This document shows, in pieces, positions 1 through 64,000 of a stretch of 64,000 bases of DNA (position 1 is the first letter of the stretch; each line of letters opens with the position of its first letter). The stretch comes from Anaerolineae bacterium (GTDB taxonomy: Bacteria; Chloroflexota; Anaerolineae; Aggregatilineales; Phototrophicaceae). The DNA lies in the NCBI GenBank assembly GCA_034422695.1, contig DAOUJM010000014.1, positions 303,482 through 367,481 of the forward strand, in the 5' to 3' direction. Both the position numbers and the translations under genes were made by a program. Below the pieces are notes generated by a model that saw nothing but the letters and a program-made list of their open reading frames with translations, was not told the DNA's origin and made no database searches.

Positions 1-1227
<1,227 letters not shown>

Positions 1228-1262
1228 GTGTGACCTGAGGACCGACAGGGGCAGGAGGTGCA

Positions 1263-1841
1263 ATGCTGACGCGTGAAGAGACCTGGGAACTGGTGACGAC
1301 CCATACGGCAAGTCCCTCGTTGCGGCGCCACATGCTGGCCGTCGAGGCGGCCATGCGCGCCTATGCGCCGCGCTTCGGGGGCGACCCGGAACTGTGGGGC
1401 GTCGTCGGTCTGCTGCATGATTTTGACTACGAGCAAAACCCGGACGTGGCGGTGGAAGGGCATCCGGTGGTGGGCTCGCGTATCCTGCGCGAGCGGGGCG
1501 TGGACGACGTTATCGTCCAGGCCATTCTCTCCCACGCCGAGGAGATCACCGGCGTCGCGCCGGAGAGCGACATGGAAAAGGCGCTGCTGGCCGTCGATGA
1601 GCTGACCGGGTTCCTGGTCGCCGTCACCCTGGTGCGCCCGTCCAAAAGCATTCACGACGTGAAGCTGCGCTCCGTGCGCCGCAAGTGGAAGGACCGGGCC
1701 TTCGCCGCGCCGGTCAATCGTCAGGAGATTGAACACGCCGCGGCCAACCTGGGCGTGCCGCTGGACGAGCACATCGGCATCGTGCTGGCGGCGATGCAGG
1801 GAGCGGCGGCAGCGCTTGGTCTGGAAGGCGAACGGTCCTGA
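1263..1841 (+). CDS. HD-domain metal-dependent phosphohydrolase (small single-domain type)
   Basis: HD motif in LLHDFDYE. About 190 aa, typical of stand-alone HD/HDIG proteins. Confidence 0.7.
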   Translation: MLTREETWELVTTHTASPSLRRHMLAVEAAMRAYAPRFGGDPELWGVVGLLHDFDYEQNPDVAVEGHPVVGSRILRERGVDDVIVQAILSHAEEITGVAPESDMEKALLAVDELTGFLVAVTLVRPSKSIHDVKLRSVRRKWKDRAFAAPVNRQEIEHAAANLGVPLDEHIGIVLAAMQGAAAALGLEGERS

Positions 1842-1866
1842 CTCACAGGTCTGCAGGAGAAGCAAC

Positions 1867-2913
1867 ATGATGACGCAGGAAGCGATGCTGGTCTTGCTGG
1901 AAGCGATGCTGCGAAGCCACGGGCCGGTTGGCGACGAGCGCGAGATCGATGCCCTGCTTATGCGCGAGTTTGCCGCGACGGGCGTCAGGACCTGGCAGGA
2001 TGGCATGAGCAACATTTACGCGCATCTTCCCGGCGACGGCCCGCGCGTGCTGGTGGTCGTGCACAAGGACGAACTGGGACTGATCGTTTCGCAGGTGCTG
2101 GATGACGGCAGCCTGAAGGCGCATGACCTGGGCATGTCACAGCCCTGGAAGTATGGCGAGGGGCCGATGGACATCATTGCCGACGACGGCTCCATGGTGC
2201 CGGCGGTGCTGTCCTTCGGGTCTACGCACACGCGCAGCGGCCCGGTCGGTGAGTTCCGCGCGGGAACGCGAACGCCCACCTGGGAGGACGTCACCCTGTT
2301 CACCGGGCTGGAGCGCGAGGCGCTGCTGCAGCGCGGCGTTCACATCGGCAGCCGCGGCGTCGTCTCGCATGAGCGCAAGGCCCTGAAACGCCTGCCCGGC
2401 AACCACGTGGGCGGCTTCGGCCTTGATGACCGCGTGTGCATGGTCAGCCTGATTGACGCGCTGCAGCAGTGCGCGCAGGAGCCGCCGGGGCTGGACCTGT
2501 ATTTTGTGGCGTCCACCGCGGAAGAGAGCGGCTACCTGGGCGCCATCCGCGCGGGCCAGGTGCTGCGGCCGGAAATTATCGTCGCGCTGGACATTTCGCC
2601 GCTTTCACCGGACACGCCGACGGCATTCGACACGCGGCCGGTTATCTGGTACACGGAGGCGGAGGGCTCCTACAGCAGCAAGCCGGATTGCGACACCCTG
2701 CTGCGGCTGGCCGGTGAACTGGGTTTCGGCGCCCAGCCCATCGTGTATACGCACCTCGCGTCGGATGCCGGCGGCATGCAACGCATCGGCCTGGCCGCGC
2801 GCACGCTGGCCTTTGGCCCGGCCATCCTCAACTCCCATGGTTTCGAGATCGTGAAAGTGGAAGCGATCGCCCACGTGACCCAATTGCTGGTGGCCTACCT
2901 GCGTCAGCTATGA
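1867..2913 (+). CDS. M42 family (TET/FrvX/CelM-like) metallo-aminopeptidase, paralog 1
   Basis: Motifs at M42 metal/catalytic positions: HKDELG, LDDRV, AEESGYLGA, VALDIS, NSHGFE. ATG at 1867 follows a GGAGA RBS. The ORF-track start at 1729 overlaps the HD gene and is rejected. Confidence 0.85.
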   Translation: MMTQEAMLVLLEAMLRSHGPVGDEREIDALLMREFAATGVRTWQDGMSNIYAHLPGDGPRVLVVVHKDELGLIVSQVLDDGSLKAHDLGMSQPWKYGEGPMDIIADDGSMVPAVLSFGSTHTRSGPVGEFRAGTRTPTWEDVTLFTGLEREALLQRGVHIGSRGVVSHERKALKRLPGNHVGGFGLDDRVCMVSLIDALQQCAQEPPGLDLYFVASTAEESGYLGAIRAGQVLRPEIIVALDISPLSPDTPTAFDTRPVIWYTEAEGSYSSKPDCDTLLRLAGELGFGAQPIVYTHLASDAGGMQRIGLAARTLAFGPAILNSHGFEIVKVEAIAHVTQLLVAYLRQL

Positions 2914-2973
2914 GCCGGCCGGGCAGGATGGTGACTCGTTCCATTGCGGAAGTTCCCGGAAGGAGAAAAAGAC

Positions 2974-4020
2974 ATGATGACACAGGGTGAAATGCTGGTT
3001 TTGCTGGACGAAATGTTGCGCAGTCACGGGCCCATTGGCGACGAACGCGAAATTGACGCCGTGCTGTTGCGGGAATTCGGGGCGACCGGCACGAAGACCT
3101 GGCAGGACGGCATGAGCAATATCTACGCGCATCAGCCGGGCGACGGGCCGCGGGTACTGGTGATCGTGCACAAGGACGAGCTGGGCCTGATCGTCTCCGA
3201 CGTGGCGCAAGACGGCGTATTGCGCGTGAAACCGCTGGGTGGGCCGCGGCCCTGGAAGTATGGCGAAGGCCCCATCGACGTCATCGCCGACGACGGCACG
3301 ATCGTGCCGTCGATTCTGTCTTTTGGGTCGACGCATACCCGCAGCGGTTCAGTCGGTGAATTCCGGGCGGGCACGCGGACGCCGGACTGGGACGACGTCA
3401 CCCTGTTCACCGGCCAGTCGCGCGCTGCCTTGCTGGAGCAGGGCGTTCACATCGGCAGCCGCGCCATCATTGCCCACGAACGCAAGCCCCTGATGCGCCT
3501 GCCCGGCGGCCACGTGGCCGGCTTTGGCCTGGACGACCGCGTCTGCATGGTGAGCCTGATAGACGCCATGCGGCAGACCGCGAATGAACCCACCGGGCTG
3601 GACCTGTACTACGCGGCGTCCAGCGCCGAAGAGACCGGCTATCTGGGCGCCATCCGCGTGGGCCAGGTGGTGCAGCCGGAAATCATCATTGCGCTGGATA
3701 TCTCGCCGCTCTCGCCGGACACGCCGACCGAGTTCGACGCGCGCCCGGTCATCTGGTACACGGAGGCGGCGGGCGCCTACAGCACCAAGACCGACTGTGA
3801 CACGCTGATGCGCCTGGGTCATGAACTGGGCATGGGCGCCCAGGGCATCGTGTTTTCCTGGCTCGCTTCGGACGCCGGCGGCATGCAAAAGATCGGCCTG
3901 GCCGCGCGCACGATGGCCTTTGGCCCGGCCATCCTCAATTCCCACGGCTATGAGATCACGAAAGCGGCAGCGATCGGCAACGTGACCCAACTGCTGGTGG
4001 CCTTCCTGCGCCAGCTATAG
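2974..4020 (+). CDS. M42 family metallo-aminopeptidase, paralog 2
   Basis: Same motif set (HKDELG, LDDRV, AEETGYLGA, IALDIS, NSHGYE). AGGAGA RBS lies upstream of the ATG at 2974. Confidence 0.85.
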   Translation: MMTQGEMLVLLDEMLRSHGPIGDEREIDAVLLREFGATGTKTWQDGMSNIYAHQPGDGPRVLVIVHKDELGLIVSDVAQDGVLRVKPLGGPRPWKYGEGPIDVIADDGTIVPSILSFGSTHTRSGSVGEFRAGTRTPDWDDVTLFTGQSRAALLEQGVHIGSRAIIAHERKPLMRLPGGHVAGFGLDDRVCMVSLIDAMRQTANEPTGLDLYYAASSAEETGYLGAIRVGQVVQPEIIIALDISPLSPDTPTEFDARPVIWYTEAAGAYSTKTDCDTLMRLGHELGMGAQGIVFSWLASDAGGMQKIGLAARTMAFGPAILNSHGYEITKAAAIGNVTQLLVAFLRQL

Positions 4021-4170
4021 GCAGGGACGGCCACGGCTCAGGTTCACAGCGCCACGATGCTGTCCAATGTCTGGCCGTGCAAATGCCGTCTGTTTGGGAG
4101 CCGGGCCGGCCTTGTGCAGTGGCACATGATAAACGGGCAGGTCTGACCGACTGAAAGAAGGCGGGACGGG

Positions 4171-5214
4171 ATGGAACTCAACAGGGACGAGATGTTGACG
4201 CTGCTGGCCGAAATGCTGGCCAGTCACGGCCCGATCGGCGACGAACGCGAAATCGATGCCGTCGTGCTGCGCGAGTTTCGCGCCACCGGCGCGCGCACCT
4301 GGCAGGACGGCATGAGCAACATTTACGCGCACGTACCCGGCGAGGGGCCGCGGGTGATGGTCGCCGCGCACAAGGACGAGTTGGGGCTGATCGTCACGCA
4401 TATTGAGGACGATGGCTGTCTGCGTGTGAAACCACTGGGCGGCCCCTGGCCCTGGAAGTACGGCGAAGGCCCGCTGGACGTCATCGCCGACAGCGGCGAA
4501 ATCGTCAGCGCCATCCTGTCATTCGGGTCGACGCATACCCGCAGCGGCCCTGTCGGCGAATTCCGGGCGGGCACGCGGACGCCCGCCTGGAATGACGTCA
4601 GGTTGTTCACCGGGCTGCTGCCGGAAGCGCTGTCGCGAAAGGGCGTGCACATCGGCAGCCGCGCGGTCATCGCCCGTTCACGCAAACGCCTGAAATATCT
4701 GCCCAATAATCACGTCGCCGGCTTCGCCTTCGACGACCGCATGGGGCTGACGGGGCTGGTGTTTGCCTTGCGGCAACTGGTGCAACAGCCGGCCTCCGCC
4801 GATTTGTACATGGTGGCGACCACCGCCGAGGAAACCGGCTATCTCGGCGCCAGGCGCGCGGCCCAGGTGTTAAGGCCGGACATTGTCCTTGCGCTGGATA
4901 CGGGCGCGATAACGCCGGATACGCCGACCACGCTGGATGCGCGACCCGTCGTCTGGTACGACGAGGATTCGCCCAACACCTTGTCCGATTGCAACACCCT
5001 GGTGCGCCTGGCGGAGGAACTGGGCTTCGGCGCGCAGCCGGTCGTCTACGAATACGCGGGCTCGGACGCCGGCGGGGTGCGCCGCGTGGGCCTCGCGGAC
5101 CGCACGGTGGCGCTCGGTTTCCCGCGTCTCAATTCCCACGGCTACGAAATCGCGCAGGCGGACGTGCTGGTGAACGGGACCAACCTGCTGCTGGCGTATC
5201 TGCGACAACTGTAA
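4171..5214 (+). CDS. M42 family metallo-aminopeptidase, paralog 3
   Basis: HKDELG, FDDRMG, AEETGYLGA, LALDTG, NSHGYE. Collinear with paralogs 1 and 2. Confidence 0.85.
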   Translation: MELNRDEMLTLLAEMLASHGPIGDEREIDAVVLREFRATGARTWQDGMSNIYAHVPGEGPRVMVAAHKDELGLIVTHIEDDGCLRVKPLGGPWPWKYGEGPLDVIADSGEIVSAILSFGSTHTRSGPVGEFRAGTRTPAWNDVRLFTGLLPEALSRKGVHIGSRAVIARSRKRLKYLPNNHVAGFAFDDRMGLTGLVFALRQLVQQPASADLYMVATTAEETGYLGARRAAQVLRPDIVLALDTGAITPDTPTTLDARPVVWYDEDSPNTLSDCNTLVRLAEELGFGAQPVVYEYAGSDAGGVRRVGLADRTVALGFPRLNSHGYEIAQADVLVNGTNLLLAYLRQL

Positions 5215-5302
5215 ACCCTTGCGCTAACATGCCGCTACCAGCCACGTCGCCGTTGCCGGCGGGCGCAACGGCGACGTTTCAATTGCCATGAGGAGACCGG
5301 AC

Positions 5303-6340
5303 ATGAATCAGGAAGAAATGCTGCAACTTCTGGATGAGTTGATCACGGCCCACGGCCCCATCGGCGACGAACGCGAGGTCGAGGCAGTCATCCTGCGCGA
5401 GTTTGAGGCCACCGGCGTCCGGGTCTGGCAGGACGGCATGAGCAACATCACGGCGCAGGTCCCGGGCGACGGGCCGAAGGTGCTGATCGCCGCGCACAAG
5501 GACGAGCTGGGGATGATCATCACGCACATGGCGGATGACGGAGTCCTGAAGGTCGCGCCGCTTGGCGGGCCCTGGCCCTGGAAGTACGGTGAAGGGCCGC
5601 TGGATATCATCGCCACCGACGGCACGATCGTGCCGGGCGTCCTGTCCTATGGTGCCACGCACACGCGCAGCGGCCCGGTCGGTGAATATCGCAAGGGCAC
5701 GCGCACGCCCGCCTGGGAAGACGTCACGGTCTTCACCGGTATGTCGCGGGACGAATTGCGCGCGGCCGGCGTGCGCATTGGCAGCCGGGCGGTGGTCGCC
5801 CGCAGCCGCAAGAGCCTGCTGCGCCTCGCCAACAATCACATCGGCGGTTTCGCCTTTGACAACCGGATCGGCGTGCTCATCGTCATCGATGCGCTGCGGC
5901 AACTGGCCAAAGATCCGGCGCCTGGCGCGGACATTTATATCTCGGCGCCTACCGCCGAGGAGACCGGCTATCTGGGCGCCATTCGCGTGGCCCAGCTGCT
6001 GCAGCCGGAAATCGTCATCGCCATCGATACCTCGCCCCTGACCCCCGATACGCCGACGGAGTTCGATACCCGTCCGGTGATCTGGGTGGGCGAGCCCGGC
6101 AACAGCCGGCCCGATTGCGACACGCTGATACGTCTGGCCGATGAACTGGGCTTTGGCTCGCAGCAGGTCGTCTATCCCTTCGCCGGGTCGGACGCGGGCG
6201 GCATCCAGCGCATCGGGCTGGCGGCGCGCACGATGGGCTTCGGGCCCGCCTACATCAACTCCCATGGTTACGAAGTCACGAAGGCGGAGTCTTTGGGCAA
6301 CGTGACCCGGTTGCTACTCGCCTATTTGCGCCAGCTTTAG
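5303..6340 (+). CDS. M42 family metallo-aminopeptidase, paralog 4
   Basis: HKDELG, FDNRIG, AEETGYLGA, IAIDTS, NSHGYE. GAGGAG RBS lies upstream of the ATG at 5303. Confidence 0.85.
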   Translation: MNQEEMLQLLDELITAHGPIGDEREVEAVILREFEATGVRVWQDGMSNITAQVPGDGPKVLIAAHKDELGMIITHMADDGVLKVAPLGGPWPWKYGEGPLDIIATDGTIVPGVLSYGATHTRSGPVGEYRKGTRTPAWEDVTVFTGMSRDELRAAGVRIGSRAVVARSRKSLLRLANNHIGGFAFDNRIGVLIVIDALRQLAKDPAPGADIYISAPTAEETGYLGAIRVAQLLQPEIVIAIDTSPLTPDTPTEFDTRPVIWVGEPGNSRPDCDTLIRLADELGFGSQQVVYPFAGSDAGGIQRIGLAARTMGFGPAYINSHGYEVTKAESLGNVTRLLLAYLRQL

Positions 6341-6347
6341 GGCTGGC

Positions 6348-7523
6348 TCAGAGTTGCGGCGCGACCCTGGCCAGGCGCTCGGCCGAACGCTCCAGGTCAT
6401 CCATCGCCGTCGCGATGGAGAATCGGATATGCCCTTCGCCGGTGCTGCCAAAGGCGATGCCTGGCGTGCCGGCGATCCCGGCTTCCTCGATCAAAAACTC
6501 CGCCATTTCAAGGCTGTCCCTGTCGCTGCCGGGAAAGGACGGGAAGAGGTAGAAAGCGCCCTCAATGTTTCTGCAGTGCACACCATCGATATTGTTCAGG
6601 GCCTCGATCATGAAGTCCCGGCGTCCGGCATAGGAGGCGCACATTTCCGCGACGCAGTCCTGCGGCCCGTTGAGGGCGGCGGCAGTGGCGTGCATACTGA
6701 AACTGGCGGCCATCGACACGGTCTGGCTGCTGAGTTTGCCGGCCAGAGCGATGATCGGCGGCGGAGCGACGAGCCAGCCCATGCGCCAGCCGGTCATGGC
6801 GTAGGCCTTGGACGCGCCGTTGATCGTCAGGGTACGTTCCGCCATGCCTGGCAGGGCCGACAGCGAGATATTGCGCCGGCCGTCGTAAATCAGATGCTCG
6901 TAGATCTCGTCGGCGAGGACGTAGAGATCGTGCTCCAGCGCCACTTCGACGACGGCGTCCGCCTCTTCTCTGGTCATCACCCGTCCGGTGGGATTGTTGG
7001 GCGAGTTGACCATCAGGGCCTTGCTCCTGTCCGTCACAGAGGCCCGTATGGCGTCAGCCGTGATGGCGTAGTTATCCGCCGGCGTCAGGCTAACCGGGAC
7101 CGGTGTGCCGCCACTGAGCGTAATCATGGGCGGGTAGGATGCCCAGCAGGGCTCAAGATAGAGGATTTCGTCTCCGGGGTTGGTAACCGCGGACAGCGCC
7201 AGGTGAATGGCCCACTTGGCGCCCGGCGTGATGATGATCTGGCTCAGGGGGTCGACCTCGACGCCGTTGTCCCGCGCCATTTTGGCGGCGATCGCCGTCA
7301 AGGCTACCGGAAAACCCTTGGCGGGCGGGTAATGGGTCGCACCGTCCTCAATGGCGGCAAAGGCCGCAGCCACGATGTGGTCGGGCGTGGCAAAGTCGGG
7401 ATCGCCGCCTCCCAACCCGATCACGTCCTTGCCGGCGGCCCTCATTTGCCGCGCCTTTTCCGACACGGCCATGGTCGCCGACCCGGGCACGTCACCCAGC
7501 AAACGTGACAATTCCCTGGGCAT
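6348..7523 (-). CDS. Class I/II PLP-dependent aminotransferase (aspartate aminotransferase-like)
   Basis: SKAYAMTGWRMGW PLP-lysine context and NSPNNPTG motif. Start moved to the ATG at 7523, which follows GGAGG. Confidence 0.85.
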   Translation of the reverse strand: MPRELSRLLGDVPGSATMAVSEKARQMRAAGKDVIGLGGGDPDFATPDHIVAAAFAAIEDGATHYPPAKGFPVALTAIAAKMARDNGVEVDPLSQIIITPGAKWAIHLALSAVTNPGDEILYLEPCWASYPPMITLSGGTPVPVSLTPADNYAITADAIRASVTDRSKALMVNSPNNPTGRVMTREEADAVVEVALEHDLYVLADEIYEHLIYDGRRNISLSALPGMAERTLTINGASKAYAMTGWRMGWLVAPPPIIALAGKLSSQTVSMAASFSMHATAAALNGPQDCVAEMCASYAGRRDFMIEALNNIDGVHCRNIEGAFYLFPSFPGSDRDSLEMAEFLIEEAGIAGTPGIAFGSTGEGHIRFSIATAMDDLERSAERLARVAPQL

Positions 7524-7739
7524 GATGACCTCCTCACCTGCGCGCAATCTCCGCTGGCATTGTACAGAAAAAAGTGCGGTCGGCAACAGGCCCGGGTGAC
7601 CGGAAAAGCGCGCGTTAAACTTTCTGTCGCCGGCCTGAAGACAATGCCACACCATGCGTGCTGTCCGCAGGGCGGCATGGCGCCGCTTGCAGTATTCCTG
7701 TACACTGGCGCTGTAAGTCCGGTTCAGGGAGGACTCTCA

Positions 7740-9842
7740 ATGTCGGGACAACGGTATCGGGCACTGTTGTTGCTGATGGTCTTCGCGATGCTTGCCGGCG
7801 CTGCCAGCCTGGGGGCGCAGCAATCGCGCGAACTGGTTCCCGCCGAGGCGAGAACCGGCACCCTGTCAGCGGACCAGGTGGCCCAGGTGTATACCTTCAC
7901 CGCCGCGGCCAACGATCAGGTGAGCCTGCTGGCCGTGGCCGGCAACGGCGCCGGCCTGACGACCCTGTTGACGGATGCCGCCGGCCAAATGATCGCCCAG
8001 GCCTCCGGCGCCGCCATGGACGGCCTGGTGCTGCAGGACGCAGGGACCTATTACGTGACGGTGCTCGCATCGGCCGGTCTGCCCGGGACCGGCTCGCTGG
8101 ATTTCAGCCTGACCCTTGATCTGCTGCCCGCGCCGGTTGAGGCAGTGGTTGCGGCGGACGATGAAACGCCGGTGTTTGCGCCCGGTGAATTGCTGACGCT
8201 GAGCGGCCTGCAGTTCCAGTTGCAGTGGGAGTCGCTGGCCAACCTGGACCTGGAAGTGCGCGATCCGGTTGGCGGCAGCGTGTACTTTTCCCGTCCGGCA
8301 GCGCCGAGCGGCGGTGTTTTCGGCGAAAACATGAACAGCATCTGCGAAACCCGCAGCAGCGCCCTGCCCACCGAGGTGATCAACTGGTCCGGCGGCACGC
8401 TGCCAACCGGCAGTTATGAAATCCTGGTCTACAACCAGCAGCTGGGCGATTGCCCCACGCGCGAAGCGGCGGACTTCCGGGTTGACGTGCGACTGGATGA
8501 GCGCAGCGCCCCGACGCTGGTGGGTAGCCTGGCGCCAGGCGAGACCTGGGTCGGCAGCGTTCACGTTGACGCGGCCGGTATGTTGCGTACCGGTGCGGCG
8601 GATGTTGCCGGCGACGAGACCCTGCCTCCGGCCGGGCTTGAGGAACAAATGCAACAGGCCATTCCGCTGCAGCTCAACGCGCTGCAAACCGGCCTGTTGA
8701 CCTCTGCGGATTTCCTTGACGTTTACAGCTTCGAGGGCAGCGCCAACGAGGTCATCAGCATCAACCTTTCGGCAACCAGTGGCAGCCTGGATACCTTGCT
8801 GCAGTTGCTGGAGAGCGATGGTGACGTGCTGGCTGCAAATGACGATCTCGCGGACGGTTCCTCAACTGATTCCGAAATCGTGGATTTTCGGCTCCTGGCG
8901 GATGGCGAATACCGAATTGTGGCGACCCGCTACGGCATGGAACCGGGCGGCACTGAAGGGCATTATGAAATTCTGCTTTCCGGGACGGAAGGTGAGCCGC
9001 TTCCTGACAGTGTGACGGCTGATCTTCCCCGCGGTGATCTGGCGATCGCCCTGACGTGGAACAGCAATGCAGATTTGCAATTGCTGGTGCGCGACCCCGC
9101 CGGCAACTCCGTCTTCGATGACACGCCCCAGGTTGCCAGCGGCGGCCGTCTGGCGGCGGCCGGCAACGTCGGTTGCAGTGGCACCGGCGGGACTCCGCTT
9201 TCCTACGTGTACTGGCCTGAGGGAACCTTGACCGCCGGGCTTTACGAAGTGGAAGTCTGGTACCAGAACCTCTGCAACGACGTCGCGCCGGTGGCCTTCG
9301 CCCTGAACGTCTTCGCCGATGGCGAGCCGGTTTTCTCGGACCTGGTGCGCCCGGTGGCCAGCCAGGTCTACGTCACCAGCTTTATCGTCGGCGTGGACCG
9401 GCAGGTCCAGACCGGTGAAGGAGGCTTCGTGGGAATTCGCGGCCCTGGCCTGGAGACCCTGAGTCTCTCCTCGCTTGACTACCGTTCGGAGATGGACAGT
9501 GCGCCGCTGTTGAACAGCGGCGAACGGGTCAGCGGCAGCATCACCAACGAGGACAACTTCGATCTCTACGCCTTTGAGGGCCAGGCCGGCGAGGTCATCA
9601 CGGTCAGCATGGTGGCCAGCGCCGGTCGACTGGACAGCGTGCTGGCGCTGCTGGATGCACAGGGCTTCCGCCTTGCGGACAACGATGACGCCGTCGTCGG
9701 TGAAAACACGGATTCGCTGATTGCCGGGCACGTGTTGCCGCAAGACGGGCGCTATTTCATCCTCGCCACGCATTACGGCCTGGGGTACGGTGGGACCACC
9801 GGAACCTATGAATTGTTGTACTCGCGCTTGAACGCAGGTTAG
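7740..9842 (+). CDS. Secreted repeat protein: three PPC-like (pre-peptidase C-terminal type) modules alternating with two LxWxxxxDLxLxVRDPxG modules; no catalytic domain recognised
   Basis: Signal peptide MSGQRYRALLLLMVFAMLAGAASLGAQQ after a GGGAGGA RBS. Repeated modules include DVYSFEGSANEVISINL...NDD...DGEYRIVATRY and NFDLYAFEGQAGEVITVSM...NDD...DGRYFILATHY. Confidence 0.6.
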   Translation: MSGQRYRALLLLMVFAMLAGAASLGAQQSRELVPAEARTGTLSADQVAQVYTFTAAANDQVSLLAVAGNGAGLTTLLTDAAGQMIAQASGAAMDGLVLQDAGTYYVTVLASAGLPGTGSLDFSLTLDLLPAPVEAVVAADDETPVFAPGELLTLSGLQFQLQWESLANLDLEVRDPVGGSVYFSRPAAPSGGVFGENMNSICETRSSALPTEVINWSGGTLPTGSYEILVYNQQLGDCPTREAADFRVDVRLDERSAPTLVGSLAPGETWVGSVHVDAAGMLRTGAADVAGDETLPPAGLEEQMQQAIPLQLNALQTGLLTSADFLDVYSFEGSANEVISINLSATSGSLDTLLQLLESDGDVLAANDDLADGSSTDSEIVDFRLLADGEYRIVATRYGMEPGGTEGHYEILLSGTEGEPLPDSVTADLPRGDLAIALTWNSNADLQLLVRDPAGNSVFDDTPQVASGGRLAAAGNVGCSGTGGTPLSYVYWPEGTLTAGLYEVEVWYQNLCNDVAPVAFALNVFADGEPVFSDLVRPVASQVYVTSFIVGVDRQVQTGEGGFVGIRGPGLETLSLSSLDYRSEMDSAPLLNSGERVSGSITNEDNFDLYAFEGQAGEVITVSMVASAGRLDSVLALLDAQGFRLADNDDAVVGENTDSLIAGHVLPQDGRYFILATHYGLGYGGTTGTYELLYSRLNAG

Positions 9843-9976
9843 GTTGCGCTACAATATCGGCTCGTTTGAGCGCCGGACACTGAGATGACAGGGTCGCCAG
9901 GCAAGCCGGCCAGGATACGGCAAGCCGTCCCTGGTGCGTGCAAGGGAGAGAGCGTCATTAGCGGTTTCACGTCGAC

Positions 9977-10651
9977 ATGACCCGAGCGTCATTACCCCTG
10001 ATTGCCCTGCTGCTTCTGCTCGTTGCCTGTACGCCGGCGACGGTCCTGCGCGATGACAACCTGCTGCGCGATGACAGCCTGCTGACGGGGGAGCCCTGTG
10101 CCGCCCCCTGTTTTCGCGGCATCACCCCTGGAGAGACCTCCTGGGCCGATGCCCTGACCATCATTGAAGACGATCCGGAATTCGAAAACATTCAGACGCA
10201 GGGCCCTGAAGAAGGCGGCACCGTGATCCAGGTCTCCTGGCAACAGGGGCCGGATTCCCCCGACTGCTGCCGGATGGTTACCGAAGACAGCGAAACAGTG
10301 GCGCTGATTTTCCTGCAAACGGCGCCGCTTCACAGCCTGGCGGACCTGATTGAGGCGCATGGCGATCCGGACTGGTTGACTGGCCAGGATTTCCCGGATG
10401 AGCAGGCGGTCATGAGTCTGGTGTATCCGGACGCGTCGATGATCGTCTATGCCTTTGTCGAAGGCGCCGAAGACGGCGTGCTGGATGCGGGCAGCGAACT
10501 CGTGGGAACGCTGTATCTTGCAGCAGAGTCGATGGAACTGCTGCTGCAGACGACCGAACTGCACAAGTGGGAGGGTTACGGCAGCTACCGGAGTTACATG
10601 GAGGGGGAACTGGAGATCACCCCCAGTGTAACCCTGACGCCGACACCCTGA
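9977..10651 (+). CDS. Putative lipoprotein, function unknown
   Basis: N-terminus MTRASLPLIALLLLLVAC is a signal peptide with a lipobox-like LVAC. No other recognisable domain. Confidence 0.55.
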   Translation: MTRASLPLIALLLLLVACTPATVLRDDNLLRDDSLLTGEPCAAPCFRGITPGETSWADALTIIEDDPEFENIQTQGPEEGGTVIQVSWQQGPDSPDCCRMVTEDSETVALIFLQTAPLHSLADLIEAHGDPDWLTGQDFPDEQAVMSLVYPDASMIVYAFVEGAEDGVLDAGSELVGTLYLAAESMELLLQTTELHKWEGYGSYRSYMEGELEITPSVTLTPTP

Positions 10652-10679
10652 GTGGCATATTCAGCAGGGAGAGCATCGC

Positions 10680-11384
10680 ATGAACGGAGAAACGGTGGCC
10701 CCGGTTTCGATCGAGGCCCTGACACCGGGGATACAGGTTCACGGGACGGTCAGGCGCCTGGAGTTGTTTGGCGCCTTCGTGGACATCGGCGCGGGACGTG
10801 ACGCCCTGTTGCACATATCCCAGCTGAACCGGCCCAACGTACGCAACGTGGAAGACGTCGTCCAGGTCGGGCAGGAAATCGACGTCTACGTGCTGAAGGT
10901 GGATGCAGCGGCCGGGCGCATCGCCCTTTCCATGACGAAACCGGCCGCCGTCAACTGGGATGACTTGCGGGAAGGCGCCAGCGTTCGCGGCAAGATTGTG
11001 CGCATCGAATCCTATGGCGTCTTTGTGGACATCGGCGCCGAACGACCTGGCATGGTCCATGTCTCCGAACTGACCAACGGCTTCGTCCGTTCTCCTTCCG
11101 ACGTCGTCAGCATCGGCGATGAAGTAGAGGCGCGTGTTCTCAAGGTCAACCGGGGCAAACGGCAGATCGACCTTTCCATGAAGCCTGACGAGGAAGCGGC
11201 GAGTACGGTCGAGCTCGATGATGAGGACGAGGAAGAGATGCCGACGGCGATGGAACTGGCCTTGCGGCGCGCCATGGAGCGAAGCGCCGGCGACGGTTCG
11301 GCCCGACGCACGAAATCGCGCAAACAGCAGCGTCGCCAGCAGGAAGACATCATCGCGCGCACCCTGCGCGAACACCAGACCTGA
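10680..11384 (+). CDS. S1 RNA-binding domain protein (two S1 modules, charged C-terminal tail)
   Basis: Two repeats of the pattern GxVxxxxxFGAFVDIG...HxSxL, followed by an acidic then a basic tail. Confidence 0.8.
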   Translation: MNGETVAPVSIEALTPGIQVHGTVRRLELFGAFVDIGAGRDALLHISQLNRPNVRNVEDVVQVGQEIDVYVLKVDAAAGRIALSMTKPAAVNWDDLREGASVRGKIVRIESYGVFVDIGAERPGMVHVSELTNGFVRSPSDVVSIGDEVEARVLKVNRGKRQIDLSMKPDEEAASTVELDDEDEEEMPTAMELALRRAMERSAGDGSARRTKSRKQQRRQQEDIIARTLREHQT

Positions 11385-11406
11385 GGCACAGGACGCCAGC
11401 GCGCGT

Positions 11407-11856
11407 TCAGTCGGCCAGTAGCAGCCGCGCCCTTGCGGCGGAAACCACAAACATCAGGGTCATCACCAGTTCGTGGGCGAGGCACCACAGGCACCAGGCC
11501 TGCAGGATATTGGCCTGCACGTGAATCAGCCACAGTGAAAACAGAAACCCGAAGAGGCTGAGGCCGACAACCAGCAAGGGGCCATAATTGCGCAGAATGG
11601 CGACGCGCGTTTCAAGCAGGAGCAGGGCCCCGAAGGTCAGCCAGGCGAGCAACCCCGGCCAGACGACGTCGATGCCGGCCACGCGTGACCATACGCTGTT
11701 CTGCACGACTTCACAGTTAATGGCTCCACCTGCCGCGCAGACCAGGTCGCTGTCGCCAAGCTTCACCCAGGCCAGATAGCCGGTGATGAGCAGTCCCGCG
11801 ACGACCAGCAGCAAACTGGCCCGTTTCAGCCTGTCCGGCATGGTTAGTCCACTCAC
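11407..11856 (-). CDS. Vitamin K epoxide reductase (VKOR) family membrane protein
   Basis: Hydrophobic segments, a loop Cys pair (VCAAGGAINC) and a CLWC redox motif. Its start overlaps the moeA stop by 4 nt. Confidence 0.75.
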   Translation of the reverse strand: MSGLTMPDRLKRASLLLVVAGLLITGYLAWVKLGDSDLVCAAGGAINCEVVQNSVWSRVAGIDVVWPGLLAWLTFGALLLLETRVAILRNYGPLLVVGLSLFGFLFSLWLIHVQANILQAWCLWCLAHELVMTLMFVVSAARARLLLAD

Positions 11857-13082
11857 TTGAGCGGCAGAACGTCCAGCTCGCTGCCGGCGGGCACGAAGGT
11901 CACGTTTTCCGGCACGACCAGCAAGCCGTCAGCCAGCACCATTGAAAACAGCGCTCCCGAACTTTGCGTGCCGGTGCTGCGCGCCAGCAAACGACCGTCC
12001 GCCCGCTCCAGGCTGACGCGCAGATAGCTGCGCCGGCCATCGGAGCGCAGGTCCTCGCAGACGATGGCGCGTATACTCTCGCCCTGCTGCGCCTCGCCCG
12101 CCAGTCGCTGCAGGGCGGGGCGCACGAAAATGCGGAAGGTCACCATGGCGGACACCGGATTGCCCGGCAGGCCGAAGAAGGGGATCCCCTGAACGTGGCC
12201 CCAGGCGAGCGGTTTCCCCGGTCGCATGTTTACGCGCCAGAAGTTAAGTTCTCCCAGTTCTTCCAGCACGTCGCGGACCAGATCGTGAGCGCCGACGGAC
12301 ACGCCGGCCGTGCTGATGATGAGGTCCGGTTGCTGCTGCAGGGCGTCCTGGAACATGGCGCGCACCTGTTCGAGGTCATCGCGGGCGATGGGCCGGCGCA
12401 GCGGCGTGCCGCCCAGTTCGCCGACCATGCCCTGAACCGTGAAACTGTTGACGTCGTGAATCTGGCCGGGCGCCAGGGGCTGGTCCACTTCCACCAGTTC
12501 GTCGCCGCTGCTGACAATGGCGACACGTGGCCGACGCCGGACCCTGACCTGCGCCTGGCCCAGCGCTGCCAGCATCCCCAGATGCTGCGGACGCAGGCGC
12601 GTGCCGGCGGCCAGTACCCGCTGACCGGCGCGCACGTTTTCGCCCACAGGTCGAACGCTGTCCCCGGGCGCCACTTCTTTCATCACGGCGACCGGCGTCG
12701 CCGGCGCCCCGGGCTCCTCACGCGACCAGTCCGCGTCCGTCTCCTCGACCGGGACGACGGCGTCCGCGCCGGCCGGCATGGGCGCCCCGGTCATGATTCT
12801 GGCGGCCTGTCCCGGCTTCAGGGCCCGCTGCGGGACAGCGCCGGCGGGGATGTCCATGACGACTTCCAGCTGGACCGGTCGCTGGCTGTCGGCGCCGGAC
12901 AGGTCCGCCGCGCGCAGGGCGAAACCATCCATGCTGGAGTTGGCAAAGGGGGGCAGGCTGGTCGTTGCGATCACATCTTCAGCCAGCACGCGGCCCAGAC
13001 AGTCTTCCAGCCTGGCGCTTTCCGCCGGCAAGGGCTGTAACTCCCCCAGTATACGTTGCAGTGCCTCGTCGACGCCGAGCAT
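11853..13082 (-). CDS. moeA: Molybdopterin molybdotransferase MoeA
   Basis: MLGVDEAL...SLPPFANSSMDGFALRA N-terminus. Length 409 aa from the ATG at 13082. The upstream 320 aa of the 730-aa ORF are antisense to relA and are rejected. Confidence 0.85.
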   Translation of the reverse strand: MLGVDEALQRILGELQPLPAESARLEDCLGRVLAEDVIATTSLPPFANSSMDGFALRAADLSGADSQRPVQLEVVMDIPAGAVPQRALKPGQAARIMTGAPMPAGADAVVPVEETDADWSREEPGAPATPVAVMKEVAPGDSVRPVGENVRAGQRVLAAGTRLRPQHLGMLAALGQAQVRVRRRPRVAIVSSGDELVEVDQPLAPGQIHDVNSFTVQGMVGELGGTPLRRPIARDDLEQVRAMFQDALQQQPDLIISTAGVSVGAHDLVRDVLEELGELNFWRVNMRPGKPLAWGHVQGIPFFGLPGNPVSAMVTFRIFVRPALQRLAGEAQQGESIRAIVCEDLRSDGRRSYLRVSLERADGRLLARSTGTQSSGALFSMVLADGLLVVPENVTFVPAGSELDVLPLK

Positions 13083-13181
13083 GTGCGCGCTCCGAATGAC
13101 CAGGCGGCAGTATACCATGCAGCGACCGGCCGGATGCGCCAGGCCATGCAATTCGCTATGCTTGGGGCGAACAACGTTTCG

Positions 13182-15380
13182 ATGAGAGGGCGCATGAACC
13201 TGGAAGGCCTGCTGGAGGGGCTGCCGGATCTGTCGCCGCATGATCAATCGCTCGTCGAGCGCGCCTGGCAACGCGCGGAGCAACTGCATGCAGACCAGAG
13301 GCGCAAGTCCGGCGAACCCTATTTCACGCATTGTGTCGCGGTGGCGCGCATTCTGGCCGAAATCCGGATGGATGCGGAGGCGATCGCCGCCGGTCTGTTG
13401 CACGATACCCTGGAAGACACCGGCATTTCGCGGGAAGTGCTTGAGCGTGAGTTCGGCCGCAGGGTCGCAGCGCTGGTAGACGGCGTTACCCGCCTCTCGA
13501 ACCTGCCCCTGACCGACGCAAGCCAGCGTCACAGCGAACGGGACCAGCAATACCTGCGCAAAATGATGCTGGCCATGGGCGATGACGTCCGGGTCGTGCT
13601 GGTCAAGCTGGCGGACCGTCTGCACAACATGCGCACCCTGGGCTACATGCCGCCGGAGAAGCAGCTGCACATCGCGCGCGACACGCTGGATATCTTTGCG
13701 CCACTCGCCAGCCTGCTGGGCATCTGGCAATTCAAGTGGGAACTGGAAGACCTCAGTTTTCGCTATCTGCACCCGCAGGAATACCGGCGCATCGCGACCA
13801 GCATGAACGAGCGCCGGGTGGACCGCGAGCGCTACCTGGAGCGGATTTCCCGGACGCTCCGCGAAGAGCTGGCCAGCTACAAGCTGGACAATGCCATTAT
13901 CAGTGGCCGCCCCAAGCACATTTACAGCATCTACAGCAAGATGCTGCGCAAGGAATTGCCCTTTGAGCAGATCTATGACGTGCGCGCCCTGCGCGTCATC
14001 GTGGACAGCACGCCGGAGTGCTATCTGGTGCTCGGTATCGTGCACAACCTCTGGCGACCGATCCCGGTAGAATTCGACGACTACATCGCTTCACCCAAGG
14101 ACAATTTCTACCAGAGCCTGCACACAGCCGTGCTCGATTCAGGCGGCAAGACGCTTGAGGTACAGATTCGCACGCGCGAGATGCACGAGCATGCCGAGTA
14201 CGGCATCGCGGCCCACTGGCGCTACAAGGAGGGGGTGCGCGGCAACGACCGGGAATACGAGCGACGCGTCAGTTTCCTGCGGCGCCTGATGGAATTCGGG
14301 CCGGAGGAGGATGACCCCGAACACTTCGTCACCACCATCAAGAGTGACGTGCTCAAGGACCGGGTCTACGCCTTTACGCCCAAGGGCGACATCTGCGATT
14401 TGCCGGCCGGCGCCACCCCGATTGACTTTGCCTATCACATCCATACCGACATCGGGCATCGCTGCCGCGGGGCGCGCGTGCATGGTCGCCTGGTCAGTCT
14501 GGACTACGTGCTGCAAACCGGCGATCAGGTCGAGATCCTGACTTCCCGCCACGGCGGCCCCAGTCTGGACTGGCTGAATCCCAATCTGGGCCACGTGCAG
14601 ACCTCGCGCGCCCGCAACAAGATCAAGCACTGGTTCCGACGCCAGGACCGCGACCGGCATCTGGCGACCGGCCGCGACGTCCTGGAACGCGAACTGCGGC
14701 GGCTGGGTCTGCTGGATTCCATGTCCTTTGAAGCGGTGGCGGACCTCTTTGACTTTGAAAAGGGACGGATTGACGAGTTTCTGGTCAAGATCGGCGCCGG
14801 CGACATAAACAGTTCGCAGATTGCCAACCGGATTCTGGAAACCGAGCGCCAGCAGGAGAAGGAATCGCTGATTGAGCGGATGCTCGAGAATCCCGGGGAT
14901 ACCTCGGCCACCCGTCCCGTCGGGCCGCAGCCGACCGGGGCCATCGACATCATGGGCACCGGTGGCTTGCTGGTGAATCTGGCCTCCTGCTGCAATCCCA
15001 TGCCCGGCGACGGTGTGGTGGGGTTCATCACACGGGGACGCGGCGTCACCGTGCATCGTGAGGACTGCAGCAACCTTCGTTCCGGCGCGGAGGCGGAGCG
15101 CCTGGTCGAAGTGAGCTGGGGCCAGGATGCGAACGAGCAACGCTATCCGGTGCCGATTGAAATCACCGCCTGGGACCGTGAAGGGTTGTTGCGGGACGTC
15201 AGCAGCGTGGTGGCCGATGCCGGCGTCAACATGTCCGCCGTCAACGTGGTGACATCAAGAAACATCGCGACCCTGCATCTGACCATCGAGATTCGCAGCG
15301 CGGAGCAACTGATGCGGATCCTGACGCGCCTTGAGGCGATCAGAAATGTCATTGAGGCGCGCCGCCACAAGGGCAGTTGA
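13182..15380 (+). CDS. relA: Bifunctional (p)ppGpp synthetase/hydrolase (RelA/SpoT homolog)
   Basis: HD hydrolase motif HDTLEDT and synthetase motif RPKHIYSIYSKM, with TGS- and ACT-like C-terminal regions. 732 aa from the ATG at 13182. Confidence 0.9.
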   Translation: MRGRMNLEGLLEGLPDLSPHDQSLVERAWQRAEQLHADQRRKSGEPYFTHCVAVARILAEIRMDAEAIAAGLLHDTLEDTGISREVLEREFGRRVAALVDGVTRLSNLPLTDASQRHSERDQQYLRKMMLAMGDDVRVVLVKLADRLHNMRTLGYMPPEKQLHIARDTLDIFAPLASLLGIWQFKWELEDLSFRYLHPQEYRRIATSMNERRVDRERYLERISRTLREELASYKLDNAIISGRPKHIYSIYSKMLRKELPFEQIYDVRALRVIVDSTPECYLVLGIVHNLWRPIPVEFDDYIASPKDNFYQSLHTAVLDSGGKTLEVQIRTREMHEHAEYGIAAHWRYKEGVRGNDREYERRVSFLRRLMEFGPEEDDPEHFVTTIKSDVLKDRVYAFTPKGDICDLPAGATPIDFAYHIHTDIGHRCRGARVHGRLVSLDYVLQTGDQVEILTSRHGGPSLDWLNPNLGHVQTSRARNKIKHWFRRQDRDRHLATGRDVLERELRRLGLLDSMSFEAVADLFDFEKGRIDEFLVKIGAGDINSSQIANRILETERQQEKESLIERMLENPGDTSATRPVGPQPTGAIDIMGTGGLLVNLASCCNPMPGDGVVGFITRGRGVTVHREDCSNLRSGAEAERLVEVSWGQDANEQRYPVPIEITAWDREGLLRDVSSVVADAGVNMSAVNVVTSRNIATLHLTIEIRSAEQLMRILTRLEAIRNVIEARRHKGS

Positions 15381-15401
15381 GCGGGTGACGGTCCCGCTGC
15401 C

Positions 15402-16490
15402 GTGAACATACTGCTGCTGGAACCCTGGTTCGGCGGCAGTCATCGCGTCTGGGCCGAAGGCTACGCGCGCCACTCGGCCCACGACGTGCAATTGCTGACG
15501 CTGCCCGCGCAGTTCTGGAAGTGGCGCATGCAGGGCGCGGCCGTCACCCTGGCGCGGGAAATACGGGAAAGGGGCCTGAAGCCGGACGTCATCCTGGCAT
15601 CGGGCATGATGAACGTGGCGACCCTGCGCGCGCTGCTGCCAACGCCGGCGCCGCTGGCGCTGTACCTGCATGAGAACCAGCTGACCTACCCGCAAAACAG
15701 GCGCCAGCGCCATGGCTGGCAATATGGTTTCGTCAACTACGTCAGCGCGCTGGCAGCCGACCGGGTGTTCTTCAACAGCGCCTGGCATCGTGGCGTCTTC
15801 CTTGACGAGCTGCCGCGCATGTTGCGGCACTTCGGGGACTGCAACGAGGAAGGCAGTGTGGAATGCATTCGCCAAAAGGCGGGCGTGCTGGCACCGGGCA
15901 TGGAGCTGGCTCGTCTGGATCGCCTGCGTCCGGCTCACGTCCGCCCTGAAGCCACAGCGCTCATCCTCTGGAATCACCGCTGGGATGAAGACAAGAATCC
16001 AGTTCTTTTTCTCGATTCCCTGCTGGCGCTGGCGGCGGACGGCGTCCCCTTTCGCGTGGCCCTGGCGGGAGCCAACGAGCGACAGGCCCCGGCGGAGTTT
16101 GAGGCCGCCAGGGAACAGTTGGGGGAGCGCGTCGTGCAGTACGGCCACGTCGGGGACGAGGCGGCTTACGGGCGCCTGTTATGGTCCTCCGACTACGTGG
16201 TCAGCGCGGCCAACCAGGACTTCTTCGGCATGGCTGTGGTGGAGGCCATCTACTGTGGCTGTGTGCCAATCCTGCCGCAACGCCTGAACTATCCGAACCT
16301 GGTGCCGCAAGCATGGCACGCGCAATGTCTGTATCGACGCAATCGACTGGCGCCATTGTTGCTGCGTCATTTGCATGGCCAGTTCCAGGTGCCATGTGAA
16401 GCGCTGCGGGACTTTGTGGCCGAATATGACTGGCAGGTACAGGCCCCGCTCATGGATCACGCGCTGGAACAGCTGGCTGGCCAGGCATGA
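15402..16490 (+). CDS. DUF3524-type glycosyltransferase (bacterial homolog of GTDC1/QTMAN tRNA-queuosine mannosyltransferase family)
   Basis: N-terminus [21 protein letters not shown]...[12 protein letters not shown], which I recognise as the DUF3524 family, followed by a GT4-like C-terminal half. GTG start 22 nt after the relA stop. Confidence 0.6.
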
Positions 16491-18915
16491 CTGTCTGCCG
16501 CTGGTAGGGCACGACGGCGTGCACCCGTTCGCGGGCGCGCAGGGTGATCACGTAGTCGCTGCCTGCGTGGCCTGGTCTGAGTCGGGGGGCCCTGCCCAGA
16601 CGCATGTACAGGGCCTTGTGACGATTCGTCAGTACCAGGATGTTATCAGTCTGCCGGCCAATAGTCGCGGCAACCAGCTCCTTGCTGCCCTTTGGCAAGT
16701 GGGTCAGGCGGACGCCCTGACCGCCCCGACCCTGGGTCGTAAACTCGTCGGCGAGCGCGCATTGGGCCAACCCGTCGTCGGTGATGGACCATACGTACTG
16801 GCCGTTTCGTACCGCCATCGCGCCGACGACGCGATCGTTGCGAGCGGCGAGTCTGATGCCCCGCACGCCTCCCGCCGCCAGCCCCGTCGGCCGGACGTCG
16901 TTGCCGTCGAAACGAATCGCCCGCGACCGGGCCGTGCAGAGCATGATTTCCTGCGAAGCGGCGACCGGCAGGACCTGCAGCAGGGAGTCGTCAGGGGAGA
17001 GTTTGAACACGGAAAACAGGTTGACCGAGACGCCCGGCAGATCCTGAATGCGGATACGTTTGACCAGCCCGCCGGTGGTGGCCAGCAGCAACATGCCGTC
17101 ACGCTCCGCAGGGGAAAGGGCCACCAGCGCGACGACGTCCTCGTCGTCCATGGCGCACAGACTTCGGAGAGGGGCCCCTTCATCCGCCCTTTCAAGCGCG
17201 GGCAACTGTTGCACGGGCAGGGAGGCGCAGTTGCCGTTCGCGCTGAAGAGATACAGAATGCCGGCAGTGCTGCCCTGCAGGAGAAAGCGCGGCGGGTCCC
17301 TGTCCGAGGCACTGACTTTCGGCGGTCGGTCTTCATGGCTGCGGGCGAGGCGCCTTGCAACAGTCAGGGATATCCACGTCAGGCTGTCCGGCAGATCAGG
17401 TTGTTCAGCGCCATTCGCCTGGCCATCCGCGATGAGTGTGCGCCGCGGGTCCTGAAAGGCCTGGCGCGCCTCATGCAATTCCTCCGCGATGAGCGCGCGC
17501 ATTTGCGTCTCGCTGCCCAGCAGGGCTTCAAGCCAGTCGATGCGCTGCAGCAACTCCCGGTGCTCCTCACGCAACTTGCGTCGCTCAAGCGCTGCCAGCT
17601 GACGCAACTGCATGTCCAGAATGGCCCGCGCCTGCTGCTCCGTGATCTTCAGCTTCCTGCGCAGGTTGTTGCGCGCCGAATTGGCAGTGCGGGAAGTCCG
17701 GATAATCCGCAGGGTTTCGTCCAGCTGGTCCAGCGCGCGCAGCAGACCTTCGAGCACGTGGGCGCGGGCGCGGGCGCGTCCCAGTTCATGTTCGCTGCGG
17801 CGGCGAACGATCGTTTGTCGATGCTGCAGGTACACCTGCAGGGCCTGCCTGAGGTTGAGCACCCGTGGTTCGCCATCGACGAGCGCCAGCATGATGATGC
17901 TGAAGGTCTCCTGCAGCGGCGTCAGCCGGTACAGCTCGCTCAATACTGATTTGGCATCGGCGTTACGTTGCAGTTCAATGACCAGGCGCAATCCCTGGCG
18001 GTCCGATTCATCGCGCAGGTCAGCCAGGCCCTCCAGTTTGCCGCCGCGCACCAGGGTGGCTATTCGTTCGGTAAGGGCGGACTTGTTGGTCTGGTAGGGG
18101 AGTTCGCTGACGATGATGCGCGACTTGCCGCGACCCATATCTTCAACATGTGTCCTGCCGCGAACCGTGATTTTGCCCCGGCCGGTGGCATAGGCTGACG
18201 CAAGGGCGTCGTCCCCGTCATCCACACCGGAACCATGGCGGAACACAATGCCTCCGGTCGGAAAATCGGGCCCCCTGATGTGGCGCAACAGGTCATCCAG
18301 CGCAAGTTCCTCGTCCGCCCCGTGTTCCAGCATGTGAATCAGGGCATCACACACTTCCCCCAGGTTGTGGGGCGGGATGCTGGTAGACATGCCGACCGCA
18401 ATGCCGGAAGCGCCATTGACCAGCAGATTGGGAAAGGCGGATGGCAGAACCACGGGTTCGGAAAGGCTGCCATCGAAGTTCTCGCGGAAATCAACCGTGT
18501 CCCGTTCCAGATCGACCAGCAGGGCCTGGCCGGCAGCGGTCATGCGGGCTTCGGTGTAGCGCATGGCGGCGGCGCTGTCGCCATCAATGCTGCCGAAGTT
18601 TCCCTGTCCATCGACCAGCGCATAGCGGGTGTTGAATGACTGGGCGAGGCGCACCATGGATTCATAGACGGCCGCGTCGCCGTGAGGGTGATACTTGCCC
18701 AGCACCTCGCCGACAATGCGCGCGCTTTTCTTCCAGGGGGTGTCCGCTCGCAGCCCCATGTCATGCATGGCGTAAAGGATGCGACGATGCACCGGTTTGA
18801 GGCCGTCACGGGCATCGGGCAAGGCGCGCGCGACGATGACGCTCATGGCGTAATCGAGATAGGCGCTGCGCATCTCCTGATCGATTGAGACGGGTTGAAC
18901 AAGTGTCGCGTTCAT
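16450..18915 (-). CDS. gyrA: DNA gyrase subunit A
   Basis: [24 protein letters not shown] and the active-site Tyr context AAMRYTE. 821 aa from the ATG at 18915. Confidence 0.95.
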
Positions 18916-18939
18916 GTGGCATTCCTGAAAAACGTGGAA

Positions 18940-18957
18940 TACGAACATATGTTCGTA
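18940..18957. promoter_or_regulatory. Perfect 18-bp palindrome TACGAACATATGTTCGTA containing a Cheo-type LexA box (CGAACATATGTTCG)
   Basis: Read directly from the sequence. It lies 25 nt upstream of the gyrA start and 12 nt downstream of a TATAAT on the gyrA strand. Confidence 0.6.
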
Positions 18958-18968
18958 ACAGTAAAACG

Positions 18969-18974
18969 ATTATA
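18969..18974 (-). promoter_or_regulatory. Candidate -10 hexamer TATAAT for gyrA
   Basis: The minus strand reads ...gtcgctgtgTATAATcgttttactgttACGAACATATGTTCGT.... The -35 (TGGTAA) is weak. Confidence 0.4.
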
Positions 18975-19029
18975 CACAGCGACTTGCAGGCTTACCAGGA
19001 TTCTGGCGCGGGCATGATACAATGCGGGC

Positions 19030-20349
19030 ATGAAACACATCTTTCGTGCCCTGTTCTGGCTGACGCTGGCTGCCTGCGTGCCGCAGACGCCCATTCCGGT
19101 TTATGTCACGCCAACCCATGAGCCCCAGCAGCGTCAGGTGGTTGCCCGCGTGCCGGAAGCGACGGATACTCCCCTGCCGGCGCCGACGGACACCGCGACC
19201 CCCGTGTTCACGCCGACGCCGGCGCCGCCCACAGCCACGCCCCTGCCATATCTGAATCCTGAGGACATGGGTACGCAGCTACACACCCTGCTCAGCCAGG
19301 AGGACTTCAGAAGGGTTTCGGAGATCACCGAGCGGCTGGGTCTCGGTTGGGTAAAGGTGCAGATTGACTGGAAGCTGTTACAACCCAACGGCGCAGCAGA
19401 TACCGGTGTGGATTTCAGGAGACAGGAACTCTATCTGGAGGACCTGAAGCGGCGCGGTCACAAGGTCCTCGTGAGCGTGGCGCGCGCGCCGGACTGGGCG
19501 CGCTCCAACCGCGAAGAGGCCGGGCCACCGGATGATCCGCAGGTGCTGGCCGGTTTTCTTGATCTGATGCTGCGGGAGTTCGGCAACGTCATTGACGCCG
19601 TGGAGGTGTGGAACGAGCCCAATCTGCTGCGCGAGTGGAGCGGCCGTCCGATCAGTGGCGGCGAATACATGCGTTACTTCCGGGTTGCCCGCGACGCCAT
19701 CAACAACTATTCGCAGCGCATGAAATCCGACGTGGACGAGCCGCGCCAGACCCCCGTGCTGGTTTTGACGGCCGGGCTGGCGCCTACCGGGAACAGTCCC
19801 TGGTCCGTGGATGACCGGCAGTATTTGCGGCAAATGTACAATGCCGGGCTGGCCAACCTGGACGGGGTTCAGCTCGGCGCCCATCCCTTTGGCTGGGGCA
19901 ACGCGCCGGATTCAGGCTGCTGCGACCCCGTCGCCGACCGGGGCTGGGACGATGCGCCCCAGTTCTTCTTTCTGGATACCTTGCGCAACTATCGGGACAT
20001 CATGCTGGCCTACGGCGACGCTGATGCGCAAATCTGGGTGACCGAGTTCGGCTGGCCCACCTGGGACAGCCTGCCGGGAGACCCGCCAGAGCCTTTCGTG
20101 GGCTACAATGACAAGTGGGCCCAGGCCTTCTATACCTTGCGCGCCTTCCAGATCGGTCAGCAACTGGATTACGTCGGACCGATGATTTTGTGGAACATGA
20201 ATTTCGGCTGGCTGCCGCATCTGATTGACAACCGTGACGAACGGGCCGCCTACAGCCTGCTTGTGCCCCTGGCACAGCAGGAACGACCGCTCTACTGGAT
20301 GATTTACGATTCTGTGCGGCCAGACGTCCAGTTTGGACGCTTCAGCTAG
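19030..20349 (+). CDS. Secreted glycoside hydrolase, clan GH-A (GH5-like) fold
   Basis: Signal peptide, Pro/Thr-rich linker, VEVWNEPN (acid/base-like) and IWVTEFGW (nucleophile-like) motifs. Confidence 0.6.
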   Translation: MKHIFRALFWLTLAACVPQTPIPVYVTPTHEPQQRQVVARVPEATDTPLPAPTDTATPVFTPTPAPPTATPLPYLNPEDMGTQLHTLLSQEDFRRVSEITERLGLGWVKVQIDWKLLQPNGAADTGVDFRRQELYLEDLKRRGHKVLVSVARAPDWARSNREEAGPPDDPQVLAGFLDLMLREFGNVIDAVEVWNEPNLLREWSGRPISGGEYMRYFRVARDAINNYSQRMKSDVDEPRQTPVLVLTAGLAPTGNSPWSVDDRQYLRQMYNAGLANLDGVQLGAHPFGWGNAPDSGCCDPVADRGWDDAPQFFFLDTLRNYRDIMLAYGDADAQIWVTEFGWPTWDSLPGDPPEPFVGYNDKWAQAFYTLRAFQIGQQLDYVGPMILWNMNFGWLPHLIDNRDERAAYSLLVPLAQQERPLYWMIYDSVRPDVQFGRFS

Positions 20350-20368
20350 ACGGGCCCGGTCAGGATCA

Positions 20369-20397
20369 AAAAGGGGTGGTACAAGGCCCACCCCTTT
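20369..20397. terminator. Bidirectional intrinsic terminator between the convergent GH gene and rpoC
   Basis: Perfect 10-bp stem AAAGGGGTGG / CCACCCCTTT with an 8-nt loop. On the minus strand the stem is followed by TTTTT, 20 nt after the rpoC stop. Confidence 0.7.
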
Positions 20398-20417
20398 CCT
20401 TGCCAGTTTCCTGGATA

Positions 20418-25187
<4,770 letters not shown>

Positions 25188-25479
25188 GATGACCTCCCCT
25201 GCGGTTCAGAATGGTGGCGCGACGGTCAGGATGACGCCGCCGACATGATCTGCCGGCGGGAAGACGTTGGCAACATGCAGTGTGGCGGCGTTACCAGACG
25301 CGCAAAACAGCCGGCAGGCACAGGGCGCTGCCGCATTCTGACAATCTGGAAATGCCTCACCTGTAGACAACAGCAAAGCACACTTGTCAGGGCCTGCCTG
25401 TCAAGTCCGGTCAGCCTCGCGGGTAACTATGTGAACTGTGTCAACGATGCCCGGATTGTAGCGACTTCTGCGCCGGCTG

Positions 25480-26598
25480 TCAAGCGCCCGGGTCGCCGGC
25501 GACGCGGGTACGCATCCAGGCTTCCATGAATTCCGTCAGACGACCATCCAGCACGGCGCCGGCATTGCCGACCTCGAAACCGGTGCGGTGGTCTTTCACC
25601 ATCTGGTAGGGATGGAGCACGTAGGAGCGGATCTGGTTACCCCAGCCGGCGTCCACGTTTTCGCCTTTCAGGCTGGCCAGTTCGGCCTCCTGCTTCAGCC
25701 GTTCCTCTTCCAGCAGCCGCGTCTTGAGAATCTGCATGGCGCGCTCGCGGTTCTGCTTCTGGCTGCGTTCGTTCTGGCACTGCACCACGATTCCCGTCGG
25801 GACGTGGGTGATGCGGATGGCGGTGTCGTTCTTCTGAACGTGCTGACCGCCGGCGCCGCCGGCGCGAAAGGCATCCACGCGCAGGTCCGCCTCGTTGATT
25901 TCGATGTCGATCCTGCCCTGTATGTCCGGCCAGAGCTCGACCTTGGCGAAGGAGGTATGACGGCGACTGGCTGAATCAAAGGGGCTGAGTCGAACGAGGC
26001 GATGTACGCCGCGCTCGCTGTGCAGATAGCCATAGGCATAACTGCCATCTATCTCGAGCGTCACGCTCTTGATGCCGGCTTCCTCACCCTCGCTGCGGTC
26101 GATGACCGTGGTTGAGTAACCGCCCTGTTCCGCCCAGCGCAAATACATGCGTTCCAGCATGCCGGCCCAGTCCTGCGAATCCGTGCCGCCGGCGCCGGCG
26201 TGAATGGCGAGGATGGCGCTCTCCCGGTCATGGGGCCCGGACAGCATGGCCTGGAAGGACATGCGCTCCACCAGAGGCTGCAACTCTTCACATTCCGTGG
26301 CCAGCTCCTCCAGCAGATCGGGATCGTTCATCCTGGCCAGTTCCAGGGCGTCATCGATGCGTTGGGCGATATCGCGCCAGCGCCCGATCTCGGCCCGGAG
26401 CGCCGACAGCTCCTGCATTTTCCGGCTTGCCGCGTCCGGGTCATCCCAGAAGCCGGTTTCGCCGGCGGCGCTTTCGATCACGGCCAGGGCAGCTTCCTTG
26501 TCCGCGATGCCCAGCCGCGCGATGAGGCCGTCGATGGTCTCCTTGAGGGACTGCAGTTGGCTGACAAGGGCGTCCATGGCGCGCTCAGTTTTCGTCAA
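25480..26598 (-). CDS. prfB: Peptide chain release factor 2 (single uninterrupted ORF)
   Basis: SPF tripeptide (RLSPFDS) and GGQ (AGGAGGQHVQ). The start may be 26598 or 26577. Confidence 0.9.
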   Translation of the reverse strand: MTKTERAMDALVSQLQSLKETIDGLIARLGIADKEAALAVIESAAGETGFWDDPDAASRKMQELSALRAEIGRWRDIAQRIDDALELARMNDPDLLEELATECEELQPLVERMSFQAMLSGPHDRESAILAIHAGAGGTDSQDWAGMLERMYLRWAEQGGYSTTVIDRSEGEEAGIKSVTLEIDGSYAYGYLHSERGVHRLVRLSPFDSASRRHTSFAKVELWPDIQGRIDIEINEADLRVDAFRAGGAGGQHVQKNDTAIRITHVPTGIVVQCQNERSQKQNRERAMQILKTRLLEEERLKQEAELASLKGENVDAGWGNQIRSYVLHPYQMVKDHRTGFEVGNAGAVLDGRLTEFMEAWMRTRVAGDPGA

Positions 26599-27475
26599 AC
26601 AGACTGCTGACGAAGATTTCCGGTGAGAAGGGCACCAGATCGTTCACCCCTTCGCCGAGCCCGAGGTAATGAACCGGCAGCCCCAGCTCTTCGTAAATGG
26701 CAAAGATCATGCCGCCGCGGGCAGAGCTGTCCAGCTTGGTCACGACGACGCCGTTGACCTGCACCATCTCCTGGAATTTGCGCGCCTGTTGCAGGGCGTT
26801 CTGGCCGGTTGTGCCATCCAGCACCAGCAGCACTTCATGGGGCGCATCCGGCACCACTTTTGCCGAGACCGAGCGAATGCGCCGAAGTTCATTCATCAGG
26901 TTGGAATTGGTGTGCAGACGGCCGGCCGTGTCAATAATCAGAACGTCATGGTCGCGGGCCTGGGCGGCTTTGGTGGCGTCGAAAACGACAGCCGCGGGGT
27001 CGCCGCCGGAGCGGCCGGCGATGACCGGCGCGCCGACACGTTCACCCCAGGTCTGCAATTGTTCGATGGCGGCGGCGCGAAAGGTATCGCCCGCAGCGAG
27101 CATGACCTTGCGCCCGGCCAGTCCCAGGCGATGCGCCAGCCTGGCGATGGTGGTGGTCTTGCCCGATCCATTGACGCCGACCACCAGCACGACCGAGAGC
27201 CGGCGGCCGCTGAGGTCCATGGGGGGCGGGGCATCCAGCATGTCGGTCAGGGTGGCGCGCAAGCCCGCCTGCAAGGCAGCGCTGTCGCGCCAGTGGTCCC
27301 GGCGCAGGGCGTCCAGCACCTTGCCAGTGACCGACAGGCCCAGGTCCGCCTGAATGAGGAGCGCCTCCACGTCGTCCCAGGTGTCCTCGTCGATTTCGCT
27401 GCCGGCCAGCAGGCCGGCGATACGACCGAAAAAGGAGCGCCGGGTGCGGGCGAGGCCACGGCCAAAAACACTCAA
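26585..27475 (-). CDS. ftsY: Signal recognition particle receptor FtsY (short form without acidic A domain)
   Basis: GVNGSGKTTT P-loop and DTAGRLH motif. Its stop overlaps the longest prfB start by 14 nt. Confidence 0.9.
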   Translation of the reverse strand: MSVFGRGLARTRRSFFGRIAGLLAGSEIDEDTWDDVEALLIQADLGLSVTGKVLDALRRDHWRDSAALQAGLRATLTDMLDAPPPMDLSGRRLSVVLVVGVNGSGKTTTIARLAHRLGLAGRKVMLAAGDTFRAAAIEQLQTWGERVGAPVIAGRSGGDPAAVVFDATKAAQARDHDVLIIDTAGRLHTNSNLMNELRRIRSVSAKVVPDAPHEVLLVLDGTTGQNALQQARKFQEMVQVNGVVVTKLDSSARGGMIFAIYEELGLPVHYLGLGEGVNDLVPFSPEIFVSSLFDEN

Positions 27476-27558
27476 GGACGACTCACCTCAGGGGACCAGG
27501 ATATCTTCGGTCAGCAGTATAGACAGGCGTTCCGCAGGCGACAAGACTCGCGCTGCCT

Positions 27559-27750
27559 CTGCGGGCTTGCGCCCTTGCTATCCCCGCGGGACACGTCATG
27601 GTGCCGTTGGCGTGCTGCGGGCTTGCGCCCTTGCTACCCCTGCGGGATGCTGCGGGCTGGCGCCCTTGCTATCCCACGGGGACACGTCATGGCGCCGTTG
27701 GCGTGCTTCGGACTTGCGTCCTCGCTATACTGGCGGGTGGGAGCAGAGCG
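27559..27750. repeat. Intergenic tandem repeat, 56-bp unit, about 3.4 copies (27559-27614, truncated 27615-27649, 27650-27705, degenerate 27706-27750)
   Basis: The unit is CTGCGGGCTTGCGCCCTTGCTATCCCCGCGGGACACGTCATGGTGCCGTTGGCGTG. Copy 3 has about 4 substitutions plus a 1-nt indel offset. The array abuts the moaC RBS and start. Confidence 0.8.
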
Positions 27751-28239
27751 ATGAATGACGGACTGACGCATCTGGACGAGCAGGGGACGGCGCGCATGGT
27801 AGACGTGGGCGCCAAACCGGAGAGCGAACGCATGGCGCGGGCCGGGGGCAGCGTTCGCATGCAGCCGGCCACGCTGCAACTCGTCTGCGAGGGCGCCCTG
27901 AAAAAGGGGGACGTCTTCGCCACGGCGCGCCTGGCCGGCATCATGGCCGCCAAACAAACCCAGGTTCTCATTCCGCTCTGCCATTCCGTGCCACTGACTC
28001 ACGTTGACGTTGAACTGAAGCCTGACCGCGCGACCGGCGAAATCCGCATTCAGGCGCAGGCGCGCGCGAGCGGCAGGACCGGCGTGGAAATGGAAGCCCT
28101 GACGGCGGTGTCCGTCGCCGCGCTCACGGTCTATGACATGGCCAAGGCGGTGGACAGGGGCATGCAGATCAGCGAGATACGCCTGCTGGAAAAGCGTGGC
28201 GGTCAGCGTGGCGACTACCTGGCGCCGGAGCATCGCTGA
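27751..28239 (+). CDS. moaC: Cyclic pyranopterin monophosphate synthase MoaC
   Basis: [25 protein letters not shown]... and IPLCHSVPL motif. GGGTGGGAG RBS. The ORF-track start at 27598 lies in the repeat and is rejected. Confidence 0.9.
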
Positions 28240-28955
28240 TGCAAATCGAGGTGTTGCTGTTCGCGACGCTGCGCGAGATAGCCGGTCGGAAGCGGCTGTC
28301 CCTGAACCTGACGCAGGACGAGGCCACCGTTGCCGGGGTCCGCGCCGCTGTGGCGCGCCAGGTGCCCCAGCTGAAGGAGCACGTGGCCGCCGCCATTGCG
28401 GCAGTCAATGAAGAGTTCGCCTTCGACGGGGAGGAAGTACGGCCTGGCGACACGGTCGCTTTCTTTCCGCCGGTCAGTGGCGGCGGCGGGTTGCCGGAAA
28501 TCTATCGCCTGGCGCGGGAGCCGCTGGACCACGATGCCATCGTCAGGTCGATCACCCTGCCGGAAACTGGCGCCGTGTGCATTTTCAGCGGGATGGTGCG
28601 CGGCAGCACGCGGCGCGGTGCCGGGCCACGCCAGACCTCATTGCTGGAATACGAAGCCTACGAGCCCATGGCCCTGACCCGCATGCGCCAGGTCGGCGCC
28701 GAGATTCGTGAACGCTGGCCTCTGGTGCAGGGGATCGCCATCCTGCAGCGGCTCGGCGAACTGAACGTGGGGCAAAACACGGTGCTGATCGCCTGTTCCT
28801 CTGCGCATCGCGACGACGGCTGTTTCGAGGCCGCGCGCTATGGCATCGACCGGCTGAAGGAAATCGTGCCAATCTGGAAGCGGGAAGAGGGGCCGGCCGG
28901 CAGCGCCTGGGTTGAAGGCAACTACAGACCGCAGGCGGCAGACCGCCGTGACTGA
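28239..28955 (+). CDS. MoaD-MoaE fusion (molybdopterin synthase small and large subunits in one ORF)
   Basis: The N-terminal ~83 aa are a ThiS/MoaD fold ending in FFPPVSGG. MoaE-like sequence follows directly (PETGAVCIFSGMVR...IWKRE). The ATG overlaps the moaC TGA. Confidence 0.8.
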   Translation: MQIEVLLFATLREIAGRKRLSLNLTQDEATVAGVRAAVARQVPQLKEHVAAAIAAVNEEFAFDGEEVRPGDTVAFFPPVSGGGGLPEIYRLAREPLDHDAIVRSITLPETGAVCIFSGMVRGSTRRGAGPRQTSLLEYEAYEPMALTRMRQVGAEIRERWPLVQGIAILQRLGELNVGQNTVLIACSSAHRDDGCFEAARYGIDRLKEIVPIWKREEGPAGSAWVEGNYRPQAADRRD

Positions 28956-30198
28956 GTTGACGACGCGGCGGGTGGTCGTCACCGGCCTGGGACTGGTATC
29001 GGCTCTCGGGCACGACGTGGCGAGCAACCAGGAGGCCCTGTTCGCGGGACGTAGTGGCGTCGGACCCATCACCCGCTTCGACGCCGCTGCCTATCGGGTA
29101 AAGATCGCGGCGGAAGTGCGCGACTGGGACCCCGCGCAACACATGAGCGCGCGCGAAGCGCGACGTCTCGATCGCTACCAGCAACTGGCGCTGGTCGCGG
29201 CGCGGGAGGCGTTTGAACACTCGGGACTGGAACTGGACGAGCGCAATGCGGCCCGCACCGGCGTTGTCGTGGGCTCCGCCGTGGGCGGTGTGGAAAGCTA
29301 TTACACGCAGGCCCGGCTCCTGTTTGAATCCGGCGATCCACGACGCATCACTCCCTTTGGCATACCGATGCTGATGGTCAATGGCGGCAGCGGACTGATC
29401 AGCATCGATACCGGCGCCGTTGGACCCAGCGGCGTCGTGGTGTCCGCCTGCGCGACCGGCGCCGACTGCATTGGCCGCGCGTACGAGATGATTCGCGCGG
29501 GGCGCATCGACCAGGCGCTGGCCGGCTGCAGCGACGCGCCCATCATTCCGATCGGCGTCGCTGCCTTTGACCGCGTTGGCGCCTGTTCACGTGAGGAAGC
29601 GAATCCCGCCGGCGCCTCACGCCCCTTTGACCGCAAGCGCACAGGTCTGGTTTTTGGCGAGGGAGCGGGCGCGCTGATGCTGGAAGCGCTGGAAACGGCC
29701 AGGGCCCGTAACGCGCCGATCCTGGCTGAACTGGTGGGCTATGGCTCGACCTCGGATGCCTTTCACAGCACGGCGCCGGACCCCGAAGGGCGGGGCGCCG
29801 CGGCGGCCATCGTGCAGGCGCTGGCGGACGCCCGTCTGGATGCCGGGGCTATCGATTACATCAACGCCCATGGCACGGCCACCCAACTCAACGACGTGAT
29901 GGAGACGAAAGCGCTCAAGCGGGCGCTGGGCAGCCACGCCTGCGATACACCCGTGAGTTCGACCAAGAGCATGACCGGGCACGCGATGGGCGCGACTGCC
30001 GCCATGGAAGCCGTCTTTGTCGTGCTGGCCCTGCGCGACCAGGTGGCGCCGCCCACCATCAATCTCGAAAACCCTGACCCGGAATGCGATCTTGACTACG
30101 TGCCCAACGAGGCACGGGAACTGCCGCTGAAGCGGGTGATGAGCAACGCCTTCGGCTTCGGCGGCCACAACGCATCACTGATTTTCAGCCAGTTGTAA
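28948..30198 (+). CDS. fabF: Beta-ketoacyl-ACP synthase II
   Basis: Active-site Cys in VVSACATG, HGTAT and TGHAMGA His motifs. GTG at 28948 is preferred over the overlapping upstream start at 28912. Confidence 0.85.
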   Translation: MTELTTRRVVVTGLGLVSALGHDVASNQEALFAGRSGVGPITRFDAAAYRVKIAAEVRDWDPAQHMSAREARRLDRYQQLALVAAREAFEHSGLELDERNAARTGVVVGSAVGGVESYYTQARLLFESGDPRRITPFGIPMLMVNGGSGLISIDTGAVGPSGVVVSACATGADCIGRAYEMIRAGRIDQALAGCSDAPIIPIGVAAFDRVGACSREEANPAGASRPFDRKRTGLVFGEGAGALMLEALETARARNAPILAELVGYGSTSDAFHSTAPDPEGRGAAAAIVQALADARLDAGAIDYINAHGTATQLNDVMETKALKRALGSHACDTPVSSTKSMTGHAMGATAAMEAVFVVLALRDQVAPPTINLENPDPECDLDYVPNEARELPLKRVMSNAFGFGGHNASLIFSQL

Positions 30199-30204
30199 AC
30201 CCGC

Positions 30205-30924
30205 ATGAAACCGGCCAGCTTTCAGCGTCGTCCCGGACTTGAGTTCAATGATGAACGCTTGCTGCTGCAGGCATTGACCCACCGCTCCTGGCCCTATGAA
30301 CAGAGCGGCGCGGCGGCGCAGGAAAGCGACAACGAAAGGCTGGAATTCCTGGGCGATGCCGTGCTGGCTTTCGTCGTAACGCGCCTGCTCTACGATCGTT
30401 TCCCGGACATGCCGGAAGGGGAACTGACACGCCTGCGCGCCGCCCTGGTTCGCAGTGAGACCTTGGCCAGCATCGCCGTGGAACTGGAGCTGGGAACGAT
30501 GTTGCGACTGGGCCGTGGCGAGGAACAAAACGGCGGTCGCCAAAAAAGCAACATCCTGGGCGATGCCCTGGAGGCCCTGCTGGGCGCGATCTTCCTGGAT
30601 CAGGGACAGGCCGCCGCCGAGGCCTTCATAGAGCGGCATCTGGCGCCGCGCATCCGGACGCTGCTCGCTGAAGACCTGGTGGATGCCCGCAGCCGCCTGC
30701 AGGAGTGGAGCCAGGCGGCGTTACAGACGACGCCAACCTATGTGACACTGGCCGAAAGTGGCCCGGACCATCAAAAGACTTTCACCGTCGCCGTGCGCAT
30801 CGGGGGCGAGGAACCGGGAACCGGCAGCGGCAACAGCAAACAGGCCGCTGCCCAGGCCGCCGCGCAGGCTGCCCTTGAGTTTTTACAGCGTGAGGGGCGA
30901 TCAGGCGGCTGCGGCCGCGAGTGA
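30205..30924 (+). CDS. rnc: Ribonuclease III
   Basis: ERLEFLGDAVL signature plus a C-terminal dsRBD (GPDHQKTFTV...GSGNSKQAA). Confidence 0.9.
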   Translation: MKPASFQRRPGLEFNDERLLLQALTHRSWPYEQSGAAAQESDNERLEFLGDAVLAFVVTRLLYDRFPDMPEGELTRLRAALVRSETLASIAVELELGTMLRLGRGEEQNGGRQKSNILGDALEALLGAIFLDQGQAAAEAFIERHLAPRIRTLLAEDLVDARSRLQEWSQAALQTTPTYVTLAESGPDHQKTFTVAVRIGGEEPGTGSGNSKQAAAQAAAQAALEFLQREGRSGGCGRE

Positions 30925-32907
30925 AAGTTCCACCACGATCAGACGATGCCCGTGCGCATCCCCCGCGAGCGCGCCGGCGCCGTTACTGGCAAGCGGCGCG
31001 CGGTGCCACAGGTAGTCCGTCCGCCATTGCTCATCACCCGCTGACGTCGTCCACCGGATCTCTCCCGGCAGCGTCTCGAACGGGTCCAGAAAGTCTGCCG
31101 CGCGCAGGGGCAACAACAACTGGTCATCCGGCGCGCCGGTGAATGAGGCAGCAAGCGCCAGCAATGTCGGTTCCTGCTGGTTGTGCAGCGCACCGATGAG
31201 TGTATTCATCGCGCCGATTTGCAATTCCAGATTGCGCGGCGTCTGGCCGGGCCAGTAGTTGTACAGGGTCAGCGTCTCGTCCTGAACTTCGATGGTTGCC
31301 CGTTGCAGGCCGCCCTGGCGGCCATCGCCAACGGCAAGCCAGCCGCCGGCGTCCTGCAGGTCTGCCCGGGCCAGCAAGGCCAGGCCGTTGATGCCTTCGG
31401 CTGTCGGGAAGAAGTGGTGTTGCATGCCAAGCCGGCGCGCCAGCCAGTGCGCCTGGTCGACCCAGTAGCTGGCGCTGCGGCCGGCATCGACGTTTTGCAA
31501 CATGACGATGTCGGCGCCGCTTGCCAGAATTGTCTGCGCAATCTGTTCCAGATCCCGCTGCTGGTGACGGTTTGCGCCGGCATTGACGTTCCAGCTTGCC
31601 ACGCGCAGGGTGGCGCCGGCACGCTGCGCGGGCATATCAGGCGGTCTGACGAAAGCGATGCCCAGGATGACGGCGGCGATGGCGATCAGGTAATTCCAGG
31701 GGCCGTTGCCGACGGTCTCACGCGACCAGGCGACACGATGTCGATTGCGGGTCATGGTCAGGGACGTGAGGACGACGGCCAGCAGCATGATGAGCGCGCC
31801 CATGCCCTGCAGGCCCGTCAACATCCCCTGCAAGAGATTGCCGTTGGCCCCGGGTGCGGGACTGGCAACCGTGTAGAGATCGAGCACCAGCAGCAGGGCA
31901 GCGACCAGCAGCGCCGGCAACAGGGCGACTCCACTCAGGTTCTGGTCCTCTTCTTCCTGCGGCCGTATCAACCACCACCACATCAGACTGACGGCGAACT
32001 GCAGCAGCACCAGGGCAAGGGCCGCGGGCAAATCCTCCAGTCGCAGGCCGACCACCAGCAACAGGGCCGTGATGGCCATCCACAGCCAGCCCCGTATGCC
32101 GCCGTAAAAGGCCTGCAGCAAATTGCGGGCAACCATGCGGACGACAGGCAGGAGCGGCAGCAGGGTTGCCGCCAGGATCAGGGGGGTGACCAGCGCCAGC
32201 GGGGCGCCACTGCGGGCTGCGATGGCGTTGGGTGTGGCCAGCAGGGCCAGTTGCAGAAAGAGCAGGGCGCCGATCCCCACGGCTCCGCGCACGGTGATCA
32301 GGCCCTGCTGCGCCGTAACTTGCGCCAGAACGGGTTCCTGAAAACGGCGCGCCAGCAGCACCGTGACCACAATGAGCGCTGCCGAAAGCAGCAACTGCAG
32401 CCCGTCCCAGGCCGCAGTCCAGGAGATATCCAGGGTGTTCCCGCCCGCCCGCACCAGCAGGTCCGCGGCGAAGCCGAACAGCATCAGTTGCGGAAAGTGC
32501 ATCACCCGGCGTTGCAGCAGCAAGACGACACAGGCCATTCCGGCGCCGAGCACGGCGGCGCTGGCATACGTTTCAGGGAAATCGCCGCCAAGGGCCGGCA
32601 ACGCGCGCGCCAGCGCCAGAAAACTGACGCACAGTGGCAGCGCCTGGCGACTGCGGGCGTAGCGATGGGCCAGCAGGGGCAGCAGCAGCATAAGCGCCAG
32701 AAAGGCGACCCCGGCGCCAAACTGGCCGGCGTTGACGTTTTCTGCCGGGATCCCTGCGCCTTCCGCTTCCATGGCGCCGACCAGGCTGGCGGCAGCGGCG
32801 TGATTGAACAACAGGCCCGGCAGACGCCGCAGGGCCTGCACAAGGAACAGACCGACCAGCGCAACCTCGATTGTTTGCAGCAGGGATAGCAGCACCTTGC
32901 GCGACAT
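30901..32907 (-). CDS. Polytopic membrane protein with C-terminal endonuclease/exonuclease/phosphatase (EEP) domain
   Basis: The N-terminal ~420 aa are strongly hydrophobic. The C-terminal LRVASWNVNAG...DIVMLQNVD region is EEP-like. Confidence 0.6.
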   Translation of the reverse strand: MSRKVLLSLLQTIEVALVGLFLVQALRRLPGLLFNHAAAASLVGAMEAEGAGIPAENVNAGQFGAGVAFLALMLLLPLLAHRYARSRQALPLCVSFLALARALPALGGDFPETYASAAVLGAGMACVVLLLQRRVMHFPQLMLFGFAADLLVRAGGNTLDISWTAAWDGLQLLLSAALIVVTVLLARRFQEPVLAQVTAQQGLITVRGAVGIGALLFLQLALLATPNAIAARSGAPLALVTPLILAATLLPLLPVVRMVARNLLQAFYGGIRGWLWMAITALLLVVGLRLEDLPAALALVLLQFAVSLMWWWLIRPQEEEDQNLSGVALLPALLVAALLLVLDLYTVASPAPGANGNLLQGMLTGLQGMGALIMLLAVVLTSLTMTRNRHRVAWSRETVGNGPWNYLIAIAAVILGIAFVRPPDMPAQRAGATLRVASWNVNAGANRHQQRDLEQIAQTILASGADIVMLQNVDAGRSASYWVDQAHWLARRLGMQHHFFPTAEGINGLALLARADLQDAGGWLAVGDGRQGGLQRATIEVQDETLTLYNYWPGQTPRNLELQIGAMNTLIGALHNQQEPTLLALAASFTGAPDDQLLLPLRAADFLDPFETLPGEIRWTTSAGDEQWRTDYLWHRAPLASNGAGALAGDAHGHRLIVVELSLAAAAA

Positions 32908-32989
32908 CTTCGCCCCCGGCAGACAGCGATATGCAGGGAGTCTACAGCGGCACTATAATTACGCAAATCCGGCAGGTGGCGAGGCAGGG

Positions 32990-34969
32990 ATGGAAACGGT
33001 CGACCTGATTCTGTCAGGCGGAACTGTCGTCACGATGGACGACGTTTTTTCGCTGTATCCGGATGGCGCCGTTGCCATTCGGGATGAACAGATTGTCGCG
33101 GTGGGGTCCAGAGAGACCATTCTCGACAGCTGTCACGCGGCCAGGGTACTGGACTGCAGCGGCCAGTACGTCCTGCCTGGCCTGGTCAATGCCCACACCC
33201 ACGTGCCCATGACGCTGCTGCGCGGCCTGGCCGATGACCTGCGTCTGGACGTGTGGCTGATGGGTTACGTGATGCCGACGGAACGGGAGTTCGTCAACCC
33301 GGAGTTCTGCCGCCTCGGCGCGCGCCTGGCCTGTGCCGAGCAAATCCGCAGCGGGATCACCACCTTTGCGGACATGTATTACTTCGAGGAAGAGATCGCA
33401 AGGGTCACCGCCGCTGCCGGCATGCGCGCCGTGCTGGGGCAGACGGTGCTGCGCTTTCCAACGCCCGACGCCGAGACCTACGAGGACAGTCTGGCGCGCG
33501 CGCGACGCTTCATAGAAGACTGGCGCGGTCACGAGTTGATCACGCCGGCCGTTGCGCCGCACGCGCCCTATTCCAGCACGCGGGAGCTGCTGGAGAAATG
33601 CAGCGCGCTGGCCATCGAATGCGACGTGCCGCTGCTCATTCATATCGCCGAGACGCGCCAGGAACTGGAGGACAGCCTGAAGCAGCACGGACGACGGGTG
33701 GTCGAGCAGGTCGCCGACGTCGGACTCTTGCGGGCAAAGGTGCTGGCCGCCCACTGCGTGCACATCAATCAGGCCGAGATGCACAGTCTGAACGCCCATG
33801 ACTGCACTGTCGCCCACTGTCCCACCAGCAATCTCAAGCTGGCCAGCGGCATCGCGCCGGTCAGCGACATGCTGGCTGCCGGCCTGACCGTGGGCATTGG
33901 CACGGACGGGCCCGCCAGCAACAACGACCTGGACATGCTGGAGGAGGTGCGTCTGGCGGCGATTCTGGCCAAGACCAGCGCCAATGATCCGACCACGCTG
34001 CCGGCGCGTCAGGCGCTGCTGATGGCGACCCGTCAGGGCGCCGAAGCCCTGTTCCTGGGCGAACGCACCGGAAGTCTGGAGCCGGGCAAGCTGGCAGACC
34101 TGATCGTCGTTGACGCCCGGCCAACCCACAACATGCCGCACTTCCGGCGCAGCGAGGATGCGGTCTATTCGCAGATCGTGTATGCCGCAAAGAGCACGGA
34201 CGTGATCCACGTCATGTGCCACGGTCGCTGGTTGATGCGCGACCGACGTCTGCTCACCCTGCAAGAGGAGGCGTTGATTGATCAGGCACAAAATCTGGCG
34301 ACGCACATCGATGCCTTCCTGCGCGCCAACACCCGCGACGTGCTGTCCCGGCTTCTGACGGTGACCCAGGGCATGGAGCGCGGCGAAAGCTTCGAGGTGC
34401 AGGCCAAGGTGGTGCTGCCTGACAGGCAGGCGCTGGAACAGCTGCTGCGCAGCGACGAGGTCGAGGTCCTGAAGCAGGCCCATTACCGCCAGTACGACAC
34501 CTGGTTCAGCTTCGAGGGCGAGGCCGACAGTCGCCTGCGCTACCGGGAAGACGATGCGCTGGATGAAGATGGCGGCGTTGAGTGGACGCGCAGTCGCCTG
34601 ACCCTGACGCGCCTCAACAAGGTGGACACCCACGGTCCGGCGGTCCGACTGTCGCATTCGCGCTTCTTCGCCCGGGCGGACAGGCCGCTGCGCTTCTATC
34701 GCGAGTATTTCCGCCCGGCTGCCGAGCGGACCCTGGAAAAGGACCGGCGTCGCTGGCACATTCGCTTCCGCGACGTCCCGTTCTACGTCAACGTGGACCG
34801 CTTTATCAGCCCTGCCAGTGATGAAACCTACCTGGAACTGAAGAGCCGCACCTGGTCGGCGGAGGATGCCGACGACAAGGCCGCTCACATTCGTGAGATG
34901 CTGGGCATTCTTGGGGCCGTTGCAGAGGACATGGTGCTGGCCGACTATCACGAGATGATCGGCAACTGA
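32990..34969 (+). CDS. Amidohydrolase (MtaD/SAH-MTA deaminase-like) fused to a C-terminal CYTH-like domain
   Basis: LVNAHTHVPMT, HIAET and GTDGPASNN motifs. The C-terminal ~215 aa carry CYTH-like features (FEVQAKV, QYDTWF, LRYRED, YVNVDRF...YLELKSR). ATG at 32990. Confidence 0.7.
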   Translation: METVDLILSGGTVVTMDDVFSLYPDGAVAIRDEQIVAVGSRETILDSCHAARVLDCSGQYVLPGLVNAHTHVPMTLLRGLADDLRLDVWLMGYVMPTEREFVNPEFCRLGARLACAEQIRSGITTFADMYYFEEEIARVTAAAGMRAVLGQTVLRFPTPDAETYEDSLARARRFIEDWRGHELITPAVAPHAPYSSTRELLEKCSALAIECDVPLLIHIAETRQELEDSLKQHGRRVVEQVADVGLLRAKVLAAHCVHINQAEMHSLNAHDCTVAHCPTSNLKLASGIAPVSDMLAAGLTVGIGTDGPASNNDLDMLEEVRLAAILAKTSANDPTTLPARQALLMATRQGAEALFLGERTGSLEPGKLADLIVVDARPTHNMPHFRRSEDAVYSQIVYAAKSTDVIHVMCHGRWLMRDRRLLTLQEEALIDQAQNLATHIDAFLRANTRDVLSRLLTVTQGMERGESFEVQAKVVLPDRQALEQLLRSDEVEVLKQAHYRQYDTWFSFEGEADSRLRYREDDALDEDGGVEWTRSRLTLTRLNKVDTHGPAVRLSHSRFFARADRPLRFYREYFRPAAERTLEKDRRRWHIRFRDVPFYVNVDRFISPASDETYLELKSRTWSAEDADDKAAHIREMLGILGAVAEDMVLADYHEMIGN

Positions 34970-34976
34970 CCGGCGT

Positions 34977-35906
34977 TCAGCCCCCTGCAAGCCAGCGACC
35001 AACTTCAGACAGGACTTCCGTCGCGTTTATCCCGTCGGCATCGTGCCAGCGGATGCCGCCGTCGTGCCCGCGGAACCAGGTGAGCTGGCGCCGAATGAAG
35101 TCGTGCGTTGCATATTTGGCCAACTGGATCGCTTCCTCCAGCGGCAGGCCGTCCAGCAGATGCGCGGCCAGTTGACGATAGCCAAGCCCGCTCATGGACG
35201 GCAGATCGCGTGAATGGCCCGCCTGCAACAGCCCGTTCACCTCGGCGACGAAGCCGGCCTCGATCATGGCGTCCAGTCGCCGGTCCGCCCGCTCGTGCAA
35301 GGCCACCCGCTCCAGACCCAGGCCGATCTGCAAGATGTTCCAGGGAGGAGGCCGGCGCCCCTGCTGTTCGCTGACGGGCCGGCCAGTGAGATGCCAGACC
35401 TCCAGCGAACGCACGATCCGTCGCAGGTTGTTGGGATGGGTCCGGGCCGCCGCCGCCGGGTCAACCTCCGCCAGGCGCCGGTGCAGGGCCCTGCGCCCGT
35501 GGGTCTCTGCGTAACCCTCCAGTTCCCTGCGCAGTGCCTCATCGGGAGGCACGACCGGGATGCGCCAGCCCTCGACGATGGCGCTGAGATACTGCCCGGT
35601 GCCGCCGACCAGCAGCGGCAGCCTTGCCCGTCCCTGGATGTCCGCAATGGCCGCATTGGCCAGGCGCTGAATCTGCGCCAGCCCCGGGTTTTCATCCGGG
35701 TCGGCGATATCGATCAGATGATGCGGCACCAGGGCGCGCTGGCCGGCGTCGGGCTTGGCCGTGCCGATGTCCATGCCGCGGTAAATCTGCCGGCTGTCCG
35801 CGCTGACGATCTCGCCATTGAGGGTCGTCGCCAGCTCGAGTGCCAGCCCGGTCTTGCCGGTGGCGGTGGCGCCCAGGATGACCAGCAGTGGCGGCTTACC
35901 AGTCAA
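34977..35906 (-). CDS. miaA: tRNA dimethylallyltransferase
   Basis: P-loop GATATGKTG and SADSRQIYRGMDIGTAKP. TTG at 35906 lies 5 nt after GGAGGA. The 390-aa ORF-track version overlaps yraN and is rejected. Confidence 0.85.
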   Translation of the reverse strand: MTGKPPLLVILGATATGKTGLALELATTLNGEIVSADSRQIYRGMDIGTAKPDAGQRALVPHHLIDIADPDENPGLAQIQRLANAAIADIQGRARLPLLVGGTGQYLSAIVEGWRIPVVPPDEALRRELEGYAETHGRRALHRRLAEVDPAAAARTHPNNLRRIVRSLEVWHLTGRPVSEQQGRRPPPWNILQIGLGLERVALHERADRRLDAMIEAGFVAEVNGLLQAGHSRDLPSMSGLGYRQLAAHLLDGLPLEEAIQLAKYATHDFIRRQLTWFRGHDGGIRWHDADGINATEVLSEVGRWLAGG

Positions 35907-36273
35907 GGGCGTCCTCCACGTGGTCGATCCCCGTGCTTGCGCCCAGAGCGACGGCGATGACGTCCAGGCGCCAGTCGGCCTCCTCCTGATTGTTTTCCGC
36001 CAGCCAGGACTGGACGGCCGCCACGAGGCGCTGTCGTTTGCGCGTCGTGATGCTGGCGAAGGCGTCCTCCGTCTGCCGCTGACGGCGCGTCCGGACCTCG
36101 ACGAAGACCAGCGTCCCGGCCAGGCGGGCCACGATGTCCAGTTCGCCATGGGCGCAGTGCCAGTTGGCCGCGAGGATCTGATACCCGCGCGCTTCCAGAT
36201 AGCGCGTCGCCAGCATTTCGCCCTGACGGCCGATTCGTCGTGTATGAGTCACTCTGGCCTGTCTCCGCAGCAC
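35896..36273 (-). CDS. yraN: YraN family (UPF0102) endonuclease-like protein
   Basis: GEMLATRYLEARGYQILAANW...ELDIVA...LVFVEVRTR pattern. The exact start is uncertain. Confidence 0.75.
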   Translation of the reverse strand: MLRRQARVTHTRRIGRQGEMLATRYLEARGYQILAANWHCAHGELDIVARLAGTLVFVEVRTRRQRQTEDAFASITTRKRQRLVAAVQSWLAENNQEEADWRLDVIAVALGASTGIDHVEDALDW

Positions 36274-36363
36274 GCCCTGACGGCAGCAGCGGGATTGTAA
36301 TCAGACCCTGGCCAGGCTACCATGCGCGGCGGCCAGGGACGGTAATGGAGCAGGGGGCGGGGC

Positions 36364-38469
<2,106 letters not shown>

Positions 38470-38490
38470 ACCGGCGGGCAGAGCGAATGC

Positions 38491-38829
38491 TCAGGGGCGG
38501 CTCATGCCAGAGTCGCCCTTTTGGTTGGCCGGGTCGTCACCTCTCAATACCGGACGGAACTTGTAGCCGTAGACAATTGAGCCGCTTTCCCCCTCGCTGT
38601 ACAGGCGGCGCGTGACCATTTCGACGCGAGCGCCGATCTGCGGCGGGTCTTCCAGGTCGGTCAGTTGCGCGGTGACGAGCGGGCCTTCGTCCAGGCGAAT
38701 CAGGGCCAGGGCGTAGGGCGCCTGTTCCTCAAAGCCGGCGGGTGGGGCGGTCAGAATGGTGAAACTGTAGATTTCGCCGCTGCCGGCGAACTGGAACTGC
38801 TCTGCATCAAGGGCCGGATCGGTTCTCAC
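38491..38829 (-). CDS. DUF35 OB-fold domain protein (partner of the archaeal-type thiolase/HMG-CoA synthase complex), lacking its N-terminal zinc ribbon in this frame
   Basis: [10 protein letters not shown]...[20 protein letters not shown]...GARVEMV pattern. GTG start at 38829. Confidence 0.6.
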
Positions 38830-38836
38830 CAGGGTG

Positions 38837-38992
38837 TCAGACCCTGGCCGGCGCCGGCGCGGTCAATGCCGGTTGAGGACGCACAACGGTGACCAGCGGC
38901 CGTTGCTGCAGGCTCAGTTTGCCATCCTGGCGGCGAAACCCCTGCAGGCGATAGCGCTGTGCCCTGAGACGCCAGTTACGTGATATCTGCAT
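38837..38992 (-). pseudogene. Possible detached or frameshifted N-terminal segment of the DUF35 protein (zinc-ribbon-like region without cysteines)
   Basis: MQISRNWRLRAQRYRLQGFRRQDGKLSLQQRPLV resembles the usual DUF35 N-terminus (xRYWRxxxQRYRLxGxxCxxCGxxxFPPRxxC). Every Cys position is substituted. It is in a different frame from the 38491-38829 ORF. Confidence 0.35.
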
Positions 38993-39049
38993 CGCTGCCG
39001 TTCCATCCCTGATGCGAAGCGTCGTTGCAATCATGATAGCGGCGGGGGG

Positions 39050-39150
39050 CTGTCAATTGCTGTCAGCCGGCGCCGAAACACTGTCGAATGCTGTCAACCC
39101 TGGCGGTTGCGGGGCGAAAAAACTTTCAATAACTGTCAATTGCCCTGACA
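39050..39150. promoter_or_regulatory. Three copies of a 17-bp motif (CTGTCAATTGCTGTCAG 39050-39066; CTGTCGAATGCTGTCAA 39081-39097; variant CTGTCAATTGCCCTGACA 39133-39150) upstream of the DUF35 gene
   Basis: Read directly from the intergenic region between the Gfo/Idh/MocA stop and the DUF35 start. A fourth copy lies at 44113-44129. Confidence 0.5.
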
Positions 39151-39176
39151 AGGGAGGCTGCATAATGCGCGAAATG

Positions 39177-40223
39177 CTACGGCGTGGTGAACCCGACCCG
39201 GCGGCCGCTGCGGGCCGATTCGTAGGCGCCCAGTATCATCTCGATGCAGACGCGACCATCGGCGGCGCTTGCCAGTGGCCCGCGCTTTCCCTGCAAATAG
39301 TCGATCAGTGGGCGCGGCACGTCGCGGATGCGGTCACCATGGGGCCGCAGGGGGAAATCGAAGACCTCCCATGCGCCCGTCGCCTGGCGGTACAGCCTGA
39401 GGGCGACCGCGCCGGGCAAGAGCGGCACGTTGGCTGAGGGAACATCGCCGTGGTTCTGGATGATGCTGCCCGCATCGCCCAGGATTTCGGTGGTGTTTTC
39501 CGCCGCCAGGGTGGTGGAACTGTTGAGCAGGACGCCGATTGCACCGCCCGCAAAGCGGTAAATGGCGACGCCGTTGTCGTCCGGGGCGACGTCGGTGACG
39601 ATGTTGTCGATCTCGGCCACGACGCTGACCGGCCGGCCCAGCATCCAGTAGAGGAAGTCGGCGGCGTGGGAGGCGTCGTCCATGAACATGCCCATGTTTT
39701 GCAGCGGGTCGATGTGCCAGTTGCCGGGTCGGGCGAAGTCCGGGTTGAGCAGCATGGGAATGGCGTGGCGACGGCGCAACATGAAGACCTTGCCAACGGC
39801 GCCCTCGTCCAGCAGGGCTTTCATGCGCTGGTTGACCGGGTCGGCGCGCATCTGGTAGCAGATGCTGAACTTCACGCCGGCCGCGTCTACGGCGGCGGCG
39901 ATGGCATCGCAGTCCGCAAGACTGAGGGCCATCGGCTTTTGCAGCAGGACGTGCAGCCCGGCGCGGGCCGCGGCGATGCAGTGATCGGCATGCCGGTTGG
40001 TGGGGCTGGCCACAAACACGGCGTCCAGCTCCGGCCGCGCCAGCAGATCAGCCAGACGCGGGACGAACTCAAGGCCGAACTGTTCGCAGAATTGCGCGCC
40101 GCGCGCCGGATCATCGTCCCAGGCCGCAACAATCTGTGCGTCGTCGAATTCACGCATGACGTCCGCATAGACCCGCACGTGGCCGTGGGCGAAGCTGATG
40201 ATGCCGAGTTTCAGGGTGCGCAT
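39177..40223 (-). CDS. Gfo/Idh/MocA family NAD(P)-dependent oxidoreductase
   Basis: N-terminal Rossmann LKLGIISFAHGH and a QKP (EKP-type) motif. Confidence 0.8.
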   Translation of the reverse strand: MRTLKLGIISFAHGHVRVYADVMREFDDAQIVAAWDDDPARGAQFCEQFGLEFVPRLADLLARPELDAVFVASPTNRHADHCIAAARAGLHVLLQKPMALSLADCDAIAAAVDAAGVKFSICYQMRADPVNQRMKALLDEGAVGKVFMLRRRHAIPMLLNPDFARPGNWHIDPLQNMGMFMDDASHAADFLYWMLGRPVSVVAEIDNIVTDVAPDDNGVAIYRFAGGAIGVLLNSSTTLAAENTTEILGDAGSIIQNHGDVPSANVPLLPGAVALRLYRQATGAWEVFDFPLRPHGDRIRDVPRPLIDYLQGKRGPLASAADGRVCIEMILGAYESARSGRRVGFTTP

Positions 40224-40226
40224 GGT

Positions 40227-41270
40227 TCAGGCCCTCAACTTGCCGCGAAAACGGCAGTAGGTCGCATAGTCGATTTCGCTGCGCCGGGCGATGTAGTCGC
40301 GCGTGGCCGGCGCCCTGCCGCGGACGTCCCGGACCCGTTCCGTGACCTCCAGGTCGAAGGCGTCCGAGCCGGCGCCGCTGCCGTAGCTGACCATCAGGAT
40401 GCGGTCGCCGGGGTCGGCGATGTCCAGCACGGCGGTCAGCCCCAGCATGCAGGAGCCGGAATAGGTGTTGCCGATATCGCCGGCCAGCAGTCCCGCGCTG
40501 ACCTGGTCGGCGCCGAACCCCAGGGCGCGGGCCGCCCGTTGCGGGAACTTGACGTTGGGCTGGTGAAAGACCGCCCAGGCGTAATCGGCAGCCGTTGAAC
40601 GCATTTCTTCCATGAGGGCGCGCCCGGCGCTGATGCTGTGATTGAAGTAGGCCGGTTCGCCGGTGAAGCGGTCGCCGTGGCTGGGGTAGGGCTGACCTTC
40701 GCGACGCCAGAAATCGGGCGTGTCGGTGACGAAGCTGGCGCTGCCCAGAAAGCGGGCGCAGGCTTCCTGCGCCGGGCCCAGCAGGAAGGCCGCGCCGCCG
40801 GACGCAGCGGTGTATTCCAGGTCGTCACCGGGCCGGCCCTGGGCGGTGTCCATGCCGATGGCCAGGGTATAGCGTCCCATGCCGCTGCCGATGATGCCGA
40901 TGGAGGCCTGCACGGCTTCCGTGCCGGCCTTGCAGGCGAATTCAAGGTCGGCGGCCATGACGGCGGGCGTCGCGCCCACGCTTTCGGCGACGACGGTGCT
41001 GCTGGGCTTGACGGCGTAGGGGTGACTTTCGCTGCCGACCCAGACGGCGCGGACGTCGGCCGGATCCACCCTGGCGCGGGCGATGGCGTTGCGCGCGGCC
41101 TCGATGGACATGGTGATGACGTCCTCGTCCAGGCCGGCGACGGCCTTTTCGCGCACCGGGCTGCCGCCCCTGCCCTGCGTCCAGATGCGCGCTATTTCGC
41201 TGCCGGGCAGGCGGTAACGCGGGACGTAGGCGCCATAGCCGACGATGCCGACCTGGCTCACCGGTGACAT
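40227..41270 (-). CDS. Hydroxymethylglutaryl-CoA synthase, archaeal type
   Basis: [16 protein letters not shown]-terminus, [11 protein letters not shown] and catalytic Cys context [12 protein letters not shown] at 41270 has an AGGAG RBS. An alternative start exists at 41318. Confidence 0.8.
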
Positions 41271-41318
41271 GGCAACTCCTTCGACATGGATGCCGCTTTT
41301 GGTCACGGTACGCTCCAT

Positions 41319-42870
41319 ATGTAGTTATCTGTTTGCAATTACTTGAGTTGGAAAATATCCATGGTTGAAGGTGCTTGTCCCCCGCTCCGGGGAACAAATG
41401 GAGGAAGATTTATTTTCTTCCCGGCAAGCAGATCTTCAACACTTACACCTTGTATTACAGGATATGTGCCGAGACTGTCACTAAATATCTCTCGATTCCT
41501 GTTGTTTTCTACTGTTTGCATGAAACGTCCGAAACAAACCAGAATGCCAGCTTTTACTCCATGCTTTTTTACAGTGTCATAGAGTCTTCCGACTGCATCT
41601 GGAGTCACCGAACCACTTTTTACCTGCACAATTGCGTACTCTGGTTTGGAAACCTCTCCAATGTTTATGGGATAGAATTCAATGACACCATCAACTCCTG
41701 CATCCGGGCCTCTTTCTCCGGGGTCACGGTACATCCCGTGAGCTCCAATGAAACCACAGGCCCATTTTTCAAACTCAAATCTGTCCCGGTTTGCCAGTTT
41801 CAAAGCATCTTCAACTGACGAGGGAGTACCGAATACCTGAATATGTGAATTATCCAGTGTGGGAATCCACGAAAGTATGCGCTCACGAACAAGACCTGTG
41901 GCAAATGAAGAAACGTCAATCCCTATCCAGCGGCGTTTTAGGTATTCGGCCGCATGCAGGGTCGTGCCACAGCCACAAAATGGGTCCAGCACCAAGTCTC
42001 CTTCATTCGAAGACGCAAGAATGATATGTCGTAATAGTGAGAGAGGTTTTTGCGTCGGGTATCCAAGTCGTTCTCTGGCATTTGGACGGATTGGTGGCAA
42101 CACAATCCAGTCCTGAGGCAACTTTCCACGCTCATCAAGCTTTACTTCCTCGAACTGAGAAGCATGTGCTGCATACTCCTCTCTTCCTTGAGATGCTTCT
42201 GAGTATGGTTGTCGCACATCATCAGGGTTAAACGTCCATGCATCACTTTTTGAATAAAACAAAAGGACATCATGTGTGCGGGCATAATATGACTTTGTAT
42301 TCCTTGGCCACGAGTAGCACCAAACCAGTTCGTTATGAAAAAATCGGTAACCGAAAATGCCGTCCATCAGCGACTTCAAGTAATGACTTGCTGTTGGGTC
42401 GCAGTGAAGATAGATGCTCCCGGAGTCTTTAAGTACCCGTTTCATCGGCTCCAATCGAGCAGCCATATTTACAAGATAGGCACCAAGATTGTTTTTGCTC
42501 GCGCGTCCACCAGATATCTCCAACGAGTACTCAACAAGATTTCCCAGATGTCTGGATTGAGGCCTTCTTTTAAATCTTTCAAGCAAAGTCTCTTCTTTGT
42601 CACCCCACTCCCAGGTATCCTTAAACGCCTCTACTGGTCTAAGTGTTTTGTCCTTTCCCTTGAAGGGAAGGTTGTAAGTGCTGTTTGAGTTGAATGGTGG
42701 ATCCAAATAAACCAGATCTACAGATCCATCCGGCATAATGTCTGGGTCGCTTAGAATATTCAGGCAGTCGTCAGCATAGAGAATGCGATTCATTCCAACT
42801 CCAGGGAAATTGATTTGACCAACTCTATAGCATATTGCATTCCAATGTTGCCATTGGCAACCATCTTTTC
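41319..42870. other. AT-rich compositional island (putative horizontally acquired DNA), one gene long
   Basis: There is an abrupt drop in GC. My hand count for 42790-42869 is 31 G+C of 80, and the rest looks low-40s % by eye, against mid-60s % flanks. I saw no integrase, tRNA or terminal repeats. Confidence 0.75.
41339..42793 (-). CDS. Fusion protein: beta-class N6-adenine/N4-cytosine DNA methyltransferase (aa 1 to ~335) plus C-terminal Mrr-like PD-(D/E)xK restriction endonuclease domain (aa ~336-484)
   Basis: Motif IV DPPF (aa 31-34) precedes motif I DPFCGCGTT, with YPTQKP in between. The C-terminal FEFEKW...DAGVDGVIEF...AIVQVKSG matches the Mrr_cat pattern (D...QxK). Confidence 0.8.
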   Translation of the reverse strand: MNRILYADDCLNILSDPDIMPDGSVDLVYLDPPFNSNSTYNLPFKGKDKTLRPVEAFKDTWEWGDKEETLLERFKRRPQSRHLGNLVEYSLEISGGRASKNNLGAYLVNMAARLEPMKRVLKDSGSIYLHCDPTASHYLKSLMDGIFGYRFFHNELVWCYSWPRNTKSYYARTHDVLLFYSKSDAWTFNPDDVRQPYSEASQGREEYAAHASQFEEVKLDERGKLPQDWIVLPPIRPNARERLGYPTQKPLSLLRHIILASSNEGDLVLDPFCGCGTTLHAAEYLKRRWIGIDVSSFATGLVRERILSWIPTLDNSHIQVFGTPSSVEDALKLANRDRFEFEKWACGFIGAHGMYRDPGERGPDAGVDGVIEFYPINIGEVSKPEYAIVQVKSGSVTPDAVGRLYDTVKKHGVKAGILVCFGRFMQTVENNRNREIFSDSLGTYPVIQGVSVEDLLAGKKINLPPFVPRSGGQAPSTMDIFQLK

Positions 42871-44088
42871 GGCGATTTCGCTCGCCCGTTCCGCCGGCGC
42901 GCCGGCGGCCAGCGCCAGTTGACGCGCGTGCAGGCTCATGTGGCCGCGTTGAATGCCTTCCGCGGCCAGGGCGCGCAGGGCGGCGAAATTCTGCGCCAGA
43001 CCGACGGCAGCCATGACTTCGGCCAGTTCCCGCGCCTGCGTGACCTTCATGATTTTCAGGGCGACGGCGGCCAGCGGGTGCACCCGGGTGGCGCCGCCAA
43101 CAGTGCCCACCGCCAGCGGCAACTCGAGCGAACCATGCAGGACGTTGTCGCCGTCCAGGCGCCAGCGCGACAGGCTGGCATAGCGGCCGTCGCGCGCGGC
43201 CCAGGCGTGGGCGCCGGCCTCAAGGGCGCGCCAGTCGTTGCCGGTGGCGACGGCCACGGCGTCGATGCCGTTCATGATGCCCTTGTTGTGCGTCGCCGCG
43301 CGCTGCGGATCAATCTCCGCCAGGGCCGTCGCCGCCACGATGCGCTGCGCGACTTCCAGGCCGGCCCGGCCCCCGTCATCCAGCTCACTGGCCGGCAAGT
43401 GACAGTTGGCGCGGGCCAGACGACGGTTCGCCAGGTTGCTGAGGATGCGCAGGTTGGCGCGGCCACCACTGAGCGCTTCCAGACGCGGCGCCAGTCCTTC
43501 GCAGATGCTGTTGACCAGGTTGGCACCCATGGCGTCGCGACAATCGATGACGATATTCACGACCAACATGGGGCCGACGGCGCTGTGCCGTAGCGGGCGC
43601 AACTCCAGCTCCCGCGCGCCGCCACCGCGCGCCACGAGGCTGCCGGCGAATCGGTTGGCCAGCTCCAGCAATTCATGCCGCGCCCGGTGAATGGCGGCCC
43701 GGGCGGTTTCGATTTCCGGTACGTTGATCAACTGCACCTGGCCGGTCATCAGGGGTTCATCGCTGCCGGCGTAAAAGCCGCCACTGCGGCGAAACAGGCG
43801 CGCGGCATTTCCCAGGGCCGCCACGACCGAGGGCTCCTCGATGGCCAGCGGCACCAGCAACTCGCGCCCGTTGACGATGAAATTCGGCGCAACGCCGAGG
43901 GGCAGGCCGTAGACGCCGATTGCGTTTTCGATCATCTGGCCGGCCAGACGCGGGTCCAGGCCGCTGCCCCCGGCCAGCAACGCCTGTTCGGCTTCGGTCA
44001 GTCCACTGAGTTGCGCCACTCGCGCCAGGCGCTCCTGCGGGGTGAGGCGATGAAGGCCGGGCAGGCGCGACGTGTATACTTCGTTCAT
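42790..44088 (-). CDS. mvaA: Hydroxymethylglutaryl-CoA reductase, class II
   Basis: ENAIGVYGLPLGVAPNF, LAIEEPSVVAA and GIQRGHMSLHARQ motifs. 432 aa. Confidence 0.9.
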   Translation of the reverse strand: MNEVYTSRLPGLHRLTPQERLARVAQLSGLTEAEQALLAGGSGLDPRLAGQMIENAIGVYGLPLGVAPNFIVNGRELLVPLAIEEPSVVAALGNAARLFRRSGGFYAGSDEPLMTGQVQLINVPEIETARAAIHRARHELLELANRFAGSLVARGGGARELELRPLRHSAVGPMLVVNIVIDCRDAMGANLVNSICEGLAPRLEALSGGRANLRILSNLANRRLARANCHLPASELDDGGRAGLEVAQRIVAATALAEIDPQRAATHNKGIMNGIDAVAVATGNDWRALEAGAHAWAARDGRYASLSRWRLDGDNVLHGSLELPLAVGTVGGATRVHPLAAVALKIMKVTQARELAEVMAAVGLAQNFAALRALAAEGIQRGHMSLHARQLALAAGAPAERASEIAEKMVANGNIGMQYAIELVKSISLELE

Positions 44089-44112
44089 GGGCCAGAATGT
44101 AGCAGGCGGGCG

Positions 44113-44129
44113 CTGTCATTTGCTATCAG
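44113..44129. promoter_or_regulatory. Fourth copy of the 17-bp motif (CTGTCATTTGCTATCAG), 25 nt upstream of the HMG-CoA reductase start
   Basis: Matches the first 39050-39150 copy (39050-39066) at 15 of 17 positions, and the second at 13 of 17. Lies in the divergent promoter region. Confidence 0.45.
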
Positions 44130-44185
44130 ATTGGTAGCCGCGCGATGTTGACTTCCTGTCAGGAGAGGCCGTCCAGAGATCAACC

Positions 44186-44974
44186 ATGAAAGCTGTTCAG
44201 CGATGCCTCTTGCTGTTGACTCTGTTGTGGCTGTTGCTCTGGCCGCATTCCACTGCAGCGCAGGATGGCACCCTGCGCCGCATCCGGGTGCCGATTCTGA
44301 TGTATCACTACGTTGGGCCCTTGCCCCGGGACGCCGACCGGCTGCGCATCGGCCTGACGGTGCGGCCGGAGGCCTTTCGCGACCAGCTGGCTTGGCTGCG
44401 CGGGGGTGGATACAGCAGCATCTCCTTCGACCAGCTCCACGCCGCCCTGCAGGATGGCGCCGCCTTGCCGGCGAAACCCGTCATTTTGAGCTTTGACGAC
44501 GGTTACCACGATCACTTCACCGTCGTCATGCCGCTGCTGCTGGAAGCGGGTTTTACGGGGACCTTTTTTGTCATCAGCGAAAGGGTGGACGCCCGGGACC
44601 CAAATCATCTGAACCGCGAGCAGGTCGCCATCATGGCGGCTGAAGGGATGACCATTGAATCCCACAGTCGGTCGCACCGGGACCTCGCCGGTCGTGACCG
44701 TGATTTACTGGTCTTCGAGCTGCTGGGCAGTCGGGAAACCCTGGGGGCCTACAGCGGCAGGGCGCCCAAAACGGTCGCCTGGCCCTTTGGCAGCCATGAC
44801 GGGCGGGCGCGCCAGGTCGCCAGGGAAGCCGGCTATCTGATGGCCGTGAGCACGCGCGCCGGCATACTGCACAGCAACACAGAACTCCACGATCTTGCGC
44901 GCATTCGCATCAACCGGGACCTGTCCACGCCCGGCTTCGCAAGTCTGGTCAGGGGTGACTGGTTCGACGGGTAG
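44186..44974 (+). CDS. Secreted polysaccharide deacetylase (NodB homology domain)
   Basis: Signal peptide, ILMYHYV and LSFDDGY motifs, ESHSRSH. Confidence 0.8.
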   Translation: MKAVQRCLLLLTLLWLLLWPHSTAAQDGTLRRIRVPILMYHYVGPLPRDADRLRIGLTVRPEAFRDQLAWLRGGGYSSISFDQLHAALQDGAALPAKPVILSFDDGYHDHFTVVMPLLLEAGFTGTFFVISERVDARDPNHLNREQVAIMAAEGMTIESHSRSHRDLAGRDRDLLVFELLGSRETLGAYSGRAPKTVAWPFGSHDGRARQVAREAGYLMAVSTRAGILHSNTELHDLARIRINRDLSTPGFASLVRGDWFDG

Positions 44975-45005
44975 CAGCCCCTGCAGCCGGCCTGGCCTGG
45001 CAAAG

Positions 45006-45269
45006 TCAGTCAGGCAGTATTCTGGTATCCAGAAAGTGGTCCAGCCAGACCATGAACAGCAGGGCCAGGGGCAGGGCGGTGGTGATGAAATAAATCGTGC
45101 CGTATTCACCGATGCCGATGGCTTCCGAGTTGACCGGCGTAATGATCGGGGGCAGGAAGATGGACGGTAGCATTGCGAAGCCGACCGTGATAATCAGGAA
45201 GGCGCCGAGCAGCCCGAGAGCAGTGGAGACTACCCAGACAATAATGCGTTTAATGGTCAACGAGGACAT
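45006..45269 (-). CDS. Small membrane protein (two hydrophobic segments), function unknown
   Basis: ORF of 87 aa with two clear hydrophobic stretches. No recognisable domain. Confidence 0.45.
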   Translation of the reverse strand: MSSLTIKRIIVWVVSTALGLLGAFLIITVGFAMLPSIFLPPIITPVNSEAIGIGEYGTIYFITTALPLALLFMVWLDHFLDTRILPD

Positions 45270-45463
45270 GCAGAGCCCCTGCTGGCATCACGTTTTACGG
45301 TGGGCGCAGTGTAGCGCGTAATCTCGCGGCGGACAAGGCGCAGTTGACACGCCGATACCACCGGTGGCAATCAGCCGCATAATTGAGCATAATGGCAAAC
45401 AGTTGGTGCTGTGGGTCTTTCCGTTCCATCAGGGGCCTGATTGCCCGGAGCAGGAGTCTGGTC

Positions 45464-46681
45464 ATGGCTGATCTTTACGAGAAGATCGCGACCGACAGTG
45501 ACATGCGGCGGGTGCGCGAGGCGCAATCCATCGGGATCTACCCGTACTTCCGCGCGCTGAGCCAGTCCGAGGGCGTGACCGCCACCATAGAGGGCCGGGA
45601 CGTGGTCATGCTGGGCTCAAACAACTATCTGGGCCTGACGACGGACCAGCGCGTGCGCCAGGCGATGATGGATGCCGTCGAGCGCTACGGCACCAGCGTG
45701 ACCGGTTCGCGCTTTCTGAACGGCACGCTGGAACTGCATCTGGAACTGGACCGGCGCCTGGCGGAGTTCGTCGGGAAAGAGGCGGCGCTTGTCTTTCCGA
45801 CGGGTTACCAGACCAACGTTGGCACGATATCGGCGATGGTGGGCAAGGGCGACTTCGTCATCGTGGACAAGGATGATCATGCCAGCATTGTCGATGGTTG
45901 CATCATGGCGCGCGGAGAGATGAAACGCTTTCGCCACAATGACGTGAGCAGCCTGGATTCCGTGCTGGCGCGTTTGCCCGCGGATGCCGGCAAACTGGTG
46001 GTGGTCGATGGCGTCTACAGCATGATGGGGGACCTGGCGCCCCTGCCGGCACTGGTGGAAATCTGCAAGCGCCATGGCGCAAGAATCATGGTCGACGATG
46101 CCCATGGCATAGGAGTCACCGGGGAAGGACGTGGCACCTCGGCCCACTTCGGCCTCACCGACGAGGTCGACCTGATTATGGGCACTTTCAGCAAGAGCTT
46201 CGCCTCCATTGGCGGTTTCATCGCCGGCAGCGCCGAGGCCGTGCATTACATCCAGCATCGCGCGCGCGCGCTGATATTCTCCGCTTCCCTGCCGGCGCCC
46301 AACGTGGCGACCGTCCTGCGCGCGCTCGATATCATGGAAAGCGAGCCGCAGCACGTCCGCAATCTGTGGCAGAACGCGGAATACATGCGTCATCGGCTGA
46401 ATGCGCTGGGCTACAACACCGGCGCCAGCAACACGCCGATTATCCCGGTCATTCTGGGCGACGACTTTCGTGTCGCGCTGGCGTGGCACGCCCTGATCGA
46501 GGCCGGCGTGTACACGAACCCCGTGGTGCCGCCGGGCACACCGCCAGGATCAGGCCTGCTGCGTACCAGCTACACGGCGACCCACCGCCGGGAGCATCTG
46601 GACCGGGCGGTGACAGCCTTTCGTGAAGTGGGGGAACGACTGGATTTCATTCCCGTCGCCGCGGAGGCGCCCGCAAACTAG
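45464..46681 (+). CDS. Alpha-oxoamine synthase family PLP enzyme (8-amino-7-oxononanoate synthase / serine palmitoyltransferase-like)
   Basis: GSNNYLGL, DDAHG and TFSKSF (PLP Lys) motifs. YPYFR N-terminal motif. ATG at 45464 follows GGAGCAGGAG. Confidence 0.8.
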   Translation: MADLYEKIATDSDMRRVREAQSIGIYPYFRALSQSEGVTATIEGRDVVMLGSNNYLGLTTDQRVRQAMMDAVERYGTSVTGSRFLNGTLELHLELDRRLAEFVGKEAALVFPTGYQTNVGTISAMVGKGDFVIVDKDDHASIVDGCIMARGEMKRFRHNDVSSLDSVLARLPADAGKLVVVDGVYSMMGDLAPLPALVEICKRHGARIMVDDAHGIGVTGEGRGTSAHFGLTDEVDLIMGTFSKSFASIGGFIAGSAEAVHYIQHRARALIFSASLPAPNVATVLRALDIMESEPQHVRNLWQNAEYMRHRLNALGYNTGASNTPIIPVILGDDFRVALAWHALIEAGVYTNPVVPPGTPPGSGLLRTSYTATHRREHLDRAVTAFREVGERLDFIPVAAEAPAN

Positions 46682-46730
46682 CCGGCATGCCGTCCTGCCG
46701 CGGCTGAAGCGGAACAACTGGCCTGGCGAA

Positions 46731-48026
46731 TTAACCCTTCTTCATTGCACGCTTCAGGGCCCTTGCGGCCTTGCGCCTGAAGCGCTCCACCTTGACGACC
46801 TTGCGTTTGTGGCGCGCTTCCTCGGCGGCGAAGGCCAGCAGGTGACTTTCCAGCGATTCACCGGCGGTGGGCAAATCCCTTTCAGATTCGCCGCGGGCTG
46901 CGCGCAGAAAGGCGGCCAACATGCCGTAGTCACCCCCGCCGTGGCCGCTGGCTGCATCCTGCACTTCAACCTGTTCGGTCAGGCCGCTGCGATGTTCACG
47001 AACAGTGATCACGTTGCCGCCGGCGCCGCCCATTCTGGCCTGCAGGGTACCAAGGGTGCCGTCGTAACGCATGGTGCGGCCTTCCTCGAAGCCGTGACCC
47101 TGCATGATAAGCGTGACGGTCGTGCCGTCTTCCGCCTCCAGCGCCACGGTCTGGTGATCGACGACCGTGTTGTCGCAATGCCAGACACAGCGTCCGTAGG
47201 GGCTGGTCGTGGCCAGCAACTCAAGGCGCCCGGCGGCGTCGGTATTGAAGGCGACCGCGTTTAGCAGGTAGCTGTCGCCGTCTTTGGCGTAAAAGCGGGG
47301 CGCATAATACTTGCAATCGTCGGCATGCGGGCAGCCGTCGGTGCAGCGCAGGGGCGCATCCGGCGGCGCATGTTCGGGTCGGAAGGCGGTCAGGCTGCCG
47401 AAGGAACTGACGTGGGTGAAGCGCTGCTCCAGCAGCCAGCCCAGAATGTCCAGGTCATGGCAGCACTTGGCCAGCAGCATGGGCGCGGAACTGGCTTCGG
47501 CGCGCCAGTTGCCGCGCACGAAGCTGTGCGCCATGTGCCAGTAGATCAGGTTTTCACGATGATCGACGTTGACGATGCGCCCCAGACGACCGGAACGCAA
47601 AATGTCGCGCAAGGTGCGGAAGAAGGCCGTGTAACGCAACACGTGACAGGTCGCCAACAGGCGTCCGCTCGCTTCAGCAGCCTGCACCAGGCGCAGGTTG
47701 TCGAGCAGGGTATGCGCCATGGGCTTTTCCAGCAGGATGTCGTAACCGGCCGCCAGGGCCGCCAGGGTGGAGGCGGTATGCATCTGGTCCTGGGTGCAGT
47801 TGAACAGCAGGTCCGCCAGTTGACCCTGCGCCAGCAGCGCTTCCCAGGACTCAAACTGACGCCCGGGCGGGATGCCATGTTCGGCGGCGAAACGCTCACG
47901 GCGCGCGGCCTGCGGCTCGGCGACGGCGACGAAGTCAAGTTCCTCAGGGTGGGCCAGGGCATAGGGTCCGTAGGCCATCAGTCCGCGACTGCCGGCGCCC
48001 AGCAACACGGCGCTCTTCTTCTGCAT
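46731..48026 (-). CDS. Gfo/Idh/MocA family oxidoreductase (long form with basic C-terminal tail)
   Basis: LLGAGSRG Rossmann and EKP motif (LLEKPMA). Start moved to the ATG at 48026. Confidence 0.75.
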   Translation of the reverse strand: MQKKSAVLLGAGSRGLMAYGPYALAHPEELDFVAVAEPQAARRERFAAEHGIPPGRQFESWEALLAQGQLADLLFNCTQDQMHTASTLAALAAGYDILLEKPMAHTLLDNLRLVQAAEASGRLLATCHVLRYTAFFRTLRDILRSGRLGRIVNVDHRENLIYWHMAHSFVRGNWRAEASSAPMLLAKCCHDLDILGWLLEQRFTHVSSFGSLTAFRPEHAPPDAPLRCTDGCPHADDCKYYAPRFYAKDGDSYLLNAVAFNTDAAGRLELLATTSPYGRCVWHCDNTVVDHQTVALEAEDGTTVTLIMQGHGFEEGRTMRYDGTLGTLQARMGGAGGNVITVREHRSGLTEQVEVQDAASGHGGGDYGMLAAFLRAARGESERDLPTAGESLESHLLAFAAEEARHKRKVVKVERFRRKAARALKRAMKKG

Positions 48027-48141
48027 GGAAACTCCCGATCTGCCGGTAAACTGCCAAGCCTGACACGCGCGCCGGGCCCTGTCAAACAATGTCCCTGCCT
48101 GGCTGAAGTACAATGCAGCAGTCCACGCATGGGGTCCCGCA

Positions 48142-49047
48142 ATGCTTGTGCTTGCTGCAGCCAACGTGTCTGAAGGACGCCGGCGGGAGATCGTGGAAAT
48201 TCTGGTCAGCGCGGTCGCAGAAGTGCCCGCCGTGCGTGTGCTGGACGTCCACAGCGACCCTGATCACAACCGCAGCGTGATCACAGTTGCCGGCCCGGCA
48301 CCTGACATGCTCGCTGCCATGTACCGGCTCGCCGCCGCCGCCGCCCGTCACATCGACATGAACAGCCATGATGGCCAGCATCCCTGTATCGGCGCCGCGG
48401 ATGTCGTGCCCTTCGTGCCCCTGGGCGAAACCGGTATGGAACGGTGCTGTGCCATGGCGCGGGAACTGGGTGCGCGCGTCGGCAGCGAGTTGCGGATACC
48501 GGTCTACCTGTATGCCCGCGCCGCCGGCAGCGAGCGAAACCAGACCCTGGCGGCCATTCGAAGCGGGGGCTACGAGGGCCTGCGGCGTGCAATTGCCGTG
48601 GACCCGCGGCGCGCGCCGGACTACGGCCCCAGGCAGTTGGGGAGCGCCGGCGCCGTCGCCATCGGCGCGCGCGACACGCTGATCGCCTGGAACGTCTGGC
48701 TGGACACGGCTGACGTCCGCGTTGCGCAGCGCATCGCCCGGCGCATGCGGGCTTCCGGCGGCGGCCTGCCCGCGCTTCAGGCGCTGGGGATGCAGGTCCG
48801 TGGCCGCGCCCAGGTATCCATGAACCTGCCGGACTACCGCCGGACCGGTCTGGCGCGGGTGATGGAGACCCTGCATGGCGAAGCGGCGCGCGAAGGTGTC
48901 GAGCTGTATGGCAGCGAACTGGTGGGATTGATCCCGCAGGCGGCGGTGGACGCCGCTGCCGGCTGTGACTTGTTATTGCTTCGGCCTCTGGCAGGGCAGA
49001 TTCTGGAACGCCGGCTACGGGAAAACGGCCTTCTCAGTTCAGACTGA
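48142..49047 (+). CDS. Glutamate formimidoyltransferase (FtcD N-terminal domain type)
   Basis: NVSEGRRREIVE...DPDHNRSVITVAG pattern. About 300 aa. Confidence 0.75.
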   Translation: MLVLAAANVSEGRRREIVEILVSAVAEVPAVRVLDVHSDPDHNRSVITVAGPAPDMLAAMYRLAAAAARHIDMNSHDGQHPCIGAADVVPFVPLGETGMERCCAMARELGARVGSELRIPVYLYARAAGSERNQTLAAIRSGGYEGLRRAIAVDPRRAPDYGPRQLGSAGAVAIGARDTLIAWNVWLDTADVRVAQRIARRMRASGGGLPALQALGMQVRGRAQVSMNLPDYRRTGLARVMETLHGEAAREGVELYGSELVGLIPQAAVDAAAGCDLLLLRPLAGQILERRLRENGLLSSD

Positions 49048-50236
49048 CCGCCTCCAGCGCCTCAAGCAGACGCTCGCAGTCCGCCTCCGTGTTGTAGCCC
49101 TGCACCGAAACGCGAACAAAGCCGCGCCCGCCAAACTCTCCGCCGGCGACGACAACCTTCCAGTCGTCATAAAGCCGGCGGAAGCGGCGCGCCAGGTCTG
49201 CGCCCCGGACGGGGATGGAGACCATCTGGGCGTGCCAGATATCGGGGTCTGCCGCAAAGGGCGGCAAGCCGCCGCCGAGCGCGGCGATGCGTTCCGCCAG
49301 GTCCAGCGCCATGCGATGACAGCGCCGGCGCACCGCCGGCCAGTTGTGCTCACGCTGGAAATCGATGGCGCTGGCGATGGCAAACCAGGCGGCCATGTCG
49401 CGCGTGCCCTGCCAGTCATGGCGTTCGTTGAGAACGCTACGTTCCTCGCCATCGACGCCCAGACTGATGGACATGCCCTTGCGGTGCGCGTACTGGCCGT
49501 GGCTGATCACAAGTGGGTTTATGCGGTCATGGTGCTCCGGGCGGACGTAGAGAAAGCCGGACCCCTTGGGGGCGCTGAGCCACTTGTGGCAGTTGCCGGC
49601 GTAGAAGTCCGCGCCGATGGCCTCCATGTCCAGATCGATGTGTCCCGGCGCATGGGCGCCGTCGATGACGGTCAGCACGCCGGCCTCGCGCGCGCGGCGG
49701 CAAATGTCGGCGATTGGCAGGACCAGGGCACTGGGCGAGGTGACGTGACTGAGACTGATCAGCTTCGTGCGCGGCCCGATCGCGGAGCAAAACTCGTCTA
49801 CCAGAGATTCTGGCGATTCCAGCGGCAGTTTGACGGCGTGCACAACAGTGCGCGCCCCGGTGTTTTCACAGATGAAGCGCCAGGTGTTGTCGATGGCGTC
49901 GTATTCGTGGTCGCCGGTGAGGATTTCATCGCCGGGTTCAAGCTGCAGGGAGCGCGCAACAGTGTTCATGCCGGTGGTGGCGTTGGTCGTGAAGACCAGA
50001 TTGCCGGGGGCCGTCCCGAGCCAGCGGGCGAGCCGGGCGCGGGTTTCGTTGAGCAGTTCGGGGCTGCGGTTGAACATGAACCCCACCGGCTGCCATTCCA
50101 GTTCCCGCTGCCAGCGCTGCCAGGCCTCAAACACCGGCCGGGGACAGGCGCCGAAGGAGCCATGGTTGAAGAAGGCGACTTCCGGGTCCAGCATGAACAG
50201 CTTGCGCAGTTCAGCAGCTTCAGGCGTCGTACTCAT
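49034..50236 (-). CDS. Class V PLP-dependent aminotransferase (isopenicillin N epimerase / cysteine desulfurase-like)
   Basis: FFNHGSFGACP N-terminus and NCHKWL (PLP Lys context). Start at the ATG at 50236. Confidence 0.75.
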   Translation of the reverse strand: MSTTPEAAELRKLFMLDPEVAFFNHGSFGACPRPVFEAWQRWQRELEWQPVGFMFNRSPELLNETRARLARWLGTAPGNLVFTTNATTGMNTVARSLQLEPGDEILTGDHEYDAIDNTWRFICENTGARTVVHAVKLPLESPESLVDEFCSAIGPRTKLISLSHVTSPSALVLPIADICRRAREAGVLTVIDGAHAPGHIDLDMEAIGADFYAGNCHKWLSAPKGSGFLYVRPEHHDRINPLVISHGQYAHRKGMSISLGVDGEERSVLNERHDWQGTRDMAAWFAIASAIDFQREHNWPAVRRRCHRMALDLAERIAALGGGLPPFAADPDIWHAQMVSIPVRGADLARRFRRLYDDWKVVVAGGEFGGRGFVRVSVQGYNTEADCERLLEALEAVSLN

Positions 50237-51203
50237 CCAGGACAATCCTCCCGCTGGCCAGGGCGTCACGAAAGTGGTCGATGGTGAAGGCCACGCCGTC
50301 TTCCAGCGGGGTATGCGGCAGGGGCCCGATGGCTTCCCGCAGGGCGCGGTCGCTGGTGCCGGCGGGCAGGGCCAGGGGCGCATCCTCGAAAGTGATCTGG
50401 CCGCTGACCTCCGGGGCCGCTTTTTCGATGGCGTCGACCATCTCGCTCATGTGGACGATTGACCCACCCAGATTGAAGGATCCGGCGCCCTGCCAGTCCG
50501 CTGTGTCGGCGGCCTGAATGAAGATTTTGGCGACGTCATCGGTGAACTGGAAGCCGTTGCGGCCGCCGAAGGAGATGTGCCATGGCTGCCCGGCGGCGGC
50601 GGCCAGCATGGCGCGCGTGGGCGTGGAGGTCATCCCCTGGTCGCGGCCCGGCCCGTAGACGGTGTAGGGACGCAGGCCGATGCTGTTGATGCCGTAGTCC
50701 TGGTGATAGATCTGCGCCGTGCCCTGGTTGGCCAGCTTGAAGACGCCGTAGAGATTCTTCGGCAGGAAGGGCGCGTCATTCTCAATGACGTCGCGGTCGT
50801 ATTCGTCGCCGCTGCCGTAGACGGCTGCGCTGCTGGCGTAGACGACGCGGTCGATGCCCAGCGCCTTCGCCGCCTCGAAGACGTTTATCGTGCCGATGAC
50901 GTTGACGCCGGCGCCCAGCGGCGGGTTGGCCCGGCAAAAGGGCACCTGCAGGGCGGCCAGATGAATGATCCTGCGGGCCCCGGAGGCGCGCAGGGCATCC
51001 TCGACGGCGGCCGTGTCGGTCACGTCGCCCTGGATGAAGTCGATCCTGGCAATTTCGTCGGGATCCAGGATGAGTTCGAGTCGTTTGCGGTCCGTCCCCA
51101 GATCAAACACCGAGACCGGCGCGCCCGAGCGCAGCAGGTTGCGCGTTACCCAGGCGCCGATGCAACCCAGCGCGCCGGTCACGAAATAGCGTTCGCCGCT
51201 CAC
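50220..51203 (-). CDS. NAD-dependent epimerase/dehydratase (extended SDR)
   Basis: [10 protein letters not shown] Rossmann motif and YGVFK catalytic YxxxK. Confidence 0.8.
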
Positions 51204-52330
51204 GAGCCTGCTCCCATCAGTTCGACCTGCCCGGGACGCAGTCCGGTTGGCAGCAAGGCCGGCCGGTCAACACTGCTCTCGATATTCACGTGGCGTCCAC
51301 TGGCAGAGGCCTCGTCCACGGCCAGCATGACCTCCAGCGCGTGCAGCGCCAGGTCGCCGCTGGCCCGGTGCGGGCGGCCGTGGCGGATCGCGCTGACCAT
51401 GTCCGCGACGCCAATACTGCGTTCGACCCGATCACTGTGGGAAAGGGGAATCTCGCTCCAGGCCTCCGCGTCGGCGCGGCGCAGCAATACCGGCCCACGG
51501 AAGGTGTTGGGGTCCGGCACGGCCAGCGAGCCTTCCATGCCGTAGATTTCCATGCGCGGCAGGTTGTGCGACCAGACGTCGAAACTCATCACCACCGTTG
51601 CCGTCAGACCGGCGGTGAATTCCAGCAGGGCGGCCTGGTGCGTACTCACCTCGACGTCGATCATTTCCCCGTATTTCGGCTCACTGGTGATTCTGCGCTG
51701 AGGAAATGAGATCCTGGTCGAACCGCTGACACGCGCGACCGGGCCCAGCAGATTAACCAGGGCCGTGATGTAGTAGGGGCCCATGTCGAGCATGGGCCCG
51801 CCACCGGCCTGGTAGTAATAAGTCGGGTCCGGGTGCCAGTGCTCGTGTCCGTGGCTCGCCAGGAAGGCGACGGCGGCGACAGGGCGGCCGATCCAGCCAT
51901 CGTCAATCAACTTGCGGCTGGTCTGCTGACCTCCACCGAGAAAGGTGTCCGGTGCGCAGCCAACGCGCAGTCCCCGTTCTGCGGCCGAGGCGAGCACGCG
52001 CTGACCGTCCGCCAGATCCAGTGCCAGCGGCTTTTCACTGTAGACGTGCTTGCCGGCCTCCAGCGCCGCCAGGTCAACCTCCGCATGCGCCTGGGGGATG
52101 GTCAGGTTAAGGACGATATCGATGTCGGGGTCGCGCAATAGCTCGTCCACCTCCAGGGCACGAACGCCGTACTGCGCGGCCTTCGCCCTGGCGCGCTCCG
52201 GCAGCAGGTCGGCGCAGGCGACGATCTCGATATCCACGAAAGTCCGGCAGAATCTGAAGTACCGGTCGCAGATGTTGCCACAGCCGATGAGTCCGACCCT
52301 GGCAGGATCAGGCATCGTGTTATCGCTCAT
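51200..52330 (-). CDS. Gfo/Idh/MocA family oxidoreductase
   Basis: VGLIGCGNI Rossmann and SEKP motif. Paralogous to 52338-53456. Confidence 0.8.
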
Positions 52331-52337
52331 GGCAAGA

Positions 52338-53456
52338 CTATGACCTCAAGTCATCCAGGTGGCCCGGCGCCAGCCCGGTGGGCAGGGGCGCGGGCCGTTC
52401 AGCGCCGCCGGCGACGTCGACGTGGCGACCGGCATCCGCTGACTCCAGAATCGCGTGCATCAGGTCCAGCACATGCCAGGCGAGAACGCCACTGGCGCGA
52501 TGCGGCCGACCCGAGCGCAGGGCGTGGGCCAGGTCCGCGACGCCGACGCCGCGCAGCATGGAGGCGTCGTGCGTCAGGGGAATCTCGCTCCAGTCGTCAG
52601 CGCCGGCGCGTTTGACGCGTACCGGGCCACGGAAGTGATTGGGGTCGGGGACAGAGAGCGTGCCTTCGGTGCCGTAAATCTCCATGCGCGGCAGATTGTC
52701 ATGCCAGACGTCGAAGCTGGTGATCAGGGTGCCCACACAGCCGTTGGCGAAATCCAGCGTCGCCGTTACATGCGTGTCCACCTCGACGTCAATGGGGTAG
52801 CCGTAGCGTTCCGGGGGCAGTTCCGGATGCGTGGCGTAGCGCTGTGCGAAACCCTTTGAGGCCGAACCGGCGACGCGCCTGACCGGCCCGAGCAGGTAAA
52901 TCAGGGCGGTCAGGTAATAGGGGGCCATGTCAAAGAGGGGGCCGCCGCCGGGCTTGAAGAAAAAGTCCGGTTCCGGGTGATAACTGTCCGGCCCGTGGCT
53001 GCAGAAAAAGCCGCAGGCAGCGACGGGGCGGCCGATCCAGCCGTCATCCAGCAACTTGCGCGAGGTCTGCAGCCCGCCGCCGAGGAGGGTGTCCGGGGCG
53101 CAGCCGACGCGCAGACCGGCAGCGGCGGCGGCGTCCAGGATTTTCCTGCCCTGGTCGCGGGTCCGGGCCAGCGGCTTTTCATTGTGAACGTGCTTGCCGG
53201 CCGCGATCACCTGCATGGCGACGTCATAATGGGCGGCCGGCGGCGTCAGATTCACCACGACGTCGATGTCCGGGTCGGCCAGCAACTGGTCCACGCTCAA
53301 CGCCGCGATCCCGTGGTCGGCCGCCAGTTTTTCCGCCCGGCGCAGGTCGAGGTCGGCGCAGGCGCGCAGGTCGAGGATGCGAAACTGCTTCAGGCCCTGG
53401 CAATAGTGATCGCTGATGTGGCCGCAGCCGATGATGCCAACCCTAATCCTTGCCAC
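52338..53456 (-). CDS. Gfo/Idh/MocA family oxidoreductase
   Basis: VGIIGCGHI Rossmann and NEKP motif. Collinear with 51200-52330. Confidence 0.8.
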
Positions 53457-54216
53457 GGGCGTATCCCTCCCCGGTCAGCCAGGCGCAACTGTCGCGCACG
53501 GCCTGCAGCATGTCGGTGGCGCAGCGGTCCAGTTCGACGACAATCCAGTCAACGTCGCTGGCAGCAAAAATGGCTGGCCAGTCCATCACGCCGCTGCCCA
53601 CGGCGACCATGTCCGCCTGGGGGTCATCGGCCGGGCCGTCCTTGACGTGAAGCACCTGGTTGCGCGGGCCCAGTTCCCTGAGCACAGGGGCCACGTCGGC
53701 GCCGCCCACGCGGGCCCAGTAGGTATCGATCTGGAAAAAGACGTCGTCATCCAGCAGATCGAGCATGTGGCGCCAGACTGGCCGTCCATCGACAAAGGTG
53801 TCGAATTCCCACCAGTGGTTGTGATAGCCGACCTGCAGCCCCGCTGTCGCCGCGTTGGCGGCGGTTTCGTTGATCAGGGCGCAGTTGGCCCCGATTTTCT
53901 CTCGCGTATCCCATGCCTCGCCCCGGCCAATGCCGGCGACGATGATGCGCTGCGTGCCAACGTTGCGGGCGGCCTCGATCACGGCGTCGCTGTCCTCGCC
54001 CGCCGAAATGGCCGCGTGGATGCTCGGCACCTGCAGACCCAGTTCGCGAAAGAGCCGTCCTTCGGCGACCGCGTCCCGCTGCGGATAACCAAAGGGTTCG
54101 ACGCCGGCGTAGCCGGCGGCGGCCACTTCGCGGACGATGCCTTCAAAGTCATCGGCGAGTTCGGCGCGCAGGGAATAAAGTTGCAGGGCGACGGAAGGGA
54201 TTCGTTCGGTCATCAA
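53443..54216 (-). CDS. Sugar phosphate isomerase/epimerase (xylose isomerase-like TIM barrel)
   Basis: Size and the pattern LQLYSLR...GYAGVE...YHNHWWEF are typical of the AP endonuclease 2 / TIM-barrel family. Confidence 0.7.
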   Translation of the reverse strand: MMTERIPSVALQLYSLRAELADDFEGIVREVAAAGYAGVEPFGYPQRDAVAEGRLFRELGLQVPSIHAAISAGEDSDAVIEAARNVGTQRIIVAGIGRGEAWDTREKIGANCALINETAANAATAGLQVGYHNHWWEFDTFVDGRPVWRHMLDLLDDDVFFQIDTYWARVGGADVAPVLRELGPRNQVLHVKDGPADDPQADMVAVGSGVMDWPAIFAASDVDWIVVELDRCATDMLQAVRDSCAWLTGEGYARGKD

Positions 54217-54379
54217 CTTCTCCTGACATTATTGCGGGACTGCCCGGCCGGCAATTGTCGGCCCGGCAGGTCCGAAACTGCAACGGCCAGCCATTGTAAC
54301 CGCGTCGACCGCATGAAGTCAGAGCAAAACGGGGCCCTGGACCCGGCAATGGATTGCCTTTCAGGGCTTCCGTCGGCCA

Positions 54380-55495
54380 CTACCAGTCCGCGACGGAACC
54401 ATCGTCGTGCCACAGCCGCGGTGTTTCCCAGCTGCCGTCATACAGTTTGGCGGCGACGGCTTCCTCGTCCAGTTCAATCCCCAGGCCCGGTTTGTCCGGC
54501 AGGGGTATGTGGCCATCGATGATCTGGAAGGGCTCCTTCAGATAGCCAACGCCGGTGGTGAAGTGTTCCTGCACCAGGAAGTTGGGCGTGCAGGCGTCCA
54601 GTTGCAGACTGGCGGCCAGGGCGATGGGTCCCAGCGGGCAATGCGGCGCCACGGCGGCGTACCAGCATTCGGCCATCGCCGCGATCTTGCGCACCTCAAG
54701 TATCCCGCCGGCGTGCGCCAGGTCCGGCTGCAGGATGGCGGCCGCCTGCTTTTCCAGCACCTCGCGGAAGGCCCATTTGGTGAACAGACGCTCGCCGGTG
54801 GCGATGGGGATGCTGGTGCTGCGGGCCACGGTCGCCAGGGCATCGACGTTTTCCGGCAACACCGGCTCCTCGATGAAGAAAGGATGTAGCGGCTCCAGCG
54901 CCTGCGCCAGGCGCACGGCCATGGCGGGACTCACGCGCCCGTGAAAGTCGATGCCGATGTCGATCTCCGGCCCCAGCGCCTCCCGGAAGCGGGCGAAGTG
55001 GGCGACGGTTTCGTCCACTTTGGCGCGCGTATCAACGATGCGGACGGCGCCAGGCAGGCCAAGTTTGAAGGCCGTGAAGCCGGCTTCAGCGCCGACGACC
55101 GCCTGTTCCACGTAATCGCCGTAGGATCGGTCGTCCAGCCAGCCATAGACGCGGATGCGGTCGCGCACGGCGCCGCCCAGCAGCTTGTAGACCGGCTGAC
55201 CCAGCCACTTGCCGGTGATGTCCCACATGGCGTGTTCGATGCCGGAAAGCGCGCTCGTGAGCACCGGGCCGCCGCGATAGAACTGGCCGCGGAAGATGGC
55301 CTGCCAGTGATGTTCGATCCTGGTTGGGTCCTGGCCGATGAGATAGCGACCGATCTCGTGTACGGCCGCGGCCACGGTCTGCGAGCGACCCTCGACGACC
55401 GGCTCGCCCAGGCCGACGATCCCTTCGTCGGTATGCATTTTGAGAAACAGCCAGCGCGGCCGGACGAAGAAGGTCTCCAGCCTGGTGATTTTCAT
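54380..55495 (-). CDS. dgoD: D-galactonate dehydratase-like enolase-superfamily enzyme
   Basis: The N-terminus MKITRLETFFVRPRWLFLKMHTDEGIVGLGEPVVEGR closely parallels E. coli DgoD as I recall it. Confidence 0.75.
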   Translation of the reverse strand: MKITRLETFFVRPRWLFLKMHTDEGIVGLGEPVVEGRSQTVAAAVHEIGRYLIGQDPTRIEHHWQAIFRGQFYRGGPVLTSALSGIEHAMWDITGKWLGQPVYKLLGGAVRDRIRVYGWLDDRSYGDYVEQAVVGAEAGFTAFKLGLPGAVRIVDTRAKVDETVAHFARFREALGPEIDIGIDFHGRVSPAMAVRLAQALEPLHPFFIEEPVLPENVDALATVARSTSIPIATGERLFTKWAFREVLEKQAAAILQPDLAHAGGILEVRKIAAMAECWYAAVAPHCPLGPIALAASLQLDACTPNFLVQEHFTTGVGYLKEPFQIIDGHIPLPDKPGLGIELDEEAVAAKLYDGSWETPRLWHDDGSVADW

Positions 55496-55516
55496 GCGAG
55501 CAACCCCTGTCCCGTC

Positions 55517-56377
55517 TCAGGCGCTCAGGCGGTTTTCCGGCATGTTTTCCAGTCGGGTGAGCCAGTAGTGCACGTCGAAGTCCTCGTCACCGGTCAGGAA
55601 ACGCCACAGCAGGGTGCGGTTGACGATTTCCAGGCGACCGTCGCCGGCCTCGAACCAGGGCTCCAGTCTGGCCAGAATGGCCTGCACGTCATCGCGTTTT
55701 TCGCCGGCGAAGATGGGCTGATGGGCGCTGGTGTCCTCATCGAGGTCGTCGGTGTTCCACAGGCGCAGCTGGCGCACGGTGGGGTTGAGGCGGATCTTGT
55801 ACATGTACCGCATGCGGTCGGTCCTGTTCTGGCGGCCACAGTGCCAGATGCCGTGATGCAGGACCAGGATGCTGCCCGCCTCGCAGACCATGGGGATCTG
55901 CCCCAGGAAATTCTGGTAACGGGAGACCTCCGCTTCGTTGATGCGGCGCAAGTGGCTGCCCGGCAGCAGCAGGGTGCCGCCCATTTCCAGGGGTACGTCG
56001 TGCGGAAAGTACATCAACTGGACGTCAAAGTGCAGGCGCGTGTCGATGATCGAATCGCCATGCAGGCCCTGGGCCTTGCCCTCGTTGGGCAGGCGTTTGT
56101 GAATGGCGTGATGATCGAAGAGCGGGTTTTGGCCGACGAGGCTGTCGAGGATGCCCTGAATCTGTGGCAGGCGCAGCATGGCGCCGATGGGCGAGGGCGC
56201 CGGATAGCACTCGGCAAAAGGCGTGCCGGCCGGGTAGCTGTTGATGCCGCCCGCCTCGAATTCGGCCATGACGGCCTGGTTAATGTCATCGGGGACAATC
56301 TCGTCAAAGCGCAAAAACCCGCGCGCCACGAATTCCGCCATCTGGTGCGAATTGAGCAGATGCTGTTTGTCGCTCAT
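55517..56377 (-). CDS. Phytanoyl-CoA dioxygenase (PhyH) family Fe(II)/2-oxoglutarate oxygenase
   Basis: LHGDS (HxD) and HHGIWHCG motifs. About 286 aa. Confidence 0.65.
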   Translation of the reverse strand: MSDKQHLLNSHQMAEFVARGFLRFDEIVPDDINQAVMAEFEAGGINSYPAGTPFAECYPAPSPIGAMLRLPQIQGILDSLVGQNPLFDHHAIHKRLPNEGKAQGLHGDSIIDTRLHFDVQLMYFPHDVPLEMGGTLLLPGSHLRRINEAEVSRYQNFLGQIPMVCEAGSILVLHHGIWHCGRQNRTDRMRYMYKIRLNPTVRQLRLWNTDDLDEDTSAHQPIFAGEKRDDVQAILARLEPWFEAGDGRLEIVNRTLLWRFLTGDEDFDVHYWLTRLENMPENRLSA

Positions 56378-56661
56378 GTCTCGATCGTCTCCAGCTTTTC
56401 GAAAATGTATTCGTTCTTCTTGAACGAGGTGGTGTATTCCATCCCCGGGTAGGGCGGGATGAGTTGCGGAAACTGGATGACGCGCCAGCCGTCCAGCAGG
56501 GCTTCCATGCCGGTGGCGTAGGGCCGTTCGTCGCTGTCACCGGTGGTGTGATGCTCGCGGCCGGTGCCGTCGTACATGGTCCAGCCCTTGACGTCGCTAT
56601 CAAGGGCCGAGGTACCGAGGTAGAGAATCAGGATTTTTTGCCGTTGTTGCGCCGCTGCCAT
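56374..56661 (-). CDS. Hypothetical 95-aa protein, 4-nt overlap with the downstream PhyH gene
   Basis: The ORF sits at the head of the operon and its stop overlaps the PhyH ATG. No recognisable domain. Confidence 0.45.
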   Translation of the reverse strand: MAAAQQRQKILILYLGTSALDSDVKGWTMYDGTGREHHTTGDSDERPYATGMEALLDGWRVIQFPQLIPPYPGMEYTTSFKKNEYIFEKLETIET

Positions 56662-56773
56662 CTGGCCTCCCCCGCGCGCTGTTCATGTGGCTGCAAATGC
56701 GCATGCCACGCGGACCCACAACTGCGAACTGTAGCATCTGGCTACCTGGTTCACAAGCATCGGGAGCGCGAAC

Positions 56774-57718
56774 TCAGCGCCATGAACCGGGAGCGCCGGG
56801 CAGGGGCGCAGCGGCGTCCACCAGACCGGTCTCGACGAGTTCCTGCCAGAATGCTGCCGGGATTTCAACCTCCAGGGCCGCCAGGTTGTCGGCGACCTGG
56901 GGGACGCGGTCCGCGCCGATGATCAGGGAGTTATAAGCCGGGTGCGCCTGCACGAACTGGACGGCAGCGGCATTCAGCGGTACCTGATGACGCACGCAAA
57001 TGGCCTCCAGTTCACGGGCCTTGGCGCGGATGTGGGGCGGCGCCACTTCGTAGTTGTAGCGGGCCACCTCACTGTCGCCGGTGGCCAGGATGCCGCTGTT
57101 GAAAATGCCGCCGGCGAAAACGCCGATACCGCGGTCCTGCCACTCCTGCAATGCCCCGAGGGAGGTCTGTTCCAGCAGGGTATAGCGGCCGGCCAGCAGG
57201 AAGCAGTCGAAGTCTCCGGCGCGGGAGAAGTCCAGCTCCATTTCCCACTCGTTCATGCCGGCGCCGATGGCGCTGACGACTCCCTGACTGCGCAATTCGT
57301 CCAGTACCGGGTAGCCCTCGTGCAGGGCCTCCTCGTACTTGTCTTCCACGTCCGGGTCGTGAATGTGAAGAATGTCGACCCGGTCCAGTCTGAGCGCGTT
57401 CAGGCTGTTTTCGAGGCTGCGCAGGACGCCATCGCGCGTGTAATCGAAGATGAAGCCGCCCTGGCCATCCGGCAGGCGTCCGATCTTGGTGGCCAGGACG
57501 TAGCTGTCACGCGGCACGCCCTGCAGCGCCTCGCCCATGTACGCTTCGGACTTGTACAGGGGGGCGGTATCGAGAAATTCGATGCCGAGTTCCAGCGCAC
57601 TGTGCACGATGCCAATGGCCTCGTCCCTGCCGTTCTTGCCGATGTGCGCGCAACCCAGCGCAACGCGCGGCACTTCCAGGCCGGTTTTCCCGACCGTACT
57701 ACGTGGAAAGACAGTCAT
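56774..57718 (-). CDS. Aldo/keto reductase
   Basis: LGCAHIG...FLDTAPLYK...ATKIGR pattern. Start at the ATG at 57718 (314 aa). Confidence 0.8.
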   Translation of the reverse strand: MTVFPRSTVGKTGLEVPRVALGCAHIGKNGRDEAIGIVHSALELGIEFLDTAPLYKSEAYMGEALQGVPRDSYVLATKIGRLPDGQGGFIFDYTRDGVLRSLENSLNALRLDRVDILHIHDPDVEDKYEEALHEGYPVLDELRSQGVVSAIGAGMNEWEMELDFSRAGDFDCFLLAGRYTLLEQTSLGALQEWQDRGIGVFAGGIFNSGILATGDSEVARYNYEVAPPHIRAKARELEAICVRHQVPLNAAAVQFVQAHPAYNSLIIGADRVPQVADNLAALEVEIPAAFWQELVETGLVDAAAPLPGAPGSWR

Positions 57719-57830
57719 CGGATCTCCTGAAATGGATCGGAACAGTCCCGATACCACATTATGAATCAGCGTGTGAACTGATGCCACATGCCCGCGAACA
57801 TTAGCGCCGGCTGAGTACGCCGGGTGGTAC

Positions 57831-57859
57831 TTGATAAAGTGCAGGGCTGATTCTATGCT
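57831..57859 (+). promoter_or_regulatory. Candidate sigma70-type promoter for the ABC exporter pair (TTGATA, 17-nt spacer, TATGCT)
   Basis: Read directly: TTGATA 57831-57836 and TATGCT 57854-57859, about 115 nt upstream of the ATG at 57975. Confidence 0.4.
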
Positions 57860-57974
57860 GGGCTGGCAGTGTGGCCGGGAATCCATCGAACTCTGGCCAG
57901 GGAGAGCCACCTTGCGACCCAGGGCAGGAAACAACAGAAAACGGGGCCAGGCAGGCGGTCGACCGCCGGTCGAC

Positions 57975-59825
57975 ATGGCCGGTCTGCGCCGGGCGATCGG
58001 CTATCTCGGGCGGCAACGGCGAACGGCTGCGCTGGCCTATGGCGCGCTGGTCGTCGCCACCCTGGCGCAACTGGCGGTGCCGCGCCTGGTGCAAAACATG
58101 GTCAACGCCGTCACCGACGGCGTGACCGCCAACCAGGTGCTGTCGCTGCCGGAATTCGTACAGGGCGCCACCGCCCAGCTGATGGGCAGCAGCATCGACG
58201 ACCTGAAACTGACGGCAGATATTGCAGAATCGCTGCTGATCAATGGCGTGGCGGCCATCATCATTTTTGCCGTGTTGCGCGCCGTCTTTGCCTTCATCCA
58301 GACCTATATGGCGGAGGCCACCTCCCAGGGAGCGGCCTTTGACCTGCGCAACGACATCTTCTCCAGATTGCAACGCCTGTCGTTCAGCTATTACGACCGA
58401 ACGCAGACCGGTCAGTTGATGATTCGGGCGACGGATGACGTGGAGAAGGTACGTCTTTTCATCGCCCAGGGGCTCATCCTTGCGGTGCAGGCCTTCCTGC
58501 TGCTGATCGCCACCTTGCTGATACTGCTGACGACCAACTGGCAGTTGACCCTCTCCATCCTGCCGATCCTGCCGGTGACGATCGTGCTCTTCGCGATCTT
58601 CGGCCGGATCGCGCAGCCCCTGTTCGAAAGGGCCCAGCGTCTGCTGGCCGGGCTGAACACCGTGCTGCAGGAAAACGTGGCCGGCATCCGGGTGGTCAAG
58701 TCCTTTGTGCGCGAGGGGCGGGAACAGGAACGCTTCAATGAAGCCACCAACGTCCTGATGGCGCAACGGCTGCACATCAGCCGCACCTTTTCCGTCCTGT
58801 TCCCGGTGATCTTTTTGCTGGCCAACGTCGGCCAGGTGATCGTGCTGTATTTCGCCGGGCGCCAGATCATCCCGGGCATCATCGGGCTGGGCGAATACCA
58901 GTCCTTTTCGCTGTACCTGATCTACATCTTCTTTCCGCTGGGCCAGCTGGGATTCATCATTTCGCTGATGGCCCAGGCGGCGGCGTCGGCGACGCGCATC
59001 TTCGAAATCCTGGATACTGAAAGCGAGGTGCGCAACCGTCCGGGCGCCGACGATCTGCCGCCCATCACCGGTGCCGTGGAATTTGAGGACGTCACTTTCC
59101 GCTATTTCGAATCTGGCGAGAACGTGCTGGATACCGTCAGCTTTCGGGCGGAAGCCGGCCAGACCATCGCCCTGCTGGGGGCGACCGGCAGTGGCAAGAC
59201 GACCATCATCAATCTGATACCGCGCTTTTACGACGTGACGGAAGGCGCGGTGCACATCGATGGTGTGGACATCCGCGACGTCACGCTGGACAGCCTGCGC
59301 TCACAAATCGGCATCGTGCTGCAGGAGACCAACCTCTTCAGTGGCAGCATTCACGACAACATCGCCTTTGGCCGGCCGGATGCCACGACAGACGAGGTTG
59401 AAGCGGCCGCCCGCGCCGCTGCTGCGCACGACTTCATCATGGACTTTCCAGGCGGCTATGCGACTTCTGTCGGTGAACGGGGCGCCACCCTTTCCGGCGG
59501 ACAAAAGCAGCGCATCGCCATCGCGCGGGCGCTGTTACTCGATCCACAGCTGCTGATTCTGGACGATTCCACCAGCGCGGTGGATTTCGCCACCGAGCGG
59601 CGCATTCAGGCGGCGCTGGACAATCTCATGCGCGGCCGCACCAGTTTCGTCATTGCGCAGCGCATCAGCACGGTGCTGGGCGCCGACCTGATCATTGTGC
59701 TGGAGCGCGGATCGGTGGCGGCCATGGGCACTCATGCGGAACTGATGGAGACCAGCGCCATCTACGCAGAAATCTACAACTCCCAGCTGGTCGAGGACGT
59801 AAGCGCGGAGGCCGCCGGCGCATGA
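57975..59825 (+). CDS. ABC exporter, fused permease/ATPase (MdlA-like half transporter)
   Basis: Six-TM-like N-terminal half, Walker A GATGSGKTT, signature LSGGQKQR, Walker B LLILDD. Confidence 0.85.
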   Translation: MAGLRRAIGYLGRQRRTAALAYGALVVATLAQLAVPRLVQNMVNAVTDGVTANQVLSLPEFVQGATAQLMGSSIDDLKLTADIAESLLINGVAAIIIFAVLRAVFAFIQTYMAEATSQGAAFDLRNDIFSRLQRLSFSYYDRTQTGQLMIRATDDVEKVRLFIAQGLILAVQAFLLLIATLLILLTTNWQLTLSILPILPVTIVLFAIFGRIAQPLFERAQRLLAGLNTVLQENVAGIRVVKSFVREGREQERFNEATNVLMAQRLHISRTFSVLFPVIFLLANVGQVIVLYFAGRQIIPGIIGLGEYQSFSLYLIYIFFPLGQLGFIISLMAQAAASATRIFEILDTESEVRNRPGADDLPPITGAVEFEDVTFRYFESGENVLDTVSFRAEAGQTIALLGATGSGKTTIINLIPRFYDVTEGAVHIDGVDIRDVTLDSLRSQIGIVLQETNLFSGSIHDNIAFGRPDATTDEVEAAARAAAAHDFIMDFPGGYATSVGERGATLSGGQKQRIAIARALLLDPQLLILDDSTSAVDFATERRIQAALDNLMRGRTSFVIAQRISTVLGADLIIVLERGSVAAMGTHAELMETSAIYAEIYNSQLVEDVSAEAAGA

Positions 59826-61741
59826 TGGGCATGGACGGCGGTCGCCGTCTCTTCGAACGGGAAACGCTGAAACCGAAGGATCTGCGCGAGACGCTGGGTC
59901 GCTTCGCCAGCTATTTTCGACGCCACTGGCCTGGCCTGGCCCTGGCGCTGGTGCTGATCACGGGCCAGTCCTGGACCCAGGTGGTTTCCCCGGAACTGAT
60001 CGGTCAGGCGGTGGACTGCTATCTGTTCCCGCGCGACGTGTCGTTTTGCTGGTTCAGTGAGATAACGCAAGACATGGACCAGGAAACGCGGCTGGAGGGG
60101 CTGGGCTCCCTGGTGCTGTTGTTAATCGCGATCAACGTGGCGGGCTCGGTTCTGGCCGGCCTCGCCTTTTACGCCATGTCCTGGACCGGGCAACACGTAT
60201 TGCGCCAGATGCGGCAGGACCTGTTGCGTCACCTGCACCGGCTTTCCATGGGCTTCTATGCACGCAACGAGGCCGGCGACCTGATGAGCCGCGTCACCAA
60301 CGACTCGGACACCATCGAACAGGCCTTCAGCTTCGCGTTGATGCAGGTGATTTCCGGCGCGCTGGTCATCGTCTGGATCATGGTGCGCATGCTGGAGACC
60401 AACGTGACCTACGCGCTCGTCAGTCTGGCAATCGTGCCGGTCATGGCCATCGCCACCGTCTATTTCTCCAGCCAGGCGCGCAAGGCCTTCCGGCAGGCGC
60501 GCCTGGAGATGGGCTCGGTGAACGCCGACCTGCAGGAAAGCATCGCCGGCGCGCGCGAGGCCCAGGCCTTTAACCGCGAGGACGAAACCATCGCGGAGTT
60601 CGAACGTTCCAACGCCGCCAATCGCGAGGCCAACATTCGCGCCGCCGCCTTCACCAGCGCCCTGGGGCCCGTGCTGGAAGCGCTGGGCTTCGTCGCCCTG
60701 GGCATCGTGGTGCTGGCGGGCGGCGTCGCCGTGCTGCGTGACGAACCGCTGCTGGGCGGGTCGGCCATTTCGCTGGGCACCGTCTTCGCCTTCGTGGCCT
60801 TTTCGCAACGCTTCAGTCAGCCAATTCAGCAGATCGCCATCCTGTGGACCAACGTGCAGAGCGCCATTGCCGGTGGCGAGCGCATCTTCGGCCTGATGGA
60901 CGAAGAGGTCGAAATCGTCGATCGGCCAGGCGCCATGCCCATGCCGCCCATTCGGGGCGAAGTCCGCTTCGAGGGCGTTGGAGCCGAGTACGTGGCCGGC
61001 GAGCCGGTGTTGAAGGACGTCAGTTTCGGCGCCATGCCGGGCGAGACCCTGGCGATCGTCGGCCCGACCGGTGCCGGCAAGACCACCATCATCAATTTGC
61101 TGCCGCGTTTTTACGACGTCAGCGCCGGGTCGGTCAGCATTGACGGCCACGACGTGCGCGATGTTCAGGTCGGCAGCCTGCGCGAGCAAATCGGCATCGT
61201 GTTGCAGGACACCTTTCTGTTCTCTGATTCAGTGATGAACAACATTCGCTATGGCCGACCGGACGCCAGTGATGAAGACGTGATCGCGGCGGCCCGGCTG
61301 GTAGCCGCCGACAGTTTTATCGAACGGCTGCCGGACGGCTACGAGACTGTGCTGGGCGAGCGGGGCAGCGGGCTCAGTCAGGGACAGCGTCAACTCATCG
61401 CCATCGCGCGCGCGGCGCTGATGAGCCCCCGCATCCTCATTCTGGATGAAGCGACTTCCAGTGTGGATACGCGCACCGAGCGGCTCATCCAGAACGCCTT
61501 TGAGCGCCTGCTGGAAGGCCGCACCAGCTTCGTCATTGCGCACCGGCTGAGCACGATCCGCAACGCCGACCAGGTGCTGCTGCTGCAGGACGGGCGCATC
61601 ACCGAACGCGGTACGCACCGCGAACTGCTGGCGCACGAGGGCGCCTATCACGCGCTTTACATGAGCCAGTTCCGCGAGGAAGACGAGGCGGTCGTCAGCA
61701 GCAACGGACGCCTTGCCGAAGGGACGGCCGGCGCCGGCTGA
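59822..61741 (+). CDS. ABC exporter, fused permease/ATPase (MdlB-like half transporter)
   Basis: Walker A GPTGAGKTT, signature LSQGQRQL, Walker B ILILDE. ATGA overlap with the upstream gene. Confidence 0.85.
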   Translation: MMGMDGGRRLFERETLKPKDLRETLGRFASYFRRHWPGLALALVLITGQSWTQVVSPELIGQAVDCYLFPRDVSFCWFSEITQDMDQETRLEGLGSLVLLLIAINVAGSVLAGLAFYAMSWTGQHVLRQMRQDLLRHLHRLSMGFYARNEAGDLMSRVTNDSDTIEQAFSFALMQVISGALVIVWIMVRMLETNVTYALVSLAIVPVMAIATVYFSSQARKAFRQARLEMGSVNADLQESIAGAREAQAFNREDETIAEFERSNAANREANIRAAAFTSALGPVLEALGFVALGIVVLAGGVAVLRDEPLLGGSAISLGTVFAFVAFSQRFSQPIQQIAILWTNVQSAIAGGERIFGLMDEEVEIVDRPGAMPMPPIRGEVRFEGVGAEYVAGEPVLKDVSFGAMPGETLAIVGPTGAGKTTIINLLPRFYDVSAGSVSIDGHDVRDVQVGSLREQIGIVLQDTFLFSDSVMNNIRYGRPDASDEDVIAAARLVAADSFIERLPDGYETVLGERGSGLSQGQRQLIAIARAALMSPRILILDEATSSVDTRTERLIQNAFERLLEGRTSFVIAHRLSTIRNADQVLLLQDGRITERGTHRELLAHEGAYHALYMSQFREEDEAVVSSNGRLAEGTAGAG

Positions 61742-61749
61742 GCCTCCCG

Positions 61750-63339
61750 TCAGTCCAGCGCGGCGCGGGTGTATTCGCCGTTGACCAGTCGCATAATCCC
61801 CTGCGGATTGCTGTCCCGCAGCGCCTCGGGCAGCAGGGCGTCCGGTACGTCCTGCCAGGCCAGGGGTCGCATGAAGCGCCTGATTGCGCTCACTCCCACC
61901 GAGGTCGTCGCCGGGGCGCTGGTGGCCGGCCAGGGGCCGCCGTGCTGCATGGCCGCCGTGACTTCCACGCCGGTCGGGAAACCATTCCATATCAGGCGCC
62001 CAACCTTCTCACGCAGGGCGTCCACCAGGGGACGGATGCTCTCCCCTTCGTTTGCGCCGCAGTGAATGCTGCCGGTCAACTGACCCGCCAGTGAACGGAT
62101 GACCCTGTGCAACTCCCCGTCGTCGGCGCAGGTGACGAGGAAGGTCACCGGTCCGAAGTGCTCTTCCTGCAGTTCAGCGTTCGCCAGGAAGGTCGCCGCG
62201 TCCGTTTGCAGCACGGTGTGGGGGAAGCAGAAACCCGTGATTTGCGCGGGCTTCGCGCCCCTGTCTGTTTGTACCGCTGCCACGGCGGCGCTGCGCTCTA
62301 CCGTCTGCTGCAGACCGCGTTCCACGGCGCCGTTCAACAGGATGCCGGGCTCGATGGCCAGCATCACCTTGCGATAGTCGGCGATGAAGCCGCTGGCGGC
62401 TGCGCCGGCCGGCAGCAGGACCAGTCCCGGATTGGTGCAAAACTGACCGGCGCCCAGGGTCGCCGAGCCCGCCAGCCCGCGCGCCAGTTGCGCAGCCCGT
62501 TCTGCCAGCGCGCCGGCGGTGATGACCAGCGGGTTGATGCTGCCCATTTCGGCGAAGACCGGGACGGGGCGGGGGCGACGGGCCGCGACGTCGTGCAGGG
62601 CGCGACCGCCGCGCAGGGAGCCAGTGAAAGCGACCGCCTCCAGCAAGGGATGTTCGACCAGCCGGCGCCCCACCTCGTGGCCGTCTCCCTGCACCAGGGA
62701 AAAGAAACCGGGCGGAAAGCCGCAGGCGCTGACGGCGGCATTGACCGCCTGGGCGAACATTTCGCTGGTCGCCGGGTGACCCGGATGCCCCTTGGCGATG
62801 ACCGGGCAGCCGGCCGCGAAGGCCGCGGCGCTGTCCCCGCCGGCGATGGCAAAGGCGAAGGGAAAGTTGCTGGCGGAAAAGACGGCCACCGGTCCCAGCG
62901 GCAGCAGCAGGCGGCGGATATCCGGTCGCGGCAGGGGCTGCCTGTCCGGCAACGCCGTATCAATAACGGCGTCGACATACGAGCCTTCGCGCAGCAGGGC
63001 CGAAAAGGCGCGCAACTGGCCCGTCGTGCGCGCCAGCTCGCCGGTCAAACGCAGGTTTCCCAGCGCGGTTTCCGTATCGGCCGTGGCGATCAATGCGTCG
63101 GCGCGGGACTCGATTTCTTCGGCCAGGGTATCCAGGAAATCCGCCAGGGAGGTCGCGGGAAACAGTCGCGTGACTGCGAAGGCGTCCGCCGCCGCCCGGA
63201 CCGCCGCGTCCACCTCGTCCCGGGTCGCGTTGTGAAAATCGACGTCGCCTGGCTGACGTGTGCGAGGGTCTACACTGTGAAACGTACTTGTGCCTGTCGC
63301 GCGCCATTCACCGGCGATGCTGTTCCTGCCTGATATCAC
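61750..63339 (-). CDS. Aldehyde dehydrogenase, 2,5-dioxovalerate (alpha-ketoglutaric semialdehyde) dehydrogenase-like
   Basis: About 529 aa, with FTGS, EMGSINP and GQFCTNPG (catalytic Cys) motifs. Confidence 0.7.
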
Positions 63340-64000
63340 CTGGACTGCTCCTTCTCCGAAGATTCATGCTGCCGGCCATTGAGCGCCTGGCGGCCCGCCT
63401 CCAGCACTTCGATGATGCGCTCGCTATCGTAAACGCAGCCCGCCCAGGTGCCGCCGCTGACGGCCTGCAGCGCCGCCCACAAGCGTGTGTCGGCGGGCAA
63501 CTGTGGATGCGGCGCCAGTCCCGGATGCCTGGGTCTGCCGTCCAGCAACTCGCGCGCGTCCTGACGGGTAAGCGGGCCATCTGGCGTACCCACCAGGTCG
63601 ACGCTGCCTGCCAGCGAGTCCCGGTCGATGCGTATGGCGACGAGGTCTCCGTCGCGCAGTTTACCGATGGGGCCACCGGCCAGGGCCTCGGGGCCGACGT
63701 GGCCGACGCAGGCGCCGGTGGAAACGCCGGAAAAACGCGCGTCCGTCAACAGGGGAACGTGCTTACCCCATGGCAGAAACTTCAGCGCGGAGGTGAGCTG
63801 GTAGGTCTCTTCCATCCCGGTGCCGGCCGGGCCGATGCCGATCACGACCAACACGTCGCCGGCCTCCACCTTGCGCCCGGACAGTCCCTTGATGGCGGCG
63901 ATCGCCTCCTGCTCGGAGGCGAAAACGCGCGCCGGCCCGCAGTGGCGGTAGACGCCGTCGTCGTCGACCAGTTCAGGATCGATGGCGGTGGCCTTGACCA
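63336..64000 (-). CDS. IlvD/Edd family dehydratase (sugar-acid dehydratase-like), C-terminal part; N-terminus lies beyond the window
   Basis: The frame is open to nt 64000 (my hand translation gives ...[32 protein letters not shown]...). LLTDARFSG motif is present. 4-nt overlap with the ALDH start. Confidence 0.8.

Follow-up and report, generated by a model that had tools for sequence, protein, structure and literature searches.

An AT-rich methyltransferase gene with an Mrr-type domain at the HMG-CoA reductase-HMG-CoA synthase junction of Chloroflexota: a probable old, exchangeable defence-type cassette

A low-GC island within the mevalonate operon

We analyzed a 64-kb window (a stretch of 64,000 nucleotides to which all positions refer) from an Anaerolineae bacterium, in which a single gene stands between two genes of the mevalonate operon. 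All genes and features described here are read from the minus strand. Upstream lies a class II HMG-CoA reductase (HMGR) gene (42790 to 44088), whose native part (42871 to 44088; PF00368, 2.8e-107; TIGR00532, 396 bits) is ~98% identical to that of the conspecific contig L251. Downstream lies an archaeal-type HMG-CoA synthase (HMGCS) gene (40227 to 41270; TIGR00748, 526 bits; gene call in L001), followed in this tightly packed operon by a gene for a GFO/Idh/MocA oxidoreductase (39177 to 40223; Pfam) whose synteny is kept in all relatives. Here, L001 denotes the window's locus, of allele type A, in trees and pairwise comparisons. The TIGR00532 and TIGR00748 matches exceed their curated cut-offs, in agreement with a preliminary description of this DNA that placed HMGR and HMGCS on one strand on either side of the island.

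The collapse in GC content claimed in that description is borne out. The island (41319 to 42870) has a GC content of 0.453 (703/1552, 45.3%), compared to a mean of 0.647 (sd 0.020, minimum 0.604) for 1552-bp windows in the rest of the 64 kb (z = -9.7), and the sliding-window scan that the description had proposed shows it to be the only low-GC region of this kind in the window. In 300-bp windows, GC falls from 0.70 to 0.72 to 0.42 to 0.51 between ~41250 and 42900, and the edges are sharp, within ~30 bp: the 80 bases adjoining the island (42871 to 42950) have a GC content of 0.750, and an earlier hand count of 31 G+C in the 80 bases from 42790 to 42869 proved exact. The island contains one real open reading frame (41339 to 42793), as had been stated, with a GC3 of 0.41 versus 0.81 to 0.87 for the flanking genes; intergenic DNA has a GC content of 0.62.

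The window derives from a metagenome scaffold, and a related scaffold (L003) contains a 10-N gap followed by adapter-like sequence, which raises the question of whether an AT-rich contig was chimerically joined into a GC-rich scaffold. We consider the probability of such an artefact negligible, given that the identical HMGR-island-HMGCS join is present in an independent Logan assembly, that the HMGR-gene-HMGCS architecture recurs in four further datasets (among them a long-read contig of 2.95 Mb and an NCBI MAG that a second assembly confirms), and that the reading frames are unbroken through both island junctions.

Alignment with the empty alleles L251 and L252 delimits a cassette (41274 to 42870; GC 0.455) that replaces ~137 bp of the native HMGR-tail/HMGCS-start junction. 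At one end, the cassette carries an AT-rich HMGR C-terminus of 26 codons plus a stop codon (42790 to 42870; 81 nt, 39% GC), such that HMGR ends in EKMVANGNIGMQYAIELVKSISLELE in the window versus the native RKLVATGDIRLQRARELVNALNRSDNKMKHSEANANE in L251 and L252. This cassette-type tail is common to the other type-A alleles, L003 and L004. A translational coupling site (42790 to 42802) consists of a Shine-Dalgarno sequence, GGAG (42799 to 42802), and an ATGA overlap (42790 to 42793); this overlap between the HMGR stop codon and the ATG of the methyltransferase (MTase) gene is found in 5/5 loci that carry the gene (MT+). At the other end, a cassette-specific spacer and HMGCS leader (41271 to 41338; 56% GC) includes the Shine-Dalgarno sequence AAGGAG at 41276 to 41281, 5 nt ahead of the HMGCS ATG at 41270. 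A further in-frame HMGCS ATG is located upstream at 41318, within the cassette. The cassette thus brings with it a different, AT-rich end for HMGR, an ATGA overlap predicted to couple MTase translation to that of HMGR, and a new Shine-Dalgarno sequence for HMGCS, such that the MTase gene is read as part of the mevalonate operon.

We considered whether a 12-nt inverted repeat bracketing the open reading frame (41342 to 41353 and 42793 to 42804, 11/12 matching) acts as a long-range RNA pair that sequesters the Shine-Dalgarno sequence. We rejected this idea; the duplex energy is only in the top 5 to 13% of windows in type A and unremarkable in allele types B and C, and the imperfect repeat is probably due to chance. 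No Rfam families were found in the island, and neither promoter and terminator motifs nor RNA-structure signal exceeded chance there.

The encoded methyltransferase and its nuclease-like domain

The open reading frame encodes a protein of 484 aa, in which a predicted DNA methyltransferase is joined to an Mrr-type nuclease-like domain. The beta-class methyltransferase domain (aa 25 to 296; 41906 to 42721) matches PF01555 (N6_N4_Mtase; E 4e-47), scoring 161.4 bits where the cut-off is 26.7. The catalytic DPPF of motif IV (aa 31 to 34; 42692 to 42703) is invariant in 50 family members and precedes the SAM-binding motif I, DPFCGCGTT (aa 270 to 278; 41960 to 41986), which is the circularly permuted order of the beta class. 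Within motif I, D270, G274, C275, G276, and T277 are invariant in the 50 homologues, while P271, F272, and C273 are nearly so; T278 is not listed with either set. A hypervariable segment identified by allele comparison (aa 186 to 240; 42074 to 42238) is the putative target-recognition domain.

The Mrr_cat/PD-(D/E)xK nuclease-like domain (aa 337 to 427; 41513 to 41785) matches PF04471 with 29.9 bits against a gathering cut-off of 21 (E 6.7e-7). E342 (41768 to 41770), D364, D368 (41690 to 41692), and Q390-V391-K392 (41618 to 41626) are invariant in the 50 homologues, for which mean column identity is 50%, and as judged from these residues, the E...D...QxK site is intact. In an AlphaFold model of the whole protein (pLDDT 81), this part forms an alpha-alpha-beta-beta-alpha-beta-alpha core, with helices at 327 to 349, strands at 369 to 373 and 385 to 391, a helix at 398 to 411, and a strand at 415 to 420. 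Foldseek searches with the full-length model returned M.RsrI, M.BceJIV, CcrM, and MboIIA as the best matches (E 1e-18 to 1e-15; target-normalised TM-scores, TMt, 0.56 to 0.82), all of which cover the methyltransferase domain only. Pfam, NCBIfam, PADLOC, the invariant residues, the AlphaFold model, and Foldseek are mutually consistent on the domains.

Enzyme activity, target motif, methylated base, and nuclease activity are predicted here from motifs. The DPPF motif and the nearest structures suggest N6-adenine as the methylated base, and the Mrr-type domain could be a mere DNA-binding module. Comparison with a 94% identical allele yielded a dN/dS of 0.046, indicating that the gene is under strong purifying selection. 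The single-chain protein may thus be a self-contained modification, or modification-plus-restriction, enzyme whose specificity variants would be kept polymorphic, as defence genes usually are. The combination of a methyltransferase and an Mrr-type nuclease domain with no mobility genes fits the earlier characterization of this solitary gene as defence-type, and an anti-phage or anti-plasmid role for the cassette is putative.

The fusion family comprises >8000 relatives, many of them in phages. Across 161 family loci, we found no conserved partner gene (the largest neighbour cluster contained 7 of 205 proteins), and the neighbours of the window gene are HMGR and HMGCS rather than the separate endonuclease gene of a classical two-gene Type II system. 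Our literature search found no published description of this MTase-nuclease fusion architecture. We rejected a paper on Haloferax HVO_A0006 as a match, as it concerns a different, Type IIG-derived fragment. The fusion is a candidate for a modification/restriction enzyme in one chain, built differently from the characterised Type IIG enzymes.

Empty and occupied junctions

Sequence comparison indicates that the gene was inserted into an ancestrally empty junction. In 80/80 reference loci from Anaerolineae-type genomes, HMGR lies directly upstream of HMGCS without the MTase gene, and the two genes abut or overlap in all empty loci. The site is also empty in the conspecific contig L251, whose flanks are 98.2% and 97.3% identical to the window, and in the relative L252, whose flanks are 90.6% and 92.9% identical. 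The preliminary description had proposed comparing this junction in related genomes, and its claim of an insertion agrees with what the references, the conspecific, and the 91 to 93% identical relative show. This swap is the only difference shown between the window's strain and its ~98% identical conspecific; gain versus loss within the species is decided by parsimony. Because conspecifics lack the gene, it is dispensable.

The breakpoints are exact. Identity between the window and L251 is perfect up to 42871 ('...GAAATCGCC') and full again from 41273 ('GCCATGTCACCGG'), and the windows covering the first 166 to 600 bp outside the breakpoints each contain only 0 to 2 mismatches. The native HMGR tail and junction were thus exchanged for the cassette between 42871 and 41273, which bears out homology-facilitated replacement, one of the two modes suggested in the preliminary description. 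Its report that mobility signals are absent also holds. We found no tRNA in the 64-kb window and no integrase, transposase, phage, or mobility genes in the 10 kb flanking the cassette on each side, and no convincing terminal repeats, the 12-nt imperfect inverted repeat being unexceptional. The recombinase, tRNA target, and terminal repeats that define an integrative mobile element are therefore not present.

The same junction is occupied in four other lineages (L003, L004/5, L006/7, and L088). The alleles fall into types A (L001, L003, and L004), B (L006), and C (L088), which share 64 to 65% amino acid identity. Residues 186 to 240 are only 22 to 29% identical between types, with indels, compared to 61 to 80% in the other main segments and 54 to 56% in the C-terminal tail; within type A, this segment is 80% identical. 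The closest relatives of the window gene are all located at this junction (94, 85, 64, and 63% identity), and the next relatives (≤58%) occur in unrelated contexts. Types A, B, and C form a clade with 100% bootstrap support among 50 homologues, which points to a single origin.

The host tree has the form ((((L032-, L006 B), L009-), L008-), (L001 A, L252-)), (L088 C, L004 A), with minus signs marking empty sites, and the sister pairs of MT+ and empty (MT-) lineages have 99.5 to 100% support. L001 and L004 group together in 0% of host bootstraps versus 100% for their MTases, and L006, of type B, is nested among the empty lineages L032, L009, and L008. This disagreement between host and cassette trees indicates that the alleles move by homologous replacement, further supporting the proposed mode of recombination, in a sample of only five MT+ lineages that includes one possibly chimeric scaffold. 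We rejected that scaffold, L003, as decisive proof of recombination, despite its mosaic of an L009-like HMGR and a type-A MTase. After its 10-N gap come the adapter-like CTTCCGATCT and a type-B gene tail; a type-A MTase next to a type-B tail implies that both alleles were present in that sample, so the left contig could be a chimera. The recombination argument rests on L006 and L001 compared with their empty sister lineages.

Taken together, the gene is probably an old single-gene defence-type cassette that has been swapped among related Chloroflexota by way of its flanking genes. We propose that the gene was inserted once, in an ancestor of a Chloroflexota clade of genus to family rank, and diversified into at least three allele types, which differ mostly in the putative target-recognition segment, and that alleles and empty sites replace each other when the conserved parts of HMGR and HMGCS beside the junction undergo homologous recombination. 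The cassette might also promote its own spread in a homing-like manner, if its nuclease cut the unmethylated DNA of cassette-free relatives, either throughout the genome or close to their empty HMGR|HMGCS junction, and recombinational repair from a cassette-bearing template copied the gene in. Such a process would explain the repeated occupancy of the same junction in non-sister hosts, crossovers right at the cassette edges, and why the cassette has persisted among biosynthetic genes, yet we regard it as highly improbable. Other family members reside in unrelated contexts.

Cargo other than the MTase gene occupies this junction in 12 of ~78 other genomes, including an MNT+HepT toxin-antitoxin pair, AadA-like nucleotidyltransferases, a TIR-FGE protein, an Uma2 nuclease, a DDE transposase/IS, and others. 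The locus thus has the features of a variable accessory/defence hotspot, with conserved flanks, empty and occupied alleles, and different cargo elsewhere. The preliminary description had called the placement unusual; the insertion into the operon stands, but its unusualness is weakened by this other cargo. In Anaerolineae-type Chloroflexota, accessory genes have landed repeatedly between HMGR and HMGCS, and a defence-type gene can reside among translationally coupled biosynthetic genes by recasting both the end of the enzyme encoded before it and the ribosome-binding site of the gene after it.

Base composition and comparison with known systems

The type of element is ordinary; what is unusual is how long its low GC has persisted. 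Between L001 and L004, synonymous divergence is saturated (pS 0.77), and GC3 is still 0.41 and 0.50; low GC kept over such divergence is no signature of a recent arrival from a distant AT-rich donor. Horizontal acquisition of this kind, with GC not yet ameliorated, would account for the contrast of 0.45 versus 0.65 with sharp edges and for the absence of the gene from a ~98% identical conspecific, and phages and plasmids commonly carry members of the family. Even so, we consider it very unlikely. The nearest copies are confined to this junction within the same high-GC clade, the homologous HMGR tail and HMGCS leader of the cassette imply a donor with the same locus, and all type-A copies remain low in GC despite their saturation. 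No phage, viral-contig, or plasmid reservoir emerged from our searches, where the best copy was ≤44% identical. The recent foreign acquisition implied by the preliminary description is therefore not sustained: relatives of similar GC carry the same low-GC gene at the same site, an outcome that the description itself had set against that reading, and the site-resident alleles form one clade under strong purifying selection with no amelioration. For annotation, low GC alone is no evidence of recent foreign origin.

We polarised third-position changes in the gene and counted 39 AT>GC versus 45 GC>AT, where the host regime predicts 87% AT>GC (p = 3e-19; the outgroup is nearly saturated and the test comprises ~80 to 110 changes). 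Recent substitutions in core genes were 50 and 61 GC>AT versus 25 and 30 AT>GC, which implies an equilibrium GC of ~0.50, near the 0.46 of the cassette. These data would be consistent with low GC being the host's own AT-biased mutational equilibrium, reached because a usually hemizygous minority allele may escape the force that restores GC in core DNA, be it biased gene conversion or selection. We hold this explanation of the composition tentatively, at somewhat less than an even chance. The abrupt GC edges, the 56% GC leader, and allele C, with a GC3 of 0.75 at the same junction, all argue against it, and together show that low GC is not required and does not extend evenly over the haplotype.

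Alternatively, selection on the gene itself could hold GC low, with rare AT-ending codons or unstructured mRNA limiting a potentially toxic nuclease at an HMGR-coupled level, or with AT-rich DNA serving in silencing or regulation. The abrupt edges coincide with the open reading frame plus 81 nt upstream (the translation-initiation zone), excluding the HMGCS leader, GC3 (0.41) is below intergenic GC (0.62), and the protein is under strong purifying selection. Allele C is again a counterexample, as are most family members in high-GC hosts among the matches listed, which have a GC content of 0.55 to 0.63, and we found no promoter, terminator, or RNA-structure signals above chance in the island; we therefore judge this unlikely, though worth keeping in view. 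The comparison with host GC draws on members from a metagenome scan with 34 to 50% identity among the matches listed. The GC content of these members follows that of their hosts (mean difference -0.04), and a few in other hosts deviate by -0.15 to -0.24, which would favor the distant donor discussed above.

A further possibility is that a sister lineage of lower GC, unsampled but with the same junction, long housed types A and B as they evolved, and that they were only recently imported into several high-GC species through the most conserved blocks. The AT-rich homologous HMGR tail resembles HMGR coding sequence evolved under AT pressure, every MT+ lineage has an MT- sister such that all carriers could be recent recipients, and many Anaerolineae with the same synteny have 45 to 55% GC. 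We nevertheless find this scenario distinctly unlikely, because the gene is present in 0/80 reference loci, no member of the A/B/C clade was found in a low-GC context among 5.8 billion proteins searched, a matching HMGR tail was found in no lineage (none of 81 loci could serve as its donor), and at least four independent imports would be required. The low-GC relatives have only 54 to 58% (HMGR) and ~75% (HMGCS) protein identity, which we judged too diverged for homologous exchange.

The allele is thus an old one with ~46% GC in a 65% GC genome, a value in line with the equilibrium implied by recent substitutions in its host. If the explanation by mutational equilibrium is true, hemizygous cassettes of this kind could be used as built-in neutral controls when the effects of mutation bias in high-GC bacteria are to be told apart from those of biased gene conversion or selection.

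The window protein resembles M.RsrI, M.BceJIV, CcrM, and M.MboIIA, its best PDB matches by sequence and structure, in fold, in the order of motif IV then motif I, and in the DPP(Y/F) and FxGxG motifs. However, it is only 20 to 25% identical to them, it scored 79 bits against the cut-off of 830 for the NCBIfam CcrM equivalog, and it has an extra C-terminal Mrr-type domain of ~150 aa. Characterised Type IIG/IIC enzymes such as MmeI, BpuSI, and Eco57I have an N-terminal nuclease, a gamma-class methyltransferase, and a C-terminal specificity domain. The window protein likewise combines a PD-(D/E)xK nuclease-like domain and a methyltransferase in one chain with no partner gene, but in the order N-terminal beta-class methyltransferase, internal variable segment, and C-terminal putative nuclease. 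With Mrr, a Type IV modification-dependent endonuclease, it shares an Mrr_cat match above the gathering score and the conserved D...QxK; unlike in Mrr, the N-terminal DNA-recognition domain was not detected and the nuclease-like domain is fused to a methyltransferase, so that Mrr-like cleavage of DNA methylated by the same protein would be self-defeating. The phage members of the fusion family (PHROG 67), for instance the methyltransferase of Marinitoga phage MPV1 and gp48 of Streptomyces phage Werner, match the full-length architecture, with 96% query coverage and 36 to 40% identity, and are likewise solitary genes, but they are phage cargo, adjacent to integrases in temperate phages, whereas the window gene is chromosomal.

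Variable restriction-modification and defence cassettes exchanged through flanking core genes occupy conserved chromosomal hotspots in Helicobacter, Neisseria, and the enterobacteria. The HMGR|HMGCS junction shares with these hotspots its conserved core flanks, empty or alternative alleles in close relatives, incongruence between cassette and host trees, high variation in the specificity region, and other cargo at the junction. It differs from them in that the site is a 1- to 20-nt or overlapping junction within a translationally coupled biosynthetic operon, in that the cassette consists of one gene only, and in that this cassette gives the upstream enzyme a different C-terminus and the downstream gene a different ribosome-binding site.

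An AT-rich island in the mevalonate operon

In 300-bp windows, GC content drops from 0.70-0.72 to 0.42-0.51 between about 41250 and 42900, and the segment 41319-42870 has a GC content of 0.453. The remaining 1,552-bp windows of the 64-kb sequence average 0.647±0.020 (minimum 0.604), which places the island at z = -9.7. The collapse in GC that the preliminary description reported between the genes for HMG-CoA reductase (HMGR) and HMG-CoA synthase (HMGCS) is therefore real, with sharp bounds; its hand count for 42790-42869 (31 G+C of 80) is exact, and the 80 adjoining bases have a GC content of 0.750. Elsewhere in the 64-kb sequence, GC in 200-bp windows falls below 0.52 only at 18821-19120 (segment mean 0.537) and 56281-56480 (segment mean 0.515), both of them short.

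As first described, the island holds one gene: its single credible open reading frame (ORF; 41339-42793, minus strand, 484 aa) has a GC3 of 0.41, compared to 0.81 to 0.87 in neighbor genes. Also on the minus strand are a class II HMGR gene upstream (42790-44088; TIGR00532, 396 bits) and, downstream, an archaeal-type HMGCS gene (40227-41270; TIGR00748, 526 bits) with a GFO/Idh/MocA oxidoreductase gene. Consistent with the earlier claim that integrase, transposase, tRNA, and terminal repeats are absent, we found no tRNA in the 64-kb window, no integrase or transposase among neighbor genes within 10 kb on either side, and no repeats, Rfam families, or promoter or terminator motifs above chance. 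A 12-nt inverted repeat with 11 of 12 positions matching (41342-41353/42793-42804) exactly brackets the ORF; its arms are the Shine-Dalgarno/start region and the last codons, and a homologous locus, L004, carries one compensatory change. The duplex energy is in the top 5 to 13% of windows in type A copies of the gene and unremarkable in types B and C (types defined below), and the repeat is probably due to chance. An assembly chimera is excluded, as the same HMGR-ORF-HMGCS join occurs in an independent Logan assembly. The architecture is also present in four further datasets, including a 2.95-Mb long-read contig and an NCBI metagenome-assembled genome reproduced by a second assembly.

A methyltransferase-nuclease fusion

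The encoded protein combines an N6_N4_Mtase domain (aa 25-296; PF01555, 4e-47) with an Mrr_cat domain (aa 337-427; PF04471, 29.9 bits against a cut-off of 21). Motif IV (DPPF, aa 31-34) lies ahead of motif I (DPFCGCGTT, aa 270-278), which is the beta-class order. We modeled the protein with AlphaFold from 50 homologues (pLDDT 81); its best structural matches are M.RsrI, M.BceJIV, CcrM, and MboIIA, all beta-class N6-adenine enzymes. The methyltransferase (MTase) motifs are conserved across 50 homologues with identity averaging about 50%. Residues E342, D364, D368, and Q390-V-K392 of the nuclease-like domain are conserved in the same homologues, indicating that this domain is under constraint and probably catalytic. 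PADLOC returned generic Type II/III MTase models only, and the CcrM equivalog score is far below threshold.

The full-length fusion family is large, with >8,000 database matches (the best 120 listed all have E ≤ 4e-156). Members are frequent in viral contigs (317 IMG/VR matches), in phages of Streptomyces and Marinitoga, and on plasmids; none of these copies exceeds 44% identity to the window protein. No neighbor gene is conserved among 161 family loci, and the MTase-Mrr gene is therefore a stand-alone unit. In the temperate Streptomyces phage Werner (L250:1971-5617), the family member gp48 adjoins the serine integrase and lies between genes for replication and genes for nucleotide metabolism, again with no nuclease gene as a partner. 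Contigs of 1.6, 5.06, 3.37, and 3.15 Mb each carry two diverged members (P0014/P0021, P0040/P0048, P0075/P0109, and P0032/P0116), so some genomes keep paralogous copies.

Junction alleles and their replacement

Among the best 120 of >8,000 matches, just four are close homologues of the protein, with 94%, 85%, 64%, and 63% identity; the match that follows them reaches 58% at most. All four are encoded between HMGR and HMGCS in syntenic genomes of 64 to 67% GC, each with an ATGA overlap. We distinguished three allele types of this cassette, 64 to 65% identical to one another: A (the window, here L001, with loci L003 and L004/5), B (L006/7), and C (L088). In a neighbor-joining tree of 50 family members, A, B, and C group as one clade with 100% bootstrap support, which points to a single original insertion, and the relative of 57% identity that we examined (L089) has its MTase-Mrr gene in an unrelated context. 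Judged by these sequence comparisons, the cassette is old and clade-specific. Between the window gene and the 94% allele, dN/dS is 0.046 (dS 0.70), showing purifying selection. The types diverge mainly in residues 186-240 (22 to 29% identical, with indels), compared to 61 to 80% identity in the other main segments and 54 to 56% in the C-terminal tail; within type A, these residues are 80% identical. They occupy the position of the beta-class target-recognition domain, and therefore the types probably differ in target specificity. L088 carries a short direct repeat, with one copy before the HMGR stop (7985-8004, GAGCAGGAATGA) and the other where the MTase ORF ends (9460-9476, GAGCAGTGA); it may be left over from the original insertion or may reflect chance.

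An HMGCS query scan with one genome per species yielded 80 Chloroflexota loci (labeled Anaerolineae, Phototrophicaceae, or Aggregatilineales), in which the HMGR stop is typically 1 to 20 nt from the HMGCS start; none of the 80 has the MTase gene. The insertion had been called unusual, but the junction is no one-off site: it is a recurrent hotspot, with other cargo in 12 of about 78 other Chloroflexota genomes. This cargo includes an MNT+HepT toxin-antitoxin pair, AadA-like nucleotidyltransferases (one with a DDE transposase), a TIR-FGE-sulfatase protein with a Uma2 nuclease, a PMT-like membrane protein, small membrane proteins (including a conserved one of 113 to 131 aa), and unknown ORFs, two without a Pfam match. 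Cargo-bearing junctions are L070:4634-5324, L079:269-2445, L081:5227-5964, L057:2284-5736, L056:4192-5928, L030:5330-5914, and L039:780-1982, with further gaps in L073, L075, L076, L080, and L082.

A search with the window's HMGR recovered much closer relatives that lack the cassette, with HMGR directly abutting or overlapping HMGCS: L251, whose flanks are 98.2% and 97.3% identical to the window and which is therefore of the same species, and L252, from the same project (90.6% and 92.9%). Identity between the window and L251 is perfect until 42871 ('...GAAATCGCC') and resumes fully at 41273 ('GCCATGTCACCGG'); the swapped segment is thus 41274-42870 (1,597 bp), against a native junction of about 137 bp. 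Windows covering the first 166 to 600 bp beyond the breakpoints contain 0 to 2 mismatches each, which places the crossovers in highly conserved blocks adjoining the junction. The native HMGR end ('...RKLVATGDIRLQRARELVNALNRSDNKMKHSEANANE', then the stop) overlaps the HMGCS start (ATGAGTGA). This overlap is 8 nt in both L251 (5380-5490) and L252 (7325-7332), suggesting that the two genes are natively translationally coupled. The window's HMGR instead ends in 26 codons of homologous AT-rich substitute sequence ('EKMVANGNIGMQYAIELVKSISLELE', then the stop). This stop overlaps the MTase start (ATGA), with GGAG 5 nt upstream, and a new AAGGAG precedes the HMGCS ATG by 5 nt. The cassette thus appears to break the native coupling and re-create it differently, and the MTase gene would be co-transcribed with the operon and translationally coupled to HMGR. 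In L251, a long-read contig of 3x coverage, the GFO oxidoreductase and H+-PPase calls are each split in two (6559-7619, 8315-10422), most likely by sequencing frameshifts, which also shorten the HMGR call to 413 aa.

We built a host tree from seven concatenated flanking proteins (2,529 columns): ((((L032-, L006 B)99.5, L009-)100, L008-)100, (L001 A, L252-)100), (L088 C, L004 A)77.5, where "-" denotes no MTase. Carriers L001 and L006 each have a non-carrier sister, and the two type A hosts group in 0% of host-tree bootstraps whereas their MTases group at 100%, showing that host and cassette trees are incongruent. L008, L009, and L032 have empty junctions that share homology with each other and with outgroup junctions; these did not arise as separate deletions. 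L006 has its junction replaced whole, including the HMGCS N-terminal leader. This distribution indicates that junction alleles (A, B, C, and empty) swap by homologous replacement across the clade and within species. Insertion of a defense-type gene by homology-facilitated replacement, one of the two routes originally proposed, is supported by the empty conspecific, the L251 breakpoints, and the trees. The protein database contains 22 HMGR clusters at ≥72% identity to the window but five MTase clusters of the A/B/C clade, indicating that the cassette is a minority state. In L003 (2115-2160; NGUY21-1_SAMN17524316-scaffold_48395), a 10-N gap and adapter-like CTTCCGATCT precede the last ~17 nt of a type B MTase, then HMGCS; type A and B alleles therefore coexist in that sample. 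We set this apparent mosaic aside as evidence of recombination, as the scaffold, and possibly its left contig, may be chimeric.

In the mechanism we propose, the MTase would methylate a type-specific motif, probably at N6-adenine, and the nuclease would act on unmodified DNA, making the protein a single-chain modification/restriction enzyme whose allele polymorphism may be maintained by frequency-dependent defense benefits.

Persistence of low GC

The gene had been read as foreign and, from its low GC, as recently acquired. An acquired insertion fits our data; a gene newly imported from a distant, AT-rich source does not. Type A copies L001 and L004 are saturated at synonymous sites (proportion of synonymous differences 0.77), yet all A and B copies, at the same junction in genomes of 64 to 67% GC, have a GC3 of 0.41 to 0.50, compared to 0.79 to 0.90 in host genes. 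By this comparison, the low GC does not represent a donor signature that is fading. Third-position changes on the branches to L001 and L003 number 39 AT>GC and 45 GC>AT. Under the host regime, 87% would be AT>GC; that regime is rejected (p = 3e-19), as is an equilibrium of 0.60 (p = 8e-4), with the test weaker than these p-values suggest given a nearly saturated polarizing outgroup. Nearby intergenic DNA has a GC content of 0.62, and fusion-family members elsewhere track host GC (mean difference -0.04; -0.07 in hosts of >60% GC). A possible explanation is selection that keeps expression of a potentially toxic nuclease low; another is an unsampled reservoir of lower GC.

We also polarized recent core substitutions between conspecifics L001 and L251 with L252, using about 11 kb of flanks (window about 35400-47900, cassette excluded). 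The counts are 50 and 61 GC>AT compared to 25 and 30 AT>GC substitutions, a twofold skew. Per-site rates are equal, from which an equilibrium GC of about 0.50 follows, whereas actual GC is 0.66; cassette GC (0.46) is near the implied value. Mismatches in the flanks occur in clusters (0 to 16 per 200 bp), the pattern expected of recombination tracts.

Our preferred reading, which we hold tentatively and at somewhat less than even odds, is that the minority, usually hemizygous cassette escapes a GC-restoring force on core DNA (biased gene conversion or selection), because it rarely meets a homologous partner. Against it are the abrupt island boundaries, the 56% GC of the cassette's own HMGCS leader, and GC-rich allele C (GC3 0.75). 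An operon-internal, gene-rewriting junction with long-persisting low GC adds modestly to the interest of the locus. Escape from a GC-restoring force is in line with the observation that accessory genomes are AT-richer than core genomes (PMC5303225).

Follow-up and report, generated by a model that had tools for sequence, protein, structure and literature searches.

A methyltransferase fused to an Mrr-type nuclease in the mevalonate operon of an Anaerolineae bacterium: a candidate one-protein restriction-modification enzyme

Introduction

Can a single protein of 484 aa, encoded by a solitary gene, make up a whole restriction-modification (R-M) system? The question is raised by a gene in the 64,000-nucleotide stretch of DNA analysed here (the window), which encodes a DNA methyltransferase (MTase) followed by an Mrr-type nuclease. 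A preliminary description of this locus, made from the sequence alone, proposed either an uncharacterised compact R-M or defence module, or an MTase that uses the nuclease fold to read DNA. According to our analysis, the family of MTase-Mrr fusions is most likely a one-protein R-M system, and we give a probability of about 0.55 to the reading that the single chain encoded by the window gene is an R-M enzyme complete in itself, lacking a motor and behaving in a selfish or defensive way.

The fusion gene and its surroundings

The gene lies between two genes of the mevalonate pathway, in an island of low GC content with sharp edges:
41339..42793, minus strand: complete MTase-nuclease fusion ORF, 484 aa, stop codon included (ORF list, Pfam)
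42790..44088, minus strand: upstream flank, HMG-CoA reductase (PF00368 at 2.8e-107)
42790..42793, minus strand: ATGA overlap of the HMG-CoA reductase stop and the fusion start, common to all five alleles of the locus
40227..41318, minus strand: downstream flank, HMG-CoA synthase-like gene, which starts 20 nt past the fusion stop
41319..42860, no strand assigned: low-GC island (about 45% GC, GC3 0.41), which takes in the final ~20 codons of the reductase gene upstream

The ORF is as first described, and so is the lack of partner genes: the ten genes around it are all housekeeping genes, with no Res gene or helicase beside the fusion gene, and the flanks are identical in genomes that lack the insert, therefore nothing else arrived with it. 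Judging from the ATGA overlap, the fusion gene is translationally coupled to HMG-CoA reductase inside the essential mevalonate (isoprenoid) operon. A search for an internal promoter or terminator gave none above chance. The low-GC island had not been noted in the preliminary description, nor had the commonness of the architecture.

The methyltransferase half

Pfam places PF01555 (N6_N4_Mtase) at residues 25-296 with an E-value of 4e-47 (161.4 bits; cut-off 26.7). The features of this half are as follows:
41849..42793, minus strand: beta-class N6/N4 DNA methyltransferase half, residues 1-315 (PF01555, Foldseek, PDB sequence matches)
42692..42703, minus strand: MTase motif IV, DPPF, residues 31-34, invariant in the family
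42074..42313, minus strand: hypervariable segment, residues ~161-240, the presumed target-recognition region, with the lowest conservation in the family
41960..41986, minus strand: MTase motif I, AdoMet-binding loop DPFCGCGTT, residues 270-278, invariant in the family

The claim of a complete beta-class MTase with DPPF ahead of motif I thus stands: the order is the circularly permuted one of the beta class (DPPF, then the variable segment, then DPFCGCGTT). The whole-chain AlphaFold model of the fusion protein has a pTM of 0.83, and by Foldseek the MTase half resembles the beta-class enzymes M.BceJIV, M.RsrI, CcrM and M.MboIIA (E 1e-15 to 5e-18); PADLOC MTase_III models and Mod chains in the PDB match it as well. 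The Asp in the first position of motif IV suggests that the target is adenine-N6.

Family members share a pattern in which a hypervariable recognition region is flanked by conserved catalytic modules. Between alleles at the locus, pN of the hypervariable segment is ~0.50, as compared to 0.005-0.09 inside the group formed by the window, L001 and L002. The variable region of the window protein is ~60-80 aa shorter than that of phage homologs, in keeping with the short region reported earlier.

The nuclease half

Residues 337-427 match PF04471 (Mrr_cat) with 29.9 bits (Pfam cut-off 21), so that both of the Pfam models named in the preliminary description score above cut-off. The features are:
41414..41830, minus strand: Mrr-type PD-QxK nuclease domain, residues ~322-460 (PF04471, AF2, Foldseek)
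41762..41779, minus strand: nuclease motif I, FEFEKW, residues 339-344, with E340/E342 (LlaGI counterpart E38)
41687..41704, minus strand: nuclease motif II, D364-A-G-V-D368-G, the signature of the Mrr family, where an additional Asp precedes the catalytic one by four residues
41618..41626, minus strand: nuclease motif III, Q390-V-K392

The D...QxK pattern described earlier is intact. Motif II has the hydrophobic residue before the catalytic Asp and the Gly-linked upstream Asp by which the Mrr family is defined, and F339-E340/E342 of motif I sit in helix 338-349 of the AlphaFold model. The domain (AF2 pLDDT 84) has the secondary structure H-H-E-E-E-H-E-H, which fits the REase-like alpha-beta-beta-beta-alpha-beta core with modest similarity. 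When the isolated domain was compared by Foldseek, the MspJI nuclease domain was found with probability 0.98 (TM ~0.48, E ~1e-2, a modest similarity), BamHI with probability 0.91, and viral proteins named 'restriction endonuclease' or 'Mrr domain' with probabilities of 0.99-1.0. Searching PDB sequences with the isolated C-terminal domain, by sequence or by profile, gave nothing meaningful; MspJI and BamHI were found by fold comparison alone.

The catalytic residues are conserved throughout the family (D364 in 337 of 343 members, D368 in all 343, K392 in 341), and the D364/D368/K392 triad is intact in 335 of the 343 (98%), even at a domain identity of ~27%. The whole gene has a dN/dS of 0.046 and the nuclease domain one of 0.07; the catalytic centres of both halves are intact and subject to purifying selection. 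In the Mrr-family nuclease of LlaGI, the mutants D74A, D78A and K94A are inactive and Q92A is partly active, and the window protein retains every residue known to matter there. The conservation of the triad supports cleavage because alanine mutants of the same residues abolish cleavage by LlaGI. These observations disfavour the earlier suggestion that the nuclease fold is a mere DNA-reading domain.

They also bear on the possibility that the protein is an orphan MTase, in which the Mrr-like domain would be a non-specific DNA-binding or dimerisation module (cf. CcrM) or a nickase for repair or recombination. Such an MTase would serve epigenetic marking or, on phages, shield DNA from host restriction. 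A triad conserved to this degree across a very divergent family would be needless in a pure binding domain. Other observations fit an orphan MTase. The supporting residues of motifs I and III vary: the motif I Glu is replaced by Gln in 37% of the 343 members, and the Gln position of motif III is Q in 69% and S in 30%, therefore some subfamilies may have little or no activity. PF22722 (NA-iREase1, NACHT-associated inactive REase) is below threshold for the window protein (23.1 against a cut-off of 27), and in distant family members it is above threshold and scores higher than Mrr_cat. In addition, two orphans, CcrM and M.BceJIV, are among the nearest structural relatives of the MTase half. Taken with the evidence from the family and the locus given below, we regard an orphan MTase as possible, if rather unlikely.

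Mrr-type domains are classically methylation-dependent, and their fusion to an MTase had been called mechanistically puzzling. The puzzle is not real, because LlaGI has a nuclease of the same type that cuts unmethylated DNA. The family name in Pfam and the modification dependence of the classical E. coli Mrr and of MspJI could still point to a Type IV-like nuclease joined to an MTase, which would attack foreign-modified or self-methylated DNA in a suicide or abortive response. But Mrr and MspJI owe their methyl-dependence to separate domains that act as readers (PMC12707154), specificity for methylated DNA is not a property of the Mrr catalytic motif, and the Pfam scan of the fusion protein found no domain that reads modified bases, be it an Mrr_N winged helix or an SRA domain. 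Cutting the product of its own methylation would moreover make such an enzyme lethal to the host, yet the gene is stably resident and under strong purifying selection. We consider a Type IV-like activity very improbable.

Family members and their neighbors

Full-length relatives of the fusion number in the hundreds and are found in bacteria, plasmids and temperate phages. The rarity implied by the preliminary description does not hold: the family is large and routinely annotated as plain MTases. All database names of its members read 'DNA methyltransferase' only, which counts against an active nuclease and for an orphan MTase. The fusion is indeed uncharacterised as had been stated, in that we found no characterised member in the searchable literature.

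Among 121 ORFs neighboring family members, no partner gene recurs, and neither does a Res gene or helicase; integrases and transposases are the commonest neighbors. The contexts of family members elsewhere are many and unrelated. A plasmid copy adjoins a dGTPase, a WYL protein and a RecB-like nuclease, and phage copies adjoin a repressor or an integrase, i.e., the lysogeny module. Phage members of the family include Dori gp42, Amgine gp37 and a Likavirus gp48/50. That the gene is solitary agrees with an orphan MTase, and phage-borne MTases are often protective orphans; against this, the phage copies lie in the lysogeny module and not among the early lytic genes. The reading as an R-M enzyme has a difficulty of its own here, as a phage that carries an active R-M enzyme has to manage self-restriction.

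A polymorphic slot in the mevalonate operon

The interval between the reductase and the synthase-like gene (the slot) is filled in five assemblies, with at least five alleles that go down to 64% identity and carry unrelated recognition regions. No insert is present at this position in L006 and L025, the closest species, nor in any of the 80 species representatives. Insert history conflicts with flank history: between L001 and L004 the flanks are close (HMGS dS 0.31) and the inserts very distant (dN 0.30). A metagenome scan for close relatives returned only members with 35-50% identity, therefore no further slot alleles were gained.

Several histories can be set aside on these grounds. A recent one-off insertion does not account for five filled slots with alleles as low as 64% identical, and simple vertical inheritance is rejected in view of the close flanks and distant inserts of L001 and L004 and of the empty slots of L006 and L025 in the same clade. 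Repeated independent insertions are rejected because the ATGA junction is common to all alleles; it indicates that the gene was inserted once, in an ancestor, and then spread through ordinary homologous recombination, with alleles exchanged later.

An orphan regulatory MTase of the CcrM or Dam kind would be conserved in presence and specificity across the clade, whereas the window gene is polymorphic in both. Diversity of recognition regions among alleles at a fixed locus has been reported for Type IIG genes (PMC2853133), and by analogy the unrelated recognition regions in the slot look like a Type IIG pattern, which is not expected for a housekeeping epigenetic MTase.

The same polymorphism could be the mark of a selfish addiction or homing-like element, whose nuclease would enforce retention (post-segregational killing) or cleave alleles that lack the gene, with the gene then being copied into the reductase-synthase slot; defence would be incidental. 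Such an element would account for one slot in five assemblies with allele histories at odds with the flanks, for the translational coupling within an essential operon, for the low-GC tail of the reductase gene that was transferred along and resembles a co-conversion tract, and for an AT-rich composition that is not ameliorating. A homing endonuclease, however, would keep its specificity for the empty site. Classical homing is rejected because no single conserved site could be recognised by all of the slot alleles, given that their recognition regions are unrelated. No target-site duplications or terminal repeats common to all slot alleles were found, the family occurs in many unrelated contexts elsewhere, and the shared junction speaks for a single insertion followed by ordinary recombination. 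We therefore hold a selfish element of this kind to be improbable. Its addiction part overlaps with the R-M explanation and is not a competitor to it.

A model for a one-protein R-M enzyme

Under the preferred reading as an R-M enzyme, the internal variable region of the N-terminal beta-class (Type II or Type III-Mod-like) MTase would read a short DNA sequence, at which the enzyme would methylate, probably at adenine-N6, and the C-terminal Mrr-family PD-QxK nuclease would cut DNA whose sites are unmethylated. As the nuclease has no DNA reader of its own, it would be targeted by the recognition module of the MTase. Beta-class MTases act as dimers and each nuclease domain has one active site, thus a dimer or two bound sites would presumably be needed for a double-strand break. 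The gene comes with neither a motor nor a specificity subunit nor a separate Res gene; domain scans found no helicase or ATPase domain within the 484 aa. Its evolutionary behaviour (patchy presence, unrelated recognition regions, phage and plasmid relatives) would be that of a mobile defence or selfish gene. The architecture, the conserved catalytic residues, purifying selection, the lack of partner genes, the polymorphism and the incongruence of the alleles are established by the analysis, whereas cleavage, its direction at DNA lacking methylation and a defensive role against foreign DNA are inferred.

Comparison with known systems

The Type IIG, IIL and IIC enzymes (MmeI, BpuSI and Eco57I type) likewise combine restriction, modification and recognition in one polypeptide without motor or partner genes, and they share allelic diversity of the recognition region at a fixed locus. 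[quoted passage not shown] Cutting by the MmeI and BpuSI type takes place at a fixed distance from a site that is unmethylated. The domain order and MTase class had been called atypical, and this agrees with PMC3185434 and PMC3874165, where the nuclease of characterised Type IIG and ISP enzymes is N-terminal and their MTase belongs to the gamma class. In the Type ISP enzymes (LlaGI, LlaBIII), too, one chain combines an MTase with a nuclease of the Mrr family (motif I E, D-x-G-x-D, Q-x-K); theirs cleaves DNA that is unmethylated, as is predicted for the window protein. Their own layout (N-terminal nuclease, SF2 translocase, gamma-MTase and TRD in ~1,500 aa) differs from that of the window protein, with its 484 aa, beta-class MTase and no ATPase.

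Type III systems (EcoP15I, Mbo45V Mod + Res) have a similar beta-class Mod-like MTase with a central recognition region, and a PD-(D/E)xK nuclease; theirs belongs to a distinct subunit, Res, which also carries a helicase motor, while here it is fused to the MTase. E. coli Mrr and MspJI (Type IV) share the PF04471 catalytic family and the PD-QxK site, and MspJI is the best match among solved structures, but they lack an MTase and read modified bases through a winged-helix or SRA domain. CcrM, an orphan beta-class MTase, is also solitary with an extra C-terminal domain, and its structure ranks with the top matches of the MTase half. It is a conserved core gene, unlike the polymorphic window gene with its variable recognition regions, and our searches gave no match between its C-terminal domain and the nuclease half.

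A similar composition is seen in the N6_N4_MTase-Shedu nuclease fusions, proposed to be functionally equivalent to Type II R-M (bioRxiv 10.1101/2023.08.10.552793). They also hold a PF01555 MTase and a PD-(D/E)xK-type nuclease in one protein; their nuclease is DUF4263/Shedu as compared to Mrr_cat here, and their activity is likewise only proposed.

Should the nuclease prove active, genes annotated as 'DNA methyltransferase' in genomes, plasmids and temperate phages, hundreds to thousands in number, would be complete one-gene restriction systems. Such fusions are missed by defence-system finders (PADLOC sees just an MTase), so estimates of R-M content would change; a scaffold as compact as this one (484 aa, a small recognition region, many natural specificities) would be of use for enzyme discovery, and the locus would be a clean natural case of how a toxic or selfish gene comes to reside within an operon that is essential. 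With an inactive nuclease, the family would instead be a striking example of a fully conserved catalytic triad retained for a non-catalytic role.

Base composition

The fusion gene has 45% GC, as compared to 65-70% in the region and 68% in the genome. Amelioration towards the host GC is not seen: third positions in the window lineage show 26 GC-to-AT against 12 AT-to-GC changes, and these counts are merely indicative because the outgroup is saturated. The R-M model leaves the persistent AT-richness of the gene unexplained.

A broader proposal would take all of this together. The fusions would form a class of minimal R-M enzymes that is widespread but has gone unrecognised ('Type III without the motor', with one internal module setting both activities). 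In this Anaerolineae clade the gene would be maintained in the mevalonate operon, through translational coupling, as a long-lived, multi-allelic presence/absence polymorphism whose alleles, differing in specificity, are exchanged across species through the conserved flanks, and the AT-richness would be kept by selection (e.g. throttling a toxic enzyme) and not reflect recent arrival. We put this combination forward tentatively, as a possibility on the doubtful side of even.

One further element was seen at the ends of the gene:
41342..41353, no strand assigned: one arm of a 12-nt inverted repeat, at the 3' end of the fusion gene (partner arm 42793-42804)

The partner arm spans the SD-like GGAG and the ATG of the fusion gene, and the repeat may be due to chance or coding constraint.

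Domain architecture of the fusion protein

The window encodes an intact fusion of a DNA methyltransferase and an Mrr-type nuclease, which, going by its motifs, we consider (at a probability of about 0.55) to be a putative single-chain restriction-modification (R-M) enzyme with an N-terminal beta-class methyltransferase, a C-terminal Mrr-type nuclease and no motor. At the motif level it combines two intact catalytic centers with a single variable recognition region and no partner genes, and the gene shows strong purifying selection together with mobile-gene behavior. Its features are as follows.

41339-42793, minus strand: fusion gene, 484 aa
residues 25-296, minus strand: N6_N4_Mtase (PF01555; Pfam, E 4e-47)
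residues 31-34: methyltransferase motif IV, DPPF
residues 270-278: AdoMet motif I, DPFCGCGTT
residues 337-427, minus strand: Mrr_cat (PF04471; Pfam, 29.9 bits, cut-off 21)

The open reading frame and both Pfam domains agree with the preliminary description, which had proposed a 484-aa methyltransferase plus Mrr-like nuclease; so does the beta-class order it claimed, with DPPF ahead of DPFCGCGTT and a segment between them that is poorly conserved across the family. According to NCBIfam and PADLOC, the protein is a methyltransferase only (Type II or Type III-Mod kind). The AlphaFold model of the whole protein (built from 40 sequences, pTM 0.83) superposes on the beta-class enzymes M.BceJIV, M.RsrI, CcrM and M.MboIIA, and also on Type III Mod subunits, to which there are sequence-level matches too.

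Nuclease motifs and their conservation

For the Type ISP enzyme LlaGI, the Mrr-family motifs have been defined as (F)E in the first helix (motif I), a catalytic Asp after a hydrophobic residue with an extra, Gly-linked family-specific Asp four positions upstream (motif II), and Q-x-K (motif III); the mutants D74A, D78A and K94A have lost activity, and E38A and Q92A retain part of it (PMC2790908). The fusion protein carries F339-E340-F-E342, D364-A-G-V-D368 and Q390-V-K392, i.e. all LlaGI-defined positions, in agreement with the intact D...QxK pattern claimed earlier. The isolated domain has a confident predicted fold (pLDDT 84), and among solved structures it comes closest to the Mrr-like nuclease domain of MspJI (prob 0.98, TM 0.48) and then to BamHI; in a viral structure library it matches proteins labeled 'restriction endonuclease' or 'Mrr domain' (prob 0.99-1.0). 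Searching the PDB with the domain by sequence alone returned nothing.

Among 343 family members covering motifs II and III (domain identity down to ~27%), D364 is kept in 337, D368 in all 343 and K392 in 341, with the full D-D-K triad in 335; both Gly of D-x-G-x-D-G are effectively invariant. Variation falls on motif I (E 60%, Q 37%) and motif III (Q 69%, S 30%), the residues that are merely supportive in LlaGI. Comparing the window gene with a 94%-identical relative gives a dN/dS of 0.046 for the whole gene and 0.07 for the nuclease domain. We note that PF22722 ('NACHT-associated inactive REase 1') is below threshold in the window protein and above it in distant members (P0168, P0172, P0175, P0189 and others), where it beats Mrr_cat. 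The triad is intact in these members as well, so the 'inactive' label may not fit them, and such retention speaks, if not conclusively, against an inactive nuclease.

The preliminary description took the Mrr domain to imply methyl-dependence and hence found its fusion to a methyltransferase puzzling. Mrr_cat is a frequent effector module in other defense systems, and methyl reading in Mrr and MspJI is done by separate winged-helix or SRA domains (PMC12707154), both of which are absent from the fusion protein in the Pfam scan. In LlaGI, a nuclease of this type acts on unmethylated DNA. There is thus no mechanistic puzzle, and a modification-dependent nuclease is very improbable here.

A large family on chromosomes, plasmids and phages

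The architecture had been presented as if rare, which does not hold: the gene belongs to a large uncharacterized family. A word-indexed search gave at least 120 relatives (48-94% identity), all of those listed being full-length and the majority bearing both Pfam domains, and 80 more full-length relatives (35-50% identity) come from soil, sediment and sludge metagenomes. Searched alone against 1.84 billion cluster representatives, the nuclease domain matched 571 representatives at E <= 1e-3, and in the long proteins among these it is always C-terminal, behind a methyltransferase. Plasmids (7 records) and temperate phages (28 records) carry full-length members too, in every case under the label 'DNA methyltransferase'. 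Our literature search found no paper characterizing the architecture.

All ten genes flanking the window copy have housekeeping functions (HMG-CoA reductase, HMG-CoA synthase-like, two GFO/IDH/MocA oxidoreductases, a DUF35-type OB protein, H+-pyrophosphatase, UPF0102, MiaA, polysaccharide deacetylase and aminotransferase). Among 121 adjoining ORFs at ~78 other loci, we found no recurrent helicase, ATPase, Res, specificity or REase family; the commonest neighbors are transposases (5) and phage integrases (4), and there are tandem second fusion copies (2). The earlier remark that there are no partner genes is therefore borne out. One tandem pair (L088:5345-6775 and L088:7001-8440; 476 and 479 aa) sits between ClpP-region genes and valyl-tRNA synthetase, and could encode either a pair of different specificities or a heterodimer.

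In phages, the gene adjoins a CI-like repressor (Marinitoga phage MPV1) or a serine integrase (Streptomyces Likavirus phages), or lies near a tyrosine integrase and immunity repressor (mycobacteriophages Dori and Amgine). On a conjugative plasmid of Rhizobium sp. Pop5 (L174) it adjoins a dGTPase, a WYL-domain protein, a RecB-like nuclease and an IS256 transposase; at 7088-11509 of this locus, the dGTP triphosphohydrolase, WYL-domain protein and TM0106-family RecB-like nuclease form a defense-island-like cluster. Defense cargo usually resides in lysogeny modules and islands of this kind. GDxG(I/V)DG and (Q/S)VK are kept in the phage and plasmid copies, and many family members are GC-poorer than their flanks (e.g. 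0.38 vs 0.62 at locus L093 and 0.40 vs 0.59 at L122).

The reductase-synthase slot and its alleles

The fusion gene lies between the HMG-CoA reductase and HMG-CoA synthase-like (HMGS) genes, a site we call the slot, as a sharp-edged island of ~45% GC (GC3 0.41) among neighbors of 64-69% GC (GC3 0.76-0.89); the island takes in the last ~20 reductase codons (~42794-42860, minus strand). Its start overlaps the reductase stop (ATGA), the synthase starts 20 nt past its stop, no internal promoter-like site was found, and terminator-like matches are at chance level; from these we infer that, within the mevalonate operon, the gene is probably co-transcribed and coupled in translation. An inverted repeat (core GAGTTGGAA / TTCCAACTC; 41342-41353 and 42793-42804) marks the exact gene ends, its upstream arm spanning the SD-like GGAG and the ATG. 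L001 retains this repeat, L002 has it with a single compensated change, and L004 and L086 lack it (all alleles of the table below); it could reflect chance, coding constraint or long-range start-site occlusion.

Table. Fusion genes in the same slot of four other assemblies (locus; protein identity to the window; fusion-gene GC3)
L001; 94%; 0.49
L002/L003; 85%; 0.50
L004/L005; 64%; 0.47
L086; 65%; 0.75

None of 80 species representatives with the reductase-synthase pair has the fusion gene in the slot, and in ~68 of them the gap is <= ~250 nt (typically 40-140 nt). Two of these representatives with an empty slot, L006 and L025, form a tight clade with L001 and L004, whose slots are occupied (flanks 88-93% nucleotide-identical). 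In a sliding-window comparison, L001 groups on both flanks with L006, L025 and L004 (88-96%), whereas its insert groups with the window (~87%) and is only ~62% identical to L004. The switch is located in the final ~100 nt of reductase sequence, where the L001 tail (…MQYAIELV…) is the window version, unlike that of its flank relatives, and this AT-rich tail goes with the window-type allele (L001 and L002; not L004, L006 or L025). Codon-based distances point the same way: between L001 and L004, HMGS dS is 0.31 and fusion-gene dN is 0.30 (pS saturated), as compared to 0.48 and 0.03 between the window and L001. The ATGA junction is present in each of the five alleles, which have no target-site duplication in common. 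Most parsimoniously, a single old insertion was followed by divergence into alleles of different specificity, flank recombination between lineages (homologous recombination in the conserved flanks, with the reductase tail carried along) and occasional loss.

The presumed recognition region (residues 161-240) is near-identical within the window/L001/L002 group (pN 0.005-0.09) and essentially unrelated in L004 and L086 (pN ~0.50). In Type IIG genes, too, recognition domains have been reported to differ between alleles of one fixed locus (PMC2853133), so the slot behaves as R-M genes typically do and as a regulatory orphan methyltransferase typically would not. An orphan methyltransferase whose nuclease domain has a non-restriction role is the main rival, and in view of this diversity we hold it possible yet doubtful. 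A primary role in addiction or homing is less likely still, and strict homing is contradicted by the unrelated recognition regions.

Four alleles (window, L001, L002, L004) have GC3 of 0.41-0.50 in hosts with GC3 ~0.85, the L086 allele being the exception. The fusion-gene dS between the window and L001 (0.70) is at least at flank level (0.48). Polarized third-position changes, indicative only as the outgroup is saturated, show no drift towards GC: 26 GC-to-AT and 12 AT-to-GC in the window lineage, and 19 and 27 in that of L001. The alleles may have diverged in a low-GC reservoir and been acquired separately; alternatively, AT-richness may be under selection, e.g. to limit expression of a toxic enzyme.

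Proposed mode of action

As a single-chain R-M enzyme, the protein would bind a short site through its methyltransferase and recognition module and mark self DNA by methylation, for which the Asp in DPPF makes adenine-N6 the probable position; where DNA is unmethylated, the tethered nuclease would cut nearby. Since beta-class methyltransferases act as dimers and a nuclease domain contributes a single active site, a double-strand break would probably require two protomers or two sites. The architecture is analogous to a Type III enzyme minus its motor, much as MmeI-type enzymes have been likened to motor-less Type I enzymes (PMC3874165). Family-wide catalytic conservation, phage-borne members and allelic dynamics inside an essential operon make the family a worthwhile and easily testable target.

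Other observations

Elsewhere in Anaerolineae the slot holds other cargo, including an MNT/HEPN toxin-antitoxin pair, a DDE transposase with a nucleotidyltransferase, a TIR-like/FGE-domain protein with a Uma2-type nuclease, a 578-aa repeat protein and a small membrane protein (L069:4603-5351; L081:205-3679; L058:2200-6001; L084:5110-6001; L057:4178-6001; L075, L079, L082), which makes it a mild insertion hot spot. An N run with a duplicated synthase 5' end at L001:~2135-2250 is most likely a scaffolding artefact of the metagenome contig. Another single-chain methyltransferase-nuclease (N6_N4_Mtase plus HNH, >469 aa; L087:14646-15521, minus strand) lies ~6 kb from a family member, and a few kb from another member, an AIPR (abortive-infection-type) gene (L089:1828-3576, minus strand) is inserted in a group of ABC-transporter genes. 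In the window, AT skew spikes to 0.22 at 11001-12000 and 0.31 at 32001-33000, well above the rest.
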